Shown here: piece by piece, positions 1 through 64,000 of the stretch | Numbering within the stretch: the stretch's first letter is position 1 | How the letters are laid out: each line of letters begins with the position of its first letter | IMG/VR virus record: IMGVR_UViG_3300050821_015552 | Span: 15,811-79,810 of that record | Origin: a virus | DNA: 64,000 bases | Strand: one strand, 5' to 3' | Notes under the pieces: model-generated | What the model saw: the letters and a program-made list of their open reading frames with translations, nothing else | Database searches by the model: none | What the model was told of the DNA's origin: nothing | Made by a program: the position numbers and the translations under genes

Positions 1-1
1 A

Positions 2-1282
2 GAGTCGATCGACTTCACGACCGAGCTTGGCTACATCGCGGCGTCCGGCTTGCAGCACCTGCCCGCACCCGGCACACCGGGGCTTCTCATCGAACAAGAG
101 TTTCATTTCGAGGGCCCTTCGGGGCACACCTACCTCGGTTACAAAGATCTCGAAGAACCCGGCATCGTCACCGATCACAAGACCACGAGCGATCTGCGCT
201 GGCAGAAGACCGAGGACGAGCTGCGCCTGGACATCCAGGCGACGCTCTACGCGGTCGACTACTTTCGCAAACACCCGGAGGAGCCGCATGTCGGGCTGCG
301 ATGGGTCTACTACCAGACCAAGAACACGAGAAAGAGCGCGGTCACGCACATTCGCGTGAGCCAAGCCGAAGTCTGGCAACGTTTCCTCGCGATCGAACAG
401 ATCGCCGAGCAGATGGATGCCGCGACGCAACCGAAGGAAAACGGAGAGCCTGTCCGAGCTCTCGATCTGCCGCCGAACATCAACCATTGCAGCGCCTACG
501 GTGGGTGCCCTCATCAGGGGCGCTGCAATCTCAGTCCTTTCGACAAAATGAGGTCCCACGTGGAACAGAACAAGCTCACGGCCCTGCTCAAGAACAAGAC
601 CAACGGCGCTGCTCAGCCGGCGCCCGGCGCTGCCCCCGCAGCGGCTCCCGCACCCGCCGCCGTGCCGCTGGCCTTCCAGCCCGGCGGCGCGCATCACGGG
701 ACCGCTGCGGCGAGCGCGCCTCCGAGCGGCGGCAACAAGCTCCTGGCCAAGATGCGTGCAGCCGGGGCTCCTGCGGCAGCGGCCGTCGCCGTCGTGCCGG
801 CGGCCATCAATCCGCCCGAGTTCCAGCCGCCCCCCGCTGCCGCGCCCACGCCAGCCCCTGCTGCGGCTTTGCCGGCCACCGTCGCCGAGGCAGGCCAGGA
901 GCTCGCGGCGTCGCTAACGGCCGGAGAGGCCCCCGAGGCCAAGCGCGGTCGCGGACGCCCGTCCAAGGCGTCCCTGCCCTCGACGGGGCTCGCTCCGAAG
1001 ATCAAGACGCTCTACATCAACTGCGGCCCCGTCGGCGTCGAGATCGTGGACGCCTCGCAGATCATCGTGCTGGCCAAGCAGCGCGTCACGGCCGAGCGCG
1101 GCCTGGCCGACTACCGCTTTGCCGACTTCGGTCACGGCCCCGGCATGCTTGCCGTCGCGGCGGTCGCGGCGCTCGACGCGCTGCCCGGTGTGCTGCCGGC
1201 GGTGCGCCTCGACACGACGACGCCCGAGGGCGCTGTCATCGCCACGGAGTTGACGGCCCGCGCCGAACTGGTGGTGAGGTGA
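2..1282 (+). CDS. PD-(D/E)xK (RecB/Cas4-like) exonuclease with Pro/Ala-rich tail and AT-hook; 5'-partial
   Basis: Frame open from nt 2; motifs IEQEF, GYKDL, TDHKT, QATLYA, C-x5-CP-x4-C; KRGRGRPSK AT-hook. Confidence 0.8.
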   Translation, partial: ESIDFTTELGYIAASGLQHLPAPGTPGLLIEQEFHFEGPSGHTYLGYKDLEEPGIVTDHKTTSDLRWQKTEDELRLDIQATLYAVDYFRKHPEEPHVGLRWVYYQTKNTRKSAVTHIRVSQAEVWQRFLAIEQIAEQMDAATQPKENGEPVRALDLPPNINHCSAYGGCPHQGRCNLSPFDKMRSHVEQNKLTALLKNKTNGAAQPAPGAAPAAAPAPAAVPLAFQPGGAHHGTAAASAPPSGGNKLLAKMRAAGAPAAAAVAVVPAAINPPEFQPPPAAAPTPAPAAALPATVAEAGQELAASLTAGEAPEAKRGRGRPSKASLPSTGLAPKIKTLYINCGPVGVEIVDASQIIVLAKQRVTAERGLADYRFADFGHGPGMLAVAAVAALDALPGVLPAVRLDTTTPEGAVIATELTARAELVVR

Positions 1283-1536
1283 ACGAGTGCACGTGCGAGG
1301 GACCGGGCCAGTGCCAGGTCCACGACGTCACGCCCGAGAACACACCCGGTGACGTGCCGGAAGTTCTGCACGACGACAGCCGCCTGTGGGACGCGGTCTA
1401 CGCGGCGGCGTGGGTGTCGGACTTCCGAGCCGCGAGGGCAAACGGAGAAAGCTTCGGTAGCGCGCTGGAGAAGGACCATGCCAAGGCGGCGCGCAGGATC
1501 GCGGACGCAGCGGTGGCGCAGCTCAGGCGACGATGA
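1279..1536 (+). CDS. Hypothetical protein
   Basis: GTGA and ATGA overlaps with both neighbours. Confidence 0.6.
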   Translation: MNECTCEGPGQCQVHDVTPENTPGDVPEVLHDDSRLWDAVYAAAWVSDFRAARANGESFGSALEKDHAKAARRIADAAVAQLRRR

Positions 1537-3263
1537 ACGCTTCTCCGTTTCGCAGCCTGGTCGTCGAGGACACTCGCGAGGTCGAGCGCATCGCGCGGCT
1601 GCCCAGGCGCGTGTGGCCCGAGCCGGACGCTGCGCGTCTGGCAGAGATGCTCACGCTGGAGTTCAAGACGCCCGGCGGGACCATGGCGCTGCGTCCGGTG
1701 CAAGCCATCGCACTGTACGAAGCGATGGAGGCTGGGGGCCTGTTCGGACCCATCCGCGTGGGCGGTGGCAAGACGCTCGTGACGCTGCTGCTGCCTCTGG
1801 TGCTCGAGGCCAAGCGGCCGATCTTGCTCTTGCCCGCGGCTCTCGTTCAGAAGACCTGGCACGACTACAAGCTCCTGCGCGAGCACTGGCGGTTGCCGAC
1901 CAACATCCAGATCGAGTCCTACGAGATGCTCTCGCTCGTGCAGAGCGCTCGCAAGCTCGACTACGTCAAGCCCGATCTGATCGTGGCCGACGAGGTGCAC
2001 TACCTCAAGAACCATCGCGCGGGACGCACACGTCGCGTCGTGCGGTACATGGCGGCGAATCCCGAGACGCGCTTCGTTGGAGTCTCGGGCACGGTGATGA
2101 AGGGCTCGATTCGAGACTTCGCTCACATCCTGCGCTGGTGCCTCAAGTCGGGCTCGCCGATCCCGGTCAGCGATGACGAGGTCTCAGCCTGGGCCGATGC
2201 GCTCGACGAGAAGGTCAACCCGCTTGGCCGGCGGCAGGCGGGAGCGCTGCTGTCGATCGGAACGGCTGAAGGCGAAGACGAGCTCGTGCGCGTGCGACGC
2301 ATCTTCCAGTCGCGCCTGCTCGAGACGCGCGGTGTCGTGGCTTCGGCCAAGAACGACGGCGTCACCTGCAGCCTGCGCGTCTCGGCGCTCGAGTACGAGC
2401 CCGCGGACGTGACCGTGGAGCACATCCGCCAGATGCGCGAGGGCACCAAGGATTGTCACGGCAAGTACGTCGTGCGGCCGTGGACGACGCCCGATGGCTG
2501 GACGTTTGCGACGCCGCTCGAGTTCCGGATGTACCTGCGGCAGCTCGCTCTGGGTTTCCATTCGGTCTGGGATCCGCGTCCGCCCATCGAATGGAGCACC
2601 GCCCGGCGCGAGTGGGCGACCTTCGTGCGCGACACGCTCGCCGAGTCCGAAGTGCTCGACACCGAGCTGCAGGTGGCCAACGCCGTGGATGCGGGGCGGC
2701 TGCACACGCCGACGCTCGATGCGTGGCGCGCGGTGCGCGACTCGTACAAGGTGCAGCCCAAGGACGTCTGGCACGACGACACGGCCCTGCAGGCGTGCGC
2801 GGCGTGGATGGAGCGGCAGAAGGGGATCGTCTGGTGCGAGCACGTCTTCTTCGCTCGCCGCTTGGCGCGCGAGACGGGAGCGGCGTACTACGGCGCGCAG
2901 GGCTTGAGCGACAGCGGCGAGAGCATCACGCTCGTCAAGCCAGGCAAGGCGATCATCGCCAGCGTGAAGGCCAACAGTGCAGGCCGTAACCTGCAGATGT
3001 TCTCGACCAATCTCGTGAGCTCCTTCCCGCCCGATGCGCTCACGGCCGAGCAGATGATCGGCCGCACGCACCGCGACGGCCAGGAGGCTGACGAGGTCGC
3101 GGTCGACTTCCTGCTCGGATGCCGTGAGCACTACGACGCCTTCAACCGGGCGCTTGACGGCGCGCGCGCCGCAGCCGACACGCTGGGCCACGATCAGAAA
3201 CTTCTCTTAGCGGACCTTTGCTTACCCGACATCGACAACCGAAGAGGGCCCCTCTGGGGCTAG
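1533..3263 (+). CDS. Superfamily 2 (SNF2-like) helicase
   Basis: Walker A GGGKT, DEVH, SGT motif III, QMIGRTHRDGQ motif VI. Confidence 0.9.
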   Translation: MNASPFRSLVVEDTREVERIARLPRRVWPEPDAARLAEMLTLEFKTPGGTMALRPVQAIALYEAMEAGGLFGPIRVGGGKTLVTLLLPLVLEAKRPILLLPAALVQKTWHDYKLLREHWRLPTNIQIESYEMLSLVQSARKLDYVKPDLIVADEVHYLKNHRAGRTRRVVRYMAANPETRFVGVSGTVMKGSIRDFAHILRWCLKSGSPIPVSDDEVSAWADALDEKVNPLGRRQAGALLSIGTAEGEDELVRVRRIFQSRLLETRGVVASAKNDGVTCSLRVSALEYEPADVTVEHIRQMREGTKDCHGKYVVRPWTTPDGWTFATPLEFRMYLRQLALGFHSVWDPRPPIEWSTARREWATFVRDTLAESEVLDTELQVANAVDAGRLHTPTLDAWRAVRDSYKVQPKDVWHDDTALQACAAWMERQKGIVWCEHVFFARRLARETGAAYYGAQGLSDSGESITLVKPGKAIIASVKANSAGRNLQMFSTNLVSSFPPDALTAEQMIGRTHRDGQEADEVAVDFLLGCREHYDAFNRALDGARAAADTLGHDQKLLLADLCLPDIDNRRGPLWG

Positions 3264-3280
3264 GAAGAAAGAACAAGAAC

Positions 3281-3817
3281 ATGACCACCGGCAATTTGTT
3301 TGCGGGACTGCGCGACGCCAAGACCTTCGACAGGGGCATCTGGCTCAAGGAAGGCAAGTACGAGGTGCGCGTCAAGCGCGCGATCTTCAAGAAGACGCGC
3401 GCCAAGGGTGACGCGTTCATCATGGAGTTCACGGTCGAGAAGTCCGACTACGAGTCGGCCAAGGCAGCGGCCATCAAGTCGTTCAACGGACAGCCCTTCG
3501 ACATGAAGGAACTTGAGAAGCTCCTGCCCAACCAGCAGGGCACCACGGCGTCGTGGTACCAGTCGCTCAAGGACATCGACATCGGCTTCGGTGCGCTCAA
3601 GAGCTTCGCCGCTGGCATTCTCAGCCAGAAGCCGGAGGATCCGGAGTTCATCGAGGCCGTCGAGGGCTTCATGAACTCCGTGGTCAACGAGGGGGCCATC
3701 AACGGTTTCCTCATCCCCGTCGAGGTCGTGACCGTCAAGACGAAGGCGGACACCGACTTCAGCTTGCACAAGTGGGGCGCGATCATCGATCAGGGGCCGG
3801 CGGCGCAGGCGCAGTAG
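3281..3817 (+). CDS. Probable ssDNA-binding (OB-fold, DUF669-like) protein
   Basis: EGKYEVRV...FIMEFTV pattern; position between helicase and polymerase. Confidence 0.55.
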   Translation: MTTGNLFAGLRDAKTFDRGIWLKEGKYEVRVKRAIFKKTRAKGDAFIMEFTVEKSDYESAKAAAIKSFNGQPFDMKELEKLLPNQQGTTASWYQSLKDIDIGFGALKSFAAGILSQKPEDPEFIEAVEGFMNSVVNEGAINGFLIPVEVVTVKTKADTDFSLHKWGAIIDQGPAAQAQ

Positions 3818-3823
3818 TGCGCG

Positions 3824-4009
3824 GTGGGTGTGTCGCAGCAGATGCACCCGGAGCTGTGGAGGGCGCTTCGCCGCGTCGGTAGAGGCGAAGCGCCCGGCAG
3901 CCCGGAGCTACGAGATGCGCTTTTCAAGCGCAAGTTGGCGGAGTGGATTCCGGGCGAGAGCGGCTGTCGATTGACGACACGTGGCGAAGCCGCCTTGAGG
4001 GAGCGATGA
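3824..4009 (+). CDS. Small hypothetical protein (wHTH-like end LTTRGEAAL)
   Basis: ORF coupled to the next gene by ATGA. Confidence 0.5.
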   Translation: MGVSQQMHPELWRALRRVGRGEAPGSPELRDALFKRKLAEWIPGESGCRLTTRGEAALRER

Positions 4010-4503
4010 AAGTCGGCGAACCAACCAAGCTAGGCACTCCGAGAAAGCCGCGGGGCGCACTAAGCAACCTGCCTCGCGAAGAACGGTTGCGAGCGAAACG
4101 GGCGGCGGACAAGTCCTATTATCTGAAGCGGGCTGAAGAAAATCCGGAAGCGCATCGCCTCAGAAAAGAGAAAATAGCGAAGAGAAAACGAGACAACTAC
4201 GCCAAGAACAAGGCAGAGAACTCCGACGCCTACCGCAAGTGGTTGAACGAGCGAGCCGCGCAACTTCGGGATGCGTTGTATGGGCTCGTCCCAGGCCAAT
4301 GGGATCGGATGTTGATAGAGCAATCCGGTTGCTGTGGCATCTGCAATGAGCCGATGCTTCGCCCCCATGTTGACCACGACCACGTAACCGGCAAAGTCAG
4401 AGAGCTGCTGTGCAGCAGTTGCAACAGAGGGCTGGGCGGCTTCAAAGACAGACGCAGCATTTTGTTTAGGGCCATCTCATACCTTGCGAGGCATGGTCGA
4501 TGA
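4006..4503 (+). CDS. Endonuclease VII-like HNH homing endonuclease
   Basis: CGIC...[27 protein letters not shown]...RAISYL; lower GC than flanks. Confidence 0.9.
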   Translation: [165 protein letters not shown]

Positions 4504-5609
4504 ACGTTTTGGCATGGGACTCTGAGACAGCTTTGTTCAGGCCGGGTGTGATGGCTCCGGAAGCGGTTTGTTTCACGTACCAGCGTTTGGGTGAGGAGCC
4601 TCAGATCATCCACGCCGACGATCCGCAGGCGCTGCCGCTCGTCGTGAGCTGGCTCACCGATGTGCAGCTGCTGCTCGTCGGCCACCATGTCGTCTACGAC
4701 CTCGCCGTGCTGTGCGCGAAGTGGCCGGAGATCGTGCCCCTGGTGTTCAAGTCGTACGACGACGACCGGATCACCTGCACCAAGCTGCGGCAGCAGCTGC
4801 TCGATATCGCGGCCGGCGAGTTTCGCGGGTACCTGCACAAGTTTCAGAAGCGCGTGTGCAACGAGCACGAGGAATGCGATCCGGATACGTGCCCGCAGGC
4901 TGTCGAGAAGCGCGGCGCGCGGTGGATGCCGCACGACTACACGCTCGACGCGCTCACGTACCGTGCGACGGGGCGCAGGCTCGACAAGGACACCTGGCGC
5001 CTGCGGTACGGCGAGTTTCTCCACACTCCTCTATCCGAATGGCCCGAAGGCGCGCGGACGTACCCGCTAGAAGACGCGCGGGCGACGCTCGACGTGTTCC
5101 TCAAGCAGGAGGAGCACGTGCAGTACATCCCCGACCAGTTCCGCCAGGCGCGGGCGGCGTGGGCGCTGCACCTGACGAGCGTGTGGGGGTTGCGCACGCA
5201 CGCGCCGGGCGTGGACAAACTCGAGCAGGAGACCCTGGGCGCGCTTGCGGCCATCGAGGGCGACCTCAAGGCGGCGGGCCTGGTGCGCGCGGACGGCTCG
5301 CGCGACACCAAGAAGGCCAAGGCGCTCATGGTGCAGGTGTGCGAGCAGCTCGGCAAGCCGGTGCGCCTGACGGCCAAGGGCGGAGTGTCGCTCGACTCCG
5401 ACGCGTGCGAAGCCTCCGAGTACGACCTGCTCGAAGACTACGCCGAGCTCACGTCGCTCAAGGCGGTGCTGGCCAAGGACATCCCCGTGCTCCGGGCGGG
5501 GACGCAGTATCCGGTGCACACGACCTTTGGCCTAGCTGCTTCGGGTCGAGCCACGTCGAGTAGACCGAATGTCCAGAACTTCGCGCGGAAGACGGCAGGC
5601 GGTACATGA
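4500..5609 (+). CDS. polA: Family A DNA polymerase, N-terminal part (3'-5' exonuclease + thumb)
   Basis: ExoI WDSET, ExoII GHHVVYD, ExoIII YPLEDA; ends just after SGRATSSRPNVQN. Confidence 0.9.
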   Translation: MNVLAWDSETALFRPGVMAPEAVCFTYQRLGEEPQIIHADDPQALPLVVSWLTDVQLLLVGHHVVYDLAVLCAKWPEIVPLVFKSYDDDRITCTKLRQQLLDIAAGEFRGYLHKFQKRVCNEHEECDPDTCPQAVEKRGARWMPHDYTLDALTYRATGRRLDKDTWRLRYGEFLHTPLSEWPEGARTYPLEDARATLDVFLKQEEHVQYIPDQFRQARAAWALHLTSVWGLRTHAPGVDKLEQETLGALAAIEGDLKAAGLVRADGSRDTKKAKALMVQVCEQLGKPVRLTAKGGVSLDSDACEASEYDLLEDYAELTSLKAVLAKDIPVLRAGTQYPVHTTFGLAASGRATSSRPNVQNFARKTAGGT

Positions 5610-6205
5610 CTTCCGACAAGCCTTGTAAGGTGTATGGCTCCTTCGAACGTTACGACAACGCTCCGCACAAGTGCGTTCCGTGCAATAGAGAGCGCGGGCG
5701 CAAGTACTATGCTGCTAACCCCGCACGCGGGAAGGCCAACGCCAAGAACTACCGAGAAGCCAACAAGGAGAAGATACGAGAGCAGAAGCGGTTGGACGTT
5801 GATCGCAGAAGAGCGTGGCAGAAAGCTTGGCGCGAACGAAACGCGGAACGCGTTCGGTGCAAGGAGCGCGAGTGGTGCGCCGCTAACGTCGAACGCGGCA
5901 TGTTTCGGCGAGCGAAAGAACGTGCCAAGAAACTTGGGTTGGACTTCAATCTGGACGTGTCTGACATCGTCATTCCTAAGATTTGTCCGTTGCTCGGCAT
6001 CGTGCTGGAACGCAAGCCCGGAGTGCAGGCCGATAGCACGCCTTCGCTAGATCGTATTGACTCGTCGCTTGGATACGTGAAGGGCAACGTCTGGGTCATT
6101 TCTTGGCGCGCGAACAACATCAAGAGCGACGCAAGTCTTGAAGAGTTGGAGATGCTCTTGGCAGGGCTGGAACGGGCCCGTCGTCTCCGATTGGTGGTGG
6201 GCTGA
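5606..6205 (+). CDS. HNH homing endonuclease inserted in the polymerase gene
   Basis: CPLLG...TPSLDRIDSSLGYVKGNVWVISWRANNIKSD; overlaps both pol halves (ATGA, TGATG). Confidence 0.9.
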   Translation: MTSDKPCKVYGSFERYDNAPHKCVPCNRERGRKYYAANPARGKANAKNYREANKEKIREQKRLDVDRRRAWQKAWRERNAERVRCKEREWCAANVERGMFRRAKERAKKLGLDFNLDVSDIVIPKICPLLGIVLERKPGVQADSTPSLDRIDSSLGYVKGNVWVISWRANNIKSDASLEELEMLLAGLERARRLRLVVG

Positions 6206-7035
6206 TGGGCATTCGAGAGTGTTTCATCCCGAGACCCGGCAAGGTCTTCGCCCAGGCGGACTTCTCCGGCCTCGAGCTCCACACCCTGGCCCAGTGCTGC
6301 GTCACGCTCTTCGGGCAGTCGCACCTGGCCGAGGTGCTCAACGCCGGCTTCGACGCGCACACGGCGTTCGCGGCAAGCATCCTCGGGATCTCGTACGAGG
6401 AGGCTGTCGCGCGAAACGAAGCCGGAGACGAGGCGGTCGACAACGCGCGGCAGACGGCCAAGGTCGCCAACTTCGGCTTCCCCGGTGGCCTCGGCGCAGA
6501 GAAGCTGTGCCTCTTCGCTCGCAAGACCTACGGCGTGCATCTGACCGAGGAGCGCGCCAGAGAGCTCAAGGCGCAGTGGCTTGAACGTTGGCCCGAGTTG
6601 AAGCTGTTCTTTCAGCACGTCGGCGACTTGGTCGACGAGGATACGGGCGAGGCTACTGTGCACCAAGTCTTCTCCAACAGGATGCGCGGAGGGTGCCACT
6701 ACACGGCCGCGTGCAACACGTACTTTCAGGGTCTGGGTGCAGATGCGGCGAAGCGTGCGACGTACATCGTGTCTCGTGCGTGTTACGCGGAGTCAGCGAA
6801 CGTGCTCTACGGATCGCGGATCTGCAACATGATCCACGACGAGTTGATCCTTGAAGTAGACGACGACTTTCGTGCCCACGACAAGGCCATCGAGCTTGGT
6901 CGTTTGATGGTTGCGGGAGCGAACGAATTTCTTCCGGATGTCCCTGCCCGCGTGAAGCCTCTTCTCGCGCGGTGCTGGTCGAAGAAGTCCAAGCCGGTTT
7001 TCAAGGACGGGAGGCTTGTACCGTGGGCGGCTTGA
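6205..7035 (+). CDS. polA: Family A DNA polymerase, C-terminal catalytic part
   Basis: IRECF, motif A DFSGLELH, motif B RQTAKVANFGFPGG, motif C IHDEL. Confidence 0.92.
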   Translation: MGIRECFIPRPGKVFAQADFSGLELHTLAQCCVTLFGQSHLAEVLNAGFDAHTAFAASILGISYEEAVARNEAGDEAVDNARQTAKVANFGFPGGLGAEKLCLFARKTYGVHLTEERARELKAQWLERWPELKLFFQHVGDLVDEDTGEATVHQVFSNRMRGGCHYTAACNTYFQGLGADAAKRATYIVSRACYAESANVLYGSRICNMIHDELILEVDDDFRAHDKAIELGRLMVAGANEFLPDVPARVKPLLARCWSKKSKPVFKDGRLVPWAA

Positions 7036-7115
7036 ATAACAGCGGGGAGTCCCTCGTCCAACCCACCGACCGCGAACTGCGCGGCCACGCGCGACCGAGG
7101 ACGGGAGCAGGAGCG

Positions 7116-7979
7116 ATGACAGTGGCGAGACCCTTCACAAAATGGGCAGGCGGGAAAACCCAGCTGCTACCCGAACTGCGCCGCCGCGTCCCGTCCTACT
7201 TCGGCCACTACTGGGAGCCGTTCGTCGGCGGCGGCGCGACGCTCTTCGACGTGCTGCAGCAGGGCCGGACGGCCGATAGCGACAGCGCGGGTACGACCGG
7301 CGACAACGTCACGATCAACGACAGCAACAAGTGGCTCATCGCGACCTACCGCGCCACCCGCGACAACGTGGTGGGCGTCATCGCGTACCTGCGCGAGTAC
7401 GAGGCCGGCTACCGCAAGGGCGGCGCCGAGTTCTACTACGAGGTCCGCAGGCGCAACCCGATGCTGCTCGTCGACCAGGCGGCGGCCTTCATCTTCCTCA
7501 ACAAAACAGGGTTCAACGGCCTGTTCCGCGTGAACAAGGCCGGCGACTTCAACGTGCCGCACGGCAAGCGCGCGGGAGAGGTCACCATCTGCGACGCCGA
7601 GAACCTGCACGCGTGCTCGCGCCTCTTGCAGGGGGTCCAGATCCAGCACGGCGACTTCGAAGCGCCGCCGGGGGTCAGTGGCTGCGCGAAAGAGGGCGAC
7701 TTCATCTACTTCGACTGCCCGTACTGGCCCGTTAGCGCCTCGTCGGACTTCACGGCCTACACCAAGGAACCCTTCGGGCCCGCTGAGCAAGAGAGGCTTC
7801 GTGACTTGGCGTTGCGACTGAAGGCGCGAGGCTGCCGCGTGCTGCTGTCCAACGCAGACGTGCCGCCCGTGCGGGCGCTGTACGCGAAGGGCTTCACGAT
7901 CGAGCGAGTCGAGGCCCGTCGCGCCATCAACTCCGACGCCTCGAAGCGCGGTAACGTCGGTGAGCTACTGATTTGTTGA
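7116..7979 (+). CDS. dam: Dam-like DNA adenine methyltransferase
   Basis: WAGGKTQL, EPFVGGG, FNGLFRVN, catalytic motif DCPY (DPPY variant), GELLI; AGGAG RBS. Confidence 0.9.
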   Translation: MTVARPFTKWAGGKTQLLPELRRRVPSYFGHYWEPFVGGGATLFDVLQQGRTADSDSAGTTGDNVTINDSNKWLIATYRATRDNVVGVIAYLREYEAGYRKGGAEFYYEVRRRNPMLLVDQAAAFIFLNKTGFNGLFRVNKAGDFNVPHGKRAGEVTICDAENLHACSRLLQGVQIQHGDFEAPPGVSGCAKEGDFIYFDCPYWPVSASSDFTAYTKEPFGPAEQERLRDLALRLKARGCRVLLSNADVPPVRALYAKGFTIERVEARRAINSDASKRGNVGELLIC

Positions 7980-8021
7980 ATAGGCGCGCACCCGCGCCGT
8001 CGAACGTTTCGGAGGTTGAAG

Positions 8022-8267
8022 ATGGCGAAGAAATCTTTGCAGGCGCTGCGCAGAGAAGCGAATCCGGTGGCCGAGCCCAAGACGATCGAGCTGCCCCTGA
8101 AGTACGCTCGGTCGCTGGAGGAGTGCGCGGGCGCGCTGGCGGGACTACTCGACGAGGCTCCGTCGATCGACGGTTTGCGCCGGGCCAAGAAAGCGCTCAA
8201 GCGCAACTGCGACATGCAGAGCAAGCTGGCGAACGACATCAAAGACCTTCTCGACATCTGGGAGTGA
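8022..8267 (+). CDS. Hypothetical protein
   Basis: GGAGG RBS, coding-like codon usage. Confidence 0.65.
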   Translation: MAKKSLQALRREANPVAEPKTIELPLKYARSLEECAGALAGLLDEAPSIDGLRRAKKALKRNCDMQSKLANDIKDLLDIWE

Positions 8268-8269
8268 CC

Positions 8270-8494
8270 ATGGCCTCGAAAGACACCCGCGCCGCCAACG
8301 GCGCCGCCGGCAAGACGGACCTACTGCTGTTCGACCCCACGACGCTCGTCATCGTCGAGGACGAAGGCAGCGCGCTGACGGCGAAGGAGGCGCACGCCCT
8401 CGACGAGGAACTTGACGCTGGCGGCGTGCTGGCGCCAACGAAGAAGCCCGGTGACCTCGCGTGCGTGTGCTGCGCGAAGGGACGGCCGTCGTGA
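8270..8494 (+). CDS. Hypothetical protein; N-terminus resembles phage ParB-like proteins (possible remnant)
   Basis: MASKDTRAANGAAGKTDLLLFDP; too short for a full ParB domain. Confidence 0.45.
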   Translation: MASKDTRAANGAAGKTDLLLFDPTTLVIVEDEGSALTAKEAHALDEELDAGGVLAPTKKPGDLACVCCAKGRPS

Positions 8495-8730
8495 GCCTTC
8501 ACGAGAAGAAGCGCGCCGAGAACGTGGCGCTCGACGAGCGGGTGCTTGCCGCGATCAGGACCAAGAGCGGCCTCACGCTCCGCGGCGTCTGCGTCGCCGT
8601 CACCCTCTCGAACCCGAGCGGGAGCATCACCGATCGGCAGGTCGATCGCTCTCTGCAGCGTCTGCGCAAGAAGAAGCTCATCAAGTTCGGCGGCCCCGGG
8701 ACGACGTTCTCCGGCTGGAGAGCGACGTGA
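8491..8730 (+). CDS. Small winged-helix-like protein
   Basis: DRQVDRSLQRLRKKKLI; GTGA coupling. Confidence 0.55.
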   Translation: MSLHEKKRAENVALDERVLAAIRTKSGLTLRGVCVAVTLSNPSGSITDRQVDRSLQRLRKKKLIKFGGPGTTFSGWRAT

Positions 8731-8969
8731 CCAAGACCCTCCGCCGCGCCCTGGTCCGCCTCGCCCGCGAGAAGATCATGGCCTCGACCAGCTCACTGTT
8801 CGACGATCTCTGCAAGCTCGGCTTCGCCGAGTCGCTCGGCCTCATCCCGACGCCCGGCGCCGTGCGCTGTACGAGCATGCGCGCCGGCTACAAGATCACC
8901 GAGGCCGGGGCGGCGCGGGCGAGTCTGTACGACGAGGATGGTAGGCCGAAGATGGTGGAGGAGACATGA
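8727..8969 (+). CDS. Hypothetical protein (wHTH-like YKITEAG)
   Basis: Coupled ORF. Confidence 0.5.
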   Translation: MTKTLRRALVRLAREKIMASTSSLFDDLCKLGFAESLGLIPTPGAVRCTSMRAGYKITEAGAARASLYDEDGRPKMVEET

Positions 8970-9514
8970 AGGCGTACGTGGCGGGTGCGTGGGTGGAGCA
9001 GCATCAGCGGTCGCGGCCGATGATCGCAAAGCTGCGCGAAGCGGGCATCGAGATCACCTGTGACTGGACTCAGGCCGAGGGAGACGTGTGCGCGTGCGGG
9101 CATCACCGCAGCGTGCACTACAACAGCGGCGAGGGCTGCAAGGGCGACGGCCTGACGATCGCGGCGTGCTCCTGTCTGGGTTTCAACGGTATCGGTTCCG
9201 GCGGCGACAGCCTGCTCACCGACGCCGACCGCCGCAAGTACGCCCAGGCCGATCTCGACGGCGTGCTTGCGGCCGACATCGTCTGGCTGCTCGCGGCCAA
9301 CGACAGGGGCGCGTGCGGCAGCTGGGTGGAGTTGGGGGCGGCGCTGGTGGCGCGGCAGATGCGCGCAGGCGAGGATGGGGGACCGTGGCCGCTCATCGTC
9401 GTCTCCGGTCCCAAGTGCAAGTGGACCATCTTCACCGAGCTGGCCGATCGCCTGTTCGAGACGGACGAGGAAGCGTTGGCGTACGTCGTCGGGCTGCATC
9501 GGGGGTCGCCGTGA
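8966..9514 (+). CDS. Nucleoside 2-deoxyribosyltransferase-like protein with Cys/His-rich insertion
   Basis: KAYVAG, DLDGVLAADIV, GSWVELGAAL; insert CACGHHRSVH...C...CSC. Confidence 0.75.
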   Translation: MKAYVAGAWVEQHQRSRPMIAKLREAGIEITCDWTQAEGDVCACGHHRSVHYNSGEGCKGDGLTIAACSCLGFNGIGSGGDSLLTDADRRKYAQADLDGVLAADIVWLLAANDRGACGSWVELGAALVARQMRAGEDGGPWPLIVVSGPKCKWTIFTELADRLFETDEEALAYVVGLHRGSP

Positions 9515-9777
9515 CTCCGATCGCGAAGGGCGAAGCTACGGCCTATCGCGAACGCTGGCCGTCGTGGGTGCACGAGGCGTTCAAGATCGAGCCCGTCGTC
9601 AACGAGCAGGGCAGTCACTTCGTGGAGATCGCCTGCACGATCGAGCTGAAGTGCCTGCTCGTGACGCTGCCCATCGATCTCCGGCACGATCCGCCACCCG
9701 CGCTGCTGCGCGAGATGCGCGTGCACATGAAGGGGCACGCGTTCGAGCCGCAGTGCGAGAAGGGAAACAAAGCGTGA
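9511..9777 (+). CDS. Hypothetical protein
   Basis: Coupled ORF (GTGA). Confidence 0.55.
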   Translation: MTPIAKGEATAYRERWPSWVHEAFKIEPVVNEQGSHFVEIACTIELKCLLVTLPIDLRHDPPPALLREMRVHMKGHAFEPQCEKGNKA

Positions 9778-10001
9778 CCCTCGACGCCCGTCTCGCCATC
9801 GCCGAGGAGATCATCAGCCCGCACCAGCTCAACGGGCGGGTGGCGATCGACGCCATCCGCGAGGCACGGCAGGCGCTCAAGGACGTGCTGCTGCCGGGGT
9901 GGTTCTGTCAGGCAACGATGCCGGATGGGAAGAAGTGCTTGGTGTGGACCGGCACGGAGAAGGGTGCGACGAGCTGCCGCGCGTGCGGAGCGTCCCGATG
10001 A
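9774..10001 (+). CDS. Hypothetical protein with C-terminal Zn ribbon
   Basis: WFC...C...CRACG. Confidence 0.55.
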   Translation: MTLDARLAIAEEIISPHQLNGRVAIDAIREARQALKDVLLPGWFCQATMPDGKKCLVWTGTEKGATSCRACGASR

Positions 10002-10279
10002 CCCACCACTGCCACGCCCTCGGCTGCAAGTCGCCCTGCCCGCCGCGCTGGCTCATGTGCCGCGCGTGCTGGTCGAAGGTGCCACCCGATCTGCAGGCGG
10101 AGGTCTACCGCACCGTATCGCTGCGAGGCCCGCACGCGGACGCCTCGTGGGCTCCGTGGTGGCGCGCGCAGGCTCGAGCGATTGCGCACGTCGCCATGCT
10201 GCGGGAGCCGAACGAGGCGCGGCGCGATGCGTACCTCGCGCGGGAGCTGGCGTTCGCGGATACGCTGGAGGCGCGATGA
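9998..10279 (+). CDS. Zn-finger hypothetical phage protein
   Basis: HHCHALGC...LMCRACW. Confidence 0.65.
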   Translation: MTHHCHALGCKSPCPPRWLMCRACWSKVPPDLQAEVYRTVSLRGPHADASWAPWWRAQARAIAHVAMLREPNEARRDAYLARELAFADTLEAR

Positions 10280-10479
10280 AAGCAGAGCGACACAAGTTCA
10301 AGCGATGCGTCCTGCCACCGGGACAGGATACCTGCTGCATCTGCAATCGCGGCATGCGCGAGGCGGTCATGGCGCGCGTGGTGGGCGAGCCGCCCATCTA
10401 CGAGTACGGCTACTGCCTGCGGTGCGTGAGGGCACTGCACAAGGCGGCGTGTGCGCCGTCGAAGAAGTCCAAGCGATGA
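10276..10479 (+). CDS. Small Zn-finger protein
   Basis: CCIC...CLRC; GGAGG RBS. Confidence 0.55.
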   Translation: MKAERHKFKRCVLPPGQDTCCICNRGMREAVMARVVGEPPIYEYGYCLRCVRALHKAACAPSKKSKR

Positions 10480-10820
10480 TCTCCGATGCCGAACTGCTCG
10501 CCGGCCTGGCCTTCCTGCAGATCCACGCCCACCCCGCCTACCACGGGGCGCTGCACATGGCCGAGGGAGCGTGCAAGCAGATCCGCGCCGACATCCAGCG
10601 GGGCGAGTTGCGGATGCGCGCGGCGGACGAACTGGAACTGTCGGTGCGCGCGGCGCTGGCCATCCGGCAGCTCGGGGTCAAGACGGTGGGCGACTTGGAG
10701 CAGCTGCTGGACAAGATCGATCTGTCGTCGCGCGACGCCAAGCGGGCAGGCTTCGGCAAGAAGTGTCTCAAGGAGTGCCGCGAGGTGCTCAAGAATCTCG
10801 GGCTGGAGCTGAGACGATGA
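10476..10820 (+). CDS. Protein with RNA polymerase alpha C-terminal-domain-like fold
   Basis: ELELSVRA...LGVKTVGDL...GFGKKCLKECREVLKNLGLEL matches the alpha-CTD consensus. Confidence 0.8.
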   Translation: MISDAELLAGLAFLQIHAHPAYHGALHMAEGACKQIRADIQRGELRMRAADELELSVRAALAIRQLGVKTVGDLEQLLDKIDLSSRDAKRAGFGKKCLKECREVLKNLGLELRR

Positions 10821-11074
10821 ACCTCGACGAGATGGCGAAGACCGACGGCCAGGGGCGCGACGTGCTGGAGCGACGCATCGCGGAGCTGGTCGCCGAATGC
10901 CGCGAGCTGCGCGAGAAGAACGCCGCACACGTCGGCGTCTGCCTCATCTTGGCGCGCGACAACCAGCAGATGCTCGACAACCTCACCGCGACGCAGACCC
11001 GCTGCACCGAGCTGCTCGAGCAGTACCGCACGGCGCTGGCGTGCGGGTACGGCGGCGGACTGGAGAAGAAATGA
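10817..11074 (+). CDS. Hypothetical coiled-coil protein
   Basis: Coupled ORF, heptad pattern. Confidence 0.6.
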   Translation: MNLDEMAKTDGQGRDVLERRIAELVAECRELREKNAAHVGVCLILARDNQQMLDNLTATQTRCTELLEQYRTALACGYGGGLEKK

Positions 11075-11415
11075 CGACCAGCCTTCACGTCTGCACCGGC
11101 CGGCGTCACTTCGCTGGGCGACGTGTTCCAACTTCGCGTCTCGCGCAGCCCAAGTGCACCACATGCCGCAGGACGCTCGTGTGGAACCTGACGCCGTGGA
11201 AACGCGTCAAGGGCACGGTGCGCTCGCGAAGCAACCGGATGCGCACCGAGGAGCGAAAGGTCGCCATCCGGTGCGCGTGGTGTCTGCAGCTACTCTGCCC
11301 GAAGTGCGCGAGGCTGCATTTCGCGCCGATCATGAAGGCGCAGATCGCTGTCGACAAGCGGCTGGCCAAGGCGGCGGCGCTGGCGCTCGACATCATGCTC
11401 GATGGGCACAAGTGA
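11071..11415 (+). CDS. Cys-rich hypothetical protein
   Basis: CTTC, CAWC, CPKC. Confidence 0.55.
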   Translation: MTTSLHVCTGRRHFAGRRVPTSRLAQPKCTTCRRTLVWNLTPWKRVKGTVRSRSNRMRTEERKVAIRCAWCLQLLCPKCARLHFAPIMKAQIAVDKRLAKAAALALDIMLDGHK

Positions 11416-11717
11416 TGGACCACCTGAGCCAAGACGACGCCCGCCTGCTGCGCGCCACCGTCGCGGCCCTGCGCGATCTCGGAGACCTCGACGAGAATCA
11501 AGAGCGCCACCTCGCGGCGTTTGACGGCATGCTGGACAAGTACCGACCGCTGACGCCCCGGCAGCGCGACTACGTCAAGGGCGTGGCGCAGCGGCTGGAG
11601 GTCGACGTCGAGGCGCCGCTGCTCGCCAAGGACGTGCCGGTGGGCGAGAAGCTGCGGACGCCTGTGCCGGCCGTCTTGCTGATGCCTTTGCCGAAACGGC
11701 CGCCTGGGAGGAAGTGA
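11415..11717 (+). CDS. Hypothetical protein
   Basis: TGATG coupling; C-terminal LPKRPPGRK. Confidence 0.6.
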   Translation: MDHLSQDDARLLRATVAALRDLGDLDENQERHLAAFDGMLDKYRPLTPRQRDYVKGVAQRLEVDVEAPLLAKDVPVGEKLRTPVPAVLLMPLPKRPPGRK

Positions 11718-12001
11718 TGCGAGGAGACATCGGAAATCCGAACGCGGTCCTGTGCGAACTGCGTCCCGCCGACGACAGCCGCAGGCGCCTCGTGCTGGAG
11801 ACGCGCGGCGTCAAGCTCAAGATCGACCTGCGCATGACCGAGGTCTTCAGCCTGATGGACGAGTGCCTCGATGCGCTCGTGCAGCAGGACGACGTCGAAG
11901 ATAAGTGCCCGAGCTGCAACAGCGATCCGCACACCCACGACTGCGTGCTGGTGTGCAGCCTGCAGAATGCGCTGCGGGAGTTGCGTAGGCGCGGCGCCTG
12001 A
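11714..12001 (+). CDS. Hypothetical protein (CPSC...H...C)
   Basis: GGAGG RBS, coupled. Confidence 0.6.
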   Translation: MMRGDIGNPNAVLCELRPADDSRRRLVLETRGVKLKIDLRMTEVFSLMDECLDALVQQDDVEDKCPSCNSDPHTHDCVLVCSLQNALRELRRRGA

Positions 12002-12021
12002 GTCGTTGTAGACTGGCCGCC

Positions 12022-12171
12022 GTGGACCCCGATCAGACACTGCCGCCAGATGGGCCGCCGACGATTCCGGCGCCGCCGCCGAGCGGCGCGTACGAGTTCG
12101 ACTGGGCAGTGCTGGCTGCGCCGCCGTCGTGGGACGGCTTCGCCTCCGAGGAGCTCGACGATGAAACCTAG
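12022..12171 (+). CDS. Small acidic Pro-rich protein (not in ORF track)
   Basis: GTG 7 nt after TAGACT -10 box; VDPDQTLPPDGPPTIPAPPPS...ELDDET. Confidence 0.5.
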   Translation: MDPDQTLPPDGPPTIPAPPPSGAYEFDWAVLAAPPSWDGFASEELDDET

Positions 12172-12457
12172 AGAGCTCGGCGGCGCCGTCACACGCGCGA
12201 GCGAGGTCCGCGTCTTCGTGGCCTACGCCAGCCACCCGGAGGGCGGCATGTACCTCTCGATCTCCGGCCCCCAGGCGCGGAGCATCGTCGAGGACGCCAA
12301 GAGCAAGGGTGTCGAGGACATCGACGTCACCATCAACGCGCGTGGCGACGTGTTCATCGGCGACGAGCACATCGTGGAGGAGGACGAGGAAGCGAACGAG
12401 TCGCACCCGGTCTGTTCGGAATGCGGCGAAGCGTGGGAAGACGGGCACGCTTGCTGA
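12161..12457 (+). CDS. Hypothetical protein
   Basis: GAGGAG RBS; C-terminal CSECG. Confidence 0.6.
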   Translation: MKPRELGGAVTRASEVRVFVAYASHPEGGMYLSISGPQARSIVEDAKSKGVEDIDVTINARGDVFIGDEHIVEEDEEANESHPVCSECGEAWEDGHAC

Positions 12458-12738
12458 TGCTCGCCGCGATCGACATCGCCTTACTCGCATCGGAATGGGC
12501 CCACGGAAGCCGGTGGCCCGCATGTCCCGTGTGTGAGGGTCCGCAGCCCGGCGGCGGTCACGAGAAGTACCTGGCGAAAGGACACGAGGACTACAAGGGC
12601 GGCCATCAAGTCGGCTGCGCCATGGACCAGGCCCTGTCCGAGCGCGGCTGGTCGACCGCGCAAGAGCGTGACGCCGCCCGCAAGCGGCTGCACGAGGCCA
12701 CGAGCGCGACGGAGCCGCCGCCTGTGGGGGCGACGTGA
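12457..12738 (+). CDS. Hypothetical protein (CPVC...H...C)
   Basis: TGATG coupling. Confidence 0.6.
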   Translation: MLAAIDIALLASEWAHGSRWPACPVCEGPQPGGGHEKYLAKGHEDYKGGHQVGCAMDQALSERGWSTAQERDAARKRLHEATSATEPPPVGAT

Positions 12739-12844
12739 AGGGTCGCTATCTGTTCCTGCTCGCGAAGGTCAGGGTTCGGCGAGGTCGACTGCTGCGTCTC
12801 AAGCAGCATCTCGTGATCGGCATGACGGCGGGGCGGAGGCGCTC

Positions 12845-13291
12845 GTGAGCTGCGTCCAAGAGTCGGTACCTCTCGGGTGGCGCGTGTGGAGGCAAGCCGC
12901 CGTTCCCGATCCGCTCGCGCAGTTCGCCATCGACGTACGCGACCACGTCCGCAGCTACCCGTACGGCAGCATCGCGAAGACCATCGTCTACAACGGGCAG
13001 ACGGTCGGCGCGTTCGTGAGCCATCACTCATGGACCTACCGCAATGGCGTCCTCGTGACGGGCATCTGCATTCCGGGCGTGTCGCTGGTTACGCAGGCCA
13101 CGCAGGGCGTCGGCGCCACCGAGGCCGACAACCTCGACACGCCCGACCCCACGGCCGCCGTCTACTCGCTCGACGAGCCTCCGCCGGGCATCAGCTGGCC
13201 GATCGTCGCCTTCACGGGCGCCGCCATGCTGCTGGTCGTCGGCGGCTTCTGGGCAGCCATCCAGCTCGCCGGCCGACCGCGCCTACCCTAG
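12845..13291 (+). CDS. Putative virion membrane protein, C-terminal TM
   Basis: GGAGG RBS; WPIVAFTGAAMLLVVGGFWAAI TM. Confidence 0.65.
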   Translation: MSCVQESVPLGWRVWRQAAVPDPLAQFAIDVRDHVRSYPYGSIAKTIVYNGQTVGAFVSHHSWTYRNGVLVTGICIPGVSLVTQATQGVGATEADNLDTPDPTAAVYSLDEPPPGISWPIVAFTGAAMLLVVGGFWAAIQLAGRPRLP

Positions 13292-13764
13292 TGATGCAAG
13301 AGCCGCCAGAGCTCCGCGGCTCCCGCGGCCAGAGCCGCGATGACGGCCCATTCGAGCGCCTTGGCAGCCGCCTTGCGCGCCGCCCACGAGGGGAATGCCT
13401 TGATCTTGCGCCAGGTGCCCACCTCGGCCCGGAGACGCATTTCTTCGGTCACGCGCTCCACCGCGGTACGCAGGTCGTTGGGGCCGAACGGGCTGGAGGG
13501 GTCTGACGCGAGCGCCTTGAGCTGGGCGTACGTTTCGCGCAGATCGTGCGAGCCAGTGTCGTCGGTCCGGTGCGGAAAGCCGCCCTCGATGAGCACTCGC
13601 CGCAGCTCGTCGTCGGCCTTGCGCAGGCCCGAGACCTCGGCGGCGAGCTTGCCGATGGACTGCATGATCGCGCCGATGTCGTTGGCGCGCTCGACGCGCA
13701 CGGCGCGAAACTCGTTCTCGACGTCTTCGAACGACTCGAGATGCCCGCTTCCGCTGTTCATCAC
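13288..13764 (-). CDS. Coiled-coil protein with C-terminal TM
   Basis: ALEWAVIAALAAGAAELW; coupled to the upstream minus-strand gene. Confidence 0.6.
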   Translation of the reverse strand: MMNSGSGHLESFEDVENEFRAVRVERANDIGAIMQSIGKLAAEVSGLRKADDELRRVLIEGGFPHRTDDTGSHDLRETYAQLKALASDPSSPFGPNDLRTAVERVTEEMRLRAEVGTWRKIKAFPSWAARKAAAKALEWAVIAALAAGAAELWRLLHH

Positions 13765-13967
13765 GACGCCAGGAGATTCTTCGAGGAGGCGTAGGAGGCG
13801 ATGCCAGCTCCGGCCGCTGCACCGCCGACGCTGGTTGCAAGCACAATGTTGGCGCGCGTTTCAGCGCTGGCCATGCCGCGCGTCGCCAGCCGCCCTCCAA
13901 CGAGACCCACGAGCAGACCCCCGACCGCTCCTGCCGCCGTCGTCCATGCGCTACCTGCTCGAGTCAT
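13761..13967 (-). CDS. Small 2-TM glycine-zipper membrane protein
   Basis: GxxxG repeats; ATG 7 nt after TTGGTC-N17-CAAGAT. Confidence 0.6.
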   Translation of the reverse strand: MTRAGSAWTTAAGAVGGLLVGLVGGRLATRGMASAETRANIVLATSVGGAAAGAGIASYASSKNLLAS

Positions 13968-14023
13968 GGGGATCATCTTGCCATGGGTTCGGCTGGGGAC
14001 CAAAAGCGCGGTAGGCTCGGGTC
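13968..14023. promoter_or_regulatory. Overlapping divergent leaderless promoters
   Basis: + strand TCGGCT-N17-TAGGCT(14012-17)-N6-GTG; - strand TTGGTC-N17-CAAGAT-N7-ATG. Confidence 0.55.
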
Positions 14024-14566
14024 GTGATCCGCTACTACCCGATCGCGGGAGCGCCGCGGAACATCTGCGCCGGCTACGGCAATCGCACGACCAACGGCGT
14101 CACCAAGCTCCACGACGCCTGCGATCTCTGCGCTCCGACAGGGACGCCTGTCGTGGCGTGCGACGATGGCACCGTCTCGTACGGCGTCGATCCGACGGGC
14201 GGCAACGTAGCGATTTTGCACATCGCTGACGGGACCGCTTACTTCCACGCCCACCTGCTCGACGTGCAGACTGGGCAGCGCAAGGTCTCCGCGGGTCAGC
14301 AGATCGCTCGGGTGGACACCACGGGCAATGCGGCGCTCGTCGGCATCCCACATTGCCACTGGCAGATCTGGCCGGGCGGCACTTTCCAGCCGGGCACCGT
14401 TCACCCCGATCCGACGGCGGCACTACTGGCCGCCGAGGTGCTCTCGGCTCCGCTCAGCGGCGGCATCGGCGTCGCGTCCAAGGCGCTGCTCTACGCCCTC
14501 GGCTTCGCGACAGCGGTAGGACTCACGTACGGGGCGCTGTATGCTTGGGATCGGCGACAAGCATGA
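14024..14566 (+). CDS. M23 metallopeptidase with C-terminal TM anchor
   Basis: HDACD (HxxxD), HAHL, TGNA...PHCH (HxH); C-terminal hydrophobic helix. Confidence 0.88.
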   Translation: MIRYYPIAGAPRNICAGYGNRTTNGVTKLHDACDLCAPTGTPVVACDDGTVSYGVDPTGGNVAILHIADGTAYFHAHLLDVQTGQRKVSAGQQIARVDTTGNAALVGIPHCHWQIWPGGTFQPGTVHPDPTAALLAAEVLSAPLSGGIGVASKALLYALGFATAVGLTYGALYAWDRRQA

Positions 14567-15285
14567 AGACCCGCTTCATCATCTACTGCCACACCTGTCG
14601 CGTGAACGGGAAGCAGTACATCGGTCAGACGCGACAGACGATGGAGAAGCGTTGGAGCGACCATGTGAAGCTGGCCAAGCGGAGCGTTCGTGTCGGCTGC
14701 CGGGCCCTTGCCTCCGCGATCATGAAGTACGGCGCCGACGCGTTCGACCACGAGATTCTCGATGTCGTGACCTCGCAAGAGGGCGCGAACATCGCAGAGC
14801 GGGTATGGATCGAGAAGCGCAGAACGACGTGTCCGAACGGGTACAACATCGCGCCCGTGGGGAACGCGGCGCCGCTGCATCCCGAAACGATCCGTCGAGC
14901 GAGTGAGGCTCAGAAGAGGCGCTGGGCGAACGCGTCGGAAGAGCAGCGGGCGCCGATGCTGGAGAATCTCCGACGGGGACGCGAAGGCCTATCGTTCGAG
15001 CAGTTGAGCGATCGCAGTCTGCGCGCACATGCAGCCCAGACGCCGGAGCAGCGCAGCCAGCGGCAGAAGAAGGCCTGGGCCTCGGTACCTGCCGCACGAA
15101 GACTCGAAATCGTTGCGCAGTTACTCAAGAACAAGGCCTCGGATCCGGAGATGTCTCGGAAAATCTCTGACGGCAAGAAGCGCGACTGGGCGCGCCTGAC
15201 CCCAGAGCAGAAGGCGGAGCGTGTGCGGCGCATTGCCGAAGCATCTTGGAGCCCCGAAGCTCGACGCAAGCGGGGGCTCTCGTGA
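14563..15285 (+). CDS. GIY-YIG homing endonuclease
   Basis: IIYCHTCRVNGKQYIGQT...RW..H...NGYN; helical TPEQR repeats. Confidence 0.88.
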   Translation: MKTRFIIYCHTCRVNGKQYIGQTRQTMEKRWSDHVKLAKRSVRVGCRALASAIMKYGADAFDHEILDVVTSQEGANIAERVWIEKRRTTCPNGYNIAPVGNAAPLHPETIRRASEAQKRRWANASEEQRAPMLENLRRGREGLSFEQLSDRSLRAHAAQTPEQRSQRQKKAWASVPAARRLEIVAQLLKNKASDPEMSRKISDGKKRDWARLTPEQKAERVRRIAEASWSPEARRKRGLS

Positions 15286-15983
15286 GCCTCGACTTCCCCG
15301 CCACCGCCAACGCTCTCTGGTCCGGCTTCACGGCCGGCAAGCTGCCACGCCCCGAGTACATCCTGCCGGTCTTCTTCTCGGAGAGCGGTTTCTCGACGAG
15401 CGTGACCAACAGCATAGGTTGCATCGGATTGAATCAGTTGTGCCCCTTCGCGTGGCCCATCCCCGCTGGCTACGCGTCGTGGTCCGCATCGCAACAGATC
15501 GCGGGGCCCATCACCTCGATGTTCGCGCAGCTCATCGCGCGCTACGGCCCCATCAACTCGGGCACGCGCGCTTACCTCGCCAACTTCCTGCCGGCCGATC
15601 TCGCGACGGCCAAGGATCTGTCGAGCGTGCTGGCGACCCGTGGTGGAGCCGTCTACTCGGCCAACTCGGGTCTCGACTACCAGAGCAAGGGGACCATCAC
15701 CGTCGGCGACCTGGCGCACTTCATCGCGAAGGCTGCCGGCAACGCTGCGGTGAAGTCGGCCATCCAGCAGACCTACGCGCTCGCGCCCTCGGGCGTGGGG
15801 CCGCAGCAGGACCCCGTCTACGGTACCGACTTCTCGTCCTCGTCGCCGATCTCCTCCATCCCAGTAGCCGACATCGCCCTCGCCGCCGCCGCCGCCCTGT
15901 CGCTCGCGGGCTTAGGGTACCTGGCGTGGAAAGAGTACAAGCAGCCGGGCTACCTGCTGCCTTTCCGAGCGGCTACGGCCTAG
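15282..15983 (+). CDS. Lytic transglycosylase / lysozyme-like protein with C-terminal TM
   Basis: ESGF...GCIGLNQ (SLT ES/GLMQ motifs), YLANFLP, Y.AN.GLD...G.IT; C-terminal TM. Confidence 0.8.
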   Translation: MSLDFPATANALWSGFTAGKLPRPEYILPVFFSESGFSTSVTNSIGCIGLNQLCPFAWPIPAGYASWSASQQIAGPITSMFAQLIARYGPINSGTRAYLANFLPADLATAKDLSSVLATRGGAVYSANSGLDYQSKGTITVGDLAHFIAKAAGNAAVKSAIQQTYALAPSGVGPQQDPVYGTDFSSSSPISSIPVADIALAAAAALSLAGLGYLAWKEYKQPGYLLPFRAATA

Positions 15984-16035
15984 TTTTCGCGCGCTGCCCG
16001 TTCCGGGGTAAGCTCGCACGCGTGGAGGCTGCTTC

Positions 16036-16548
16036 ATGCCGGATGGCTCGGGTACAGGGGCTGCGCAGGACGCCACCCTGCAGGCCATCATCGCAGCGCT
16101 CGGGGGACCGATAGTCGGCATGCCCAACGGTAGCGGCACTGGCCAAGCGCAGGACGCGTCGCTGCAGCAGATCCTGGCGCTGCTGGGCGGTGGAGGCTTG
16201 GTCCCGGGCAACTACAGCTCCATCGAGGTGCCCATTGGCCTGGTCACCGCGTCGTCCACGAACAAGATCCCCAAGAACGCCATCATCAACGCCGTCTTCT
16301 TCGACAACTCGCGCGCCGGGGACGCCGCGTACTCGCCGGGCACGACGATTCAGGTCGGCATCGCGGGCAACGTCGCGCTCTTCATGAACGCAGGGCAGTC
16401 GATCCCAAACGTCCAGAGCCTCTACAGCTTCTTCGGCCTCGACATCAGCGTGGGTGCTGCGGCGGCGCCGCTGCTGGTGACCGTGGGTGGCTCTCCCGCA
16501 GTGGGCAGCGGAGTGGTCGTGGTTTATTTCTCGGTGCCTCTGACGTAG
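16036..16548 (+). CDS. Putative virion protein (small beta-sandwich; duplicated MPxGSGTGxAQDAxLQ motif)
   Basis: GGAGG RBS; IPKNAII...V...GTTIQVG pattern. Confidence 0.65.
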   Translation: MPDGSGTGAAQDATLQAIIAALGGPIVGMPNGSGTGQAQDASLQQILALLGGGGLVPGNYSSIEVPIGLVTASSTNKIPKNAIINAVFFDNSRAGDAAYSPGTTIQVGIAGNVALFMNAGQSIPNVQSLYSFFGLDISVGAAAAPLLVTVGGSPAVGSGVVVVYFSVPLT

Positions 16549-16560
16549 CAGGAGATCGAC

Positions 16561-16941
16561 ATGAGCGACGACTTCGCATGGTGGAGAGATCGCGATTGGA
16601 TCCTGCTGCTCATCCGGCAGCTCCAGCAGGGGCTGGCGATCATCATCAACAACGGCGGCGTACCGAAGACCGCCGCCGTCATCGGATCCGGAATCGCCTA
16701 CACCGTCAAGCCCACCGACGCCGTGATCGCCTTCGACTCGTCGATCGGATCGCAGGCGCAGCCGGTCGCGACGCTCAACGCAGGCACGTACATCGGCGAA
16801 GCGCACTCCTTCGTCTGGTACGGATGGGGAGGCAACCAGACGCCGCCGCTCATCCAGGGCGCGGCGGCGGGCGTGCTGATGATGCCGTACGCGGGCATGC
16901 AGACCGAGGGGATCGGGGGCCTTTCGCGCCCTTGTCGATAG
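16561..16941 (+). CDS. Putative virion protein
   Basis: AGGAG RBS; beta-rich. Confidence 0.6.
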   Translation: MSDDFAWWRDRDWILLLIRQLQQGLAIIINNGGVPKTAAVIGSGIAYTVKPTDAVIAFDSSIGSQAQPVATLNAGTYIGEAHSFVWYGWGGNQTPPLIQGAAAGVLMMPYAGMQTEGIGGLSRPCR

Positions 16942-16957
16942 TGAACGGAGAACGAGA

Positions 16958-19411
16958 ATGAAGACCATCCGCTACGTTGCCCTCGTACTCTTCGCGCTCG
17001 TGGCGTGCTCGCATTCGGGTACCCCGTCTCCGCCCCAGGCCGCAGTCGATGCTGCCGTCGCGCAGATGCCGACCCGTCTCGCTTTTGACGAGCCAGATGC
17101 GGGGATCGTTCGGCCGCAGGCTCAGCCGATCAAGCCGGTTGCGCCGAAGAAGGTAGACACGCGCACCGCGGCGCAAAGGCTCGCCGACGCCAAGCGTGAT
17201 GCGATGTCTGCGTGCCGAGGCAGCGACGGCAAGTGGTACTGCGGAGACCTGAGCAACAAGAACGGGCAGGTCCCAGCGCCGCTCATGGCGTCCGGGAATG
17301 CGACTGCCGCTCAATGCGGCCCCGCTTGCACCGTTCCGACTTGGTACATCGACGTCAGCAACACGTCGGGATGTGCGTCAGATTCGAACTCCTGTACGAG
17401 TGCCGGATGCAGCGGTGCAGGCATCGGTCCATGCCTGTCGCTCAACCAAGTCGTCGCGCGCACCGGATCGTCCACGCCGATCTATCCACGCGGACAGAGC
17501 GTCACGATCAACTTTGTCTCCGCGCCCGCGGCCAACTACGGCCCGTACTACTTCGCTCCGCAGCTCTCTGGCGGTGGCACGCTGTCATTCGTAAGCGGCG
17601 TATCGACGTCCGAGTATTACGGCCTCGCGCAGGTCGACGGCGTCAACGTGGTCTCCGCGTTCGGCGTCGACAACACGGGCGCCACGGACGTCTGCGTCAC
17701 GACCCTTCCCAATGCGTTCAATACGCTCGCCGCGAACGGTCAAGCCGCATGGATCCCGGGCGGGACCTACAAGTGCTCGACGCAGATCGAGCTTCCCAGT
17801 CTGACCATCAATCAGTCACCAGACGCGACGTTCATCGGCGGCCTCGATGGTCCGTCGACCATCATTCCCGGCACGCTCTTCTACGCTCCGTTGCCGGGGA
17901 CCACGAGCACGACGACACTCAATGGGAATCCCACCGTCAGTCCGTACTCCAACACCATCGTCACGACCGTGGCGTTGACAGCGGGCACGTACATCCAGAT
18001 CGTGAGCGTGGCAGCCCCGACGCTCGCCGCGGTCTATCACGTCGAGTCGACCAGCACGTTCACGGCGACGCTCGATCACGCAATGCTCTACCCGTTCGTG
18101 TCGGGTGACACGGTGAACACACTATCCGGACCTCCTGTGAGCGTCACATGGCGGGGAAACGGTGGCCAGATCACGGGCAAGGCGGTCGGGTTCATCGGTG
18201 GCGCGTTCTGGAACTCGAACATCAGCGGCCTGAAGTTTAGCGGGATCAACGGCACGCACGCCGACTACCTGACGCTCTTGTCTTACGGCTCGTACAACTC
18301 CACGATGCGCGACCTGTCAGCCGACGTGACAGGCGTACGCACCGGGTTCAACGCGGGCTTCGTCGATGCTGGGCAGAGCGATCTGCTCGACAACGACTCG
18401 ATCGTCGGTCCTACGTCCGTCACCGCGTCGGGGATCAAGATCGTCGATGCTCGCGCCGGCACGGCGCAGAATTGCCAGAGTCAAGGTCTGGAGTGGGGCC
18501 TCATCCTCGCGAGCGATGCCACGATCACTCCAGGCGTCGAGTGGTACCACGTTCACGGCGGCAACTTCCTGTACGGCTCGCAGTACGGCCTGTACGTCGG
18601 AGCGGGCAGCGCGAACAACGGATTCTCTGGCTCTATCGTGGCAACAGGGACGCAAGGTGGTGCTCGGCTTGATGGCACCGGCAGCGGCTCGATGGTGTCG
18701 AACACCTTCGAGCGTCTCGACGTCAGCGGGACGGCTGGCGATGGTCTGACGATCAGCGCGGGCACCAAGGGCACACGGATCGACACGCTCATCACGGACA
18801 ATCCGGCTGGTGTCTGCGTACAGGCGCACGATGAGCTATGGGTCGGCTACCACCACGCGTTCACGGCGGTGACGGCTTCATCGCCGAACATCCTCAACAT
18901 CGACACGTCGGGCATTGACGTCCACATCGGAGCACTCGACTGGAACTGCAGCTCCGCGAGCGGCGCCTTCACTAGCCAGGTCAACGCGGCTTCCCGCGCG
19001 ACCTTCGGCAAAGGGCAGATCGTGCTGTCCACCAACAGCATCGGTCCTGCTGCGCAGCACTCCGGCTCGGTCGTCGTAGCGGACGAACTGCAAGTCGTAC
19101 CGGCTGGCGGCGCTACGGGAACGATCGGCTTCTACGCACCGTCCGGCACACTGCGACTCGGTCTCGGTACGGATTCGAGCACGTGCGCGACACCGATCGA
19201 TGTGACGAGCGGCTTCTCGAACCGTGGACAGACGGCGGCGGGGACTGCTGGCGGCGCAGCCATCGCGTGGCCGGATCTCAAGTCGACAGACGTCATCATC
19301 CTTACGCCTACGGCCGCGACGTTCACCGGCTGGATCAGCGCGACGTCGCCCGGGACGGGCTTCACGCTGAAGGACTCCGCGGGCGGGACGTACGGCTACT
19401 ACATCCCCTGA
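16958..19411 (+). CDS. Lipoprotein with parallel beta-helix (tailspike / pectate-lyase-like) domain; putative receptor-binding spike
   Basis: Signal peptide with lipobox LVAC; VSAFGVDNTGATD...WIPGGTY beta-helix cap; G/T/S/N-rich repeats. Confidence 0.75.
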   Translation: MKTIRYVALVLFALVACSHSGTPSPPQAAVDAAVAQMPTRLAFDEPDAGIVRPQAQPIKPVAPKKVDTRTAAQRLADAKRDAMSACRGSDGKWYCGDLSNKNGQVPAPLMASGNATAAQCGPACTVPTWYIDVSNTSGCASDSNSCTSAGCSGAGIGPCLSLNQVVARTGSSTPIYPRGQSVTINFVSAPAANYGPYYFAPQLSGGGTLSFVSGVSTSEYYGLAQVDGVNVVSAFGVDNTGATDVCVTTLPNAFNTLAANGQAAWIPGGTYKCSTQIELPSLTINQSPDATFIGGLDGPSTIIPGTLFYAPLPGTTSTTTLNGNPTVSPYSNTIVTTVALTAGTYIQIVSVAAPTLAAVYHVESTSTFTATLDHAMLYPFVSGDTVNTLSGPPVSVTWRGNGGQITGKAVGFIGGAFWNSNISGLKFSGINGTHADYLTLLSYGSYNSTMRDLSADVTGVRTGFNAGFVDAGQSDLLDNDSIVGPTSVTASGIKIVDARAGTAQNCQSQGLEWGLILASDATITPGVEWYHVHGGNFLYGSQYGLYVGAGSANNGFSGSIVATGTQGGARLDGTGSGSMVSNTFERLDVSGTAGDGLTISAGTKGTRIDTLITDNPAGVCVQAHDELWVGYHHAFTAVTASSPNILNIDTSGIDVHIGALDWNCSSASGAFTSQVNAASRATFGKGQIVLSTNSIGPAAQHSGSVVVADELQVVPAGGATGTIGFYAPSGTLRLGLGTDSSTCATPIDVTSGFSNRGQTAAGTAGGAAIAWPDLKSTDVIILTPTAATFTGWISATSPGTGFTLKDSAGGTYGYYIP

Positions 19412-19422
19412 CGAATTAGCTA

Positions 19423-19458
19423 TCGACAAGGCACACGGAATCGGCTAGCTTCGGGTTC
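19423..19458 (+). promoter_or_regulatory. Leaderless sigma70-like promoter for the recombinase
   Basis: TCGACA-N17-TAGCTT-N7-GTG. Confidence 0.6.
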
Positions 19459-20490
19459 GTGGCCAAGCCTACCGCTGCGCTCGCGCGGCTCGCGGAGCTC
19501 TCTGTCGAGGTCGACATCACCGAAGGGGTACGCAGGGCCGTATCCTACGCGCAGGACGTCATCTCGGAGCGAACCCGCAAGGGCTACGCGAACGAGTTCG
19601 CGCGCTTCGCAGCCTGGGCGGACGAGCAGAAGCTGCCCTCACTCCCGACCTCGCCCGAGATCGTGGCGGTCTACTTGGCCGCGCTGGCGGACGGTAAGGT
19701 CCGCATGCGCTGGGTTGGGCGCGGATCCATAGAGCGCGAAACGCAGACCAAGAAGACGCCCGCGACGATCGAACGGGCCTTCATAGGGATCATCCATGCG
19801 CAGCGCGAGGCGGGTCACGAGTGGCCGCGCGCTCATCCACTTCTGGCGCGAGTGATGCGCGGCATCCGGCGCAAGCTCGGGACCAAACAGAAGCGCGTTG
19901 CAGCTATCGGCCTGGCGGACCTGCGCGCACTGATCGAGCAGTGCCCCAAGACGCTCGCCGGGGCACGCGATCGGGCGATGCTATCGATCGGCTTCTTCGC
20001 GGCGTTGAGGCGCTCGGAACTGGTCGCGCTCGACGCGGCCGACATCAAGGCGACCCCCAAGGGACTCCTCGTGACCATCCGCAAGGCGAAGGAAGATCAG
20101 ACGGCCAACGGTCGAACCGTTGCGCTCCCGCGAACGGAGGACGAGAGCATCTGCCCCGTGCGCCTCCTGCGGGCATGGCTCAAGGCGAGCAAGATCGAGT
20201 TGGGACCGCTATTCCGTCGCATCGACCGTGGAGGCAACCTGGGAAGCAGCGCGCTTTCGTCGCAGGTCGTAGGCATGATCATCAAGCAGCTCGCAGATGC
20301 TGCGGGCCTTGACGCCTCGAAGTTCTCGGGGCACTCGCTGCGCGCGGGCTTCGTCACCAGCGCCGCGCAGGCTGGCAAGTCATTCATGAGCATCATGAAC
20401 CAGACTGGGCATCGAGACATTCGTACTGCGATGACGTACATCCGGCCCGCGACGGTCTGGGACGACAACGCCGCCGACGGTCTCGCCTGA
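19459..20490 (+). CDS. Cre-like tyrosine recombinase
   Basis: RDRAML...LRRSEL (R), KAKEDQ (K), SGHSLRAG (HxxR), QTGH, MTY (Y). Confidence 0.93.
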   Translation: MAKPTAALARLAELSVEVDITEGVRRAVSYAQDVISERTRKGYANEFARFAAWADEQKLPSLPTSPEIVAVYLAALADGKVRMRWVGRGSIERETQTKKTPATIERAFIGIIHAQREAGHEWPRAHPLLARVMRGIRRKLGTKQKRVAAIGLADLRALIEQCPKTLAGARDRAMLSIGFFAALRRSELVALDAADIKATPKGLLVTIRKAKEDQTANGRTVALPRTEDESICPVRLLRAWLKASKIELGPLFRRIDRGGNLGSSALSSQVVGMIIKQLADAAGLDASKFSGHSLRAGFVTSAAQAGKSFMSIMNQTGHRDIRTAMTYIRPATVWDDNAADGLA

Positions 20491-20611
20491 TCGGTTCCCG
20501 GCGGCGCCCGACCCGGACCGAATGCCCGAGCCGGGACGCCGCCTACCGGGCCCAATCAACCTTGCCGGCCGCCGAAGAGACTACACCGCCGTCCTGCGGT
20601 AGTCTGCGGCC

Positions 20612-22207
20612 ATGGCCCGAGTTCAAGTAGCGTACGAGCAAGCGCACGAGTGCAAGGAAGGCTGCAACTGCGCGAAGGACAGCGGCTACCTCGACGCCGT
20701 CCAGCAATCGCTCGCCGATCTCGGCTCGGACGATCCGTCTGGCGACGTCGCCCGCCACGCCAAGTACGTCCGCGGCGCCCAGAAGGCTAGGCTCGAGCCC
20801 AAGCAGGCCGCCGCGATGATCCTCGCGATGAGCCGGCCCGACGAGGGCTACCAGCCCAGGTACAGGTTCGAGGACGTGGCGGAAACGGCGGCGCACGAGT
20901 ACATCGCCGTCGACAGCCGGGGGAAGAAGGTGTTTGGGCCGACGCGGGACTACGGGGAGGCGAAGCTGCACGCAGATCGAAGCGGCGGCACGGTGCGCTT
21001 CGAGATGAGCGCCAGCGAGAGTGCGGCCGAGAAGTCGGTGCTTTACTGGCGACACGAGAACGGTCAGTGGTACGGCAGTCCGCATCGTGCTCCGTACGCG
21101 AGGGGCGACTGGTTCGCGAACGTCTTTCAGGAGCTCGGCGGCAAGTGGGTCGCGCTCGCCAAGACGGACGTCGAGCGAGAGCTGCCCGAGAACGTCGGCT
21201 CCTTTCCTTCGGAGAAGACCGCCAAGCTGGGGAGTGAGAAGGCGTACCTGGAGTTCCTGCTCAAGAACCCGGAGTACCTTCCGCTGACGTCTTCCGCCGC
21301 GCCGCCATCACCCTCCGGCCTCCAACCCGGCTCCCGCGTCACCATCGAGCTCCCACTGCGCCCCGCCGGCTCCGGCGGCAGTGGCCATCCGAAGCTCGGC
21401 TACGTCGTCAAGCTCGGCAAGCGCGGCGCGCTGGTGGCGACCGCGGACGGCGAGGAGTGGTACCCGATCGACCGACTGACGTCCGACGGGTATGTCTCGC
21501 CAGACTACGCGCGGGAGCTGCCGTACGAGAAGCCGATCCGGTTCCATCGGGGGAGGCGTGAAGGGACGTACGAGGCGAGCGCTGGACACATGGGTACGAT
21601 GGTTTGCAGCCAGCGGTCACCGAATCGTCGCGCGAATCCTCCGGTGCTGCCGTGGGTGGTCATGATCAAGAAGGTCGAGATCGTTCAAGCGGCAAGCAAG
21701 CGCGAAGTTTTCCTGCTGGCTCAGGAATGGGCCAAGAGCCCAAAGCCGGCGGAGGAGCCTCCAGCAGCCGCCGAATGTACGCCGGTCATTCGTAACGGCC
21801 GGGTGGAGCGCTCGCCCGACTGCGGTTCGACAGGCGTTCGTCTCGCCTCGGCGAAGGACGTGTGGCTCATCACCAAGGACAAGTACGCGCGGCAGGGACA
21901 CGAAACCTTTGAGGTGCTTGGCGCCAACCTGAACAACGAGATGGTCGACGGCCCGGTCACGGTCGCCGTCGGCCAGACGTCGGGCGTTCGCGTCGAGCCG
22001 GAGGCGATCATCATCGCGGCGCTCGGCCTGAAGAACGGTGGCAGCACCCAGATCTGGTGCTGTCACCCGCACCCAGGCGGTAGTCCGAACCCGAGCGCGG
22101 CCGACAGAAACCTCGACAAGGCGATCCGTGAAGCGTTCGGGACGCTCAAGTCGCTCGAGTACAAGGGGCAAGTGGTCTGCACGCGAACGACGTTCAAGCG
22201 CGTTTGA
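20612..22207 (+). CDS. Multidomain (polyvalent-like) protein with C-terminal RadC-type JAB domain
   Basis: HETFEVL...HPHPGGSPNPSAAD; SH3/KOW-like internal segment; leaderless TAGTCT-N6-ATG. Confidence 0.75.
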   Translation: MARVQVAYEQAHECKEGCNCAKDSGYLDAVQQSLADLGSDDPSGDVARHAKYVRGAQKARLEPKQAAAMILAMSRPDEGYQPRYRFEDVAETAAHEYIAVDSRGKKVFGPTRDYGEAKLHADRSGGTVRFEMSASESAAEKSVLYWRHENGQWYGSPHRAPYARGDWFANVFQELGGKWVALAKTDVERELPENVGSFPSEKTAKLGSEKAYLEFLLKNPEYLPLTSSAAPPSPSGLQPGSRVTIELPLRPAGSGGSGHPKLGYVVKLGKRGALVATADGEEWYPIDRLTSDGYVSPDYARELPYEKPIRFHRGRREGTYEASAGHMGTMVCSQRSPNRRANPPVLPWVVMIKKVEIVQAASKREVFLLAQEWAKSPKPAEEPPAAAECTPVIRNGRVERSPDCGSTGVRLASAKDVWLITKDKYARQGHETFEVLGANLNNEMVDGPVTVAVGQTSGVRVEPEAIIIAALGLKNGGSTQIWCCHPHPGGSPNPSAADRNLDKAIREAFGTLKSLEYKGQVVCTRTTFKRV

Positions 22208-22246
22208 CTCTTGCGCTCGGCAGGCAGAAAGCATTATTAGTGCTTC

Positions 22247-22855
22247 ATGCCCGTCTCAGTGCAGCAGCGCGTGAAGCAGATCCGCGACGAGGTCCAGTCC
22301 CGCCTCGATCTCACCGACGACCAGATGAAGGCTCTAGCGAGCCACGCCGCGATGAAGATCTCCCACGCCTCGGGCGACTGGGAGGCGGGCCGGCATGTTC
22401 CCTCGCAAGGCAAGGAAGCGTGGATCATCGTCGCGGCGTTCGATCACTCGCCGGCCGAGTACGATCACGGCGAGCAGGGCGAAGAGTGGACGTATGGCGA
22501 GTCGCGCGTGTACGTGCTCTGCCCCGCCGACGTCTTCGGGCCGCTTCGTGATCAGATCGTCGCGCCGGGCAGCGAAATGGTCTGCATGCTCTACCGCCTG
22601 TTTCAGAACGGCCTGCTCATCGCCAAGCCCAAGAGCGAGCCGGCGTTCGTCGACTGCTTGTGCGACGAGTTCGAGGTTTTGAAAAACATGGCCGGAATCG
22701 GCGACGAGGACGATGAAGAAGAGACGTGGGAGTGCCCTGGCTGCGGCGCCGAGAACGACGACGACATGGGCGACGGGGACGACGAGACCGAGGCGACCAA
22801 GGTCAGCTTCTGCGCGAAGTGTGGCGCAGCCCGCGTGGAAGTCGTCCCTCAGTAG
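22247..22855 (+). CDS. Hypothetical protein with acidic C-terminal Zn ribbon
   Basis: WECPGCG...FCAKCG. Confidence 0.7.
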   Translation: MPVSVQQRVKQIRDEVQSRLDLTDDQMKALASHAAMKISHASGDWEAGRHVPSQGKEAWIIVAAFDHSPAEYDHGEQGEEWTYGESRVYVLCPADVFGPLRDQIVAPGSEMVCMLYRLFQNGLLIAKPKSEPAFVDCLCDEFEVLKNMAGIGDEDDEEETWECPGCGAENDDDMGDGDDETEATKVSFCAKCGAARVEVVPQ

Positions 22856-22880
22856 CGCCTCCTGGGCTATCCTCTGAGCC

Positions 22881-24431
22881 ATGACCACGTCCGTCCCGTT
22901 CGATCTTCCGCCCGACGATCCGCCCGCCGAAGCCAATGGGGCTTCGGTCGAGGACGACGGTCGACGCAAGCGTTCACCGCCGAGCGGTGGCGGCAGGGGC
23001 GGCCAGCAGGAGATCCGTCGACAGCCCCCGGCTGCCGGCGCTCCCAAGCCGCCCAACCCGGCCCTGGTGCGCGCTGCCTCCGAAGACCCCGGCGATCTCG
23101 AAGCCTGGCCGCGCGACGCCTTCAAGCTCTGGCCGCGCATCATCGACCACATCGGCAAGACGAATCCCCCGCTGCAGCCCGAGGAGGTCACGATCAGCGT
23201 GACGCGAGCGCCCCTGGGGCCGTCCATCCGCGGGCCCAAGGACGACGAGGCAGCGGGCTACATCAACATGGGCGAGATCAACGGCGGAGCGGTCGCGGGC
23301 TTCGGCGGGATGACCGCGAGCGACTCGCTTCGCTACCACCTCGTCAGCCAGTTCCACTCCATCGGTCCCAACGGTAGCACCAAGGGCGCGGGGCCGTCGC
23401 ACTACAAGCTCGAGTTCTCCTACGTGCGCAACGGCGCGCCCATCAAAACCGGGCACGTCGATCTGGACAGCTACTCGACGCTCGTCATGGTCCGCGAGCG
23501 CGGCGAGCAGCTAGCCGAGCAGATCCGCAAGGCGCAGGAGATCGGCGAGAGCGGCGAAGCGGGCAGACTACCGCCGCTCGGCACGCTGCCCGGCATGCCA
23601 GGACGCGTCGCCCAGACGCACGTGAGCACCATGTCGCCGGAGATGGCGATCGAGTGGGGCAAGATGCAGGCTCGCGAGGAGATGCGCGCCGAGCAGGAGA
23701 ACCGACCCGTGCGCGAGGTGCCGCCTCCTACGGGCGTACCGAACAACGACGCGGCCATCGCGTGGGAACGCGAGAAGGCGCAGATGCAGCTTGCGGCGGA
23801 GAAGGACAAGAAGGAGCTCGAGCTTCGCATCAGAGACATGGAGATGAAGCAGGCAGCCGATGCTGCTGCTCGCGAGCGCGACGCTCTCCTGAACCGTCTT
23901 GCCTCCCTCGAAGCCCGCATCAATTCGCCCGGCGAGAGCGACGAAGCGAAGATGCTCAAGCACCTGATCGCCCTGGGCGTCCTGCAGGTCGGCCCCGACG
24001 GCAAACCGGTGCCCGTGGGCGCGGGAGCGTCGTACACGCCTCCGGGTAAGGCCCAGACCCCCGAGCAGCAGCTGCTCGAGGCGGCGCGCGTCATCGCCGA
24101 GGGGCAGAAGGCCAGCGAGCAGACGCGCGAGACGCTGCGCAAGACGTTCAACCTCGAGAACCCGACGACGGAGATCGTCAAGGACGAGCCGGAGGACAAG
24201 AAGGAGCCCACCTGGTTCGACAAGGTCATCGGCGTGGCCGGTGGCATTCTCGAAGGCGCCGTGAAGAACCCCGAGGGGCCGCTGACGGCGCTGGCGACGT
24301 TCACCAAGGGCTCGCAGGCCGGGCAGATGTTCGAGGGGCTCGCGCAGGCTGCAGCGGCGGGCAAGGCGGCCGTCAACGCTTCGCGGGTGTCGCCGCCTTC
24401 TGGGGGCGCCGGGTTCAAGTCGAACGCGTGA
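22881..24431 (+). CDS. Large coiled-coil hypothetical protein (putative morphogenesis)
   Basis: 516 aa ORF; TATCCT-N7-ATG; contains PVGAG. Confidence 0.75.
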   Translation: MTTSVPFDLPPDDPPAEANGASVEDDGRRKRSPPSGGGRGGQQEIRRQPPAAGAPKPPNPALVRAASEDPGDLEAWPRDAFKLWPRIIDHIGKTNPPLQPEEVTISVTRAPLGPSIRGPKDDEAAGYINMGEINGGAVAGFGGMTASDSLRYHLVSQFHSIGPNGSTKGAGPSHYKLEFSYVRNGAPIKTGHVDLDSYSTLVMVRERGEQLAEQIRKAQEIGESGEAGRLPPLGTLPGMPGRVAQTHVSTMSPEMAIEWGKMQAREEMRAEQENRPVREVPPPTGVPNNDAAIAWEREKAQMQLAAEKDKKELELRIRDMEMKQAADAAARERDALLNRLASLEARINSPGESDEAKMLKHLIALGVLQVGPDGKPVPVGAGASYTPPGKAQTPEQQLLEAARVIAEGQKASEQTRETLRKTFNLENPTTEIVKDEPEDKKEPTWFDKVIGVAGGILEGAVKNPEGPLTALATFTKGSQAGQMFEGLAQAAAAGKAAVNASRVSPPSGGAGFKSNA

Positions 24432-24679
24432 AACCGCGCGTCCCGATCACGGCCGAAGCCGTGCGAGCCCATGGGCGACGCACGGTCTGCGCAGCGACGG
24501 AAGCGTGTCGCATCTGTGGCCTGCTCAATCGGGTGTTCCTTGATGAGATCCGGCTGTCGATCGGCAAGGAGCGCATGCCACGGGGGCCCAGGAGCGAAAG
24601 GGGCGCAGGGCCGCAGAACTTCGGGCAGAGCCACGCGTGGCGGCAGGATGGCCGAGTTTCGGTCTTCCGGCACGAGTGA
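24428..24679 (+). CDS. Hypothetical protein
   Basis: GTGA coupling; CRICG. Confidence 0.45.
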   Translation: MKPRVPITAEAVRAHGRRTVCAATEACRICGLLNRVFLDEIRLSIGKERMPRGPRSERGAGPQNFGQSHAWRQDGRVSVFRHE

Positions 24680-24694
24680 GGTAGACTGCTTCGC

Positions 24695-24943
24695 ATGCGC
24701 TGCTCCTGCGGCCAGCACGACTTGCCCGAGGGCCGTCAGACCCCGTGTCACTTCTGCGGGCACCCCACGCTGTCGGAGCCGGTCGTCATGTGGGACATGG
24801 GGCTGTTCTGGTACCCCATTTGTCATGCCTGCACGCAGACGGTCCCCTTCGAGCAGCAGAGGGTGACGGTGCACCTCGCGCCTCCGGAGCTGGTCGCTCG
24901 CGCGCACGCTCATGGGCCGCCCTGTGTCGAGCGGAGGGCCTGA
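24695..24943 (+). CDS. Small Cys-rich protein
   Basis: CSCG, CHFCG, CHAC. Confidence 0.5.
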   Translation: MRCSCGQHDLPEGRQTPCHFCGHPTLSEPVVMWDMGLFWYPICHACTQTVPFEQQRVTVHLAPPELVARAHAHGPPCVERRA

Positions 24944-24946
24944 GCG

Positions 24947-25933
24947 ATGGGCGACGAGAAGCGCGTCTGGACGATCTACTGCCACACCTCTCCGAGCGGG
25001 AAGAGGTACGTGGGTCAGACGCGCAAGACGATGGAACAGCGATGGAATGAGCATGTGTCTGTATCGCGCTGCCCCTCGCGGCGACGCCTGTACACCGTCT
25101 TCCACGCTGCCATCAGAAAATATGGGCCCGAAGCATTCCAGCATGAAGTGCTGGCGGTATCCGGTACGCGAGAAGAGGCGAACGCTGTCGAGGCAGACTG
25201 GATCAAGAGACTCAATACGCTGCTCCCTCATGGCTACAACGTTGATCCTGGGGCGGTAGGGTATGTCGAGCGCGGTGACGAGACGCGCCGTCGTATGCGT
25301 GAGACTCAGATGTCCAAGACGCCCGAAGAGCGCCGAGATTTGTCACTTCGTGCAGCCGCTGCACAAACACCAGAAGAACGTCGTCAGAAGGCGCTCAAGG
25401 GTGCAGCGGCCCAGACCCCGGAGCAGCGTCGGGAGAAGGCGCTCAAGGCAGCGGCGGCGCAGACGCCTGAACAGCGGAGCGCGAAAGCGCAAAAACGTTG
25501 GGACAACGCAACACCGGAGCAACGAGCACATCACGCCCAAAAGGTACGTGAGTCCAAGCGTGAGGCTGCGACGGTACGGCGAGAAGAAAAGGCCAAACTC
25601 CACGCGTCTCCTGAATGGCAGGCCAAGATCGCAGCGGAAAGAGAGGCCAGCCGTATCGCCGCGATCGAGAAGCAACGTACGGCGCGGTTGGAGTGGTGGG
25701 CCAAGAGGACGCCTGAGCAGCGACACACGCACGGTTTGACGGTGGCCGCTACAGCGCGCGCAAACGGACGCGTTCGAAAGCCGAAGCGGAAGCCGCCGCT
25801 GAAGCCACGTGGTCATATCGCATTGAAAGCGTGGGTCACCCGTCGTCGCAGGCAACGCGAGCGTGAGTTCTCGAAGCTGGTGACAGAGATCGCCGCGCAA
25901 CCGATTGCGACCGATCTTGGGTACGGGTGCTGA
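24947..25933 (+). CDS. GIY-YIG homing endonuclease with 15-aa repeats
   Basis: TIYCHTSPSGKRYVGQT...RWNEH...PHGYN; AAAQTPEQRR repeats. Confidence 0.88.
   Translation: MGDEKRVWTIYCHTSPSGKRYVGQTRKTMEQRWNEHVSVSRCPSRRRLYTVFHAAIRKYGPEAFQHEVLAVSGTREEANAVEADWIKRLNTLLPHGYNVDPGAVGYVERGDETRRRMRETQMSKTPEERRDLSLRAAAAQTPEERRQKALKGAAAQTPEQRREKALKAAAAQTPEQRSAKAQKRWDNATPEQRAHHAQKVRESKREAATVRREEKAKLHASPEWQAKIAAEREASRIAAIEKQRTARLEWWAKRTPEQRHTHGLTVAATARANGRVRKPKRKPPLKPRGHIALKAWVTRRRRQREREFSKLVTEIAAQPIATDLGYGC
25318..25530 (+). repeat. About 4-5 imperfect 45-nt (15-aa) tandem repeats
   Basis: KTPEERR/AAAQTPEERRQKALK/GAAAQTPEQRREKALK/AAAAQTPEQRS/NATPEQR. Confidence 0.75.
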
Positions 25934-25936
25934 TCC

Positions 25937-27088
25937 ATGACGCCTCTTCTGTCGTACCTGACGCCGACGCTCAATCGGCCGCAGACGCATCAATCGCTCT
26001 ACGAGGGCTACGCCGCCGACACCTGGCCCAACAAAGAGCTCGTGGTGCTCGACGAGAGCGCGCAGCCGTCGCCTTTCTTCTCGCGTCTGACGGACGCGAC
26101 CGTCCGCTACTTCCACGAGCCAGGCAAACCTCGCGTTGAAGGAGTCACGCGCATTGGGGCTGCACGCAACAGACTAACAAGGTTGTCGCGTGGCGCTTAC
26201 CTTGCTGCCAGGGACGACGACGATTCATACGATCCTGCGTGGGGCACATTCGCCATCGGGCGTCTAGGGAACGCAGACGCGCTTAAATTGACGACGTACA
26301 AGCTGCTTCATCAGGCAACCGGACTTCTGTTCCTCTGGCGGTCGACTGAGGTCGCGAGCAAACATTGGGCGCTGCTCGGCGATCGGATCAAGCGTGTCGA
26401 GGTCGCAGCGGGCGAGATGCCCGCTGACTTCATCGAGAAGATGAAGTTGTGGTACGGCTTCTCGCTCGTCGCGCCCAGGCGTACGTTCGAACGCTTCCCG
26501 TTCCCCGAGGAGGGGACCGAAGACATCAAGTTCTTGGAGGATGTTCTCGAAGGAGGCGGGCGCATCGTATTCGTGGACGACGCGCCCGACATGATCCTTC
26601 ACGTCATCGGCAGTTCCCAATCGCAACACGCCTATCCGGCGACCCTCATCGGCGCCGCAGGAGCCGATACTTCGCTCGCCGAGATGCTGCAGGGCATGAT
26701 CTCCCTACCCGATGGGCAGTCGATCCAGATCACACCTGCAGCCAAGTTCGCCGTCCTGGCAGCTATCGACGAAAAATACTCGCTCCGGAACATCGGCATC
26801 CGCGCCAAGGACGGCGGCCTGGTCATCGACTCGATCCGGGACAACGTCCCGCCGGGTGAGTTCGGCGCTGCCGCTCCGCCAGACGGGATGCGCCTTGTGC
26901 TCGCCGTCGGAGAGGGGACCAAGGCCAAGACGCTGCCGTGGAAGGCCCCCGGTTTCCTGTCGGCGTTCGAGAAGAGCCACGTCGTCAAGGCCTGGTCGTC
27001 GGCTCCTTTTGTGGGGGCGGGCGAAGCGTGCGACACTCTGCCCATGCACGGGTACGCAGCGGCCATCTTCGGACGGAGGGTGCGATGA
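25937..27088 (+). CDS. GT2 glycosyltransferase with additional C-terminal domain
   Basis: YLTPTLNR, LVVLDES, IGAARN, RDDDD, GTED. Confidence 0.82.
   Translation: MTPLLSYLTPTLNRPQTHQSLYEGYAADTWPNKELVVLDESAQPSPFFSRLTDATVRYFHEPGKPRVEGVTRIGAARNRLTRLSRGAYLAARDDDDSYDPAWGTFAIGRLGNADALKLTTYKLLHQATGLLFLWRSTEVASKHWALLGDRIKRVEVAAGEMPADFIEKMKLWYGFSLVAPRRTFERFPFPEEGTEDIKFLEDVLEGGGRIVFVDDAPDMILHVIGSSQSQHAYPATLIGAAGADTSLAEMLQGMISLPDGQSIQITPAAKFAVLAAIDEKYSLRNIGIRAKDGGLVIDSIRDNVPPGEFGAAAPPDGMRLVLAVGEGTKAKTLPWKAPGFLSAFEKSHVVKAWSSAPFVGAGEACDTLPMHGYAAAIFGRRVR
27005..27078 (+). repeat. Dispersed repeat copy 1 (promoter + MHGYAxAIxGR), other copy at about 32525-32597
   Basis: CTTTTGTGGGGGCGGGCGAAGCGTGCGACACTCTGCCCATGCACGGGTACGC vs CTTTTGTCGGCGCGGGCAAAGCGTGGGATGCTCTCCCCATGCACGGCTACGC. 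Confidence 0.8.
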
Positions 27089-27651
27089 GTCCAGAGGCGG
27101 CCAGCACGGCCAAAACAGCCATCTACGTCGTCGGCGGGCTCGTCGTGTTCACGACAATCGTCGGCGTTGCCATCTTCGCGGTCGGTGCGAAGGCGGTGAG
27201 TAACGCCGCCAACAACAACAACAACGGCAAGACGCTCGCAACCGGCTCGACCTCGGCGCCCTTCGTCGTTCCGCAGAACGACTTCATCGTCATCTCCTAC
27301 GTCAACGGGCCGTATCCGTTGCCAACAGTTGCCCAGGCGCAGGCAGCGCTCGACGCTGTGTCGCCTGGCATGTGGCAGGTGCAGAACGTTCAGGAGGGGG
27401 CCGCGGGTACCTGGCAGCACCAGGGCGCGTTCGATGTGAGCGCGATCTATCTCGGTGGTCCATCCACGTACGTGACCAACGACGCGCTACTGAGCGGGTG
27501 GACGACCGTCGTGGCGCAGCCGAACTCGGGTCTGTCGTGGACGCCCAACACTCCGGCCTTCGCACTTACTGCCGTGCAGGACTTCGGCCCGTCGGGCACC
27601 GGGTCTGGTGCGGCACAAGGCTATGCCGCCGCCATCGGGGTCGGACGATGA
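27085..27651 (+). CDS. Putative virion membrane protein, N-terminal TM
   Basis: IYVVGGLVVFTTIVGVAIFAVG; ends GYAAAIGVGR. Confidence 0.75.
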   Translation: MSPEAASTAKTAIYVVGGLVVFTTIVGVAIFAVGAKAVSNAANNNNNGKTLATGSTSAPFVVPQNDFIVISYVNGPYPLPTVAQAQAALDAVSPGMWQVQNVQEGAAGTWQHQGAFDVSAIYLGGPSTYVTNDALLSGWTTVVAQPNSGLSWTPNTPAFALTAVQDFGPSGTGSGAAQGYAAAIGVGR

Positions 27652-28016
27652 GCTACGCAGACGCCATCTTCGGGGCCGGCAAACACACTTCGACGCTCGG
27701 CCCGCGTGGCGAGCCGCTCGGAGCCGCCGAGGTCGTCGAGCGCTACGATCCGAAGCGGTACGCCGGTCGTGAGCCGCCGCATCGGTGCACGGTCGCATCG
27801 GCGACAGCGATTGCGCAGCAGCTACCGGGGGCGCCGTGGAAGTTCCAAGGTGAGCTGCCCGTGGGATCGGCGCTGCCGTGGCCGACGACCGAGCACGTCT
27901 ACCCAGTCGTGACCCCGATGGGGAAGAAGAACATCCCCGTGCAGGTGACCGCCGACGGTCAGCACATCTCGACAACCTGCCCGTACACCGGGGCCGTCTG
28001 GACCTTCGGGAAGTAG
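27648..28016 (+). CDS. Putative virion protein starting MSYADAIFGAG
   Basis: ATGA coupling; shared motif. Confidence 0.7.
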   Translation: MSYADAIFGAGKHTSTLGPRGEPLGAAEVVERYDPKRYAGREPPHRCTVASATAIAQQLPGAPWKFQGELPVGSALPWPTTEHVYPVVTPMGKKNIPVQVTADGQHISTTCPYTGAVWTFGK

Positions 28017-28022
28017 TCCACC

Positions 28023-28712
28023 ATGCCGGCCAAGTTTCTTCCGCGGGAGCAGCCGCCCGAGCATAGATGCTCGTGTTGCCGCGAGTTGAAGCCCAGAGAG
28101 TCGTTCAACAAAAACCACCGGACGCCTAGCGGCCTGCAGTACGTGTGCAAAGAGTGTCTTCGTACGAATCGTGTCCCATACCGAAAGAAGCGCCTAGAGA
28201 AGGAAAAGCGCATGCGTGCGGAACGGATGGGGACCGAGGAGCACGTACGCTTCTTGCGCAAGCATCGAGGCTTCAAGTACCACGTTGACGTTGAAGCGTT
28301 GTGGGTCGAGCAGGGCGGACTTTGCGGCCTGTGTGGGGAACCCATGCTGCCGGCCGGCAATTCGTTGGATGCCGTTGCCGTGGATCATGATCGTGCGTGC
28401 TGTCCCACAAACAAATTCTCGTGCGGACAATGCGTGCGTGATTTGATCCACAAGCGATGCAATGTTTTGCTGGGGCACGCAAAAGACAACCCCGTCACGT
28501 TGCGTCGCGCGGTCGGCTATATCGAGCGCTGGAGCGGCCGAAAGCGTGGCGTGATGAAGTGGAGAAAGAAAGACGTTGGGGTGCGGGCACCACAGATTCG
28601 GGCGGAGAACGCCAAGTTGTTTCGCCAGCAGTCGCATGACTGGTTCTCGGCGATCCTCTTAGACCGCACCCTCGATCAGTTCGTCGCAGAAGATGTCGGG
28701 ACGCTCCAATGA
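28023..28712 (+). CDS. Endonuclease VII-like HNH homing endonuclease with N-terminal Zn ribbon
   Basis: CSCCRELKP...CKEC; CGLCG...VDHD...VRDLIHKRCNVLLG-AKDN...RAVGYI; low GC. Confidence 0.88.
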   Translation: MPAKFLPREQPPEHRCSCCRELKPRESFNKNHRTPSGLQYVCKECLRTNRVPYRKKRLEKEKRMRAERMGTEEHVRFLRKHRGFKYHVDVEALWVEQGGLCGLCGEPMLPAGNSLDAVAVDHDRACCPTNKFSCGQCVRDLIHKRCNVLLGHAKDNPVTLRRAVGYIERWSGRKRGVMKWRKKDVGVRAPQIRAENAKLFRQQSHDWFSAILLDRTLDQFVAEDVGTLQ

Positions 28713-29287
28713 ACAACACCGCCCGCTACGCCGTGTGGATGGCCAGCCTCGGAGTCCTGGGGGCCGGCGGCGGCTATCTCCTGCGCAAGGACGCCAAGAG
28801 AAACGCCATCGTCGGCGGCGCGGTCGGCGGCCTGGTCTCTGGTCTCGGCCTGGGTGTCGTGCTCGCGTACCTGACGGAGCCGAGCCCCGCCAGCAAGATC
28901 GCTGGCTCCAAGTCTCCGCCCGCTGGCGGCTGCCCCGCGGGGACGTACTGGAACGGCAACGCGTGCATCCATCAGGTCGTCTTCCAGGGGCCGCAGCCGC
29001 CGCAGCAGATGACGAGCCTGACGCTCGACGCCGGCAACCTGAGCCCGCCGCCGATCAAGACCTACTCCGGCATCTTCAACGTCTACTCGCCCCCGGTGCA
29101 GGGAAACACGGGTGGCGGCTGGATCAACTCAGCGTCGTCCAACCCGGCTATCTGGACCCCGCTGGTCAACTACCAATCGAGCTCGCTGCAGGTTCTGTTG
29201 ACGGATGTCGCGGGTACGGTCTCGGTCGTCTGGTACGACGCGGCCAGCGGCCGGACGCTCACGACGAACCTGCGGTTCGTGGCGTAG
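28709..29287 (+). CDS. Putative virion membrane protein (2 N-terminal TMs, Cys mini-domain)
   Basis: Glycine-zipper TMs; CPAGTYWNGNAC. Confidence 0.75.
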   Translation: MNNTARYAVWMASLGVLGAGGGYLLRKDAKRNAIVGGAVGGLVSGLGLGVVLAYLTEPSPASKIAGSKSPPAGGCPAGTYWNGNACIHQVVFQGPQPPQQMTSLTLDAGNLSPPPIKTYSGIFNVYSPPVQGNTGGGWINSASSNPAIWTPLVNYQSSSLQVLLTDVAGTVSVVWYDAASGRTLTTNLRFVA

Positions 29288-29289
29288 AT

Positions 29290-29325
29290 TCGACCCCGGC
29301 CAGGAAGCGGCGTAGTCTCAGCGAC
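29290..29325 (+). promoter_or_regulatory. Leaderless promoter
   Basis: TCGACC-N17-TAGTCT-N7-ATG. Confidence 0.6.
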
Positions 29326-30054
29326 ATGACTCGTGGAGAGAAGATCCTCGCCTGGGGCGCCGCCGGCATCACCGCGGTCCTGGTGACTTTCGGCATCATC
29401 GAGGCGGTCAAGTCCAAGCCCTCTTTGTCGACCCCTACGACGACCGGCACCACGATGTCGATCCTGCTGACCGCCCCCTCGGGCGCTCAGAACCTCGGCA
29501 TCGTCGCGCTGCCCGCAGGAGCCACGCTCATCTTGGGCGCTCCGCAGGGAGGCAGCGTCGGCAACGTGTCGTTCACCGGTACGGCCGCGAAGGTTGCTGC
29601 TCAGACCGGGACCGCTGTTTCGATCCAGTGGACCAGCCAGAGCCCCACGGGCCCCTCGCAGGCCACGATTACGTGGACCGACGCCGCCAACGCCTCGCAC
29701 ACGTCCACCGTGCAGATCGTGCCCGAGCTGTCCTCGACGGTCATCGGCCTGGCCGTCGGCACGATGCCCGATCTCTGGCTGCCGGCGTCGAGCTCCACGG
29801 TCACCGGAGAGATGCTCTTCGTGCCGCCCGCGCAACAGTCCACCGACAGGCAGCTGCCGGTCATCAACAACGGATCGGTGACCACGGGCACGAGCGTTAC
29901 CGGAACGTTCATGCCCGGCACCACAGCGTCTCCCGGGGGCAGCTTCGGCGTCGTGGCCGCAGCCAACGGGACGAGCAACGTGGCGATCAACTGGACCGAC
30001 GGCTCGGGCAACTCGCAGGTGTCGAACTTCGCCGTGACCGTGCTGCCGAACTGA
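29326..30054 (+). CDS. Putative virion membrane protein, N-anchor + two Ig-like repeats
   Basis: MTRGEKILAWG...KSKP anchor; repeated I.WTD....S..S ends. Confidence 0.75.
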   Translation: MTRGEKILAWGAAGITAVLVTFGIIEAVKSKPSLSTPTTTGTTMSILLTAPSGAQNLGIVALPAGATLILGAPQGGSVGNVSFTGTAAKVAAQTGTAVSIQWTSQSPTGPSQATITWTDAANASHTSTVQIVPELSSTVIGLAVGTMPDLWLPASSSTVTGEMLFVPPAQQSTDRQLPVINNGSVTTGTSVTGTFMPGTTASPGGSFGVVAAANGTSNVAINWTDGSGNSQVSNFAVTVLPN

Positions 30055-30056
30055 CG

Positions 30057-30323
30057 ATGGTCTGGACGGCCATCCTCGCCGCCTGGATCACGCTCGGCTT
30101 GGGCCGGATGCCGTACGTGTGGGCCGAGATGCTCTCGGGCATGCGCAAGAAGTACCCGGAGCTATACGAGCACGTGAACTGCCCCCATTGCCGCCGCAAG
30201 AGGGCCTGGACCCGTTGGCACTCGTACATCGTCGCGACACTCATCCTGCTTCCCATCGCGGCGCTGGTGGGCCCCTTTGGGTGGTGGTTCGGTCGTCTTG
30301 GCCAAGGGACGAAGTTGTCGTGA
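30057..30323 (+). CDS. Small 2-TM protein
   Basis: Two hydrophobic helices flanking CPHC. Confidence 0.6.
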   Translation: MVWTAILAAWITLGLGRMPYVWAEMLSGMRKKYPELYEHVNCPHCRRKRAWTRWHSYIVATLILLPIAALVGPFGWWFGRLGQGTKLS

Positions 30324-31873
30324 GACCGCAGCACGTCAGAGGCCTTCTCGGCGCAGGCGACGCCGCCTCTGCTGGCCAGCAGTATCTCGCCAACCTCAAG
30401 ACGAGCTACACGCGGCAGGGCGACGAGTACGTCCTGAACACCGCGCAGGCCACGGCCGGCGTGAGCTTCCAGGGTCTGGACTTCTCAGCCACCGTCGCGG
30501 CTCTGGCGCGCGGGGATATCCCGGGCGCGGTCGAGGCGGCCGATTCGGCCATCGTGGCCTACGCCTCGCTGTCGGTGCCGGTGGCAGGTCTGGTCGTGGC
30601 CGGATTCACTGCGCTCGTCGCGGCAGCATGGAGTGGGCAGTCGCCTCCTTGCACCGCCGTCGGATGCGGCTCCACGTTCGGCATGGGCGAGTGTCCCACC
30701 GACAGCACCCTGGACTTCACCTGGGCCGGCATCGCGAGCTCGCAGGTCGCGCCCGTGCCGCCCGCGCAGCCATACCACTTCAGCGGCGGTCCGGACACGG
30801 GCCCCTCCAACCTCATCGACTGGGGCAGCTACGACTGGCAGGACTCGACGCCGCTGGATCCCACCAAGCCAGGCGGCCCCGGATCGTTCGAGCAGGCCCT
30901 CGAGCTTGTGGTGATGCAGGTCTGGGATCGCCTCGCGAGCGCGCCGCAGATTTGCGACATCATCCGGGCCTCGGGCCTCAATCCGAGCCTGACCGATATC
31001 GCGACCGGACAGCAGCTGCAGGCCACCATCTGGGGGACGCTCGCGACCAACATCGGCGCGCTGGTGCCCGTGTTCCTCGCCGGCTGGAACGCCGCTCACG
31101 GCACCGGCACCATCACGACCAACGTGCCGTGCACGCAGGCGAGCTGCGAGGCAGCCGGCGGTATCTGGATCGCGAGCGACAGCCAGTGCGGGCGCGGTGG
31201 CGTTGCGGTGCCGTGCACCACGACCACGCTCGCGCCGCAGCGGCAGATTTCGCACGTGGTCGGCAGCAGGCAGTGGAACGATCCGCTCTCCGTGGCGCTC
31301 GAGGCGCTCGCGCAGATCCAGGGACTGCCGGTCGGCTCGACGCTGGTGCTCATGGTCAACAGCGGTCCCCCGGGTGGACAGATCAGCGGCTGGGATCCGC
31401 ACATCGGCAACCACCCGCCGTCGAAGACGAGCGGCCTGGCTATCGTCGGTGGCGCCATCGCCGTCGTCGCTGTCGCCGCCGGAGGCTTCTCGCTCTGGGC
31501 CTACTTGACGGGCCAGGCGCAGAGCGAGGCGTGGAAGAAGCTCGGGCGCACCGTCTGGGACGAGGCGGCCAAGAGCGGCGAGCCGTTGGTGTCGGCGAAT
31601 CCTTTGAAGGGGGCGAAGCTGCTGGGGGCAGGGGAGGCGGCGGAGGAGCCGAAGAGGAGCGGGCACTCGCGACCGCAGTCGCTGCTCTTCCCGCGCGATC
31701 GCTTCACGAAGCGAGAAGCGCTCGCATGGTCCCGCAGCCATGGCTTCAAGGCATCGAAGGCCGACCCGACCGCGAACTATTGGCGCGTACGCCAATTCAG
31801 CCCGGCAAAGGGGACCGTCGTCGCGACCATCCCGTTCGGGAGCGGTGGAATCAAGGCGACAATCGCCCGCTGA
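30320..31873 (+). CDS. Large putative virion membrane protein
   Basis: N-terminal LLGAG, Cys-rich ectodomain, TM near aa 375-395, second LLGAG then basic QSLLF...WRVRQ domain. Confidence 0.78.
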   Translation: MRPQHVRGLLGAGDAASAGQQYLANLKTSYTRQGDEYVLNTAQATAGVSFQGLDFSATVAALARGDIPGAVEAADSAIVAYASLSVPVAGLVVAGFTALVAAAWSGQSPPCTAVGCGSTFGMGECPTDSTLDFTWAGIASSQVAPVPPAQPYHFSGGPDTGPSNLIDWGSYDWQDSTPLDPTKPGGPGSFEQALELVVMQVWDRLASAPQICDIIRASGLNPSLTDIATGQQLQATIWGTLATNIGALVPVFLAGWNAAHGTGTITTNVPCTQASCEAAGGIWIASDSQCGRGGVAVPCTTTTLAPQRQISHVVGSRQWNDPLSVALEALAQIQGLPVGSTLVLMVNSGPPGGQISGWDPHIGNHPPSKTSGLAIVGGAIAVVAVAAGGFSLWAYLTGQAQSEAWKKLGRTVWDEAAKSGEPLVSANPLKGAKLLGAGEAAEEPKRSGHSRPQSLLFPRDRFTKREALAWSRSHGFKASKADPTANYWRVRQFSPAKGTVVATIPFGSGGIKATIAR

Positions 31874-31875
31874 TT

Positions 31876-31911
31876 TTCGCGCCCTGACGAGGCGGTGGTA
31901 CGCTGCTCCTC
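31876..31911 (+). promoter_or_regulatory. Leaderless promoter
   Basis: TTCGCG-N17-TACGCT-N7-GTG; same TTTTCGCGC -35 context at 15984. Confidence 0.6.
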
Positions 31912-33147
31912 GTGGCCGACTCGCCTACCATCGCGTCCGACATCGCCGCGGGCGTGAAGGTCGACCATCGGCCCTGGCCCGGCACCAAGCCGGGCTTGCG
32001 GATCACCCGTGAGCAGATGGCCAAGAAGATCCGCGAGGGCATGCACACACCCAGCGTGCGCGCCCTCGCCGGGCAGATCCTGCGCGACGCGGGCTTCCCG
32101 ACGACGATCCGCGCGAAAGCCGAGGCCCTGCGCAGCTACGTGAAGAAGAACGTCGGCTACGCGCCTGACCCGATATTTTCGGAGATGGTCGTCGCGGCGC
32201 CTGTGACTCTTTGTTTGGACGATGGGATCATGTGCATGCCCATTGGAGATTGCGACGACGCCACCGTGGCGTGCCAGTCGCTCATCGGCGCGGCCGGCAT
32301 GGACGCGCGGTTCTTCCACATCGACTACGGCTCCGGCGTGCAGACGCACATGATGGGTGCCGTACGCGATGAGACGGGCAAGTGGCTCGAGGTCGACGCG
32401 ACGACCGATCGCCCGGTCGGCTACGAGACCAGCTGCACGCGCAAGGTGCTGGTCGATCCGTTCGACGACAAGACCTTCGATCTGATGGGCGCCGCAGGGG
32501 GCAGTTTCATCGGCGTGGGCAAGGCTTTTGTCGGCGCGGGCAAAGCGTGGGATGCTCTCCCCATGCACGGCTACGCCTCAGCCATCCTCGGCCGCTCGGT
32601 CGGCGCTGGGGCTGCACTGCCGACGCTTCAGCCGTGCTACCAGTTCGTGCTCTACATCGATCTGCAGGGCGCGACCGCCGACGATCTGGTGGCCTCGTTT
32701 CCGTGGACCTCGTCGGTACAGAACCTCGCAGTGAACACGAACGAGACGCCCAACTCGGTGTCTGGTACGTGGATTGGCTCGTCGCCCCTTGCGGTGCCCG
32801 CGAGCATTCCTGTGGCGCACGACTTCGGTGGCAACACGGGGTATCAGACGGTGCAGGTGCTCGTCCAGAGCGGCATCATCGGCGCCAGGGACACGTCGGG
32901 AGCGTGCGCTCCGATTCAGATCCATCTTCCGCCGGGTCACACGAGCGGTGGCAACACGGGTGGCGCCCCGATCCACACGGGCAGCACTTACCATGGTGGA
33001 ACCGCCACAGGCGGCACGGGCGGCACGCAGTCCAGCACCGGCCTGTCGACGGGCGCCAAGGTCGGCCTCACGCTGGGCGCCGTCGCGCTGCTCGGTGGCG
33101 GCGCGTTCGCGGCGTACAAGGCCGGATGGTTCGGGAGAGCAGCATGA
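31912..33147 (+). CDS. Transglutaminase-like (papain-fold) enzyme fused in frame to a TM-anchored domain
   Basis: GDCDD (Cys), THMM (His), WLEVDAT (Asp) triad; C-terminal TM. Confidence 0.85.
   Translation: MADSPTIASDIAAGVKVDHRPWPGTKPGLRITREQMAKKIREGMHTPSVRALAGQILRDAGFPTTIRAKAEALRSYVKKNVGYAPDPIFSEMVVAAPVTLCLDDGIMCMPIGDCDDATVACQSLIGAAGMDARFFHIDYGSGVQTHMMGAVRDETGKWLEVDATTDRPVGYETSCTRKVLVDPFDDKTFDLMGAAGGSFIGVGKAFVGAGKAWDALPMHGYASAILGRSVGAGAALPTLQPCYQFVLYIDLQGATADDLVASFPWTSSVQNLAVNTNETPNSVSGTWIGSSPLAVPASIPVAHDFGGNTGYQTVQVLVQSGIIGARDTSGACAPIQIHLPPGHTSGGNTGGAPIHTGSTYHGGTATGGTGGTQSSTGLSTGAKVGLTLGAVALLGGGAFAAYKAGWFGRAA
32563..33147 (+). CDS. Possible nested in-frame gene (194 aa membrane protein MHGYASAILGRSVGAG...)
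   Basis: TTGTCG-N17-GATGCT-N6-ATG inside the transglutaminase-like ORF. Confidence 0.5.
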   Translation: MHGYASAILGRSVGAGAALPTLQPCYQFVLYIDLQGATADDLVASFPWTSSVQNLAVNTNETPNSVSGTWIGSSPLAVPASIPVAHDFGGNTGYQTVQVLVQSGIIGARDTSGACAPIQIHLPPGHTSGGNTGGAPIHTGSTYHGGTATGGTGGTQSSTGLSTGAKVGLTLGAVALLGGGAFAAYKAGWFGRAA

Positions 33148-33842
33148 CCAGCCTCGAGAAAGCGTTGGCGTGGGGCCTCGGGATCGTGACGACTGGGCTC
33201 GTCATCCTCGGCATCTACGAGGAGACCAAGAGCAAGCCGGCCAACTCGAACACCGTCACGACGACCCTCACCCCCGGCCACCGCTACAGCTTCCAGGCTT
33301 CCTGCCCGACCGCGTTCCCCGCGCTGCCGCCCGCCGGGTCGACGACCGCTGTAGCGGCGCTGCTCGGCCTGACCGGTGTCTCGATCCTGACCTACCTGCC
33401 CGCCGCCGACGGCAAGAGCTTCACGGTCACGTTCGACTACACGGGGCTCGCGATGACGCTGCCGCCTATTCAGTCGGGCGGCGCGACGTCGTGCACCTCG
33501 CAGCTGGTCGATCTGGGCGTCTCGCCTAGCACGGGCGGCACGCAGCAGGGTGGTGTCGCCAGTCAAGGGGGCCTCAATCTCGTCAACCAGGGGCAGCTGC
33601 CCGCCGCCCAGAACCTCGACCTGACGTCCGGCTCCACGGGCGTCGCCCACGCCACGACCAATGGCGCACTACAGGTCATCGCGCCGTGGAGCATCGCAAG
33701 CGTTTCGCCCTCGCCCGCCTACCAGGGCGCCGCGGCGATCTCGGGCAACACCGCACGCATGGTGCTGACGGGAACGCCCGCGCTCTTCGACATCACTGGG
33801 CCGCCGCCGGCCTCGCCGATCGTCACGGTGAGGGTGCAGTGA
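33144..33842 (+). CDS. Putative virion membrane protein, N-anchor paralogous to 29326
   Basis: MTSLEKALAWGLG...KSKP. Confidence 0.75.
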   Translation: MTSLEKALAWGLGIVTTGLVILGIYEETKSKPANSNTVTTTLTPGHRYSFQASCPTAFPALPPAGSTTAVAALLGLTGVSILTYLPAADGKSFTVTFDYTGLAMTLPPIQSGGATSCTSQLVDLGVSPSTGGTQQGGVASQGGLNLVNQGQLPAAQNLDLTSGSTGVAHATTNGALQVIAPWSIASVSPSPAYQGAAAISGNTARMVLTGTPALFDITGPPPASPIVTVRVQ

Positions 33843-34642
33843 GCTACGAGCGGGCCATCTACGGAGCGGGCGCCGCCTCCCCCGGCGACGTCCTGTCGTA
33901 CCGCGCGCTGTGGGACGACTACGTGCTGCAGACGGTGTGCGCCTACAACGCGCTCGCTTGGGCCCTGGGCTTTCTCATCCAGGGCCAGTCCCCTCCGAAC
34001 ACCATCGACGTTACGGCGACCGGGATCGCCGGCATCCCCTACTGCGTGCGGACGATCCCGACGTGGAACTACCAGCTGCCGCTGGTCGACACGACGCAGT
34101 TCGGAGACAACCCGCCCACGGTGGCGGAGCTGACGAGCGTGCAGACCGCCGCGATCGGTTCAGCATCGGCGCTGCTCGACAGATGGAACGTGTGGAGCGG
34201 CCTGTCCGACTACGAGATCGTGCAGGACGCGGCGCAGATCCTCACGTCCATGCAGGGCGTCGTCAGCGACACGGGCAACACCGAGCGTCCCTACCTGTCC
34301 AAGTACAGCCCCGCGCTCGGCGCGGCGATCGTGCAGGGCCCCAGCCAGAGCAAGCAGGCGCAGATCATCGCGCAGCTCGAGGGCGCCAAGATCGTGGCGG
34401 GCGGAGTGCTAACCGTCTTCGGCTTCGGCCTGCAGGGAGCCATCGACTCCACCGCGACTCTTGGCCAGTGGACCGCGCAGCACGTCAAGGATCTCGGGGA
34501 GGGCGCGACGGGTCTGGCGGCCTTCCTGCTCAACCCGTGGACCATCGGCATCGCGGCGGTGCTCATCGTGGGCGGCGCCGGGCTCGCCGTCTACAACGCC
34601 GAGAAGGTGGCGAAACTCACTGCGGCTTTCAGGCCGATTTAG
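33839..34642 (+). CDS. Putative virion membrane protein starting MSYERAIYGAG, C-terminal TM
   Basis: GTGA coupling; helical body; WTIGIAAVLIVGGAGL. Confidence 0.75.
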   Translation: MSYERAIYGAGAASPGDVLSYRALWDDYVLQTVCAYNALAWALGFLIQGQSPPNTIDVTATGIAGIPYCVRTIPTWNYQLPLVDTTQFGDNPPTVAELTSVQTAAIGSASALLDRWNVWSGLSDYEIVQDAAQILTSMQGVVSDTGNTERPYLSKYSPALGAAIVQGPSQSKQAQIIAQLEGAKIVAGGVLTVFGFGLQGAIDSTATLGQWTAQHVKDLGEGATGLAAFLLNPWTIGIAAVLIVGGAGLAVYNAEKVAKLTAAFRPI

Positions 34643-34651
34643 GAGCAGCAA

Positions 34652-34894
34652 ATGAACGATCGACTTCTGGGCGCTGGCGTCGTCAGCAGCAAGACCATCA
34701 GCAACACGAGCATCGCGGCCCTGGGGCTCGAGACCGCGGGGGCAGCCGGCGTCGTCGTCGGAGGTGCAACGCTCGCCTTCGGCGGCAGTCCGAGGGCGGC
34801 GGGGATCGCGGCGGTCATCGGTGCGGTGCTCGGCGGGGCGTTCGGCAGCTGGCTGGGCTACGAGATCAAGGCGAGCTTCCCTAGCGCGCCCTGA
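34652..34894 (+). CDS. Small glycine-zipper membrane protein
   Basis: AGGAG RBS; LLGAG; GxxxG TMs. Confidence 0.7.
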   Translation: MNDRLLGAGVVSSKTISNTSIAALGLETAGAAGVVVGGATLAFGGSPRAAGIAAVIGAVLGGAFGSWLGYEIKASFPSAP

Positions 34895-34931
34895 ATTTGC
34901 ACGTCGGGCCGTTCTGTAGGACTCTGGAGCC

Positions 34932-35306
34932 ATGAGCCCAGCAGGGAACGTCGCGGCGGCTTCAGGGTTGGGCGCGGCTGGCGGCGCGTTCGCCGGGTTC
35001 ATGCTCGCCTTCGTCGGCGGCAAGATCGCTGGCGCCGGACCGAAGCATGCCGGGATCGCGGCGCTTCTCGGAACGGTTGTCGGAGCGGTCATCGGCGCAG
35101 CCTCCGTCGGCGCTTACGAGGAGAAGCGCGTGCTGGGCGCCGGCAAGACTGCCGTCGACAAGGCCATCGGCGCGGGCGCCTTCTCGTTCCTGGCGGACGG
35201 CGACTACCCGATCCCCGATCCGTTCCACCACGGCTGCACGATCACCCTGCACTGCACGACCGTCAACGGCAAGCAGGTCTGCACCTCGACGTCGAGCTGC
35301 CCGTGA
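34932..35306 (+). CDS. Glycine-zipper membrane protein with Cys tail
   Basis: TTGCAC-N17-GACTCT-N6-ATG; two GAG motifs. Confidence 0.7.
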   Translation: MSPAGNVAAASGLGAAGGAFAGFMLAFVGGKIAGAGPKHAGIAALLGTVVGAVIGAASVGAYEEKRVLGAGKTAVDKAIGAGAFSFLADGDYPIPDPFHHGCTITLHCTTVNGKQVCTSTSSCP

Positions 35307-35485
35307 ACAGCGCCGCCTGGTACGTGTCCGCCGTCATCGGCGCCCTGATGGGCGCCGGCATCGGCGCGCTGTCCCTGCACACCGAGCGCGCGAAGGGCGC
35401 CGCCATCGGGGGCATCTTGGGCGCGGGACTGGGTGTCGCGATGCGAGCCACGATTCGGCACGAATTGCCGGGAGGTGCATCGTGA
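35303..35485 (+). CDS. Small glycine-zipper membrane protein
   Basis: GxxxG TMs; coupled. Confidence 0.65.
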   Translation: MNSAAWYVSAVIGALMGAGIGALSLHTERAKGAAIGGILGAGLGVAMRATIRHELPGGAS

Positions 35486-35745
35486 AATGGTACTGGGGTC
35501 TCGCGTGGCTTGCAGGCGGAGCTTCCGTTGGAGCTCTTGCCGGCGCAGCCTTCACGCCCGGCGGTGGTGACCGCAAGCACGCTGCGGCGATGGGTGCGGC
35601 CGGTGGTGTCACGCTGGTCGGGATCGCCGCGCTCGGGGCGACCATCTCGCCGGACACGCGAGCTGCGGGGCTGACCGCCGTGCTTCCTGTTGCGGGGCTG
35701 GTCGTGCTCGGCGCCGTCAGCGGCGCTCACCAGCAGCTCACGTGA
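35482..35745 (+). CDS. Small 3-TM glycine-zipper protein
   Basis: GGAGG RBS; hydrophobic. Confidence 0.65.
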   Translation: MKWYWGLAWLAGGASVGALAGAAFTPGGGDRKHAAAMGAAGGVTLVGIAALGATISPDTRAAGLTAVLPVAGLVVLGAVSGAHQQLT

Positions 35746-36188
35746 TAATCGCTCGAGGGCACTCCGTCTCTCTGGAGCTCGCCGACGGCCGCACCATCTA
35801 CGGCCCCCGCGGCAGCGAGATCCTGCACGACGAGACGGGTAAGCAGATCCCCAAGGACGTCGCGCTCGTCATGCGCTTCGAGCACACGGGCCGCAAGCTC
35901 GAGGAGCCACTGCCGAAGTATGTCGGGCAGCACTTCGGCGACTACCAGCCGCGTGATGGTCGAGCGGAGCTGCCGCCGCTGACGCGCGGGTGGACCGAGG
36001 TTGGGCAGATCAGCAAGATCGAGTACACGCGGCGGGGGGAGCTACATCACGGCCAGCAGCGGCGAGAGAAGACGCACGACTTCGGTGAGGGGGGCTTCCT
36101 CTTCGGCAGCAAGATGCCGACGCTCTACAGGCGCGGTGAGGCGCTGATGATTCGGCCGGTTCGTTGGAGCTGGAAGGGCGTCCACTAG
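35742..36188 (+). CDS. Hypothetical protein
   Basis: Coupled ORF; IEY...HDF...PTLY. Confidence 0.65.
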   Translation: MIIARGHSVSLELADGRTIYGPRGSEILHDETGKQIPKDVALVMRFEHTGRKLEEPLPKYVGQHFGDYQPRDGRAELPPLTRGWTEVGQISKIEYTRRGELHHGQQRREKTHDFGEGGFLFGSKMPTLYRRGEALMIRPVRWSWKGVH

Positions 36189-36553
36189 GACGCGCGAGCC
36201 GCCTTCACCGCCACGCGCCAACTCTTCTGCCCCATGCTCCGCGTGAGTCGGCCCGTCGACAGACCGCGCCGGAACGATGCAGCGATGCGGTAGTACGCCG
36301 CGCTCGGCCCGCTGCTACCGGGCGACGTGGACCGTGTCTCGATGCCCAGGCTCATCATGAAGCCCGAGATGCTCTGCGGCTCGATCGCCGTGAGCTTGCG
36401 GCAGATGAACTCGACGTCGTCTTCGGGGTAGCGCGGCAGACCGTCGACCATCTCGATCGAGGGCTGCTGCTCGTTCCTGGTGCGTTTGGCCACGAGCCCA
36501 TTCTGCCCTGCGACAAATTCCCCGTCAACTTCGACTGCTCTGACAAATGCCAC
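36185..36553 (-). CDS. Hypothetical, possible winged-helix regulator
   Basis: GTG 7 nt after GACCTT; divergent from the capsid operon. Confidence 0.5.
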   Translation of the reverse strand: MAFVRAVEVDGEFVAGQNGLVAKRTRNEQQPSIEMVDGLPRYPEDDVEFICRKLTAIEPQSISGFMMSLGIETRSTSPGSSGPSAAYYRIAASFRRGLSTGRLTRSMGQKSWRVAVKAARAS

Positions 36554-36641
36554 GATTCGCAAGGTCGCGATCGTTGGCGCACTCTTCTCCTCGTCAGGTC
36601 GCGCACCACGTTCGCAGCGGCCCCCACGGAGAGAAAAATCG

Positions 36642-38066
36642 ATGGCCTCGAAGAAGCGTAAGAAGGCGAAGAAGAAGACGGGCCGAAAAGGTCGCCGTGG
36701 CGCCTCGCGCAAGACCGAGAAGAAGACGCGCAAGCGCAAGGCTCGCAAGTCGAGCAAGAGAAGCAGGGCTGCACGCAAGGCTGCGAGAACGCGGATGGCC
36801 AAGAAGGAGGCGCGCCGCGCCGCCGCTCGGAAGGCTGCGCGATCGCGCAAGCGCAAGGGCGGCGGCAAGCGCAAGGCTCGCAAGTCTGGCAAGCGCAAGA
36901 GCGCGAAGCGTTCCGCGGCGGCCCGCAAGGGCGCCAGGACGCGCAAGGCACGCAAGAGCGGCAAGACCCGTCGGCGCGCGCGTCGCGCGTCCCCCGAGCG
37001 CATCTACAAGAAGGCGCTGGTCGAGGGCAACCGCCACGAGCGCGCCGCCTCGCGACTGCGCACGCAGTACGAGAAGGCCCTGAAGGCCAACAAGAACCGC
37101 TCGGCCGCGCAGGTCGAGAAGCTGCGCAAGCAGCAGGAGCGCCTCAAGGCCCGCCTGCAGTACCACGAGGGCATGGCGGCCGAAGCGCGCAAGCGCAAGG
37201 GCAAGCGTCGCGGCGGCAAGCGTCGCGAGCGCAACCCCATCGGCTCCGGCGGCATGCAGGAGTACGCGGCCGTCGGCGGCGGCGTGCTCACGGCCATCGC
37301 GCTGACCATCGGCCCCTACCGGATGATCCGCAGCCACGCGCTCGGCTCCGGCGGCGGCCAGGGCAACGTCGACGCTCCCGTGCAGGGCGACGTCCCGAAC
37401 CTGCTGACCGGGCAGCTGCCGCTCTGGTCGCGCCTCAAGTGGAAGGGCGCCATCGCCCTCGGTGTCGTGCTCGTCGGCGACATCGCGCTGCCCCTCTTCG
37501 TCGCCTCGCGCATCAAGACGAGCGACGGCTGGAAGACCTTCTTCCAACTCTGGGGCTGGACGTCGGTGGCGCTCGCCAGCACCAAGCTGGTGGTCGACAC
37601 GCTGGCGCTGGCGACCAAGAGCACCTCGCTCGGCCAGCGCCTCTTCGCCCCCGAGAACACGGCGCGCGACGTGCGCACGATGAGCGCTGCCACTAAGCTG
37701 CCGCCCATCACCGTCGCCCCGGGCGTCGGTCTGCCGGGTCTGACCGGCTACGGCAGCCCGCCTCCCGATCCGAAGCGCCACACGGGCGCGGCTGGATGCG
37801 GCTGCAGCGCGTGCGAGGCCCAGCGCAAGCAGGCCAACCCGAACCAGCCGGGCACCCACCAGCCGATCACGGGCACCACGCCGATGCCGGCGCAGCCCGG
37901 AGCGGTGCAGCCTCCCGGCGGCAACCCGCTCAACTCGAACACCGTCGTGACCGGCCTGCCCGGCAACGGCGTGACCGCTCCCACGGGCGCCGGCAGCGTG
38001 ACGCCCATCAACAAGTTCGCCCCGAAGCCCCGCTTCGACGGCAAGAGCCGATTCGGCACCCGGTAA
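36642..38066 (+). CDS. Arg/Lys-rich histone/protamine-like domain fused to a multi-TM domain (putative core / membrane-DNA linker)
   Basis: GGAG RBS; about 190 aa extremely K/R-rich N-terminus; about 3 hydrophobic segments; directly upstream of the capsid candidates. Confidence 0.8.
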   Translation: MASKKRKKAKKKTGRKGRRGASRKTEKKTRKRKARKSSKRSRAARKAARTRMAKKEARRAAARKAARSRKRKGGGKRKARKSGKRKSAKRSAAARKGARTRKARKSGKTRRRARRASPERIYKKALVEGNRHERAASRLRTQYEKALKANKNRSAAQVEKLRKQQERLKARLQYHEGMAAEARKRKGKRRGGKRRERNPIGSGGMQEYAAVGGGVLTAIALTIGPYRMIRSHALGSGGGQGNVDAPVQGDVPNLLTGQLPLWSRLKWKGAIALGVVLVGDIALPLFVASRIKTSDGWKTFFQLWGWTSVALASTKLVVDTLALATKSTSLGQRLFAPENTARDVRTMSAATKLPPITVAPGVGLPGLTGYGSPPPDPKRHTGAAGCGCSACEAQRKQANPNQPGTHQPITGTTPMPAQPGAVQPPGGNPLNSNTVVTGLPGNGVTAPTGAGSVTPINKFAPKPRFDGKSRFGTR

Positions 38067-38149
38067 CCCTCTTTTTCGCGGCGCCGCACGGCGCTCCGCG
38101 AGCCCGCGATTCCCCCCCATCCCAAGCAACGCAGGAGCGACAGACGATC

Positions 38150-39517
38150 ATGGCCAAGTATTCGAAGACCGACGAAGGCAGGAAGTCCCACAGCCGCACC
38201 CTGGACGAGCGCAGCGGCGCGATGCTCGACAGGTTCGTCGACGACCGGGTCCGGCGCTCCGAAGGGGCGATCGGGGGTCGTCATCTCGGCGCCGGCAAGG
38301 CCTGCGATGATCCCTCGCAGATCGCCGCCTCCATCGTCGATGGCCTCAATTGCGGCATCGAGGATCTCGAGGTCGTGGCCGAAAACCGCGCCTTCTTCGA
38401 GGGGCCGCTGACCCCGGCGCAGGCCGGAAACTTCTTCCTTCCGCAGGTCAACCCCTTCGGCATCGGCACCGCGCAGGGCGCCGTGGACCAGGCGCAGATC
38501 AACATCGACGGCAGCGAGATGGACTGCAACGTCCTCATCACGCACGTCTACTTCCACATGGTGCCGCCCAAGCACACCATGACGGTCGAAGGCGGCTACT
38601 GGTCCCCGTCGCCCACCGCCGCCGGCAACGGGCCGGTCGTGCCGGACGCATGGTCGAACGTCGACCAGGCGACCGACGGCACGGGCACCCTGGGCCTGGG
38701 CGCCGGTCAGACCCTGACCAAGGCTTCGCTCGACACGGGCGAGTGGGCCTGCGACTTCTTCTACGACTTCTGCCGCGCCTACGAGTGGATCTGGAAGATC
38801 GGCAACAACATCCTGATGGAGGCGCCGCTCACCAAGATCGCCTCCATCCGCGGCGCCTCGCAGCCGTGGACCAGCGGTCAGCACCTCAAGCCCTTCGCCC
38901 AGGACGTCGCCGACGCCAACGCGTTTTTCCGCGCCAACGGTGCCAATGGCATCTTCATGCCGCGCAACGCCACGCGCGACGGCTCGGCCAACATCACCAG
39001 CGGCAAGGCCAACTCGAGCTACTTCTCGCCCTACGGCTACTTCCGCGAGCAGGCCACCATCGGTGGCCCCGGCGTGCAGGAGCTGTGCATGAACCCCACG
39101 GTCTACGAGCTGTGCACCGCGCAGCTCTTCCCCCGCGGCGTCAAGCTCGGCATGCACTTCGACCTGATCGACGAGTACGCGCAGGCGCGCTCGGCACGTT
39201 CGGCGACCATGAACCAGCTGACCGGCGGCGGCGGGATCGGCCAGATCAACCCGGACGTCAACGTCACGGGGATCGGCTCGGGCGTCGCGCCCGTGTTCAC
39301 CGAGCTCACCCAGGCGGCGGCGGACGTGCTCATCCAGGAGCCCGTCGGCCGGGTGCTCTGCAAGATCGGCGACTTCTACCTCGTCGCTGGCCTGATGGGT
39401 CACCGCGTCAGTCAGACGCTCTACAGCAAGATCATCGCCAACGAGTCGGCGGTGTGCGACGCGGTCACGGCGGGCACCTTCGGCCGCCGGTCGCTGTCGA
39501 TGATGGCGAGCAAGTAA
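38150..39517 (+). CDS. Putative large major capsid protein (jelly-roll-like)
   Basis: AGGAG RBS, strongly biased codons, beta-strand pattern NVLITHVYF / WKIGNNILMEAPL / YELCTAQLFPRGVKLGMHF / FYLVAGLMG. Confidence 0.6.
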   Translation: MAKYSKTDEGRKSHSRTLDERSGAMLDRFVDDRVRRSEGAIGGRHLGAGKACDDPSQIAASIVDGLNCGIEDLEVVAENRAFFEGPLTPAQAGNFFLPQVNPFGIGTAQGAVDQAQINIDGSEMDCNVLITHVYFHMVPPKHTMTVEGGYWSPSPTAAGNGPVVPDAWSNVDQATDGTGTLGLGAGQTLTKASLDTGEWACDFFYDFCRAYEWIWKIGNNILMEAPLTKIASIRGASQPWTSGQHLKPFAQDVADANAFFRANGANGIFMPRNATRDGSANITSGKANSSYFSPYGYFREQATIGGPGVQELCMNPTVYELCTAQLFPRGVKLGMHFDLIDEYAQARSARSATMNQLTGGGGIGQINPDVNVTGIGSGVAPVFTELTQAAADVLIQEPVGRVLCKIGDFYLVAGLMGHRVSQTLYSKIIANESAVCDAVTAGTFGRRSLSMMASK

Positions 39518-39589
39518 CCGGGCAGCCACGCGCAGGCGGGGCGGCGCCCTCGGCCGCCCGCTGCATCCACCCCCTGACCGGAGACTGCC

Positions 39590-40189
39590 ATGGGCGCCTA
39601 CGTCGTCGATCCGTACATCCAATGGCTGCTCATGAAGAGTCCCGCGCTGGCCTACGGCGTGGTGCTCTACGGACCGCTGGTCCCGTACCCGTTCACGATC
39701 ACGGCCGCCTTCACGGCCGCCGGCAGCCCGTCGCCGATCCTGAACCAAGTGAGCGGCGACGATCCTCTCGACCGGGACATCCTCATCCCGGCCATCGACG
39801 TCGACATCCAGACCAAGGACTTCAACACGGCGAGCATCTTCAAGCCGGAAGCGGACCTGGCCTACGATGAGACGTCGGGCCTGCAGGTGACGATCACCCA
39901 GCGCGGCGCCTTCGGCAAGCAGTACGACCAGATCCCGCTCAAGGCCGTTCCCAAGACGGTCTCGCGCCTCGATCCGATGTGTCTGCTCGAGGAGCAGAAG
40001 CTCCTGATGTCGTTCTTCGTCACGACGCCCCTGCCGAGCGACAGCACGGTGGTCACCGTGACGATGCTGGGCCTCACGTCCCAGAAGGACGCCGTCTTCC
40101 GGATGGACACCAACGTCATTTTCGACAAGCTCGAGGCGCTCGGCTATTGGGTCGACCAGGCTCGGTGCTTCTGGCTGAGCGCGAACTAG
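39590..40189 (+). CDS. Putative small capsid protein (single jelly-roll-like)
   Basis: GGAG RBS; DRDILIPAIDV / LQVTIT / PMCLLEEQKLLMSF / VVTVTMLG. Confidence 0.55.
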   Translation: MGAYVVDPYIQWLLMKSPALAYGVVLYGPLVPYPFTITAAFTAAGSPSPILNQVSGDDPLDRDILIPAIDVDIQTKDFNTASIFKPEADLAYDETSGLQVTITQRGAFGKQYDQIPLKAVPKTVSRLDPMCLLEEQKLLMSFFVTTPLPSDSTVVTVTMLGLTSQKDAVFRMDTNVIFDKLEALGYWVDQARCFWLSAN

Positions 40190-40196
40190 GAGCGCT

Positions 40197-41132
40197 ATGG
40201 GCGCCGCCCTCGCCGAGCATCGAACCCGCCAGCGAGTCTCCTCGCGCGGCTTCGATCCGCTCCTGGGCGGCATCGGCCTGCTGGGCAACCCGAGCGCCGA
40301 TCTGCTCGCCGCCGGCCTGCGCGTGCCGTACCAGTACACCGGAGCCTTCCGGTCGACGGTGCCCGGCGGGGGCCTCGTGCAGCGCTACCTTTTTCAGCTC
40401 TGCTCCATCGGCATCGGCTCGGGGCTGTGGTTGACCGATCTCGGGCAAATGTCGGTGCTGGGCAGCGAGCAGATGTCTGGCACGACGGGCGGCGACGCGC
40501 CCTCGCCGACCAACCCCATCTTCCCCAACGTCATCGAGCAGACCTCGGCGGCCTTCCGCTTTGCCGACTGCCATCCCATTCGCTGGGGCGTACGCCGGGT
40601 GCACAAGCCTCGCGCCCTGCTCAGTGGTCAGGATCCGCTGTCCACGAGCAGCTTCTCCCGCGGCTGGACCGACAACTCGGGCCTGATCTTCGAGACAGCG
40701 GCGTTTCCGAAGGCCAACCTCGACTGGAAGGGCACGCCGGACAACTATCTCACCCTGGCTGGCTACACCGCCCCCGGCGGGGGCGGGATCTTCCCGGGTG
40801 AGCCGGTCGGCGGGGAGCTCGGGTGCTTCGACTCGCTCGACTTCCGCCAGAACGATCCGAATCGGCGCGCCTTCGAGCCTGTGTGGGTCAAGCCCGGCGG
40901 GCAGCTGGTCTTCTACGCGCTCGTGGACCAGACCAACCCGTCCAGCCGCGCGGTCATCCAGGTGCTCGCGCAGTTCCCGCTGCCGACGACAGGCATGCCC
41001 GAGAACGCGTTCATCGGCGACTGGCCCGCGACCATCCAGTTCGCCGTCGGCGGCAGCATGACCGTCGAGATGCGCGAATCGGATGGCGGACCCATCCCCC
41101 GCAGGCGCTACTTCACGGGGGCGCCGTCATGA
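40197..41132 (+). CDS. Putative virion protein (penton / minor capsid candidate)
   Basis: AGGAG RBS; beta-rich with PVWVKPGGQLVFY. Confidence 0.6.
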   Translation: MGAALAEHRTRQRVSSRGFDPLLGGIGLLGNPSADLLAAGLRVPYQYTGAFRSTVPGGGLVQRYLFQLCSIGIGSGLWLTDLGQMSVLGSEQMSGTTGGDAPSPTNPIFPNVIEQTSAAFRFADCHPIRWGVRRVHKPRALLSGQDPLSTSSFSRGWTDNSGLIFETAAFPKANLDWKGTPDNYLTLAGYTAPGGGGIFPGEPVGGELGCFDSLDFRQNDPNRRAFEPVWVKPGGQLVFYALVDQTNPSSRAVIQVLAQFPLPTTGMPENAFIGDWPATIQFAVGGSMTVEMRESDGGPIPRRRYFTGAPS

Positions 41133-41452
41133 GCTTCTCCACCGTCACCTGCGCCTACACGATCAACGCGTCCGGACAGATGACGCCCGCGCAGCTCGCG
41201 GCGTCCATGGCTGCGGCCGACATCCCCATCCCCGTGGAGTTCCTCGAGCTGACGGGCGCCACGGTCACCAGCGACACGACGGCCGCGGGCGCGACCTCGG
41301 CGGCGCGCACGGTCGTCTTCAACATCACCGCGGCGCAGTTCCAGTCGCAGTTCCCCGACGATCCGCTCGGGCCGTTCTGGGGGCTTCTGACGCTGCCCAT
41401 CGCGGAGTACGTCAACGCGCCCGTGCTCGAAGCCTTGCCGGTGGCGGCCTGA
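41129..41452 (+). CDS. Putative virion protein
   Basis: ATGA coupling. Confidence 0.65.
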   Translation: MSFSTVTCAYTINASGQMTPAQLAASMAAADIPIPVEFLELTGATVTSDTTAAGATSAARTVVFNITAAQFQSQFPDDPLGPFWGLLTLPIAEYVNAPVLEALPVAA

Positions 41453-41454
41453 TC

Positions 41455-42039
41455 ATGGACAAGTCGACCAAGGTTGTAATCGGTATCGGTGGGGGCGTCG
41501 TGGCCGCCGTCGTCGTGGCTGCGATCTTCGAGCACTACGCGCACGCTTCGCCGTCACCCCCCGCCCCCGGCACGCTCCTCTGCCCGGACGGCACTCCCGC
41601 GCCCGGCGGCGTCATCACCAACTGCCCTCCGCCGGCCCCCGGCCAGAACCCCTACTCGCCGCCGGGCGGCTGGGTGTACTCGGGCAACCCCACGACCGAC
41701 TACCTGCCGAGCGCTCACCTGCTCCTGCAGGTGGACCCCTGCGCCTGCTCGAGCGTGGGTCTGGTGCGTCGCTTCCAGGCCGCTGCGGGCCTGGTGCAGT
41801 CCGGGCAGTCCGACGGCCGCTACGGACCCGACGTCGCCGAAGCGTTGGCGAACGCGATCCAGGACATGGCGTCGCAGGGCTACAACGTCAGCGGCCTGTC
41901 CGCCCCGGTGGCGTGCGAGACGAGCAACGCGCCGCGCCCCTCCTGGTGGGGCCCCACGAACACGGCGTGGCCGGCGAGCGGCCCCAACCCCTACGAGAAT
42001 CCCAACTGCCCCGGCGATCCAGGGCCGACGTACGCGTGA
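41455..42039 (+). CDS. N-anchored membrane protein with peptidoglycan-binding-like domain
   Basis: TM; VRRFQAAAGL...DGRYGPDVAEAL. Confidence 0.72.
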   Translation: MDKSTKVVIGIGGGVVAAVVVAAIFEHYAHASPSPPAPGTLLCPDGTPAPGGVITNCPPPAPGQNPYSPPGGWVYSGNPTTDYLPSAHLLLQVDPCACSSVGLVRRFQAAAGLVQSGQSDGRYGPDVAEALANAIQDMASQGYNVSGLSAPVACETSNAPRPSWWGPTNTAWPASGPNPYENPNCPGDPGPTYA

Positions 42040-42049
42040 GGAGACGACG

Positions 42050-42412
42050 ATGAACTGGACAGCACTCTCAGGTGGACTCGTCGGCGCCCTCGCAGGCGCC
42101 CTGGCTGGCGGTGGCATCGCCTACGCAGCGACCGACGAGGGCAAGCACGCGACGCCCACGCTGGTCGCTGGCGCGCTCGGTGGCGCGGTGGTGGGCCTCG
42201 GCGGAGCGATGCTCGGCAAGAAGGCCAAGTACAACCGTTGGAACGCGGCCAACCAGGCGTGCCCCGCGGGCCAGGTCGCCGACTACGGGACGCTGCAGTG
42301 CGTGGCTGCGTGCCCGGACGACAGCATCCCCACCAACGGCGCGTGCACGGGCCTGGTCCCGAGTTCGAGCCTGTTCGGCGCGGGCGGGGCGCCCGAGCGG
42401 CTGGCGGGGTGA
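42050..42412 (+). CDS. Glycine-zipper membrane protein with Cys-rich module
   Basis: GAGGAG RBS; CPAGQ...C...CPDD...C; LFGAG. Confidence 0.7.
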   Translation: MNWTALSGGLVGALAGALAGGGIAYAATDEGKHATPTLVAGALGGAVVGLGGAMLGKKAKYNRWNAANQACPAGQVADYGTLQCVAACPDDSIPTNGACTGLVPSSSLFGAGGAPERLAG

Positions 42413-42424
42413 TAGAAGGAAGCC

Positions 42425-42976
42425 ATGGAAACCGAAGACAAGAGCGAGCCGCAGGAGCAGCGGCAGGTCGGTGCTGGCGCAACGCTTCCGGGCACCGCCG
42501 AGGCGCAGGCGCTGGTGGCGGCCTACCCGGCCGGCGGCTGCACCAACCCGCTGACGGGCGGGGCGTTCTACGACACCGTCAAGGCCTTCAAGGTCGCCTA
42601 CAACATCGGCATCAACCTGGGCGACACCTCGGGGCCCAACGGCGACGGTCCCTCGACGACGGCCGGCTACCTGCAGCACAACGGCGACTACGACCAGGCG
42701 ACGGCGGACGCAGTCACTGCGGCCCTGGGGTCGGCGCCGGCACCGTGCGCGGCGAGCGGCGGAGGGGGCGGCGGCAATGTGACGCCTCCGGCCAACAACA
42801 ACGTGCCGGCGACCACGGGCGGAATGAGCGGGTGGGTGAAGGCGATCCTATGGGTGATCGCTCTCGCGGGTGCCGTCGGCCTGGGCCTCTGGCTCTGGAA
42901 GACGTTCGGCAGCTCGAGGCCGATGGCGGCGGAGAGCAAGAAGAAGCGCGGCAAGAGGACAGGTAGAAAGCGTTAA
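42425..42976 (+). CDS. PG-binding-like protein with C-terminal TM and basic tail
   Basis: VGAG at aa 15-18; VKAFKVAYN...GDYDQATADA; TM; KKKRGKR. Confidence 0.72.
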   Translation: METEDKSEPQEQRQVGAGATLPGTAEAQALVAAYPAGGCTNPLTGGAFYDTVKAFKVAYNIGINLGDTSGPNGDGPSTTAGYLQHNGDYDQATADAVTAALGSAPAPCAASGGGGGGNVTPPANNNVPATTGGMSGWVKAILWVIALAGAVGLGLWLWKTFGSSRPMAAESKKKRGKRTGRKR

Positions 42977-43000
42977 TGCGTTTGTGGTAGGGTCGTTCGC

Positions 43001-44893
43001 GTGGACGACTACCAGAACGGGCTGCCACGTCAGCGCAGGGGCCCAGGCCCCCAGCAGCGCGCACAGCGTGTCCAGCAGCGCAAGGAGTTCGAAGCGTCGC
43101 GCCCAGGCCCGCCCACGCCGCACATCGCCCGCTTGACGGCGATGATCCATGAGCTCGAGGTCCCAGAGGACGTCAAGCTCGTGGCCGGCGCCCACGCCTT
43201 CAACCCCTCGGTGTGCGTCTTCAAGGGCGAGTTGCGGGTGGCGATCCGCCTCTGGGCTCGCGACGTGCCACACTACGCGATCGGTCGCATCGACGAGCAA
43301 TGGCGCCTGGTGGGGGCCCGAACGATGCACGGCGGGCAGTTCGAAGACCTGCGACTGTTCGATCTCGGTGGCAAGCTCGGCGCAACCGCCACGGTGGTGG
43401 AGCCGCAGTCGACGCGGGTAGCCGTCTTGGAGCTCAACGACCACGGCGACGTCGTCTCGTCGCGCGCGCAGCCGTCGAGCCATGCCGAGAAGAACTGGAT
43501 GCCGGCGGTGACCGGGGAGGACCACCTGCGGATCGTCTACAGGACGCAGCCGCCTGTCATCATGGACTACGCCGACGGAAAGGTGTGGCCCAGCCCACCG
43601 GACACGGCCGACTACCAACTCCACGGCGCGATGCGGGGCGGCAGTCAACTCCTGCCGTTCGAGGACGGATGGATCGCGGTCGTTCACGAGCGCCTGGAGG
43701 GCAGCCTCTACGCCCATCGCTTCGTGCGCTTCTCGCAGGATCTGTCGCGCGTGTCGGCCGGTCCCCAGTTTGTCTTCGAGCACGTCGGGATCGAGTTCGC
43801 CTGCGGCCTGGCCCAGTGGCGTGGGCGATGGATCGTCTCGTTCGGCTCCGAGGACCGGCGCGCACGGATTGCCGTGCTGACGAGCGACGAGCTCGCAGCC
43901 TGGCTACCCGGTAAGCCGTCCACTGCCCTGGCGAAGGGTCGGCGCGTACTGGTCTGCCACAGCTCGCTCGAGCGGTGCGGCGTGCGCGAGTACGGCCGGC
44001 AGCTCGACGCGTCCCTCGTCAAGGCGGGAACCAACCTCTTGCCGTTCACCTACGGCAACGTCCAGGCGATACCCCAGGTCTGCTCAGCCGGCGACACCCT
44101 GCTCGTCCACTACGAGCCGCAACTGTTGCCGCCCGATTTCCTCCATACGCTGGGCGAAATCAAGAAGCGCGGTACCCGCATCGTTCTGTGCTGCCACTGG
44201 TACTCGGAAGGCGCCTTGCGCGATCTGCGTCCCCTGGTGGACGAGGTTGTGGTGCACCGCAGCTACCCCGACGCGGGCCGCGCGACCGTGATCCCGCTGG
44301 GCTGCCCCGTATACGAGCCGGGAGACCGGGAGGCACTCCGCAGGCGCCTGGGCCTGTCAGGTGTGGTCGTCACGACGATAGGTCTCTTGGCAGGGTGGAA
44401 GCGCATCCCCGAGACGGTGGCGGCCATCGCGCGTCAGGCGCCTGCAGGAGTGACGATCGTAGTGCAGACGCCCCCACCGTCACCGAACTCGGGCGAAGAG
44501 GACCGCTTGCGGTCGGCCATCGCTCCGTTCGGTGACAAGGCCCGCCTGTCCACGCGCTTCCTGCCCGAGACCGATCTACTGGATCTGGTGCACGCCTCGG
44601 ACGTGGGCTTCGTGTTTCACGGCGTCCACACCCAGAGCGTTTCGGCCGCGACCAAACAGTTCGTCTCGGCGAGAACGCCGCTGGTCACCACCAGCTCCAC
44701 GCACTCCTCCGATCTGAACGGCGTCCACCGCGTCGACTCGTTCGATCCAGATGTCTTCGCCCGCGAGGTACTCCGGGTGGCCGCAGACGCGCCACTGTGC
44801 GAACGAATGCGAGGGGAAATGGCCGCCGAGTACACGCGACTGAACATGGACGCGGTTGCGGCCCACTACATGGGGGTGCTGTGGTGCAAGTGA
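43001..44893 (+). CDS. Beta-propeller glycosidase-like domain fused to GT-B (GT4-like) glycosyltransferase
   Basis: FNPSV, EDLRLF, EKNWMP, RGGSQ, IEFACGL; CGVREY, WKRI, ASDV. Confidence 0.8.
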   Translation: MDDYQNGLPRQRRGPGPQQRAQRVQQRKEFEASRPGPPTPHIARLTAMIHELEVPEDVKLVAGAHAFNPSVCVFKGELRVAIRLWARDVPHYAIGRIDEQWRLVGARTMHGGQFEDLRLFDLGGKLGATATVVEPQSTRVAVLELNDHGDVVSSRAQPSSHAEKNWMPAVTGEDHLRIVYRTQPPVIMDYADGKVWPSPPDTADYQLHGAMRGGSQLLPFEDGWIAVVHERLEGSLYAHRFVRFSQDLSRVSAGPQFVFEHVGIEFACGLAQWRGRWIVSFGSEDRRARIAVLTSDELAAWLPGKPSTALAKGRRVLVCHSSLERCGVREYGRQLDASLVKAGTNLLPFTYGNVQAIPQVCSAGDTLLVHYEPQLLPPDFLHTLGEIKKRGTRIVLCCHWYSEGALRDLRPLVDEVVVHRSYPDAGRATVIPLGCPVYEPGDREALRRRLGLSGVVVTTIGLLAGWKRIPETVAAIARQAPAGVTIVVQTPPPSPNSGEEDRLRSAIAPFGDKARLSTRFLPETDLLDLVHASDVGFVFHGVHTQSVSAATKQFVSARTPLVTTSSTHSSDLNGVHRVDSFDPDVFAREVLRVAADAPLCERMRGEMAAEYTRLNMDAVAAHYMGVLWCK

Positions 44894-45702
44894 CCATCGG
44901 CATTCCGACCCTCAACGGCCCCGACAGGCTCTTTCGCTGCCTGCGTTCGATCGGTCAGCACACCTCGTGGGGCTCATGCGGCGACGTCAAGGTGCTCGTC
45001 GTCGATGACGGCTCGACTGAAGAGCTGCTCAAGACGAACAAGGACATGGTGCACATCGCCAGCGGCCTGTACCCGCAGATGGGCCTCGAGATGCTCATGC
45101 ACAACGAGCGGCGCGGCATCGCAAGAGGGTGGAACGCGCTCACGCGTCACCGCGGCAGCGAGGTCGTGGCGCTCATGAACGACGACATCGAAGTGGTCGA
45201 CGACTGGCTCGATGTGCTCGTCTATTCCGTCACGAAGAACGGGCATGCCGGCATGGTGGGGCTCAACTCGTACGTCGGCGTGACCAAGGCCTCCGTGCCG
45301 TTCCCGCCACCGCGCGTCGACTACTGCGAGGGCAGGCTCCTGGGCGGCGGCAGCAACGGCCTGGTGTCGTCACAGGGCCCGCTCTTCGCGTTCCGGCGCG
45401 AAATGTTCGATCGCGTCGGCGGGTTCGACGAGCGCTACTTCTGCTTCTACGAGGAGGTCGACTTCGGGATCGCGCTCAGGCAGGCCGGCTTCCACCACTA
45501 CATGGCCGACTACCCGCGCGTGTTCCACATGGGCGGAGCGACCAACTCGAAGCCCGAAAACCTGGACGCGGCCAAGCACATGGCCGAGAGCGCGGAGAAG
45601 TTCCGGCAGAAGTGGGGTGCGACGCTCGGCGATCTGCGGGCGGGATTTGGACCGTCGCCCGGGTGCGACGAGTGGAACACGCAGATCAAGAACTGGAGAT
45701 GA
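44884..45702 (+). CDS. GT2 glycosyltransferase
   Basis: IGIPTLN, VVDDGS, MNDD, GGFDERY, YEEVD. Confidence 0.9.
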   Translation: MQVTIGIPTLNGPDRLFRCLRSIGQHTSWGSCGDVKVLVVDDGSTEELLKTNKDMVHIASGLYPQMGLEMLMHNERRGIARGWNALTRHRGSEVVALMNDDIEVVDDWLDVLVYSVTKNGHAGMVGLNSYVGVTKASVPFPPPRVDYCEGRLLGGGSNGLVSSQGPLFAFRREMFDRVGGFDERYFCFYEEVDFGIALRQAGFHHYMADYPRVFHMGGATNSKPENLDAAKHMAESAEKFRQKWGATLGDLRAGFGPSPGCDEWNTQIKNWR

Positions 45703-46421
45703 CGTCTGTGGAGTTTTCGATCTGCATCCCGACCTATCGGGGCGCCGCGCGCCTGGCGCGATTGTTCGAATCGCTGCCCAGAAATCTTGACGCCGAGGTG
45801 CTCGTCTGGGACGACGGCTCGCCGCCACAAGACGCAAGCGCGATCGAGCGGGTCGTCCCGGCAAACGCTCAGGTACGCCACTCGCTCCGTAACCGAGGTG
45901 CCGTCGCTGCGCTCGAGGAGATGGCGAGCCTAGCGGCTGGCCGGTTCATCCTGCAGCTTGATGACGACGTGCGCTTGCCGCCCGGGTTCTTCGAGGCGGC
46001 CAGGCAACTGCTGGCACTGCCGAACATCGGCGTCCTGTCGTGGCGCAGCTGCGGCATCGACGAGGACCGGCCAGGCGTCGCCGGTTTGCTCGAGCCGGCG
46101 ACGGAGCTGGCTGGCTACTGCATGGCCTATCCGACCGAGCTGCGCGACGCGATCGGCGGCATCGACACCCGCTACAAGATGTACTGCTCCGACAGCGACT
46201 TCACACTGCGGGCCATGATGTCGGGGCGGCCATGTTACCGCGTGGGCTGGCCGCTCGTACCGCACGAGGAGCACGGCGTCTACAAAGACCCCGACAACGA
46301 GGGCCTTCGCCGAACGCGTGACGAGGTAGCCCCGCTCGACATGAAGGCGTTTGTCGACAAGTGGGGTGCGGACGGTCAAGAGATGCAGCGGCGCGCCATC
46401 GCGCGTCTGATGGGGGCCTGA
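45699..46421 (+). CDS. GT2 glycosyltransferase
   Basis: ICIPTY, VWDDGS, LDDD, GGIDTRY. Confidence 0.88.
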   Translation: MTSVEFSICIPTYRGAARLARLFESLPRNLDAEVLVWDDGSPPQDASAIERVVPANAQVRHSLRNRGAVAALEEMASLAAGRFILQLDDDVRLPPGFFEAARQLLALPNIGVLSWRSCGIDEDRPGVAGLLEPATELAGYCMAYPTELRDAIGGIDTRYKMYCSDSDFTLRAMMSGRPCYRVGWPLVPHEEHGVYKDPDNEGLRRTRDEVAPLDMKAFVDKWGADGQEMQRRAIARLMGA

Positions 46422-46422
46422 C

Positions 46423-47352
46423 ATGCCGCGGATCGTGATTGGTGTGCCGACGTACAACGGGGCCGAGCGCCTCGGCTGGCTGCTCAAGTCGATGGCGATG
46501 CGAACGCCCATGCTGGCGACCGGCGACGTGCGGATCGTCGTGGTCGACGACGGCTCGCCGATGGTCGGCGCAACCGTTTCGGCCTACCGCATGTGGGAGG
46601 CGCAGCTACCCATCGATCTCGTCCAGCACGGCGGCAACCGTGGCATCTCGGCCGGGTGGAACACAGCGGCGCGGCACCACGACTGCGAGTACGTGGTGCC
46701 CATCAACGACGACGTCATCGTGCCGAGCGGCGGATGGCTCGAGTCGCTCATTCACACGCTCGAGCATTCGCCGGGCGTCGGCGTGGTCGGCGCCAGCTGG
46801 CATGCGTTTACGCCCGAGGACGCGCCGGCCCTGCTCGCGGGGCCCGAGTCGGACAGGGACGTCATTCCGCGTGAGCCTCGCAACGAGCACGGCCTGGTGC
46901 GCCAGAACGCGGCTCGCCGAACCCAGTACGAGGACGTGTGGCCTGGACGCGTCATGTGTCCGACCGGAGAGCTGTTCGCGTTCCGCAGGAAAGACTTCGA
47001 CCGCATCGGCGGCTTCGATGAGAACTACAAGTCGTTCTACGAGGAGAGCGACTTCGGCACGAGCATGGCCGCTGCCGGCCTGATAGGCGTGCAGCTCACG
47101 TGGCCGTTTTGCTACCACCTGTGGAGCGCCACATTCGGGGCGAGCCCAGAGCTGCGCGCGGATGAGCGGATGACGGCGTCGCGCGCGTACTACCGACGCA
47201 AGTGGGCCGTGCCCGACGGCGTCGCCGAGTTCGACTTCACCAACCCGAAGTTCTTCGGCGCCATCGGCGATGTGCCCGTCGAGTTTCTACGCAAGTCGGG
47301 GCCGTGCAAGGGTGTGCTCCGGCAAGACGGCGCATTCGTCGAGGGGGTTTGA
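46423..47352 (+). CDS. GT2 glycosyltransferase (paralogue of 44884)
   Basis: IGVPTYN, VVDDGS, INDD, GGFDENY, YEESD. Confidence 0.9.
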   Translation: MPRIVIGVPTYNGAERLGWLLKSMAMRTPMLATGDVRIVVVDDGSPMVGATVSAYRMWEAQLPIDLVQHGGNRGISAGWNTAARHHDCEYVVPINDDVIVPSGGWLESLIHTLEHSPGVGVVGASWHAFTPEDAPALLAGPESDRDVIPREPRNEHGLVRQNAARRTQYEDVWPGRVMCPTGELFAFRRKDFDRIGGFDENYKSFYEESDFGTSMAAAGLIGVQLTWPFCYHLWSATFGASPELRADERMTASRAYYRRKWAVPDGVAEFDFTNPKFFGAIGDVPVEFLRKSGPCKGVLRQDGAFVEGV

Positions 47353-47354
47353 CC

Positions 47355-47999
47355 ATGGACCATCCGTTTCACGCAGAGGCGCAGAAGTTCTTCCCGGACT
47401 TCGACTACAAGCGCCCGGCCGGAGATCGCAACGTCCTCTGCGACATGCGCAACCCAGGCAACATGGTGGGCCATCAGCAGCGGGCGTTCTCATGCTTCTG
47501 GGCCCTTCGCACATGCGGGCCTACCGATCTCGGGCTCGACCTGGGCAGCCCACGGGGTCTGACGCCCTACTGCGTCCACGTCGACATCTTCGGCGACGGG
47601 CGCGTGCACCCGTTCTACGGAGGCGGGGAGTACCGATCGGACGTCGTCTGGGACGCCGCCGACGTGTCGAAGGTCTTCCCAGACAAGACCTTTCCGTTCG
47701 TCGGCTCCAATCACTCGCTCGAGCACATGGCGGCGCCTGGAGATGGCGGGATCGTCGAGGTGCTCTGCGGATGGCTGCGGCTGCTGCGGCCCGGAGGGAT
47801 CTTGGCGATGATCGTGCCGGACAACGCGCACTTCGACGTCATGGCCTCCGACAAGGACCACCGTCACGCCTGGAGTCACGACGACTTTCGGCCGCGGGTG
47901 CTCGACCATGTGCTCGCGCGCGGCGGCGTGGACCTGATCGAGTACGACACGCTCGACAACCACTTCAGCTTCGACGTCGTGCTGCGGAAGACGTCGTGA
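47355..47999 (+). CDS. Class I SAM-dependent methyltransferase
   Basis: GLDLGS, SNHSLEH, LLRPGGIL. Confidence 0.8.
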   Translation: MDHPFHAEAQKFFPDFDYKRPAGDRNVLCDMRNPGNMVGHQQRAFSCFWALRTCGPTDLGLDLGSPRGLTPYCVHVDIFGDGRVHPFYGGGEYRSDVVWDAADVSKVFPDKTFPFVGSNHSLEHMAAPGDGGIVEVLCGWLRLLRPGGILAMIVPDNAHFDVMASDKDHRHAWSHDDFRPRVLDHVLARGGVDLIEYDTLDNHFSFDVVLRKTS

Positions 48000-49021
48000 G
48001 GGTCCTTTTCATCGATCACGTCGAGCCGGACTTCCTGGCCGCCGTGACCTACATGGGCCTCTGCCAGGAGCTCGGCGCTGAAAACGTCGTCGACTGGCCG
48101 TGGAAGCACTCCTATCACGGGCAGACCTACAAGGGTCCGATCCCCTACCCGCCACCCATGGATCGGGGATCGACGGCGCCATTTCCGTGGATGCAGCCGC
48201 AGGCCGCCAGGGCGTGGCAGGACGAAGAGGTGTTCGCGCGCATCGGCGAGTTCGATCTGATCGTACTGGCGTCGCCCCGCGCGTACAACACGATGGCGCT
48301 CGAGCGGCTCATCGCCTGCGTTGGGCGCGGCGCGCTGCGCAAGCTGGTGCTGGTCGACGGGGAGGACTACACCGCGACGCGGTGGGACTACGTCGAGCGC
48401 CTTCGGCCGAGCGTGTACTTCAAACTCTCGATGGTCCCCAAGCCCTTCGAGGTCTACCACGACGCCAAGGCCCGCATGGCAGGCCAGACGCGCATCGTAC
48501 CGTTCCCGCTCGCGACCCCGCTGGGTGAGCTGCCTGCGGTCGACAAGACCATCGACGTCGTGTTCTTCGGCGGCCGAAACTGGCGCTCGAAGCGGCAGGA
48601 AGGGGTTCCGGTGGGGCCGCCGGAGAGCGAGCCTCTCAAGGCGCGCCTTGCAGCCGAGTTCCCCGGCTTCGTAGGCGGTTTTCTCGGTTACGACGAGTAC
48701 CTGGCCACGACCAATCGCGCAAAGATCGCGGTGTGCGTGGGCGGCTCCGGCGTCGAACCGATGCGCACCTACGAGATCCTGTCGTGCCCCGGAACGCTGC
48801 TCGTGCGCGAACGCATCGAGGTCATCGCTCCATATCCACTCGTGGACGGCGTCCACTACGTCGGCTTCGACGGGCCGGACGATCTACCCGACGTGATCCG
48901 CAGATGCCTTGCTGACGAACCGATGCGAGCCCGCGTGGCAGCGACCGGCAACCAGCTGCTACGCGACCGCTACACACCGCTTGCGCGGGGTCGTCAGCTG
49001 CTCGAGGAGTCCTTCCGATGA
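47996..49021 (+). CDS. GT-B glycosyltransferase (CgeB-like)
   Basis: KTIDVVFFG, AKIAV, RTYEI, DGVHYV. Confidence 0.8.
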   Translation: MRVLFIDHVEPDFLAAVTYMGLCQELGAENVVDWPWKHSYHGQTYKGPIPYPPPMDRGSTAPFPWMQPQAARAWQDEEVFARIGEFDLIVLASPRAYNTMALERLIACVGRGALRKLVLVDGEDYTATRWDYVERLRPSVYFKLSMVPKPFEVYHDAKARMAGQTRIVPFPLATPLGELPAVDKTIDVVFFGGRNWRSKRQEGVPVGPPESEPLKARLAAEFPGFVGGFLGYDEYLATTNRAKIAVCVGGSGVEPMRTYEILSCPGTLLVRERIEVIAPYPLVDGVHYVGFDGPDDLPDVIRRCLADEPMRARVAATGNQLLRDRYTPLARGRQLLEESFR

Positions 49022-49752
49022 GTGTCGTAGCGTCTTCGGGCAGCGCCCTGGTCGAGGCAATCAAGGAACTTGCCGAGTACCGGCAGGAGGACCCGGTCGC
49101 CACGGCCTTCAACGTCGGCAACTCGTTCTACGCCCAGAACGAGATCTGGCGAGCCAAGAGCCCCCGGACCGCCGCCGAGATCATGCAGTTCTACCGGGAC
49201 TCGGGCCCGGGCGTGGCGCAGCAGGTCTTCGCGACCTACGGGATCCCGAGCGAGGTCGCCCTGCGCAATCGCATCCTGGCGCTCGTGGAGTACGGCTCGA
49301 GCGTCATGGACTTCGGTGCCGGGATCGGTTCGCAGCTGCGGCCCCTCGCGGCCAAGGGTCATCCGTGCACCCATGTGGACGTCGGCGGCGAGCAGATGAA
49401 GTACGCGGCCTGGCGGTACCGACGGCTGGATCGAGACGTCGAGCTCGTCGAGTTGCAGGACGACTACATGCAGCGCGGTGTCGGGGCGCTGCGGGGCCGC
49501 ACCTTCGACGTCGTCATCTGCACCGAGGTTCTCGAGCATGTGACCGAGCCGGCGGCACTGGTCGAAAGGCTTGCCAGCTGGGTACGCCCTGGGGGGCTGC
49601 TCATCGCCACCACGTCCTTCGACGACGGCGATGGCATGGTCCCGATGCACCTGAACGTGGGCGTCTACACCGACGAGCAGTTCGACCAGGAGATCATCCC
49701 AGGCCTGGGGTTCGACAAGCTCGAAAGCTACGTCTATAGGAGGCGCGCGTGA
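49018..49752 (+). CDS. Class I SAM-dependent methyltransferase
   Basis: VMDFGAGIG, CTEVLEHV, VRPGGLL. Confidence 0.88.
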   Translation: MSVVASSGSALVEAIKELAEYRQEDPVATAFNVGNSFYAQNEIWRAKSPRTAAEIMQFYRDSGPGVAQQVFATYGIPSEVALRNRILALVEYGSSVMDFGAGIGSQLRPLAAKGHPCTHVDVGGEQMKYAAWRYRRLDRDVELVELQDDYMQRGVGALRGRTFDVVICTEVLEHVTEPAALVERLASWVRPGGLLIATTSFDDGDGMVPMHLNVGVYTDEQFDQEIIPGLGFDKLESYVYRRRA

Positions 49753-50668
49753 TCGCTTCGACCATCACCATTCCGGTGCTCGGACAGCCTCATCTGCTGG
49801 AGGCTGCGCTCAAGGGCCTCGTCGAAAACTCCTACTATAGGCACCGGATCGTCGTGATCACGTCAGAGGCTCCACCCGACGAGCACCACACGGGCGGCGC
49901 TCGGGATTGGGCGACGGTGGAAGGCATGGACGGCCAGCCCGCCACGTGCCGGCGCCTCTACGAGAGCGTGGACGATTTTCGCACGCAGCGAGCCGACTGG
50001 CTCGCGGAGCATGGCATCGAGTTCGTGGACGTGACCGATCAGGCTCGCGAGATGCACGCGCGCTACCGCCGCGGGGAAGTTGATCGACGCACGCTGGTCG
50101 AAGGCGGCACGGACGTCGCGTTCAAGAACAACCTCGGCCTTGCGATGACCGACACGGAGTGGACGATCCCCAACTGGGACTGCGACTTCTAGGATGGGAC
50201 AGGCCCCTGGTGGACTTCGCCAGTCGCGCGGGCGAGAAGCTGATGCTCGTGCCGATGCATGTGCAGCCCAGGCCCTTCGCGGCGTTGCCCACATGGGACG
50301 ATCCGTGGACCTCGGCGCGCCAGGTGGCGTCGAACGTCCTAGGGATGCCGACGACGCGCTCCGTTCACGTGTCTAGCAGTGACGTGCGACCATGGGTGAC
50401 GTCCGAGGAGTTCGCCGCGTTCTGCGCAAAGATGGCGCGCCCAGGCGTGACCATCGAGGAGCGCCCCGGTGTCCGGTCGCTCCTGCACTGGGTGCCGGCC
50501 ATGTTGCGGACGCGGGAGCTGGTCTCGGCCGGTGGTTACTCGCTCATGGGTTGCGGCTACGACCTCGAGATCGACAATCGACTGGGCGCACTGGGGTTCC
50601 GCAAGATCGGCTTCTGCGACTCGTTTCAGCTGCACAAGGGCTTCCCTAGCGCGTCGTACGCAGAATGA
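49749..50668 (+). pseudogene. GT2-like glycosyltransferase interrupted by a frameshift at about 50190
   Basis: First frame ends NWDCDF* (DxD); second frame resumes GWDRPL...GGY...D...HKG. Confidence 0.65.
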
Positions 50669-52184
50669 AGTCGGGCAGGGCCCCCTGGCCCATCGAGTGC
50701 TCGAATCGCTTGGCAGGCGCCGCGTGGTTGAACGAGATGCCGAGCTTGCCGCGGACGGTCTTCTCGACCTCATCGCGCATCCGTACGATCTCTTCGCCCG
50801 ACAGCGCGTCGGTGAACACATACGAGTGGTAGCCGCCATCCGGATCGCCCTTGTAGTAGTCGGCGACCTGCGTGTAGTCGACGTCGAAGGCGTGCAGGCG
50901 GTCGCCGGTCTTCTTCGCGGTGAATGTCCATGCGTCGGGTACGTCGGGGTGGGCCACGGCCTCGTCGTAGTACGGGCTGCCCGGATAGGGCGTAATGACG
51001 GTGCAGTCGAAGTCAGCCGGCTTGACCTGCAAAAGCCAGTCGGCCACCGCCTGGATGGATCCGGCAGTCTCGCCAGCGTGACCCACACTCATCAGGGCCT
51101 TGACCTTGAGATCGTGCTTGGCCGCAATCTCCATGACGCGCGTGTTGTCCTCGAGCGTTGCATTCTTCTGGATGTTGACGAGGACGCGATCGTCGGCAGC
51201 CTCGAAGCCGCATAGCAGCCATCGAAAGCCGGCGCGTCTCATGGCCACGGCCTGCTCCTCGGTGAACAGCTCGCTCTTGATGAAGCCGCGCAGACCAAAC
51301 TCCACGCCCAGGCGCTGCTGCAAATCGGCGATGGCGTTCATCAGCTCTACGATCTGCTTGTTCACGTTGAGCTCGTCATCGAGCAGCATGAACCCCGTGT
51401 ACCCGTAGGTCCGGTACAGGTGCTCGATCTCGGCGATGATGCTCGGCGTGGACCTCGTGCGGATCTTGCGGAGCATTTTCGAATGGCGCCCCGCGCAGAA
51501 GTTGCACCCCATCGGGCAGCCCAGTTGGGCGATGAGGTTGCACGCCTTGTGTCCGTCGATCGTGTAGCGGTAGCTCTCCACGTCCGCGAGATGCCTGGCG
51601 GGCATCGGCATCAACTCGTAGTCGGCATTGGTCATGAACATGCCGCTGCCCAGCTCGTCGGCGTCGATGACCTTGGGGGCGTCTGGCTTCAGGGCTTCGA
51701 AGATGGCGATCTCGCCGTCGCCCGCGACCATCGTGTCGAACATCGCCTCGAGCTTGCCGAGGGCGCGATGGGCTCGGCCGACACGTCCCGACTTGCGCTC
51801 TAGCTTGCACGCCGCCCATACGAGCGTCGGGTGCGGCCCACCGCAGATGACGCGCATATCCGGCCTGTCTGCCCGAATTCTCTCCACGATCTTGGTCACA
51901 GCCGGCAGCTGCGGCGTCGTGGCGGTGATGGCTACAACCGTAGCCTGGGTCGCCGCCAGGTGGGCGCTCAGGGCGTCCAGGTACTCGGCGACTCCCGACA
52001 GGTCCAGGTTCTCGACGTGGCCGCCAGCCTGCTCCAGTACAGCCGCCACCTTGAGGATCCCCAGGGCGAGAAACACACGCTCGTCGAGCAGGAAGATGCT
52101 CGGTGGCGTGACGAGCAGGACGGGCGACTTGGTGAGCTGGCGGATCCGGCGCGGCGCCGTAAGGCGGTCGGCGGTGACGTTCAT
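50646..52184 (-). CDS. B12-binding radical SAM protein (class B methyltransferase-like)
   Basis: LGILKVAAVL, GGPHPT, GDGE, CPMGCNFC, PYPGS; TACCGT-N6-ATG. Confidence 0.92.
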   Translation of the reverse strand: MNVTADRLTAPRRIRQLTKSPVLLVTPPSIFLLDERVFLALGILKVAAVLEQAGGHVENLDLSGVAEYLDALSAHLAATQATVVAITATTPQLPAVTKIVERIRADRPDMRVICGGPHPTLVWAACKLERKSGRVGRAHRALGKLEAMFDTMVAGDGEIAIFEALKPDAPKVIDADELGSGMFMTNADYELMPMPARHLADVESYRYTIDGHKACNLIAQLGCPMGCNFCAGRHSKMLRKIRTRSTPSIIAEIEHLYRTYGYTGFMLLDDELNVNKQIVELMNAIADLQQRLGVEFGLRGFIKSELFTEEQAVAMRRAGFRWLLCGFEAADDRVLVNIQKNATLEDNTRVMEIAAKHDLKVKALMSVGHAGETAGSIQAVADWLLQVKPADFDCTVITPYPGSPYYDEAVAHPDVPDAWTFTAKKTGDRLHAFDVDYTQVADYYKGDPDGGYHSYVFTDALSGEEIVRMRDEVEKTVRGKLGISFNHAAPAKRFEHSMGQGALPDFILRTTR

Positions 52185-52199
52185 CCGAAAACGGTACCA

Positions 52200-52871
52200 T
52201 CAATGCAGCGCGCAGCCGACCGCCATGCAGACGTTGGTGATCTGGCCCTGCAGGGGCGCGTACGAGCACCCGGGCTCGATCCCCACCTGCAGCGGCGCCA
52301 TGGTTCCCATGGATTCGGGCAGCCCTCCAGGCTGGACAGCGCCCACGCCGTCTACCGCGAGCTGGAACGCGGTGCCCGCATCGGATCGCGAAACGAGCAC
52401 GTGGTGCTTGGCGCCGTCGTCCACTCGCGCGGTCGTGTAGACGTCGTCGATGTAGCTCGTCCCGTTCCCGTTGCCGATCGTGAGCCGAATCTCGCCCACC
52501 TGGCCCGCGTTGTTCGGGACGAGAAGGTCCCAGTAGGGGACAGCAAAACCGCACGCCGAGCTTCGTTGGTTGAGCAGGGCCATGGGCCCCGAGGACGACG
52601 GGACACCTTCGATGTCGAACGCGATCGAAAAGTCGGCCAGGCCGATGCCGCTCAGATCGGTCACGCAGGTGCACCCGGGCGCATCGGCCTCTTGGTTGCC
52701 GGCGTCGTCGGGGGGTGTAGTCTCGGACCCGCTCCCGGCGTCGCTCGCTGCAGACTCTGCCCCCCCGGAGTCGGGCCTGTCGGCGTCGGGAGCACCTTGA
52801 TCGAGCGCACTGAACGCGGTTCCTCCGCAAGCGCAGAGTGTGGACAGCATCGCAAAGACTGTGATTTTCAT
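52200..52871 (-). CDS. Lipoprotein with DAG linker and LamG / concanavalin-like domain
   Basis: Lipobox LCAC; D/A/G-rich linker; VDDGAKHHVLV...LAVDG...LQVG. Confidence 0.75.
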   Translation of the reverse strand: MKITVFAMLSTLCACGGTAFSALDQGAPDADRPDSGGAESAASDAGSGSETTPPDDAGNQEADAPGCTCVTDLSGIGLADFSIAFDIEGVPSSSGPMALLNQRSSACGFAVPYWDLLVPNNAGQVGEIRLTIGNGNGTSYIDDVYTTARVDDGAKHHVLVSRSDAGTAFQLAVDGVGAVQPGGLPESMGTMAPLQVGIEPGCSYAPLQGQITNVCMAVGCALH

Positions 52872-52900
52872 GGCGGTCACCCGGTCTGACGGACGAGTCC

Positions 52901-52929
52901 TTGGATTCATTCAACGCTCGGCGTAAGAT
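52901..52929 (+). promoter_or_regulatory. Sigma70-like promoter
   Basis: TTGGAT-N17-TAAGAT, ATG 9 nt downstream. Confidence 0.55.
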
Positions 52930-52938
52930 GGCGAACAC

Positions 52939-53949
52939 ATGAGGATCTTCGTGACGGGGGTAGCGGGGTTCCTGGGCAGTCATCTGGCCGATGCGCTGTT
53001 GGCACGCGGCGACATCGTTGTCGGTTGCGACAACCTGATCGGCGGCGATCTGGAGAACGTACCCGACGGCGTCGACTTCTACGTGGGCGACTGCAACGAT
53101 TTCGAGCGGCTGAAAAAGGCCATGCGAGCTGTCGATGTCGTCGTGCACGCCGCAGCGACCGCGCACGAAGGGCTGTCCGTTTTCAGTCCGCACGAGAACG
53201 CACGCCACGGCTACTCAGCCAGCGCTTCGGTGTTCTCGGCCGCATGCGCTACGGGTGTCCGCAGGGTCGTGTCAATGTCGAGCATGGCCAGGTACGGCAA
53301 TGGCGACGGCCCTCCGCCGTTCCATGAGGGGATGCGCCCTCGTCCAGAGGACCCTTATGGCATTGGCAAGTGGGCCGCTGAGATGCTGCTCGCAAACCTC
53401 GCCGAGACGCACGGCATAGAGCACGTCATCGCTGTGCCACACAACATCCATGGTCCAGCCCAGTGCTTCACGGACCCCTTTCGGAACGTGGTCAGCATCT
53501 TCGCAAACCGCATGCTCCAGGGACGCCAGCCGATCATCTACGGCGACGGCTCCCAGGAACGATGTTTTTCGTACATCGACGACGTGCTCTCGCCCCTTCT
53601 GAAGATGGTCACCCAAAACAACATCGTTGGAGAAACGATCAACATCGGACCAGACGCAGAAGTCGTCCCAGTAAAACGTGTGGCCGAGATCGTGGCAGAT
53701 GTACTGAACTTCCCGCTCGACCCCATCTTCAAACCGGGGCGTCCGCGCGAAGTGAAGTACGCACATTGTTCGGCCGACAAGGCTCGACGGCTGCTGGGCT
53801 ATGAGCCGAAGGTGTCCCTTGAGGATGGGATCGCGCGAACGGTTGCGTGGGTGAAGAAGAAAGGGCCGAAACCGTTTTCGTACCATCGACTCGACCTAGA
53901 GATCGAGTCCAACAAAACGCCAGAGACGTGGGCTAGGAGGCTGTTTTGA
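52939..53949 (+). CDS. NAD-dependent nucleotide-sugar epimerase/dehydratase
   Basis: TGVAGFLGSH, HAAA, YGIGK (YxxxK), GDGSQER. Confidence 0.93.
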   Translation: MRIFVTGVAGFLGSHLADALLARGDIVVGCDNLIGGDLENVPDGVDFYVGDCNDFERLKKAMRAVDVVVHAAATAHEGLSVFSPHENARHGYSASASVFSAACATGVRRVVSMSSMARYGNGDGPPPFHEGMRPRPEDPYGIGKWAAEMLLANLAETHGIEHVIAVPHNIHGPAQCFTDPFRNVVSIFANRMLQGRQPIIYGDGSQERCFSYIDDVLSPLLKMVTQNNIVGETINIGPDAEVVPVKRVAEIVADVLNFPLDPIFKPGRPREVKYAHCSADKARRLLGYEPKVSLEDGIARTVAWVKKKGPKPFSYHRLDLEIESNKTPETWARRLF

Positions 53950-54067
53950 ACGTCGCCGCCACACAGAGCACGGACAGACGGCGACGTCCCATAGAGGTCA
54001 AAGTTACCTGAAGGACGATCCGGTCATCATGGCGCGCGCAATCGCATACCTCCAAAGGACCACATGA
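53946..54067 (+). pseudogene. Deleted remnant of an Endonuclease VII-like homing endonuclease
   Basis: Encodes [19 protein letters not shown], matching the C-termini of the two intact EndoVII genes; TTGA and ATGA overlaps retained. Confidence 0.7.
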
Positions 54068-55029
54068 AGCGGGCGCTCATCACGGGGGTGTCCGGCCAGG
54101 ACGGCAGCCTGCTCGCCGAGCTGCTCGTCGGCAAGGGGTACGAGGTCCACGGCCTCATCCGCCGGTCGGCTTCGGGCAACCTCTCGCGCCTGACCGAGGT
54201 GCGCGACCGACTGGAGCTGCACGAAGGGGACCTGACCGACGAGGGCTCCTTGGCCCGCGTCGTCGCCGATGTGCGTCCTGACGAGGTCTACAATCTAGCC
54301 GCGCAGAGCCACGTGGGCTCCTCGTTCGCTGCCCCCATCGCCACGTGCGACGCGACCGGCCTGGGCGCGGTGCGCCTGCTCGAGGCAGTGCGCCACGCCG
54401 GACTGACTGAGACGCGGTACTACCAGGCGGGGACCTCGGAACTGTTCGGCGGCGTGTCCGATCCACCCCAGAGCGAGGTGACGCCGCTGCACCCGCGCAG
54501 TCCGTACGCGTACGCCAAGGCGATGGCCCACTACGCGACCATCAACGCTCGCGAGGCGTACGGTCTTTTCGCTTGCAACGGGATCCTCTTCAACCACGAA
54601 GAGCCAGGCCGGAGGGGTGAAGCGTTCGTCACGCGCAAGATCTCGCGTGCCGTCGCACGCATCAAGCTGGGGCTCCAAGAGAGCCTTACGCTCGGCAACC
54701 TCGAAGCCAAGCGGGACTGGGGACGAGCGAAGGACTACATCGAGGCGATGTGGCTCATGCTCCAGCAGGACAAGCCGCGCGACTACGTGATCGCGACCGG
54801 CGAGACCCACTCGGTGCGCGAGTTCGTCGATGTCGCGTTCGCGCACGTCGGGCTGCGCTGGGACAAGCATGTGACGACGGACACGGCGTTCAACCGGCCT
54901 TCCGAAGTGCACGTGCTCTGCGGCGACGCGTCCAAGGCCGCGCGAGAGCTCGGGTGGCGGCCGAAGACCGCATTCGCCGAGCTCGTCGCACTGATGGTCG
55001 ACGCGGACCTGGCGCTCGCTGGCGGCTAG
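54064..55029 (+). CDS. gmd: GDP-mannose 4,6-dehydratase
   Basis: [54 protein letters not shown]. Confidence 0.96.
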
Positions 55030-55421
55030 CGCCGCCGCGCCCCGTTGCCGCCGGGAAGCTGCACCCCACCGCCCCGCATCATGGCCATCGCCTGGGCCTG
55101 AGCCTGCGCCTGGGCGGCCTGCTGCTTGGCGACGCCCTTGGCGGTCAGGGCCTCCTGCTGCTCGAAGATCAGGCGCCAACCCTCGCCGTCGACCTGGCGC
55201 GTCGTAGCGGTCCAGATCATCACCGTGTCGAGGATCCCCTTCTCGGCCGCCAGGCGCGACTTGCGCAGCACCGCGCCCACCAGATCCCAGCACTCCTCGT
55301 CGCTCGAGCAGCGGGCCACGATGATCGCGGTCTCGGCGTCGAACAGGGCGTGGGCCTCGGCCACCGTAGCGCACTCGTGGTTGGTACCAGTTTCCTCGCC
55401 GCGTCGATAGATCTTGATCAT
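55026..55421 (-). CDS. Hypothetical protein
   Basis: Coding-like ORF on the minus strand. Confidence 0.6.
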
Positions 55422-55474
55422 CAGGAGGCACTTCTAGCGTTGACGCGCTGCAAGCGCAAGCGTAGAGGTTGGAC

Positions 55475-55783
55475 ATGAACAGCGACCAGCGCTCTGTGTT
55501 TCAGAAGGCAGCCTACTCCGTCCTCTCGGGCGACCAGCGTCGAGCTCCCGCCGACCCGAAGCTCGGCGAGGCCCACAGCGGCGGCGGCCAGAAGCTCTCC
55601 GCCTTCAAGACCATCGACGTCACCGAGGACGGTGAGGTGGTGCTCACGACCCCGGATGGCCAGAGCGTCTCGGCGCCGCTGCAGTCGGACGGGATCTACA
55701 GTCCCAGCAACCGTCCGCTCGCTCCGGCGGACGTGCACGACGCGGTCTACTCGGCGGCGATCAGCGCGGCGGCGGCGCTGTAA
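55475..55783 (+). CDS. Hypothetical protein
   Basis: TTGACG-N17-TAGAGG-N6-ATG. Confidence 0.65.
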   Translation: MNSDQRSVFQKAAYSVLSGDQRRAPADPKLGEAHSGGGQKLSAFKTIDVTEDGEVVLTTPDGQSVSAPLQSDGIYSPSNRPLAPADVHDAVYSAAISAAAAL

Positions 55784-55786
55784 GCC

Positions 55787-56119
55787 ATGCCGCCGCTCTT
55801 TATCCTCGAGAACCGCTACCGCGCCAGCACCGAAGAGGGCGTCGTCGAAGGCACGACGCTGCACCGCGAGCCCGAATGGCCGAGCGCCAGGGCCACCCGG
55901 CCGATGACCGTCTCGGTCGTGCGCGTTCGCGGCGCCGTCAAGAACGTCAAGGTGCGCCTCGGCGAAGAGACGCTGGAGCTGCCCGTGGGCCTCAACGAGC
56001 TCAAGCCGCCGCGTGAGGTCAAGAAGGGTGACGCGCTCGACATCAGCTTCGCGGGCGACGGCTCGGTGGAGCTGGCGTGCGAGCGCGAGGACAGGCCGGT
56101 GAAGCCTAGGCTCCGATGA
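55787..56119 (+). CDS. Hypothetical beta-rich protein
   Basis: ORF, codon usage. Confidence 0.65.
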   Translation: MPPLFILENRYRASTEEGVVEGTTLHREPEWPSARATRPMTVSVVRVRGAVKNVKVRLGEETLELPVGLNELKPPREVKKGDALDISFAGDGSVELACEREDRPVKPRLR

Positions 56120-56349
56120 ACTTCGATCGCGACACCAAGGACTTCCTCGTCGCCGTCGAGAAGTCCAACACCCGGATGCTCACGGACATGTCGCGGGTCT
56201 TGGAGGCCAACGCCAAGAAGGACGATGATCGCGTGCGGGCCCTCATCACGGCGCAGCGAGAGACGACGGCGGCCGTGAACTGGCTGCTCATCGTCACCGT
56301 CCTGAACTTCGTGCTCGGCTTCGTCGAACTGCTGCGTCCCCATGGGTGA
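56116..56349 (+). CDS. Small protein with C-terminal TM
   Basis: WLLIVTVLNFVLGFV. Confidence 0.6.
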   Translation: MNFDRDTKDFLVAVEKSNTRMLTDMSRVLEANAKKDDDRVRALITAQRETTAAVNWLLIVTVLNFVLGFVELLRPHG

Positions 56350-57127
56350 GCACCGCCGTCGCAAGCCCCTGGTGGCCCTCGCCACCCCCATCGGCTCCTC
56401 CTGCTCCACGGAGTACACGAGATCGCTCGTGCTCTGCTTCGCGCAGCCCCACGAGTTCCCCGACTTCGCGCTGGCGCGCCTGGACTGCGTCGGGAGCCTC
56501 ATCCCCCACAACCGCAACATCCTGTGCGCCGACGCCATCGAGATGGGCTGCTCGGCGCTCGTCGAGGTCGACAGCGACATGGTCTGGACGCCCGAGGACG
56601 TGCGTGCCCTGGTCGCGCCGATCCTGCGGGGCCGGGCGGAGATCGTGGCCGCTCCCTGCTCGCCGCGCGTCATCGACTGGGACTACCTGCGCGAAGCTGC
56701 CGCGAGGGGTGAAGAAGACCTGTCGAGGCACATCGGCCCGGCGCACATGGAGCTTCTGCCAGAGGACGCCGACGCGAAACGGTTGCGGGGGTTCAAGCTG
56801 GGAAGCCACACCTACGTCCGCATGGCGCGCATGGGCCTGGGCATGACGGCCGTGGGCCGTGAGACGCTGCTTCGCTGCGCGCAGGTGGCGCCGAAGTACG
56901 GGCCGAACGCCATGACCGACGGCCGCGTGCTCGCCGACTTGCACCCCCAGGGCGTCGTCGAGGGCCAGTACGACAGCGAGGATATCGGCTTCTTCCGGTT
57001 CGTCGCGCCGACGCCGGTCTACGCGTGCGTCACGGCCGACGTGGGGCACGAGTCGGCGGGGAACGTCTTCCGACAAGATTGGTTCAACGGGATGCTGAAG
57101 AAGGGGTGGGCGTTCGAGAGCGAGTAG
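56342..57127 (+). CDS. GT-A fold glycosyltransferase-like protein
   Basis: LATP, SLIPHNRN, VDSDMVW (DxD), SEDIGF, VGH. Confidence 0.75.
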   Translation: MGEHRRRKPLVALATPIGSSCSTEYTRSLVLCFAQPHEFPDFALARLDCVGSLIPHNRNILCADAIEMGCSALVEVDSDMVWTPEDVRALVAPILRGRAEIVAAPCSPRVIDWDYLREAAARGEEDLSRHIGPAHMELLPEDADAKRLRGFKLGSHTYVRMARMGLGMTAVGRETLLRCAQVAPKYGPNAMTDGRVLADLHPQGVVEGQYDSEDIGFFRFVAPTPVYACVTADVGHESAGNVFRQDWFNGMLKKGWAFESE

Positions 57128-57746
57128 CGTTTCGCGCGATGCCTAGGAGCACATCCCTGAATCTGATTGGAGTTGCGAGGTTTTCTGCGGCGGTGAGACG
57201 CGAGGCGTTCACGCGCGGCGCGATCTCGCCCTTTCGGGCCGCGCGCTCCTCGGCCGAGTGGAAGCCGTAGTCGAGACGCGAGCGGGGCGCCGGGATCGAC
57301 CAGTCCAGCTCGGGACGATGGGGCGTGCTCTCGGAAGCGTAGAGCCACGTCAGCTTACGGGCTCGGTGGCCGTAGTTGCCTTGGGCGACGCAGCAAATGT
57401 ACCCGTTGCCGTCATCGGATCGTCGCCACCCTTCCCGCCATTCGGGACGACCGAGGCCATGGTGTGCAAACGCGTGCGACGCCTCCGGGTGCTCGAGCAC
57501 CCCGCCCCACCGACGAACGGAAGCGAGCGCCGATGCGAAGCAGCCGCCATCATCCCCCAGCACGCGACGCTCCCGAGCGGACGGACCTCCGTGCCAGTAC
57601 CTTCCCCACCGCTCGCACGGCGGATGCGCAACCACCGGCCACGGACCCGCGTACAGTCGGGCGTCCCTCGTGACGTCCCACGGATCGACGTCAGGAAGTC
57701 CGAAGTAGCAGCCGCCTGTGGCGACGAAGAGTGCGGCGACGGTCAT
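57084..57746 (-). CDS. Minimal DNA cytosine methyltransferase-like protein
   Basis: AHPPC (motif IV), VLEHP (VI-like), YGHRARKLTWL (VIII-like). Confidence 0.65.
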   Translation of the reverse strand: MTVAALFVATGGCYFGLPDVDPWDVTRDARLYAGPWPVVAHPPCERWGRYWHGGPSARERRVLGDDGGCFASALASVRRWGGVLEHPEASHAFAHHGLGRPEWREGWRRSDDGNGYICCVAQGNYGHRARKLTWLYASESTPHRPELDWSIPAPRSRLDYGFHSAEERAARKGEIAPRVNASRLTAAENLATPIRFRDVLLGIARNATRSRTPTPSSASR

Positions 57747-57961
57747 CGCCCCTCCGCGTGCCTCCGCTCCGCCTCTTTCGCCAGCCTCTCGTAGACCTCC
57801 GCGTCGAGCGGATGCCCCGCAGCCTGGGCCGCTTCGGCCGCCGTGCGCCACCGCTGGGCGCAGACGTCCCAGTCCTGGCGCGTGAGCCCCGACACGTACT
57901 CCTGCCGGCAGGCGTCTACCCAGAGCGTCAGCTCCGCTTCGGCTACAGCTGCCGGATCCAT
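57743..57961 (-). CDS. Hypothetical protein
   Basis: Coupled ORF. Confidence 0.55.
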   Translation of the reverse strand: MDPAAVAEAELTLWVDACRQEYVSGLTRQDWDVCAQRWRTAAEAAQAAGHPLDAEVYERLAKEAERRHAEGR

Positions 57962-58200
57962 GCTCGCAGCTCCAGGTAGGGGTCTCGCTCGCCGCCCGGC
58001 ATCCCGACGCAGCGGATGACGCGCCCGTCACGCAAGCGGGCGGACACTACGTGTGTCCCGTCCGGCTGCGTGTGCGACCAGTGGTCTACCTTCTTCGCGC
58101 GGGCCACCGCGACGGCCTTGGGGACCGGGCCGAAGATGGCGTCTTTGTAGCTGCGCAGGGTCACGTCCGGGTAGACGTAGCGTAGCAGCGTTTGATTCAA
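57943..58200 (-). CDS. Hypothetical protein (contains SYKDAIFG)
   Basis: TTGA coupling. Confidence 0.55.
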   Translation of the reverse strand: MNQTLLRYVYPDVTLRSYKDAIFGPVPKAVAVARAKKVDHWSHTQPDGTHVVSARLRDGRVIRCVGMPGGERDPYLELRAWIRQL

Positions 58201-58481
58201 CGGGTCATGCCCGCCATCGGCCCATCGAGCACCTTGCAGAGCCCGCACCGCTCACACTGCACCCATGTCGATGACGGAATGTCCACGGCCACGGGCATCG
58301 GGACCTTCTCGATCGGCTTGAACGTGTGGCCGCCCTGGGCGATGCAGGCCTCGATCTTCGCCTGCTGGCGTTCGTACTTGACCCGCGACCACCACGCCCG
58401 AGCGCGATGCTCGATCCAGTCGACGAGGTACAGGCAGCCGCCGACCCAGCCGATGGCGCGGCCGAACTCCGTCGGAGTCAC
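58197..58481 (-). CDS. Hypothetical protein (C...H...CERCG)
   Basis: GTGA coupling. Confidence 0.55.
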   Translation of the reverse strand: MTPTEFGRAIGWVGGCLYLVDWIEHRARAWWSRVKYERQQAKIEACIAQGGHTFKPIEKVPMPVAVDIPSSTWVQCERCGLCKVLDGPMAGMTR

Positions 58482-58657
58482 TTCAGCCCCGCCGCGATCT
58501 GCTTGATGGTCCCCCGATGCGACGTCCCCGATCCCGACAGGAAGCGCAGGATCGTGACCGGCTGCACCTCGACGCGCCTCGACACGGCCCCGATCCCATC
58601 GCGCTCGATGGCGGCGCGCAGGCGGGTGCGGAGGCGTTCGAGCTGGGCGGGGGTCAT
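58478..58657 (-). CDS. Small Cro-like HTH regulator (not in ORF track)
   Basis: MTPAQLERLRTRLRAAIERDGIGAVSRRVEVQPVTILRFLSG... Confidence 0.65.
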   Translation of the reverse strand: MTPAQLERLRTRLRAAIERDGIGAVSRRVEVQPVTILRFLSGSGTSHRGTIKQIAAGLK

Positions 58658-58742
58658 GCAGGAATGCTTTTACCGTTGCTGCCGGGCAAACACAAGTGTA
58701 CGCAAGAGGTATGGACGACGGCAGCGGCGGGGGTTTGCGGCG

Positions 58743-58895
58743 ATGGATCCAAACCTCGTCAGGGAGATCGCGCGCAAGGGCGGTGTGGCCGCTCACCAGG
58801 CGGGGACCGCACATTCCTGGACGACCGAAGAGGCTCGTGCTGCGGGGCGCAAGGGCGGCCAGGCGACACATGCAAAGAAGGCCGTGAAGGGATAG
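58743..58895 (+). CDS. KGG-repeat stress-induced protein (5' end possibly frameshifted from ATG 58711)
   Basis: RGFAAMDPNLVREIARKGG...EARAAGRKGG. Confidence 0.8.
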   Translation: MDPNLVREIARKGGVAAHQAGTAHSWTTEEARAAGRKGGQATHAKKAVKG

Positions 58896-58896
58896 G

Positions 58897-59529
58897 ATGA
58901 CGACCATGAAGCTCTCCCCGAACGCCGCCCACGTCATCGCCATCCTCCTGGCCTCCGCCGGAGCCGTCCTGCACTTCCTGCAGGTCAACCCCGACATCTC
59001 CAACGAGGCGCATGTGACGAGCAACGCCCTCATCACCCTGGGCTTCATCATCGCTCTGGTGAGCCAGAGCGTGTTCGGGACGGCGACACCTCCCACGCCG
59101 ACGCCGCTGGCCGGCACGGACAAGGATCCGGTCACCGCCGCCGCAGATGCCCTCAAGCCGCCGGCCGCCCATCGAGGCTTCCTGGGAGCGGCCTTCGTCG
59201 GCTTGGTGTCGGCCGTCATCGTGGTCGTGGCCGTGCTGCTGCCCGGGTGCAACCCCTCAACGCTTCCGACCATCGACACGGTGCTCAACGTCGTCGCGGC
59301 CGACATCCAGGCCGGTGACGCGCCCCCGCAGATCGACAGCGACGTGTGCAAGGCCATGGGCGGCTCGGCGACGACCGATGCCGTCTGCGCCAACGTGACG
59401 CTGCTGGTCGAGGACGCGCTGCAGCTACTGCTCGACGGCGGCAAGATCACCAGCACTCAGGCGGCTCCGTACCTCGCGGCTCACCCCAAGACAACGGTGA
59501 CGGTGACGGCTCCGGCGGGTGGCAAGTGA
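58897..59529 (+). CDS. Membrane protein (holin-like N-terminal TMs + internal lipobox-like LLPGC)
   Basis: Three hydrophobic segments. Confidence 0.65.
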   Translation: MTTMKLSPNAAHVIAILLASAGAVLHFLQVNPDISNEAHVTSNALITLGFIIALVSQSVFGTATPPTPTPLAGTDKDPVTAAADALKPPAAHRGFLGAAFVGLVSAVIVVVAVLLPGCNPSTLPTIDTVLNVVAADIQAGDAPPQIDSDVCKAMGGSATTDAVCANVTLLVEDALQLLLDGGKITSTQAAPYLAAHPKTTVTVTAPAGGK

Positions 59530-60422
59530 GCTTTCGTCGCGGCGCACGCCCCTCCCCGCGGCACCGGCTCGCCGCTGCCACACCGCACAAGGCGCTAGCT
59601 GTCGTTCCCGCGCAGCATCTCGTCGTGCCATCGACGCTGAGCATGTGGCTGAACCAGACCGACGGCGACTGCGTGACCGCAGAGGAGGCCTTCAACAAGG
59701 CGTGTGACGGCATCCTGATCGCAGACGCCACCGTGCAGGCGTGGGCGAGCACGAACAACGTGCTCAACGGTGCGGATCTCGATCAGGTGCTCACGCTCAT
59801 GCAGAGCGCCGGGTTCTCGCAGGACGGCAACATGTACAACGATGGCGCCGCGACCTCGGTGGACTGGACGACGCAGGCAGTGCTCCAGAGCGCCCTGTCG
59901 CAGGGGCGCGTGAAGATCGGCGTGGCCGCCGACCAGCTCGAGGCGCTTCAAAGCTCAACCTCGATCGGCGTCGCGAACGGTTGGGTGGCCACGGGCTTCA
60001 AGGCCGACTCCAACGAAGACCACTGCGTCTCGCTCTGCGGCTACGGAACCATCGCATGGCTCGCGCAGCTCCTGGGCGGCTCGGTACCGTCCGGAGTCGA
60101 CGGCACCCAGATCGGGTACGCCATGTTCACCTGGAGCACGATCGGCATCATCGACGAGCCGTCGCTCTTGGCGATCACCGGGGAGGCGTGGCTGCGGTCT
60201 CCCACCACCAAGATCGTCGGCACCGGTACACCGGCTCCCGACGTCGTCACGACCTACCCGGCGCCGGCCCCGACGCCGCCGGCCACCGGCCCCGCCACGC
60301 TCTCCAACGCCCAGGCGTGGGCCGCAGCGGGCATCCAGGGCGGCGACCCCCTGCAGTCGCAGGACGACGCCATCGCGAACGCGATCGCGGGCCTGGCGAA
60401 GTACTGGCCGAGCGGGTCATGA
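59526..60422 (+). CDS. Papain-fold cysteine peptidase-like protein
   Basis: MWLNQTDGDCV (Cys), DHCVSLCGY (His), TWS. Confidence 0.7.
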   Translation: MSFRRGARPSPRHRLAAATPHKALAVVPAQHLVVPSTLSMWLNQTDGDCVTAEEAFNKACDGILIADATVQAWASTNNVLNGADLDQVLTLMQSAGFSQDGNMYNDGAATSVDWTTQAVLQSALSQGRVKIGVAADQLEALQSSTSIGVANGWVATGFKADSNEDHCVSLCGYGTIAWLAQLLGGSVPSGVDGTQIGYAMFTWSTIGIIDEPSLLAITGEAWLRSPTTKIVGTGTPAPDVVTTYPAPAPTPPATGPATLSNAQAWAAAGIQGGDPLQSQDDAIANAIAGLAKYWPSGS

Positions 60423-60652
60423 GGGCGCTCGCGCTCATGCTGCTGGCGGGTTGCCAGCCCTCGCAGCCGGCGACATCGCTGACCGACCAGCAGATCACCG
60501 CCGAACTGGTGGACGCTGGCTGCTTCCCGGGCAACGCGTCCGATCTCGCGGCGGTACATGCCGAGCGCGCGAAGGATCCTCCTGCCGCTTGGATGGATTG
60601 TCTCGCGGGAGGAGGTACGGTCGCCGGTTGCACCGTGCCGTGCACCCGATGA
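60419..60652 (+). CDS. Small lipoprotein
   Basis: MRALALMLLAGC lipobox. Confidence 0.7.
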   Translation: MRALALMLLAGCQPSQPATSLTDQQITAELVDAGCFPGNASDLAAVHAERAKDPPAAWMDCLAGGGTVAGCTVPCTR

Positions 60653-60920
60653 TCCTCGCGATGGTCTGGGCCCTGTACGGCGCTGGCGTTCTCGTCTGCA
60701 TCCTCGCGGCGGCGCACCGATGACCAGTCCGGCCGCTCCATCGTGCTCGAGGCGCTCCGTCCGCAGGCCAACAACGCGCTGACCAGCAATGAGCCCAAAG
60801 ACCAACCGATCTGCGACGCGTGAACCAAGGCTCTCGACGAGATGCGCAAAGCGTGCGCGGCGTACGTCAAGGGTTGAGTAGACACCCCGCCGACCCCAAG
60901 CTGAGCGCCGCGTCAAGACG

Positions 60921-61028
60921 TTGAAGATCCTGGCGGCAGTCGCGGGTGTTGCCGGCGTCACCGCGGTCGTCGTCATCGTGATTCGCAAGCGGCGAGCGAA
61001 GAGACCGAAGAGCAGAAAGCGTTCTTGA
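60921..61028 (+). CDS. Very small TM protein with basic tail
   Basis: LKILAAVAGVAGVTAVVVIVIRKRRAKRPKSRKRS. Confidence 0.4.
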   Translation: MKILAAVAGVAGVTAVVVIVIRKRRAKRPKSRKRS

Positions 61029-61059
61029 CGGAACAGGTGCGGCGCGCATACATTTCACC

Positions 61060-61218
61060 ATGGCCTGGGACGCCCCCGACCCCCCGCAGCAAGTCGCTGC
61101 GCAGATGGAGAACGCGGTCTACCGTGACGGCGTCTGGTACAGGCTGGTCGAGTGGCCGGTGCTGCGGCTGGGCAGGTTGGCGGCTGAGGAGATTCGTAGG
61201 CCAGCGAGGGCCGCGTGA
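61060..61218 (+). CDS. Small hypothetical protein
   Basis: Follows TTGACG-N18-TACATT; GTGA-coupled to the next gene. Confidence 0.45.
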   Translation: MAWDAPDPPQQVAAQMENAVYRDGVWYRLVEWPVLRLGRLAAEEIRRPARAA

Positions 61219-61364
61219 ACGACCTCGCCGCCTTCAGCTGGGCCTGGAAGTTCTGGCGCCTCGCCGTGGGACCGAACGACGGCATCATCATCACCGACTC
61301 CAGCGGCGAGTGGTTGCGTCTGTTCGGCCAGACGTGGTGGCTCGCCAAGAGGGCGCCGTCGTGA
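61215..61364 (+). CDS. Small Trp-rich hypothetical protein
   Basis: Coupled on both sides. Confidence 0.45.
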   Translation: MNDLAAFSWAWKFWRLAVGPNDGIIITDSSGEWLRLFGQTWWLAKRAPS

Positions 61365-61720
61365 TGGCCCTGCGCCACGCGCCCCCCTCTTCCCCTCTCG
61401 TCGCCCCCGACGACGACGGCGAGATGTCGGTGGCAATCGCCGACGAGCTGGCGCGCACGATGAACCCGAGCGACCTGCGGATGTTCGCGTGGCTGCTCAA
61501 GGAGCGTCGGGTGGAGCTCGACGAGTCGGTGCAGCCGCTTAGTCCAACGGCGCCGCGCCTGGATCCGTTCGATATGTTCTACTGGCAAGCCTTCGGTTTG
61601 CTCCAGGTCGAGACCGATCCCGCCGGCCGCATGTTCCTCTGCTCGACGCCCGTGCTGGCGGACTTCATGAACCGTCCCGTTGATGGCGAGCCGAGGAAGC
61701 GGAGGCGTCGTGGCCACTGA
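61364..61720 (+). CDS. Hypothetical protein
   Basis: TGATG coupling. Confidence 0.6.
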   Translation: MALRHAPPSSPLVAPDDDGEMSVAIADELARTMNPSDLRMFAWLLKERRVELDESVQPLSPTAPRLDPFDMFYWQAFGLLQVETDPAGRMFLCSTPVLADFMNRPVDGEPRKRRRRGH

Positions 61721-62072
61721 GCGCGCCCAGAAGCTCGCGCTCGCGCAGAAGCTTTTCGTCCGGGCCGGCTGCCCCACCGAGGCCGGCGACAAGGAAGCTG
61801 CGAGCGCCTACCGCAAGTACGTGAAACTCGCCGTCGAGCACGGGTTCAAGATCGACGAGGTGTGCGCCGGCATCGCCGCAGCCGGTGCGAACGCCAAGGC
61901 GTGGAGCATCGAGGACTTCATGCGAGCGGCCGACCGCGGCAAGGAGCTCATCGCGCTCGCGAAGATGGGCCTCGCGGATCCCGAGGTGCAGAAGACGGTG
62001 AGCGCGGTGCGCGACATCGGGTCGGGGATCGCCAGAGGATTCGCAGCGCTGAAAGCGCGGAGGGCGAAGTGA
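61710..62072 (+). CDS. Hypothetical protein (DUF2786-like N-terminus)
   Basis: QKL...A...EAASA...L...HG; GGAGG RBS. Confidence 0.55.
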   Translation: MATERAQKLALAQKLFVRAGCPTEAGDKEAASAYRKYVKLAVEHGFKIDEVCAGIAAAGANAKAWSIEDFMRAADRGKELIALAKMGLADPEVQKTVSAVRDIGSGIARGFAALKARRAK

Positions 62073-62314
62073 CGAAGACAGCCGGCAGCAGGAAGAGGCG
62101 CCGACCGCGCCCGCGGCAGATGACGACCGCTCAGAAGCGCCATCGCGCCGAGAGCCGCCGCTACTGGCAGTGGCAGGAGGCTTTCAAGCAGGCGGTCGAC
62201 ATGCTCATCAAGGCCAACGCGCCGACCGCGACGCTGGCGAAGCGCGCCGAGAAGCTCGCATCGGAGCTGGTGAAGATCGACGAGAAGCATCGGCCCAAGA
62301 GTTGGGACGAGTAA
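62069..62314 (+). CDS. Basic hypothetical protein
   Basis: Coupled ORF. Confidence 0.55.
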   Translation: MTKTAGSRKRRRPRPRQMTTAQKRHRAESRRYWQWQEAFKQAVDMLIKANAPTATLAKRAEKLASELVKIDEKHRPKSWDE

Positions 62315-62318
62315 GCCG

Positions 62319-62627
62319 GTGGCCCGCGACGTCGCCCTAGCCTTCTGCACCGTCTGCTGCCTCTACGCGATCGTCTGGCCGCGCATTCGGCGCACAGTCC
62401 GCGACGTGCGCCACGGAATCGCCATCGCCAGGATGCGCGCCTGCAGCCACCCGCGCATCGAGCGCGTCGACCTGGCAAGCGAGGAGGAGTACCCGACGGA
62501 GGGCGACCAGTGCACCGAGTGCCTGGCCTACCGGCTCATCGCGTGCGAGGAAGACGGCATCGAACGCAGGGAGCGAGAGTGGGTGCCGGAGTACAGGAAG
62601 CACAAGACGTGGAAGGCGCCGCCGTGA
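62319..62627 (+). CDS. Hypothetical protein, N-terminal TM, CxH...CxxC
   Basis: ORF. Confidence 0.55.
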   Translation: MARDVALAFCTVCCLYAIVWPRIRRTVRDVRHGIAIARMRACSHPRIERVDLASEEEYPTEGDQCTECLAYRLIACEEDGIERREREWVPEYRKHKTWKAPP

Positions 62628-62911
62628 AGGACCCGACCCACACCGAAGCCGTCCACCACATCGACCTCTGGTACCCGCGAACCGGCCCGCATACGCCGGA
62701 GGAGCCGACGAGCGTCCGCATCGGTCTGGTCGATGTGCGCGCCGCTGACGACATCGTCATCGACTACGATTTCGAGCGCGACGGCTACCGGATCCGGATG
62801 GCCACCATCCACGAATGGAGCGACGTCGAAGAAATGGAGAAAGTGGGCGAGGGGCTCGTCGAGGTGGCGTTCGTGCCGTCGTGGGTTGGCGATGCGGCGG
62901 AGCCGGCGTAG
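62624..62911 (+). CDS. Hypothetical protein
   Basis: GTGA coupling. Confidence 0.6.
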   Translation: MKDPTHTEAVHHIDLWYPRTGPHTPEEPTSVRIGLVDVRAADDIVIDYDFERDGYRIRMATIHEWSDVEEMEKVGEGLVEVAFVPSWVGDAAEPA

Positions 62912-62920
62912 CCTGAAGAC

Positions 62921-63622
62921 ATGACCCTCATCGCTCGCGCCATCCCTGCCGGCGATGCCGGCGTCGACACCATCGAGACGGTCACCCCGGCCATCGCCGC
63001 CGCCTGGAAGGCCGCCGGCAAGCGTTGGGTGCTCCGGTACGCGCTGGCGCTGACGGCCGCCGAGGTTGCGACCATCACGGGCGAAGGCCTCGGCCTCGCG
63101 CTGCTCTCCTACGGCCGCAAGAGTGACTTCTCGTCGGCGACGGGCGCGTCCGATGCGCAGGCCATCATCGCGCACCTGCGCAGCATCGGCGTGCCGCTCG
63201 GTGAGCAGCTCACGATCGGCGTGGACCTCGAAGACCCTGCCGGCGCCAAGGTCGCCGACGTCCTGGCGTACGAGTCGGGCTTCGCGGCCGTGATCGTCGC
63301 CACCGGCTGCACCTCGGGCGCGTACATCGGCGCGGGCCTGGGCATGACGAGCGCCGAGCTCTACTCGATGAAGGCCACCCGCTACTACAAGAGCGGCTCG
63401 CGCGTGGTGGACTTCGCGGGCGACGTCGCCGAGCCGCAGTGCGGCTGGACCCTGGTGCAGGGCCTGCCGTTCAATCAGCCGTGCGGCGGGACCAACGTCG
63501 ACTTCGACTGCGCCTTCGAGGATTTCAGGGGCAGATCATGGATCGGCCTGTACGAATCGAACGCGCTGGCGGCCATCGCGCTCAGCCCCGAGGCCGAGAG
63601 CATCCCGCCGCCTGCGGTGTAA
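62921..63622 (+). CDS. DUF1906 / GH25-like glycoside hydrolase (putative endolysin)
   Basis: GVDT, WVLRY, GVDLE, GAYIG, VDFD; TTGGCG-N17-TAGCCT-N6-ATG. Confidence 0.75.
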   Translation: MTLIARAIPAGDAGVDTIETVTPAIAAAWKAAGKRWVLRYALALTAAEVATITGEGLGLALLSYGRKSDFSSATGASDAQAIIAHLRSIGVPLGEQLTIGVDLEDPAGAKVADVLAYESGFAAVIVATGCTSGAYIGAGLGMTSAELYSMKATRYYKSGSRVVDFAGDVAEPQCGWTLVQGLPFNQPCGGTNVDFDCAFEDFRGRSWIGLYESNALAAIALSPEAESIPPPAV

Positions 63623-63632
63623 GCTCGGGGGC

Positions 63633-63851
63633 GTGCCGCCCTCCGACCCCAAGTTCCCGGCCAGCGAAGCGCCTACGGCGCCCGAGAGGGGAACTCGTTG
63701 CCCCAGATGCGATGGCGACGGAAGCCTGCTCGTCGACATCTCGGAGGACGACCGCCCCCGCATGGCGCGTCGGCTGTGCGGCGTGTGTCAGGGTCGGAAG
63801 TGGATCTCGAGGGAGGAGCTGGCGAGGTACGTGCTCAGCGTGAAGGGCTAG
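63633..63851 (+). CDS. Small Zn-finger protein (CxxCxGxG)
   Basis: CPRCDGDG...CGVCQG; TAAGCT-N7-GTG. Confidence 0.6.
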   Translation: MPPSDPKFPASEAPTAPERGTRCPRCDGDGSLLVDISEDDRPRMARRLCGVCQGRKWISREELARYVLSVKG

Positions 63852-64000
63852 GCTTCCGGAAGCCCCCGCACGTAGCTCTCCCGCCCAGGCGTCTCGAGGA
63901 ACCGAATACCGAGCGACCATCGACCCTGTCCAGCCGCTCTTTCGGTGCGTGACGGCTCGTCAGGATGTACTTGTGCCCCGTGTCGGCGCCGACGACGAGA

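What the first reader, a model, noticed from the sequence alone, without database searches (positions are those of the whole stretch)
36642..41132. Large tailless membrane-containing virus with two adjacent jelly-roll capsid candidates
Seen: about 30 kb of structural-like genes with no terminase, portal, HK97 capsid, tape measure or baseplate, but more than 20 TM proteins. Genes 38150 (455 aa) and 39590 (199 aa) are adjacent, have strong RBSs, and show alternating beta-strand patterns ending in '...P-x-hydrophobic...hydrophobic-x-hydrophobic-x-L/M-G'. Established: P23-77 and SH1-like viruses use a large plus a small single-jelly-roll MCP and an internal membrane, and the characterised ones have much smaller genomes without PolA. 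Inference: a lineage of at least 64 kb with its own PolA replisome and glycosylation island, probably infecting myxobacteria.
Basis: partly seen in the sequence, partly recalled or inferred. Interest (0 to 1): 0.82.

Follow-up and report, generated by a model that had tools for sequence, protein, structure and literature searches.

The report
Large tailless soil virus, jelly-roll capsid candidates
A complete 80-kb virus-like genome from soil has no tail, portal, terminase or any other DNA-packaging motor, but carries a conserved gene block whose small protein is predicted to fold like the jelly-roll coat proteins of membrane-containing tailless viruses; if confirmed it would be by far the largest virus of that kind in prokaryotes.

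Summary
The window is part of a closed 79.8-kb record with 97-bp direct terminal repeats, so the check for head-tail genes covered the whole genome. No terminase, portal, HK97 capsid or tail module was found. No FtsK/HerA packaging ATPase was found either. The only P-loops belong to two replication helicases.

Supporting context:
- The 474/455/199/311-aa block keeps its gene order in relatives.
- About 18-20 late proteins have transmembrane segments.
- The 474-aa protein is protamine-like and membrane-anchored.
- A hydrophobic-G-A-G motif is about 15-fold enriched in this module and marks the end of the 455-aa protein's variable N-arm.

The element works like SPV1 or SH1/P23-77-type viruses but is not a demonstrable member of either group. 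The host is unknown, and nothing supports myxobacteria. The same scan noted this idea before, on this same genome only.

The parts
36642..38066 (+). 474-aa protein, pI 12. It has a Lys/Arg/Ala-rich protamine-like N-terminal arm of about 200 aa, hydrophobic TM helices at about residues 215-325, and a Pro-rich C-terminus. It is a candidate membrane-anchored genome-condensing protein.
   Evidence: Translation. pI and TM scan. No Pfam or PHROG match. 45-55% identical and in the same position in L002 and L003. The ESM Atlas gave nothing usable. The function is inferred from composition only.
38150..39517 (+). 455-aa candidate large capsid protein precursor. It has a variable, disordered N-arm (residues 1-49) that ends in L-G-A-G, followed by a conserved beta-sandwich body with long insertions and C-terminal helices.
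39590..40189 (+). 199-aa candidate small single-jelly-roll capsid protein: two N-terminal helices, an eight-strand beta-sandwich, and C-terminal helices.
40197..41132 (+). 311-aa conserved third protein of the block. Fold not tested. It could be a vertex (penton) or further shell protein.
   Evidence: Family of 27 proteins at 46-85% identity on the same contigs as the other two. Syntenic in L002 and L003 at 70-74% identity. No profile similarity to the 455- or 199-aa families or to PDB sequences. The nearest ESM Atlas clusters are all viral jelly-roll coat families, but scores are 0.85 or lower, so this is only a lead.
41129..42976 (+). Four small proteins (107, 194, 120 and 183 aa). Three have one TM helix, and the last has a Lys/Arg-rich C-terminus. 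They are candidate virion membrane proteins.
   Evidence: Gene call and TM scan. The 107-, 194- and 183-aa genes are syntenic in L002/L003. No family hits.
22881..35306 (+). Upstream part of the late module: a 516-aa ORFan, a GT2-like protein, about ten proteins bearing TM helices, a transglutaminase-like (Cys-protease-fold) protein with a C-terminal TM helix (31912-33147), and interspersed homing endonucleases (GIY-YIG at 24947-25933, EndoVII at 28023-28712).
   Evidence: Transglut_core scores 20.5 bits, below the 23-bit cut-off. The [LIVFMY]GAG motif occurs 16 times in 22881-42976 against 3 times in the rest of the genome.
43001..57127 (+). Glycan synthesis island directly after the structural block: a 630-aa ORFan, three GT2 enzymes, a GT1-like enzyme, two methyltransferases, a B12-binding radical SAM enzyme (- strand), a LamG-like protein (- strand), an NAD-dependent epimerase/reductase and GDP-mannose 4,6-dehydratase.
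   Evidence: Pfam hits.
14024..15983 (+). Cell-wall enzymes: an M23 peptidase with a hydrophobic C-terminus (14024-14566), and a 245-aa TM-anchored protein (15246-15983) that matches the enzymatic end of phage baseplate-hub PHROGs.
   Evidence: PF01551, E 7e-15. (phrog_196, E 1.3e-5, covering only profile positions 445-526)..
62921..63622 (+). Rv2525c-like glycoside-hydrolase-like protein, a candidate lysin.
   Evidence: PF08924, E 7.6e-11. No tblastn match in cultured phages.

Best explanation
The interval 36642-41132 is the core of the particle-forming module of a new lineage of tailless, probably membrane-containing dsDNA viruses of soil bacteria, with a genome of about 80 kb.

Proposed roles:
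- The 199-aa protein is a single-jelly-roll shell protein.
- The 455-aa protein is a second, larger jelly-roll shell protein. It is made as a precursor, and its variable 49-residue N-arm is removed at a hydrophobic-G-A-G site.
- The 311-aa protein is a further conserved shell or vertex component.
- The 474-aa protein is a membrane-anchored, protamine-like protein that condenses the genome against a virus-encoded lipid layer. That layer is populated by about 15 small TM proteins encoded around the block.
- Because the complete genome has no packaging NTPase, the DNA is probably enclosed by co-assembly or condensation, as in SPV1, rather than pumped into a preformed shell.
- The adjacent glycan island probably decorates virion proteins.

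Shown here: the genes and their conservation and gene order; the predicted jelly-roll fold of the 199-aa protein; absence of terminase, FtsK and HerA; the motif enrichment; the TM-protein enrichment.

Inferred: capsid function, internal membrane, proteolytic maturation, the packaging mode, and glycosylation of the virion.
For: 1. The genome is complete, so absences count. The record has a 97-bp terminal direct repeat. Relatives sit on contigs of 60-94 kb.

2. There is no head-tail module and no packaging motor. Pfam and PHROGs scans of all large proteins found none. Six-frame searches with PF03237, PF03354, PF01580 and PF01935 found nothing, with working controls. The only GK[ST] P-loops are in the VapE and DEAD helicases.

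3. The 199-aa model is confident and is a jelly-roll. Foldseek's best hits are viral coat proteins, led by the SPV1 MCP at E 4.5e-4 and prob 1.0. A Foldseek-independent search ranks capsid jelly-rolls of EhV, PBCV-1, D13, hexon, phiCjT23, Faustovirus, HHIV-2 and SPV1 among its top 14 rows.

5. The 455/199/311 trio is the most conserved part of a syntenic block: 70-81% identity against 45-59% for the flanks. The 455- and 199-aa genes have the 2nd and 3rd highest GC3 in the genome.

6. About 18-20 late proteins carry TM segments, interleaved with the block.

7. [LIVFMY]GAG occurs 16 times in the module against 3 times elsewhere. Fisher p is 1.6e-7, and 0 of 5000 shuffles reach 16. In the 455-aa family the site is kept exactly at the border between the variable N-arm and the conserved body.

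8. Virus-type accessory genes are present: M23 peptidase, a GH-like lysin, four homing endonucleases, a split PolA and prim-pol/VapE.

9. RNA-library contigs from three soil studies match the 455- and 199-aa genes with 0-2 mismatches. This is only a weak hint of expression.
Against: - The 455-aa model is mediocre (pLDDT 61). It has no Foldseek hit below E 0.01 in the PDB, and none below 0.25 in BFVD.
- The three proteins have no sequence or profile link to any known capsid protein or to each other.
- No virus with an icosahedral shell enclosing 80 kb of dsDNA is known to lack a packaging NTPase.
- CheckV rates completeness at 57%.
- Four large ORFans (817, 630, 516 and 419 aa) and the 311-aa protein were not folded, so another capsid fold elsewhere is not excluded.
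- No particle, lipid or proteome data exist.
Confidence: 0.55

Rival explanations
1. It is a non-viral mobile element: a large plasmid or integrative element, or a vesicle-spread element. Its TM-rich module and glycan island would build a cell-surface or membrane-vesicle structure. The jelly-roll proteins would be surface, lectin or fibre subunits rather than a capsid.
For: - Three tyrosine recombinases.
- No packaging NTPase of any kind.
- Cellular jelly-rolls (TasA, Ena, FlhE, GOLD, PHM, BclA/C1q) score as well as capsid proteins.
- A large glycan island.
Against: - No conjugation ATPase or Walker-type partition ATPase, since there is no P-loop at all.
- No relatives on 72,556 plasmids and none in 185,579 species genomes.
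- Four homing endonucleases, a split PolA, lysin-type enzymes and terminal repeats are typical of viruses.
- A processing-site-like motif is shared by module proteins.
- Foldseek's top hits for the 199-aa model are almost all coat proteins.
Confidence: 0.2
2. It is an enveloped or pleomorphic virus without an icosahedral shell. The jelly-roll proteins would be spike, fusion or matrix components, and the basic 474-aa protein would be the nucleoprotein.
For: - No packaging motor.
- Many TM proteins.
- A protamine-like membrane protein.
- Jelly-roll knobs are common in spikes and fibres: PRD1 P5, the phage 7-7-1 fibre and the Sf6 knob all appear in the hit lists.
Against: - The 199- and 455-aa proteins have no TM segment or signal peptide.
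- Their best and longest matches are shell proteins, SPV1 VP4 above all, not spikes.
- Their high conservation and codon bias fit an abundant shell protein better than a receptor-binding protein, which usually varies.
Confidence: 0.15
3. It is a highly divergent tailed phage. Its terminase, portal, HK97 capsid and tail proteins would be unrecognisable by sequence, and the jelly-roll proteins would be decoration or fibre proteins.
For: - Replication genes and phrog_1735 are shared with tailed phages.
- Weak PHROG hits to baseplate hub and tape measure.
- Several large ORFans were not folded.
- Hit lists include a cyanophage Pam1 capsid chain (7eel_H) and a phage tail-fibre chain.
Against: - No P-loop exists that could belong to a large terminase in any of the six frames.
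- PF03237 and PF03354 are absent, with working controls.
- No PHROG structural family matched any of the roughly 40 late proteins scanned.
- The hub hit covers only an enzymatic end domain. The tape-measure hits (E 0.004-0.04) fall on a TM-rich stretch.
- A run of about 18 TM proteins is atypical for a head-tail module.
Confidence: 0.07

Closest known systems
[quoted passage not shown]
   Same: - The SPV1 coat protein (PDB 6oj0) is the best Foldseek hit for the 199-aa model and the best VIA hit for the 455-aa model. For the 199-aa model VIA gives it the longest alignment (144 of 178 residues) but ranks it only 9th-14th.
- SPV1 also lacks a genome-packaging ATPase (PMC8812541).
- From my own knowledge, SPV1 encloses a condensed nucleoprotein core inside a lipid layer under the shell. 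That parallels the protamine-like membrane protein found here.
   Different: - From my own knowledge, SPV1 infects a hyperthermophilic archaeon and has a genome of about 20 kb.
- This genome is about 80 kb. A bacterial host is likely (M23 peptidase, tRNA-Arg(ACG), Shine-Dalgarno sites). It carries its own PolA replication module.
SH1/HHIV-2/HCIV-1 and P23-77-type viruses (Helvetiavirae: Simuloviridae, Sphaerolipoviridae, Matshushitaviridae)
   Same: - Two adjacent coat genes of unequal size with jelly-roll folds, and many small membrane proteins.
   Different: - Those viruses encode an FtsK-HerA packaging ATPase (PMC8812541). None is present here.
- From my own knowledge, their genomes are 16-31 kb and lack PolA.
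- No profile similarity to their coat proteins was found.
Prokaryotic double-jelly-roll viruses (PRD1, PM2, FLiP, STIV) and large eukaryotic relatives (PBCV-1)
   Same: - FLiP also lacks a packaging ATPase (PMC8812541).
- From my own knowledge, PBCV-1 encodes GDP-mannose dehydratase and its own glycosyltransferases for its coat protein.
   Different: - No double jelly-roll was seen. The 455-aa model aligns as one sandwich with insertions, over 100-145 residues.
- Prokaryotic DJR viruses have genomes under 20 kb (PMC8812541).
Adenovirus, poxvirus and ASFV virion maturation sites
   Same: From my own knowledge, these viruses cleave virion precursors at short Gly-rich sites: (M/I/L)-x-G-G|x or (M/I/L)-x-G-x|G in adenovirus, A-G|x in poxviruses, and G-G|x in ASFV. 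The hydrophobic-G-A-G motif shared by the module proteins here resembles these sites.
   Different: - Cleavage is not shown here.
- Those proteases are Ulp1-like (clan CE). The only candidate here is a weak transglutaminase-like match, which scores below the Pfam cut-off.

Membership tests
Helvetiavirae / Halopanivirales (SH1-, P23-77-like) | Two single-jelly-roll major capsid proteins encoded side by side | tested here: inconclusive
   [not shown]
Helvetiavirae / Halopanivirales (SH1-, P23-77-like) | FtsK-HerA superfamily genome-packaging ATPase (PMC8812541) | tested here: not met
   PF01580 and PF01935 six-frame searches of the complete genome gave 0 candidates, while all 14 control genomes gave hits. 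No P-loop exists outside the two replication helicases.
Helvetiavirae / Halopanivirales (SH1-, P23-77-like) | Sequence or profile similarity to their coat proteins (VP4/VP7, VP16/VP17) | tested here: not met
   Profiles A1, A2 and A3 against all PDB sequences, which include the SH1, HHIV-2, HCIV-1 and P23-77 chains, gave no match at E up to 10.
Helvetiavirae / Halopanivirales (SH1-, P23-77-like) | Internal lipid membrane under the protein shell | not testable with these tools
   The only evidence is indirect: about 18-20 late proteins with TM segments.
Portogloboviridae (SPV1) | Jelly-roll coat protein structurally like SPV1 VP4 | tested here: inconclusive
   [not shown]
Portogloboviridae (SPV1) | No genome-packaging ATPase (PMC8812541) | tested here: met
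Portogloboviridae (SPV1) | Archaeal (Sulfolobales) host and a small genome of about 20 kb | tested here: not met
   The genome is 79.7 kb. M23 peptidase, Shine-Dalgarno sites and tRNA-Arg(ACG) point to a bacterial host. That last step is an inference.
Caudoviricetes (tailed phages) | Large terminase (P-loop ATPase plus nuclease) | tested here: not met
   PF03237 and PF03354 six-frame searches gave 0 candidates, with working controls. No PHROG or Pfam terminase hit in any protein. No spare P-loop.
Caudoviricetes (tailed phages) | HK97-fold capsid protein, portal, and tail tube/tape measure | tested here: inconclusive
   No Pfam or PHROG hit in any large protein. However, the 817-, 630-, 516- and 419-aa ORFans were not folded.
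Bamfordvirae (double-jelly-roll viruses) | [quoted passage not shown] | tested here: inconclusive
   [not shown]

The most novel reading that the evidence does not exclude
This is the first bacterial counterpart of the portoglobovirus-type architecture, scaled up fourfold. It would be a realm- or kingdom-level lineage of soil viruses with these features: a jelly-roll shell built from two unrelated-looking coat proteins laid over a lipid layer; 80 kb of dsDNA enclosed without any packaging motor, by a membrane-anchored protamine-like protein; virion proteins matured at a shared hydrophobic-G-A-G site; and virion proteins glycosylated by a virus-encoded pathway. That would make motor-independent encapsidation of a large dsDNA genome, and the pre-ATPase stage proposed for the origin of the Helvetiavirae, directly testable in bacteria.
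Probability: 0.3. Interest if true: 0.9.

Novelty: new variant of a known kind. Interest (0 to 1): 0.76.

Why it matters
Known prokaryotic tailless dsDNA viruses with jelly-roll shells are small. DJR viruses are under 20 kb (PMC8812541), and from my own knowledge the SH1-type viruses reach about 31 kb. An 80-kb member with its own PolA replication module and glycan pathway would extend that range several-fold.

It would also show that soil holds a lineage that sequence-based annotation cannot place: none of its late proteins matches a PHROG, and no relative was found in IMG/VR.

The complete lack of a packaging NTPase is the most unusual feature. If the particle is a closed shell, it raises the question of how 80 kb of DNA gets inside. 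It also bears on the published proposal that SJR-coat viruses began without a packaging ATPase.

The shared G-A-G motif offers a simple, testable maturation signal.

Tried and rejected
- Complex prediction of the 455- and 199-aa proteins gave no verdict (ipSAE 0.00). This is evidence neither for nor against binding.
- hhalign found no homology between the 455-, 199- and 311-aa families.
- Profiles A1, A2, A3 and A5 against PDB sequences gave nothing.
- Foldseek of the 455-aa model found nothing significant: best E 0.017 against the PDB and 0.25 against BFVD, with TM about 0.1.
- The ESM Atlas gave sub-threshold leads only. All nearest clusters for the 311-aa protein are viral coat families, but scores are 0.85 or lower. 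The 474-aa protein gave nothing.
- phmmer of the 516-, 630-, 817- and 419-aa ORFans against the PDB gave nothing.
- tblastn of the 455- and 199-aa proteins against 50,697 phage records and 72,556 plasmids gave no match.
- Related-loci results:
  - IMG/VR: none.
  - GTDB genomes: none.
  - JGI metagenomes: two short loci only.
  - The wide alignments A3 and A4 were too divergent to search with.
The 60-94-kb related contigs could not be fetched, so it is unknown whether relatives also lack an ATPase.
- Host inference failed. The nearest cultured-phage homologues of the primase-helicase and PolA are 25-37% identical and spread over many phyla. A 33-nt stretch of the tRNA-Arg has no exact match in GTDB representatives.
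- Promoter and terminator scans of 34.5-43.2 kb were not above shuffles.
- GC-rich hairpins in the intergenic regions after the 474- and 455-aa genes are no more stable than shuffled sequence (z +0.6 to +0.7).
- RNA-library contigs looked sparser outside 36.6-40.3 kb. The runs were chosen with this very stretch, and contigs cannot rank genes, so the sparse cover elsewhere is not used as evidence.
- A weak PHROG tape-measure hit for 33839-34642 (E 0.004-0.04) lies on a TM/Gly-rich stretch and is dismissed.

Full report
**What is there**

The window is bases 15811-79810 of a single-contig record of 79,810 bp. The first 97 bp of that record recur at its end, and IMG/VR classes it as a virus record with direct terminal repeats. 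The genome is therefore closed, at about 79.7 kb and 62-70% GC (mostly 65-69%). CheckV nonetheless estimates only 57% completeness.

A GC3-based gene call gives 125 genes.
- 36642-38066 (474 aa)
- 38150-39517 (455 aa)
- 39590-40189 (199 aa)
- 40197-41132 (311 aa)

All four have GGAG/AGGAG-type ribosome-binding sites.

**Genome context**

The left third of the genome is a replication and recombination module:
- three tyrosine recombinases
- a prim-pol/VapE primase-helicase
- a PD-(D/E)XK nuclease
- a DEAD-type helicase
- a family A polymerase in two ORFs, separated by a 199-aa ORF
- a Dam methylase
- a tRNA-Arg(ACG)
- a 531-aa protein of phrog_1735, which 535 tailed-phage records share

From window position 12.8 kb to 43 kb there is a run of mostly unannotatable genes. 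About 18-20 of them carry hydrophobic TM segments. Interspersed are an M23 peptidase, a second wall-enzyme-like protein, an 817-aa lipoprotein, a weak transglutaminase-like protein, two GIY-YIG endonucleases and one EndoVII endonuclease; the genome's second EndoVII gene lies in the replication module at 4006-4503.

Directly after the flagged block comes a glycan island: GT2 x3, a GT1-like enzyme, two methyltransferases, a B12-radical SAM enzyme, an epimerase/reductase and GDP-mannose 4,6-dehydratase. A GH-like lysin lies near the right end.

**Absences**

Because the genome is closed, absences carry weight.
- No Pfam or PHROG family for terminase, portal, HK97 capsid, tape measure, sheath, tube or baseplate matched any of the roughly 90 proteins scanned.
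- The only tail-labelled hits are to an enzymatic end domain of hub proteins (E 1.3e-5) and to a Gly/TM-rich stretch (E 0.004). Neither indicates a tail.
- Six-frame searches of the whole genome with Terminase_6N, TerL_ATPase, FtsK_SpoIIIE and DUF87/HerA gave no candidates, while the control genomes gave hits.
- A six-frame scan for GK[ST] P-loops found credible ones only in the VapE and DEAD helicases.

**The two candidate capsid proteins**

Both have small, metagenome-only families: 26 proteins for the 455-aa protein and 29 for the 199-aa protein, at 41-87% identity. They co-occur on the same contigs, which reach 94 kb.

The 199-aa protein:
- With its alignment it folds confidently (pLDDT 82.5, pTM 0.77) into two N-terminal helices, an eight-strand sandwich and C-terminal helices.
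- Foldseek against the PDB returns the SPV1 coat protein first (E 4.5e-4, prob 1.00, TM 0.42/0.45). Next come tymovirus, bromovirus, HHIV-2 and SH1 coats.

The 455-aa protein:
- It gives a mediocre model (pLDDT 61, pTM 0.62), with a disordered N-arm (residues 1-51) and several loose insertions.
- Foldseek finds nothing significant.

My reading: the jelly-roll fold is well supported for the 199-aa protein and plausible for the 455-aa protein. Capsid function is inferred.

**Further support from context**
- In two related metagenomic loci the order 474-455-199-311-107 aa is kept. The 455/199/311 trio is the most conserved part, at 70-81% identity against 45-59% for the flanks.
- The 455- and 199-aa genes have the 2nd and 3rd highest GC3 of the 59 larger genes.
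- Contigs from three soil RNA libraries of different studies match these two genes with 0-2 mismatches, and one contig bridges their intergenic region. DNA carry-over is not excluded, and the runs were selected with this stretch, so this is only a weak hint of expression.
- The 199-aa family extends to 77 clusters in a profile search of 1.8 billion proteins. None of the 66 members tested belongs to a PHROG.

First, the 474-aa protein has pI 12. It has a Lys/Arg/Ala-rich arm of about 200 residues, followed by hydrophobic helices and a Pro-rich tail. This is the composition expected of a membrane-anchored DNA-condensing protein.

- It occurs 16 times in the 27 proteins of window 22881-42976 and 3 times in the other 98 proteins. 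Fisher p is 1.6e-7, and 0 of 5000 shuffles reach 16.
- It mostly lies near N-termini.
- In the 455-aa family the N-arm varies in sequence and length, yet every full-length member keeps the motif immediately before the conserved body. A divergent branch has two copies.
- This is how a propeptide cleavage site looks. From my own knowledge it resembles the Gly-rich maturation sites of adenovirus, poxviruses and ASFV.
- The only candidate protease is a transglutaminase-like match that scores below the Pfam cut-off.

**How it most likely works**

The block encodes the shell and core of a tailless particle.
- Two jelly-roll proteins, plus a third conserved protein, form the shell. This is inferred.
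- The shell is laid over a lipid layer carrying about 15 viral TM proteins. This is inferred from the TM enrichment.
- The genome is condensed by the basic membrane protein rather than pumped in. This is inferred from the demonstrated absence of any packaging NTPase, and by analogy with SPV1.
- Several components are trimmed at the G-A-G site (inferred).
- Virion proteins may be glycosylated by the adjacent island (inferred).

I put this at about 0.55. The rivals are:
- a non-viral element that builds a surface or vesicle structure (0.2)
- an enveloped or pleomorphic virus in which these proteins are not a shell (0.15)
- a very divergent tailed phage (0.07)

**Comparison with known groups**

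The element resembles SPV1 in its best structural match, its lack of an ATPase and a condensed core. It resembles SH1/P23-77-type viruses in having two adjacent coat genes and many membrane proteins. It is not a demonstrable member of either group:
- The Helvetiavirae hallmark ATPase is absent.
- There is no sequence link to any solved coat protein.
- The genome is 2.5-4 times larger and carries a PolA replication module.
- The host is probably bacterial.

Literature searches found no description of such a lineage.

I class it as a new variant of a known kind, a jelly-roll-shelled, membrane-containing tailless virus. There is a real chance, about 0.3, that it is a deeper and more unusual lineage.

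**Limits**
- The host remains unknown, and nothing supports myxobacteria.
- Earlier notes of this scan on this same genome state the same idea. They are first-reader notes and not independent evidence.

Noticed in passing
window 22881-42976: The motif [LIVFMY]-G-A-G occurs 16 times in the 27 proteins of the late module and 3 times in the other 98 proteins (Fisher p 1.6e-7; 0 of 5000 shuffles reach 16). It usually lies within the first 20-50 residues. In the 455-aa family it marks the border between the variable N-arm and the conserved body. It is a candidate proteolytic maturation site.
   Followed up: partly
window 16930-16941 and 19420-19431; gene 16958-19411; recombinase 19459-20490: An exact 12-bp inverted repeat (CCTTGTCGATAG; 0 matches expected by chance) brackets the gene of an 817-aa lipoprotein with an L-V-A-C lipobox. 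A tyrosine recombinase gene lies next to it. This may be an invertible segment.
   Followed up: partly
window 4500-7035: The family A DNA polymerase is encoded as two ORFs (4500-5609 and 6205-7035), separated by a 199-aa ORF (5606-6205) that had no Pfam match at E 0.01 or lower. The genome also holds two GIY-YIG and two EndoVII-type homing endonuclease genes.
   Followed up: no
L001 3943-5538 (upstream of the window): A 531-aa protein matches phrog_1735 (E 1e-106, function unknown). It has 37-46% identical homologues in 535 tailed-phage records, including Salmonella, Klebsiella, Bacillus SP-15, Pseudomonas PaMx74-like and Rhizobium phages. It has no Pfam domain.
   Followed up: partly
L001 3812-3888: This is the single tRNA gene, tRNA-Arg(ACG). 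A 33-nt stretch of it has no exact match in 185,579 species-representative genomes.
   Followed up: partly
L001 293-1555 (-), L001 8733-9770 (+), window 19459-20490 (+): One 80-kb genome carries three tyrosine recombinase genes. No prophage relative of the capsid-candidate gene was found in any GTDB representative genome.
   Followed up: no
window 50646-52184 (-): A B12-binding radical SAM enzyme and a LamG-like protein are encoded on the opposite strand, inside the otherwise + strand glycan island, next to GDP-mannose dehydratase and an epimerase/reductase. This suggests an unusual methylated deoxy-sugar.
   Followed up: no
whole record (G000): CheckV completeness is given as 57%, although the record has 97-bp direct terminal repeats. 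A second assembly of the same element is 79,862 bp.
   Followed up: no
window 36607-40909: Contigs from three soil metatranscriptome libraries of different studies match the 474/455/199/311-aa genes with 0-2 mismatches. One contig (39438-39649) bridges the 455/199 intergenic region.
   Followed up: partly
window 57084-57746 (-): A 220-aa protein matches phrog_12600 (E 8.5e-62, function unknown). It is one of the few strong phage-family matches in the right arm.
   Followed up: no
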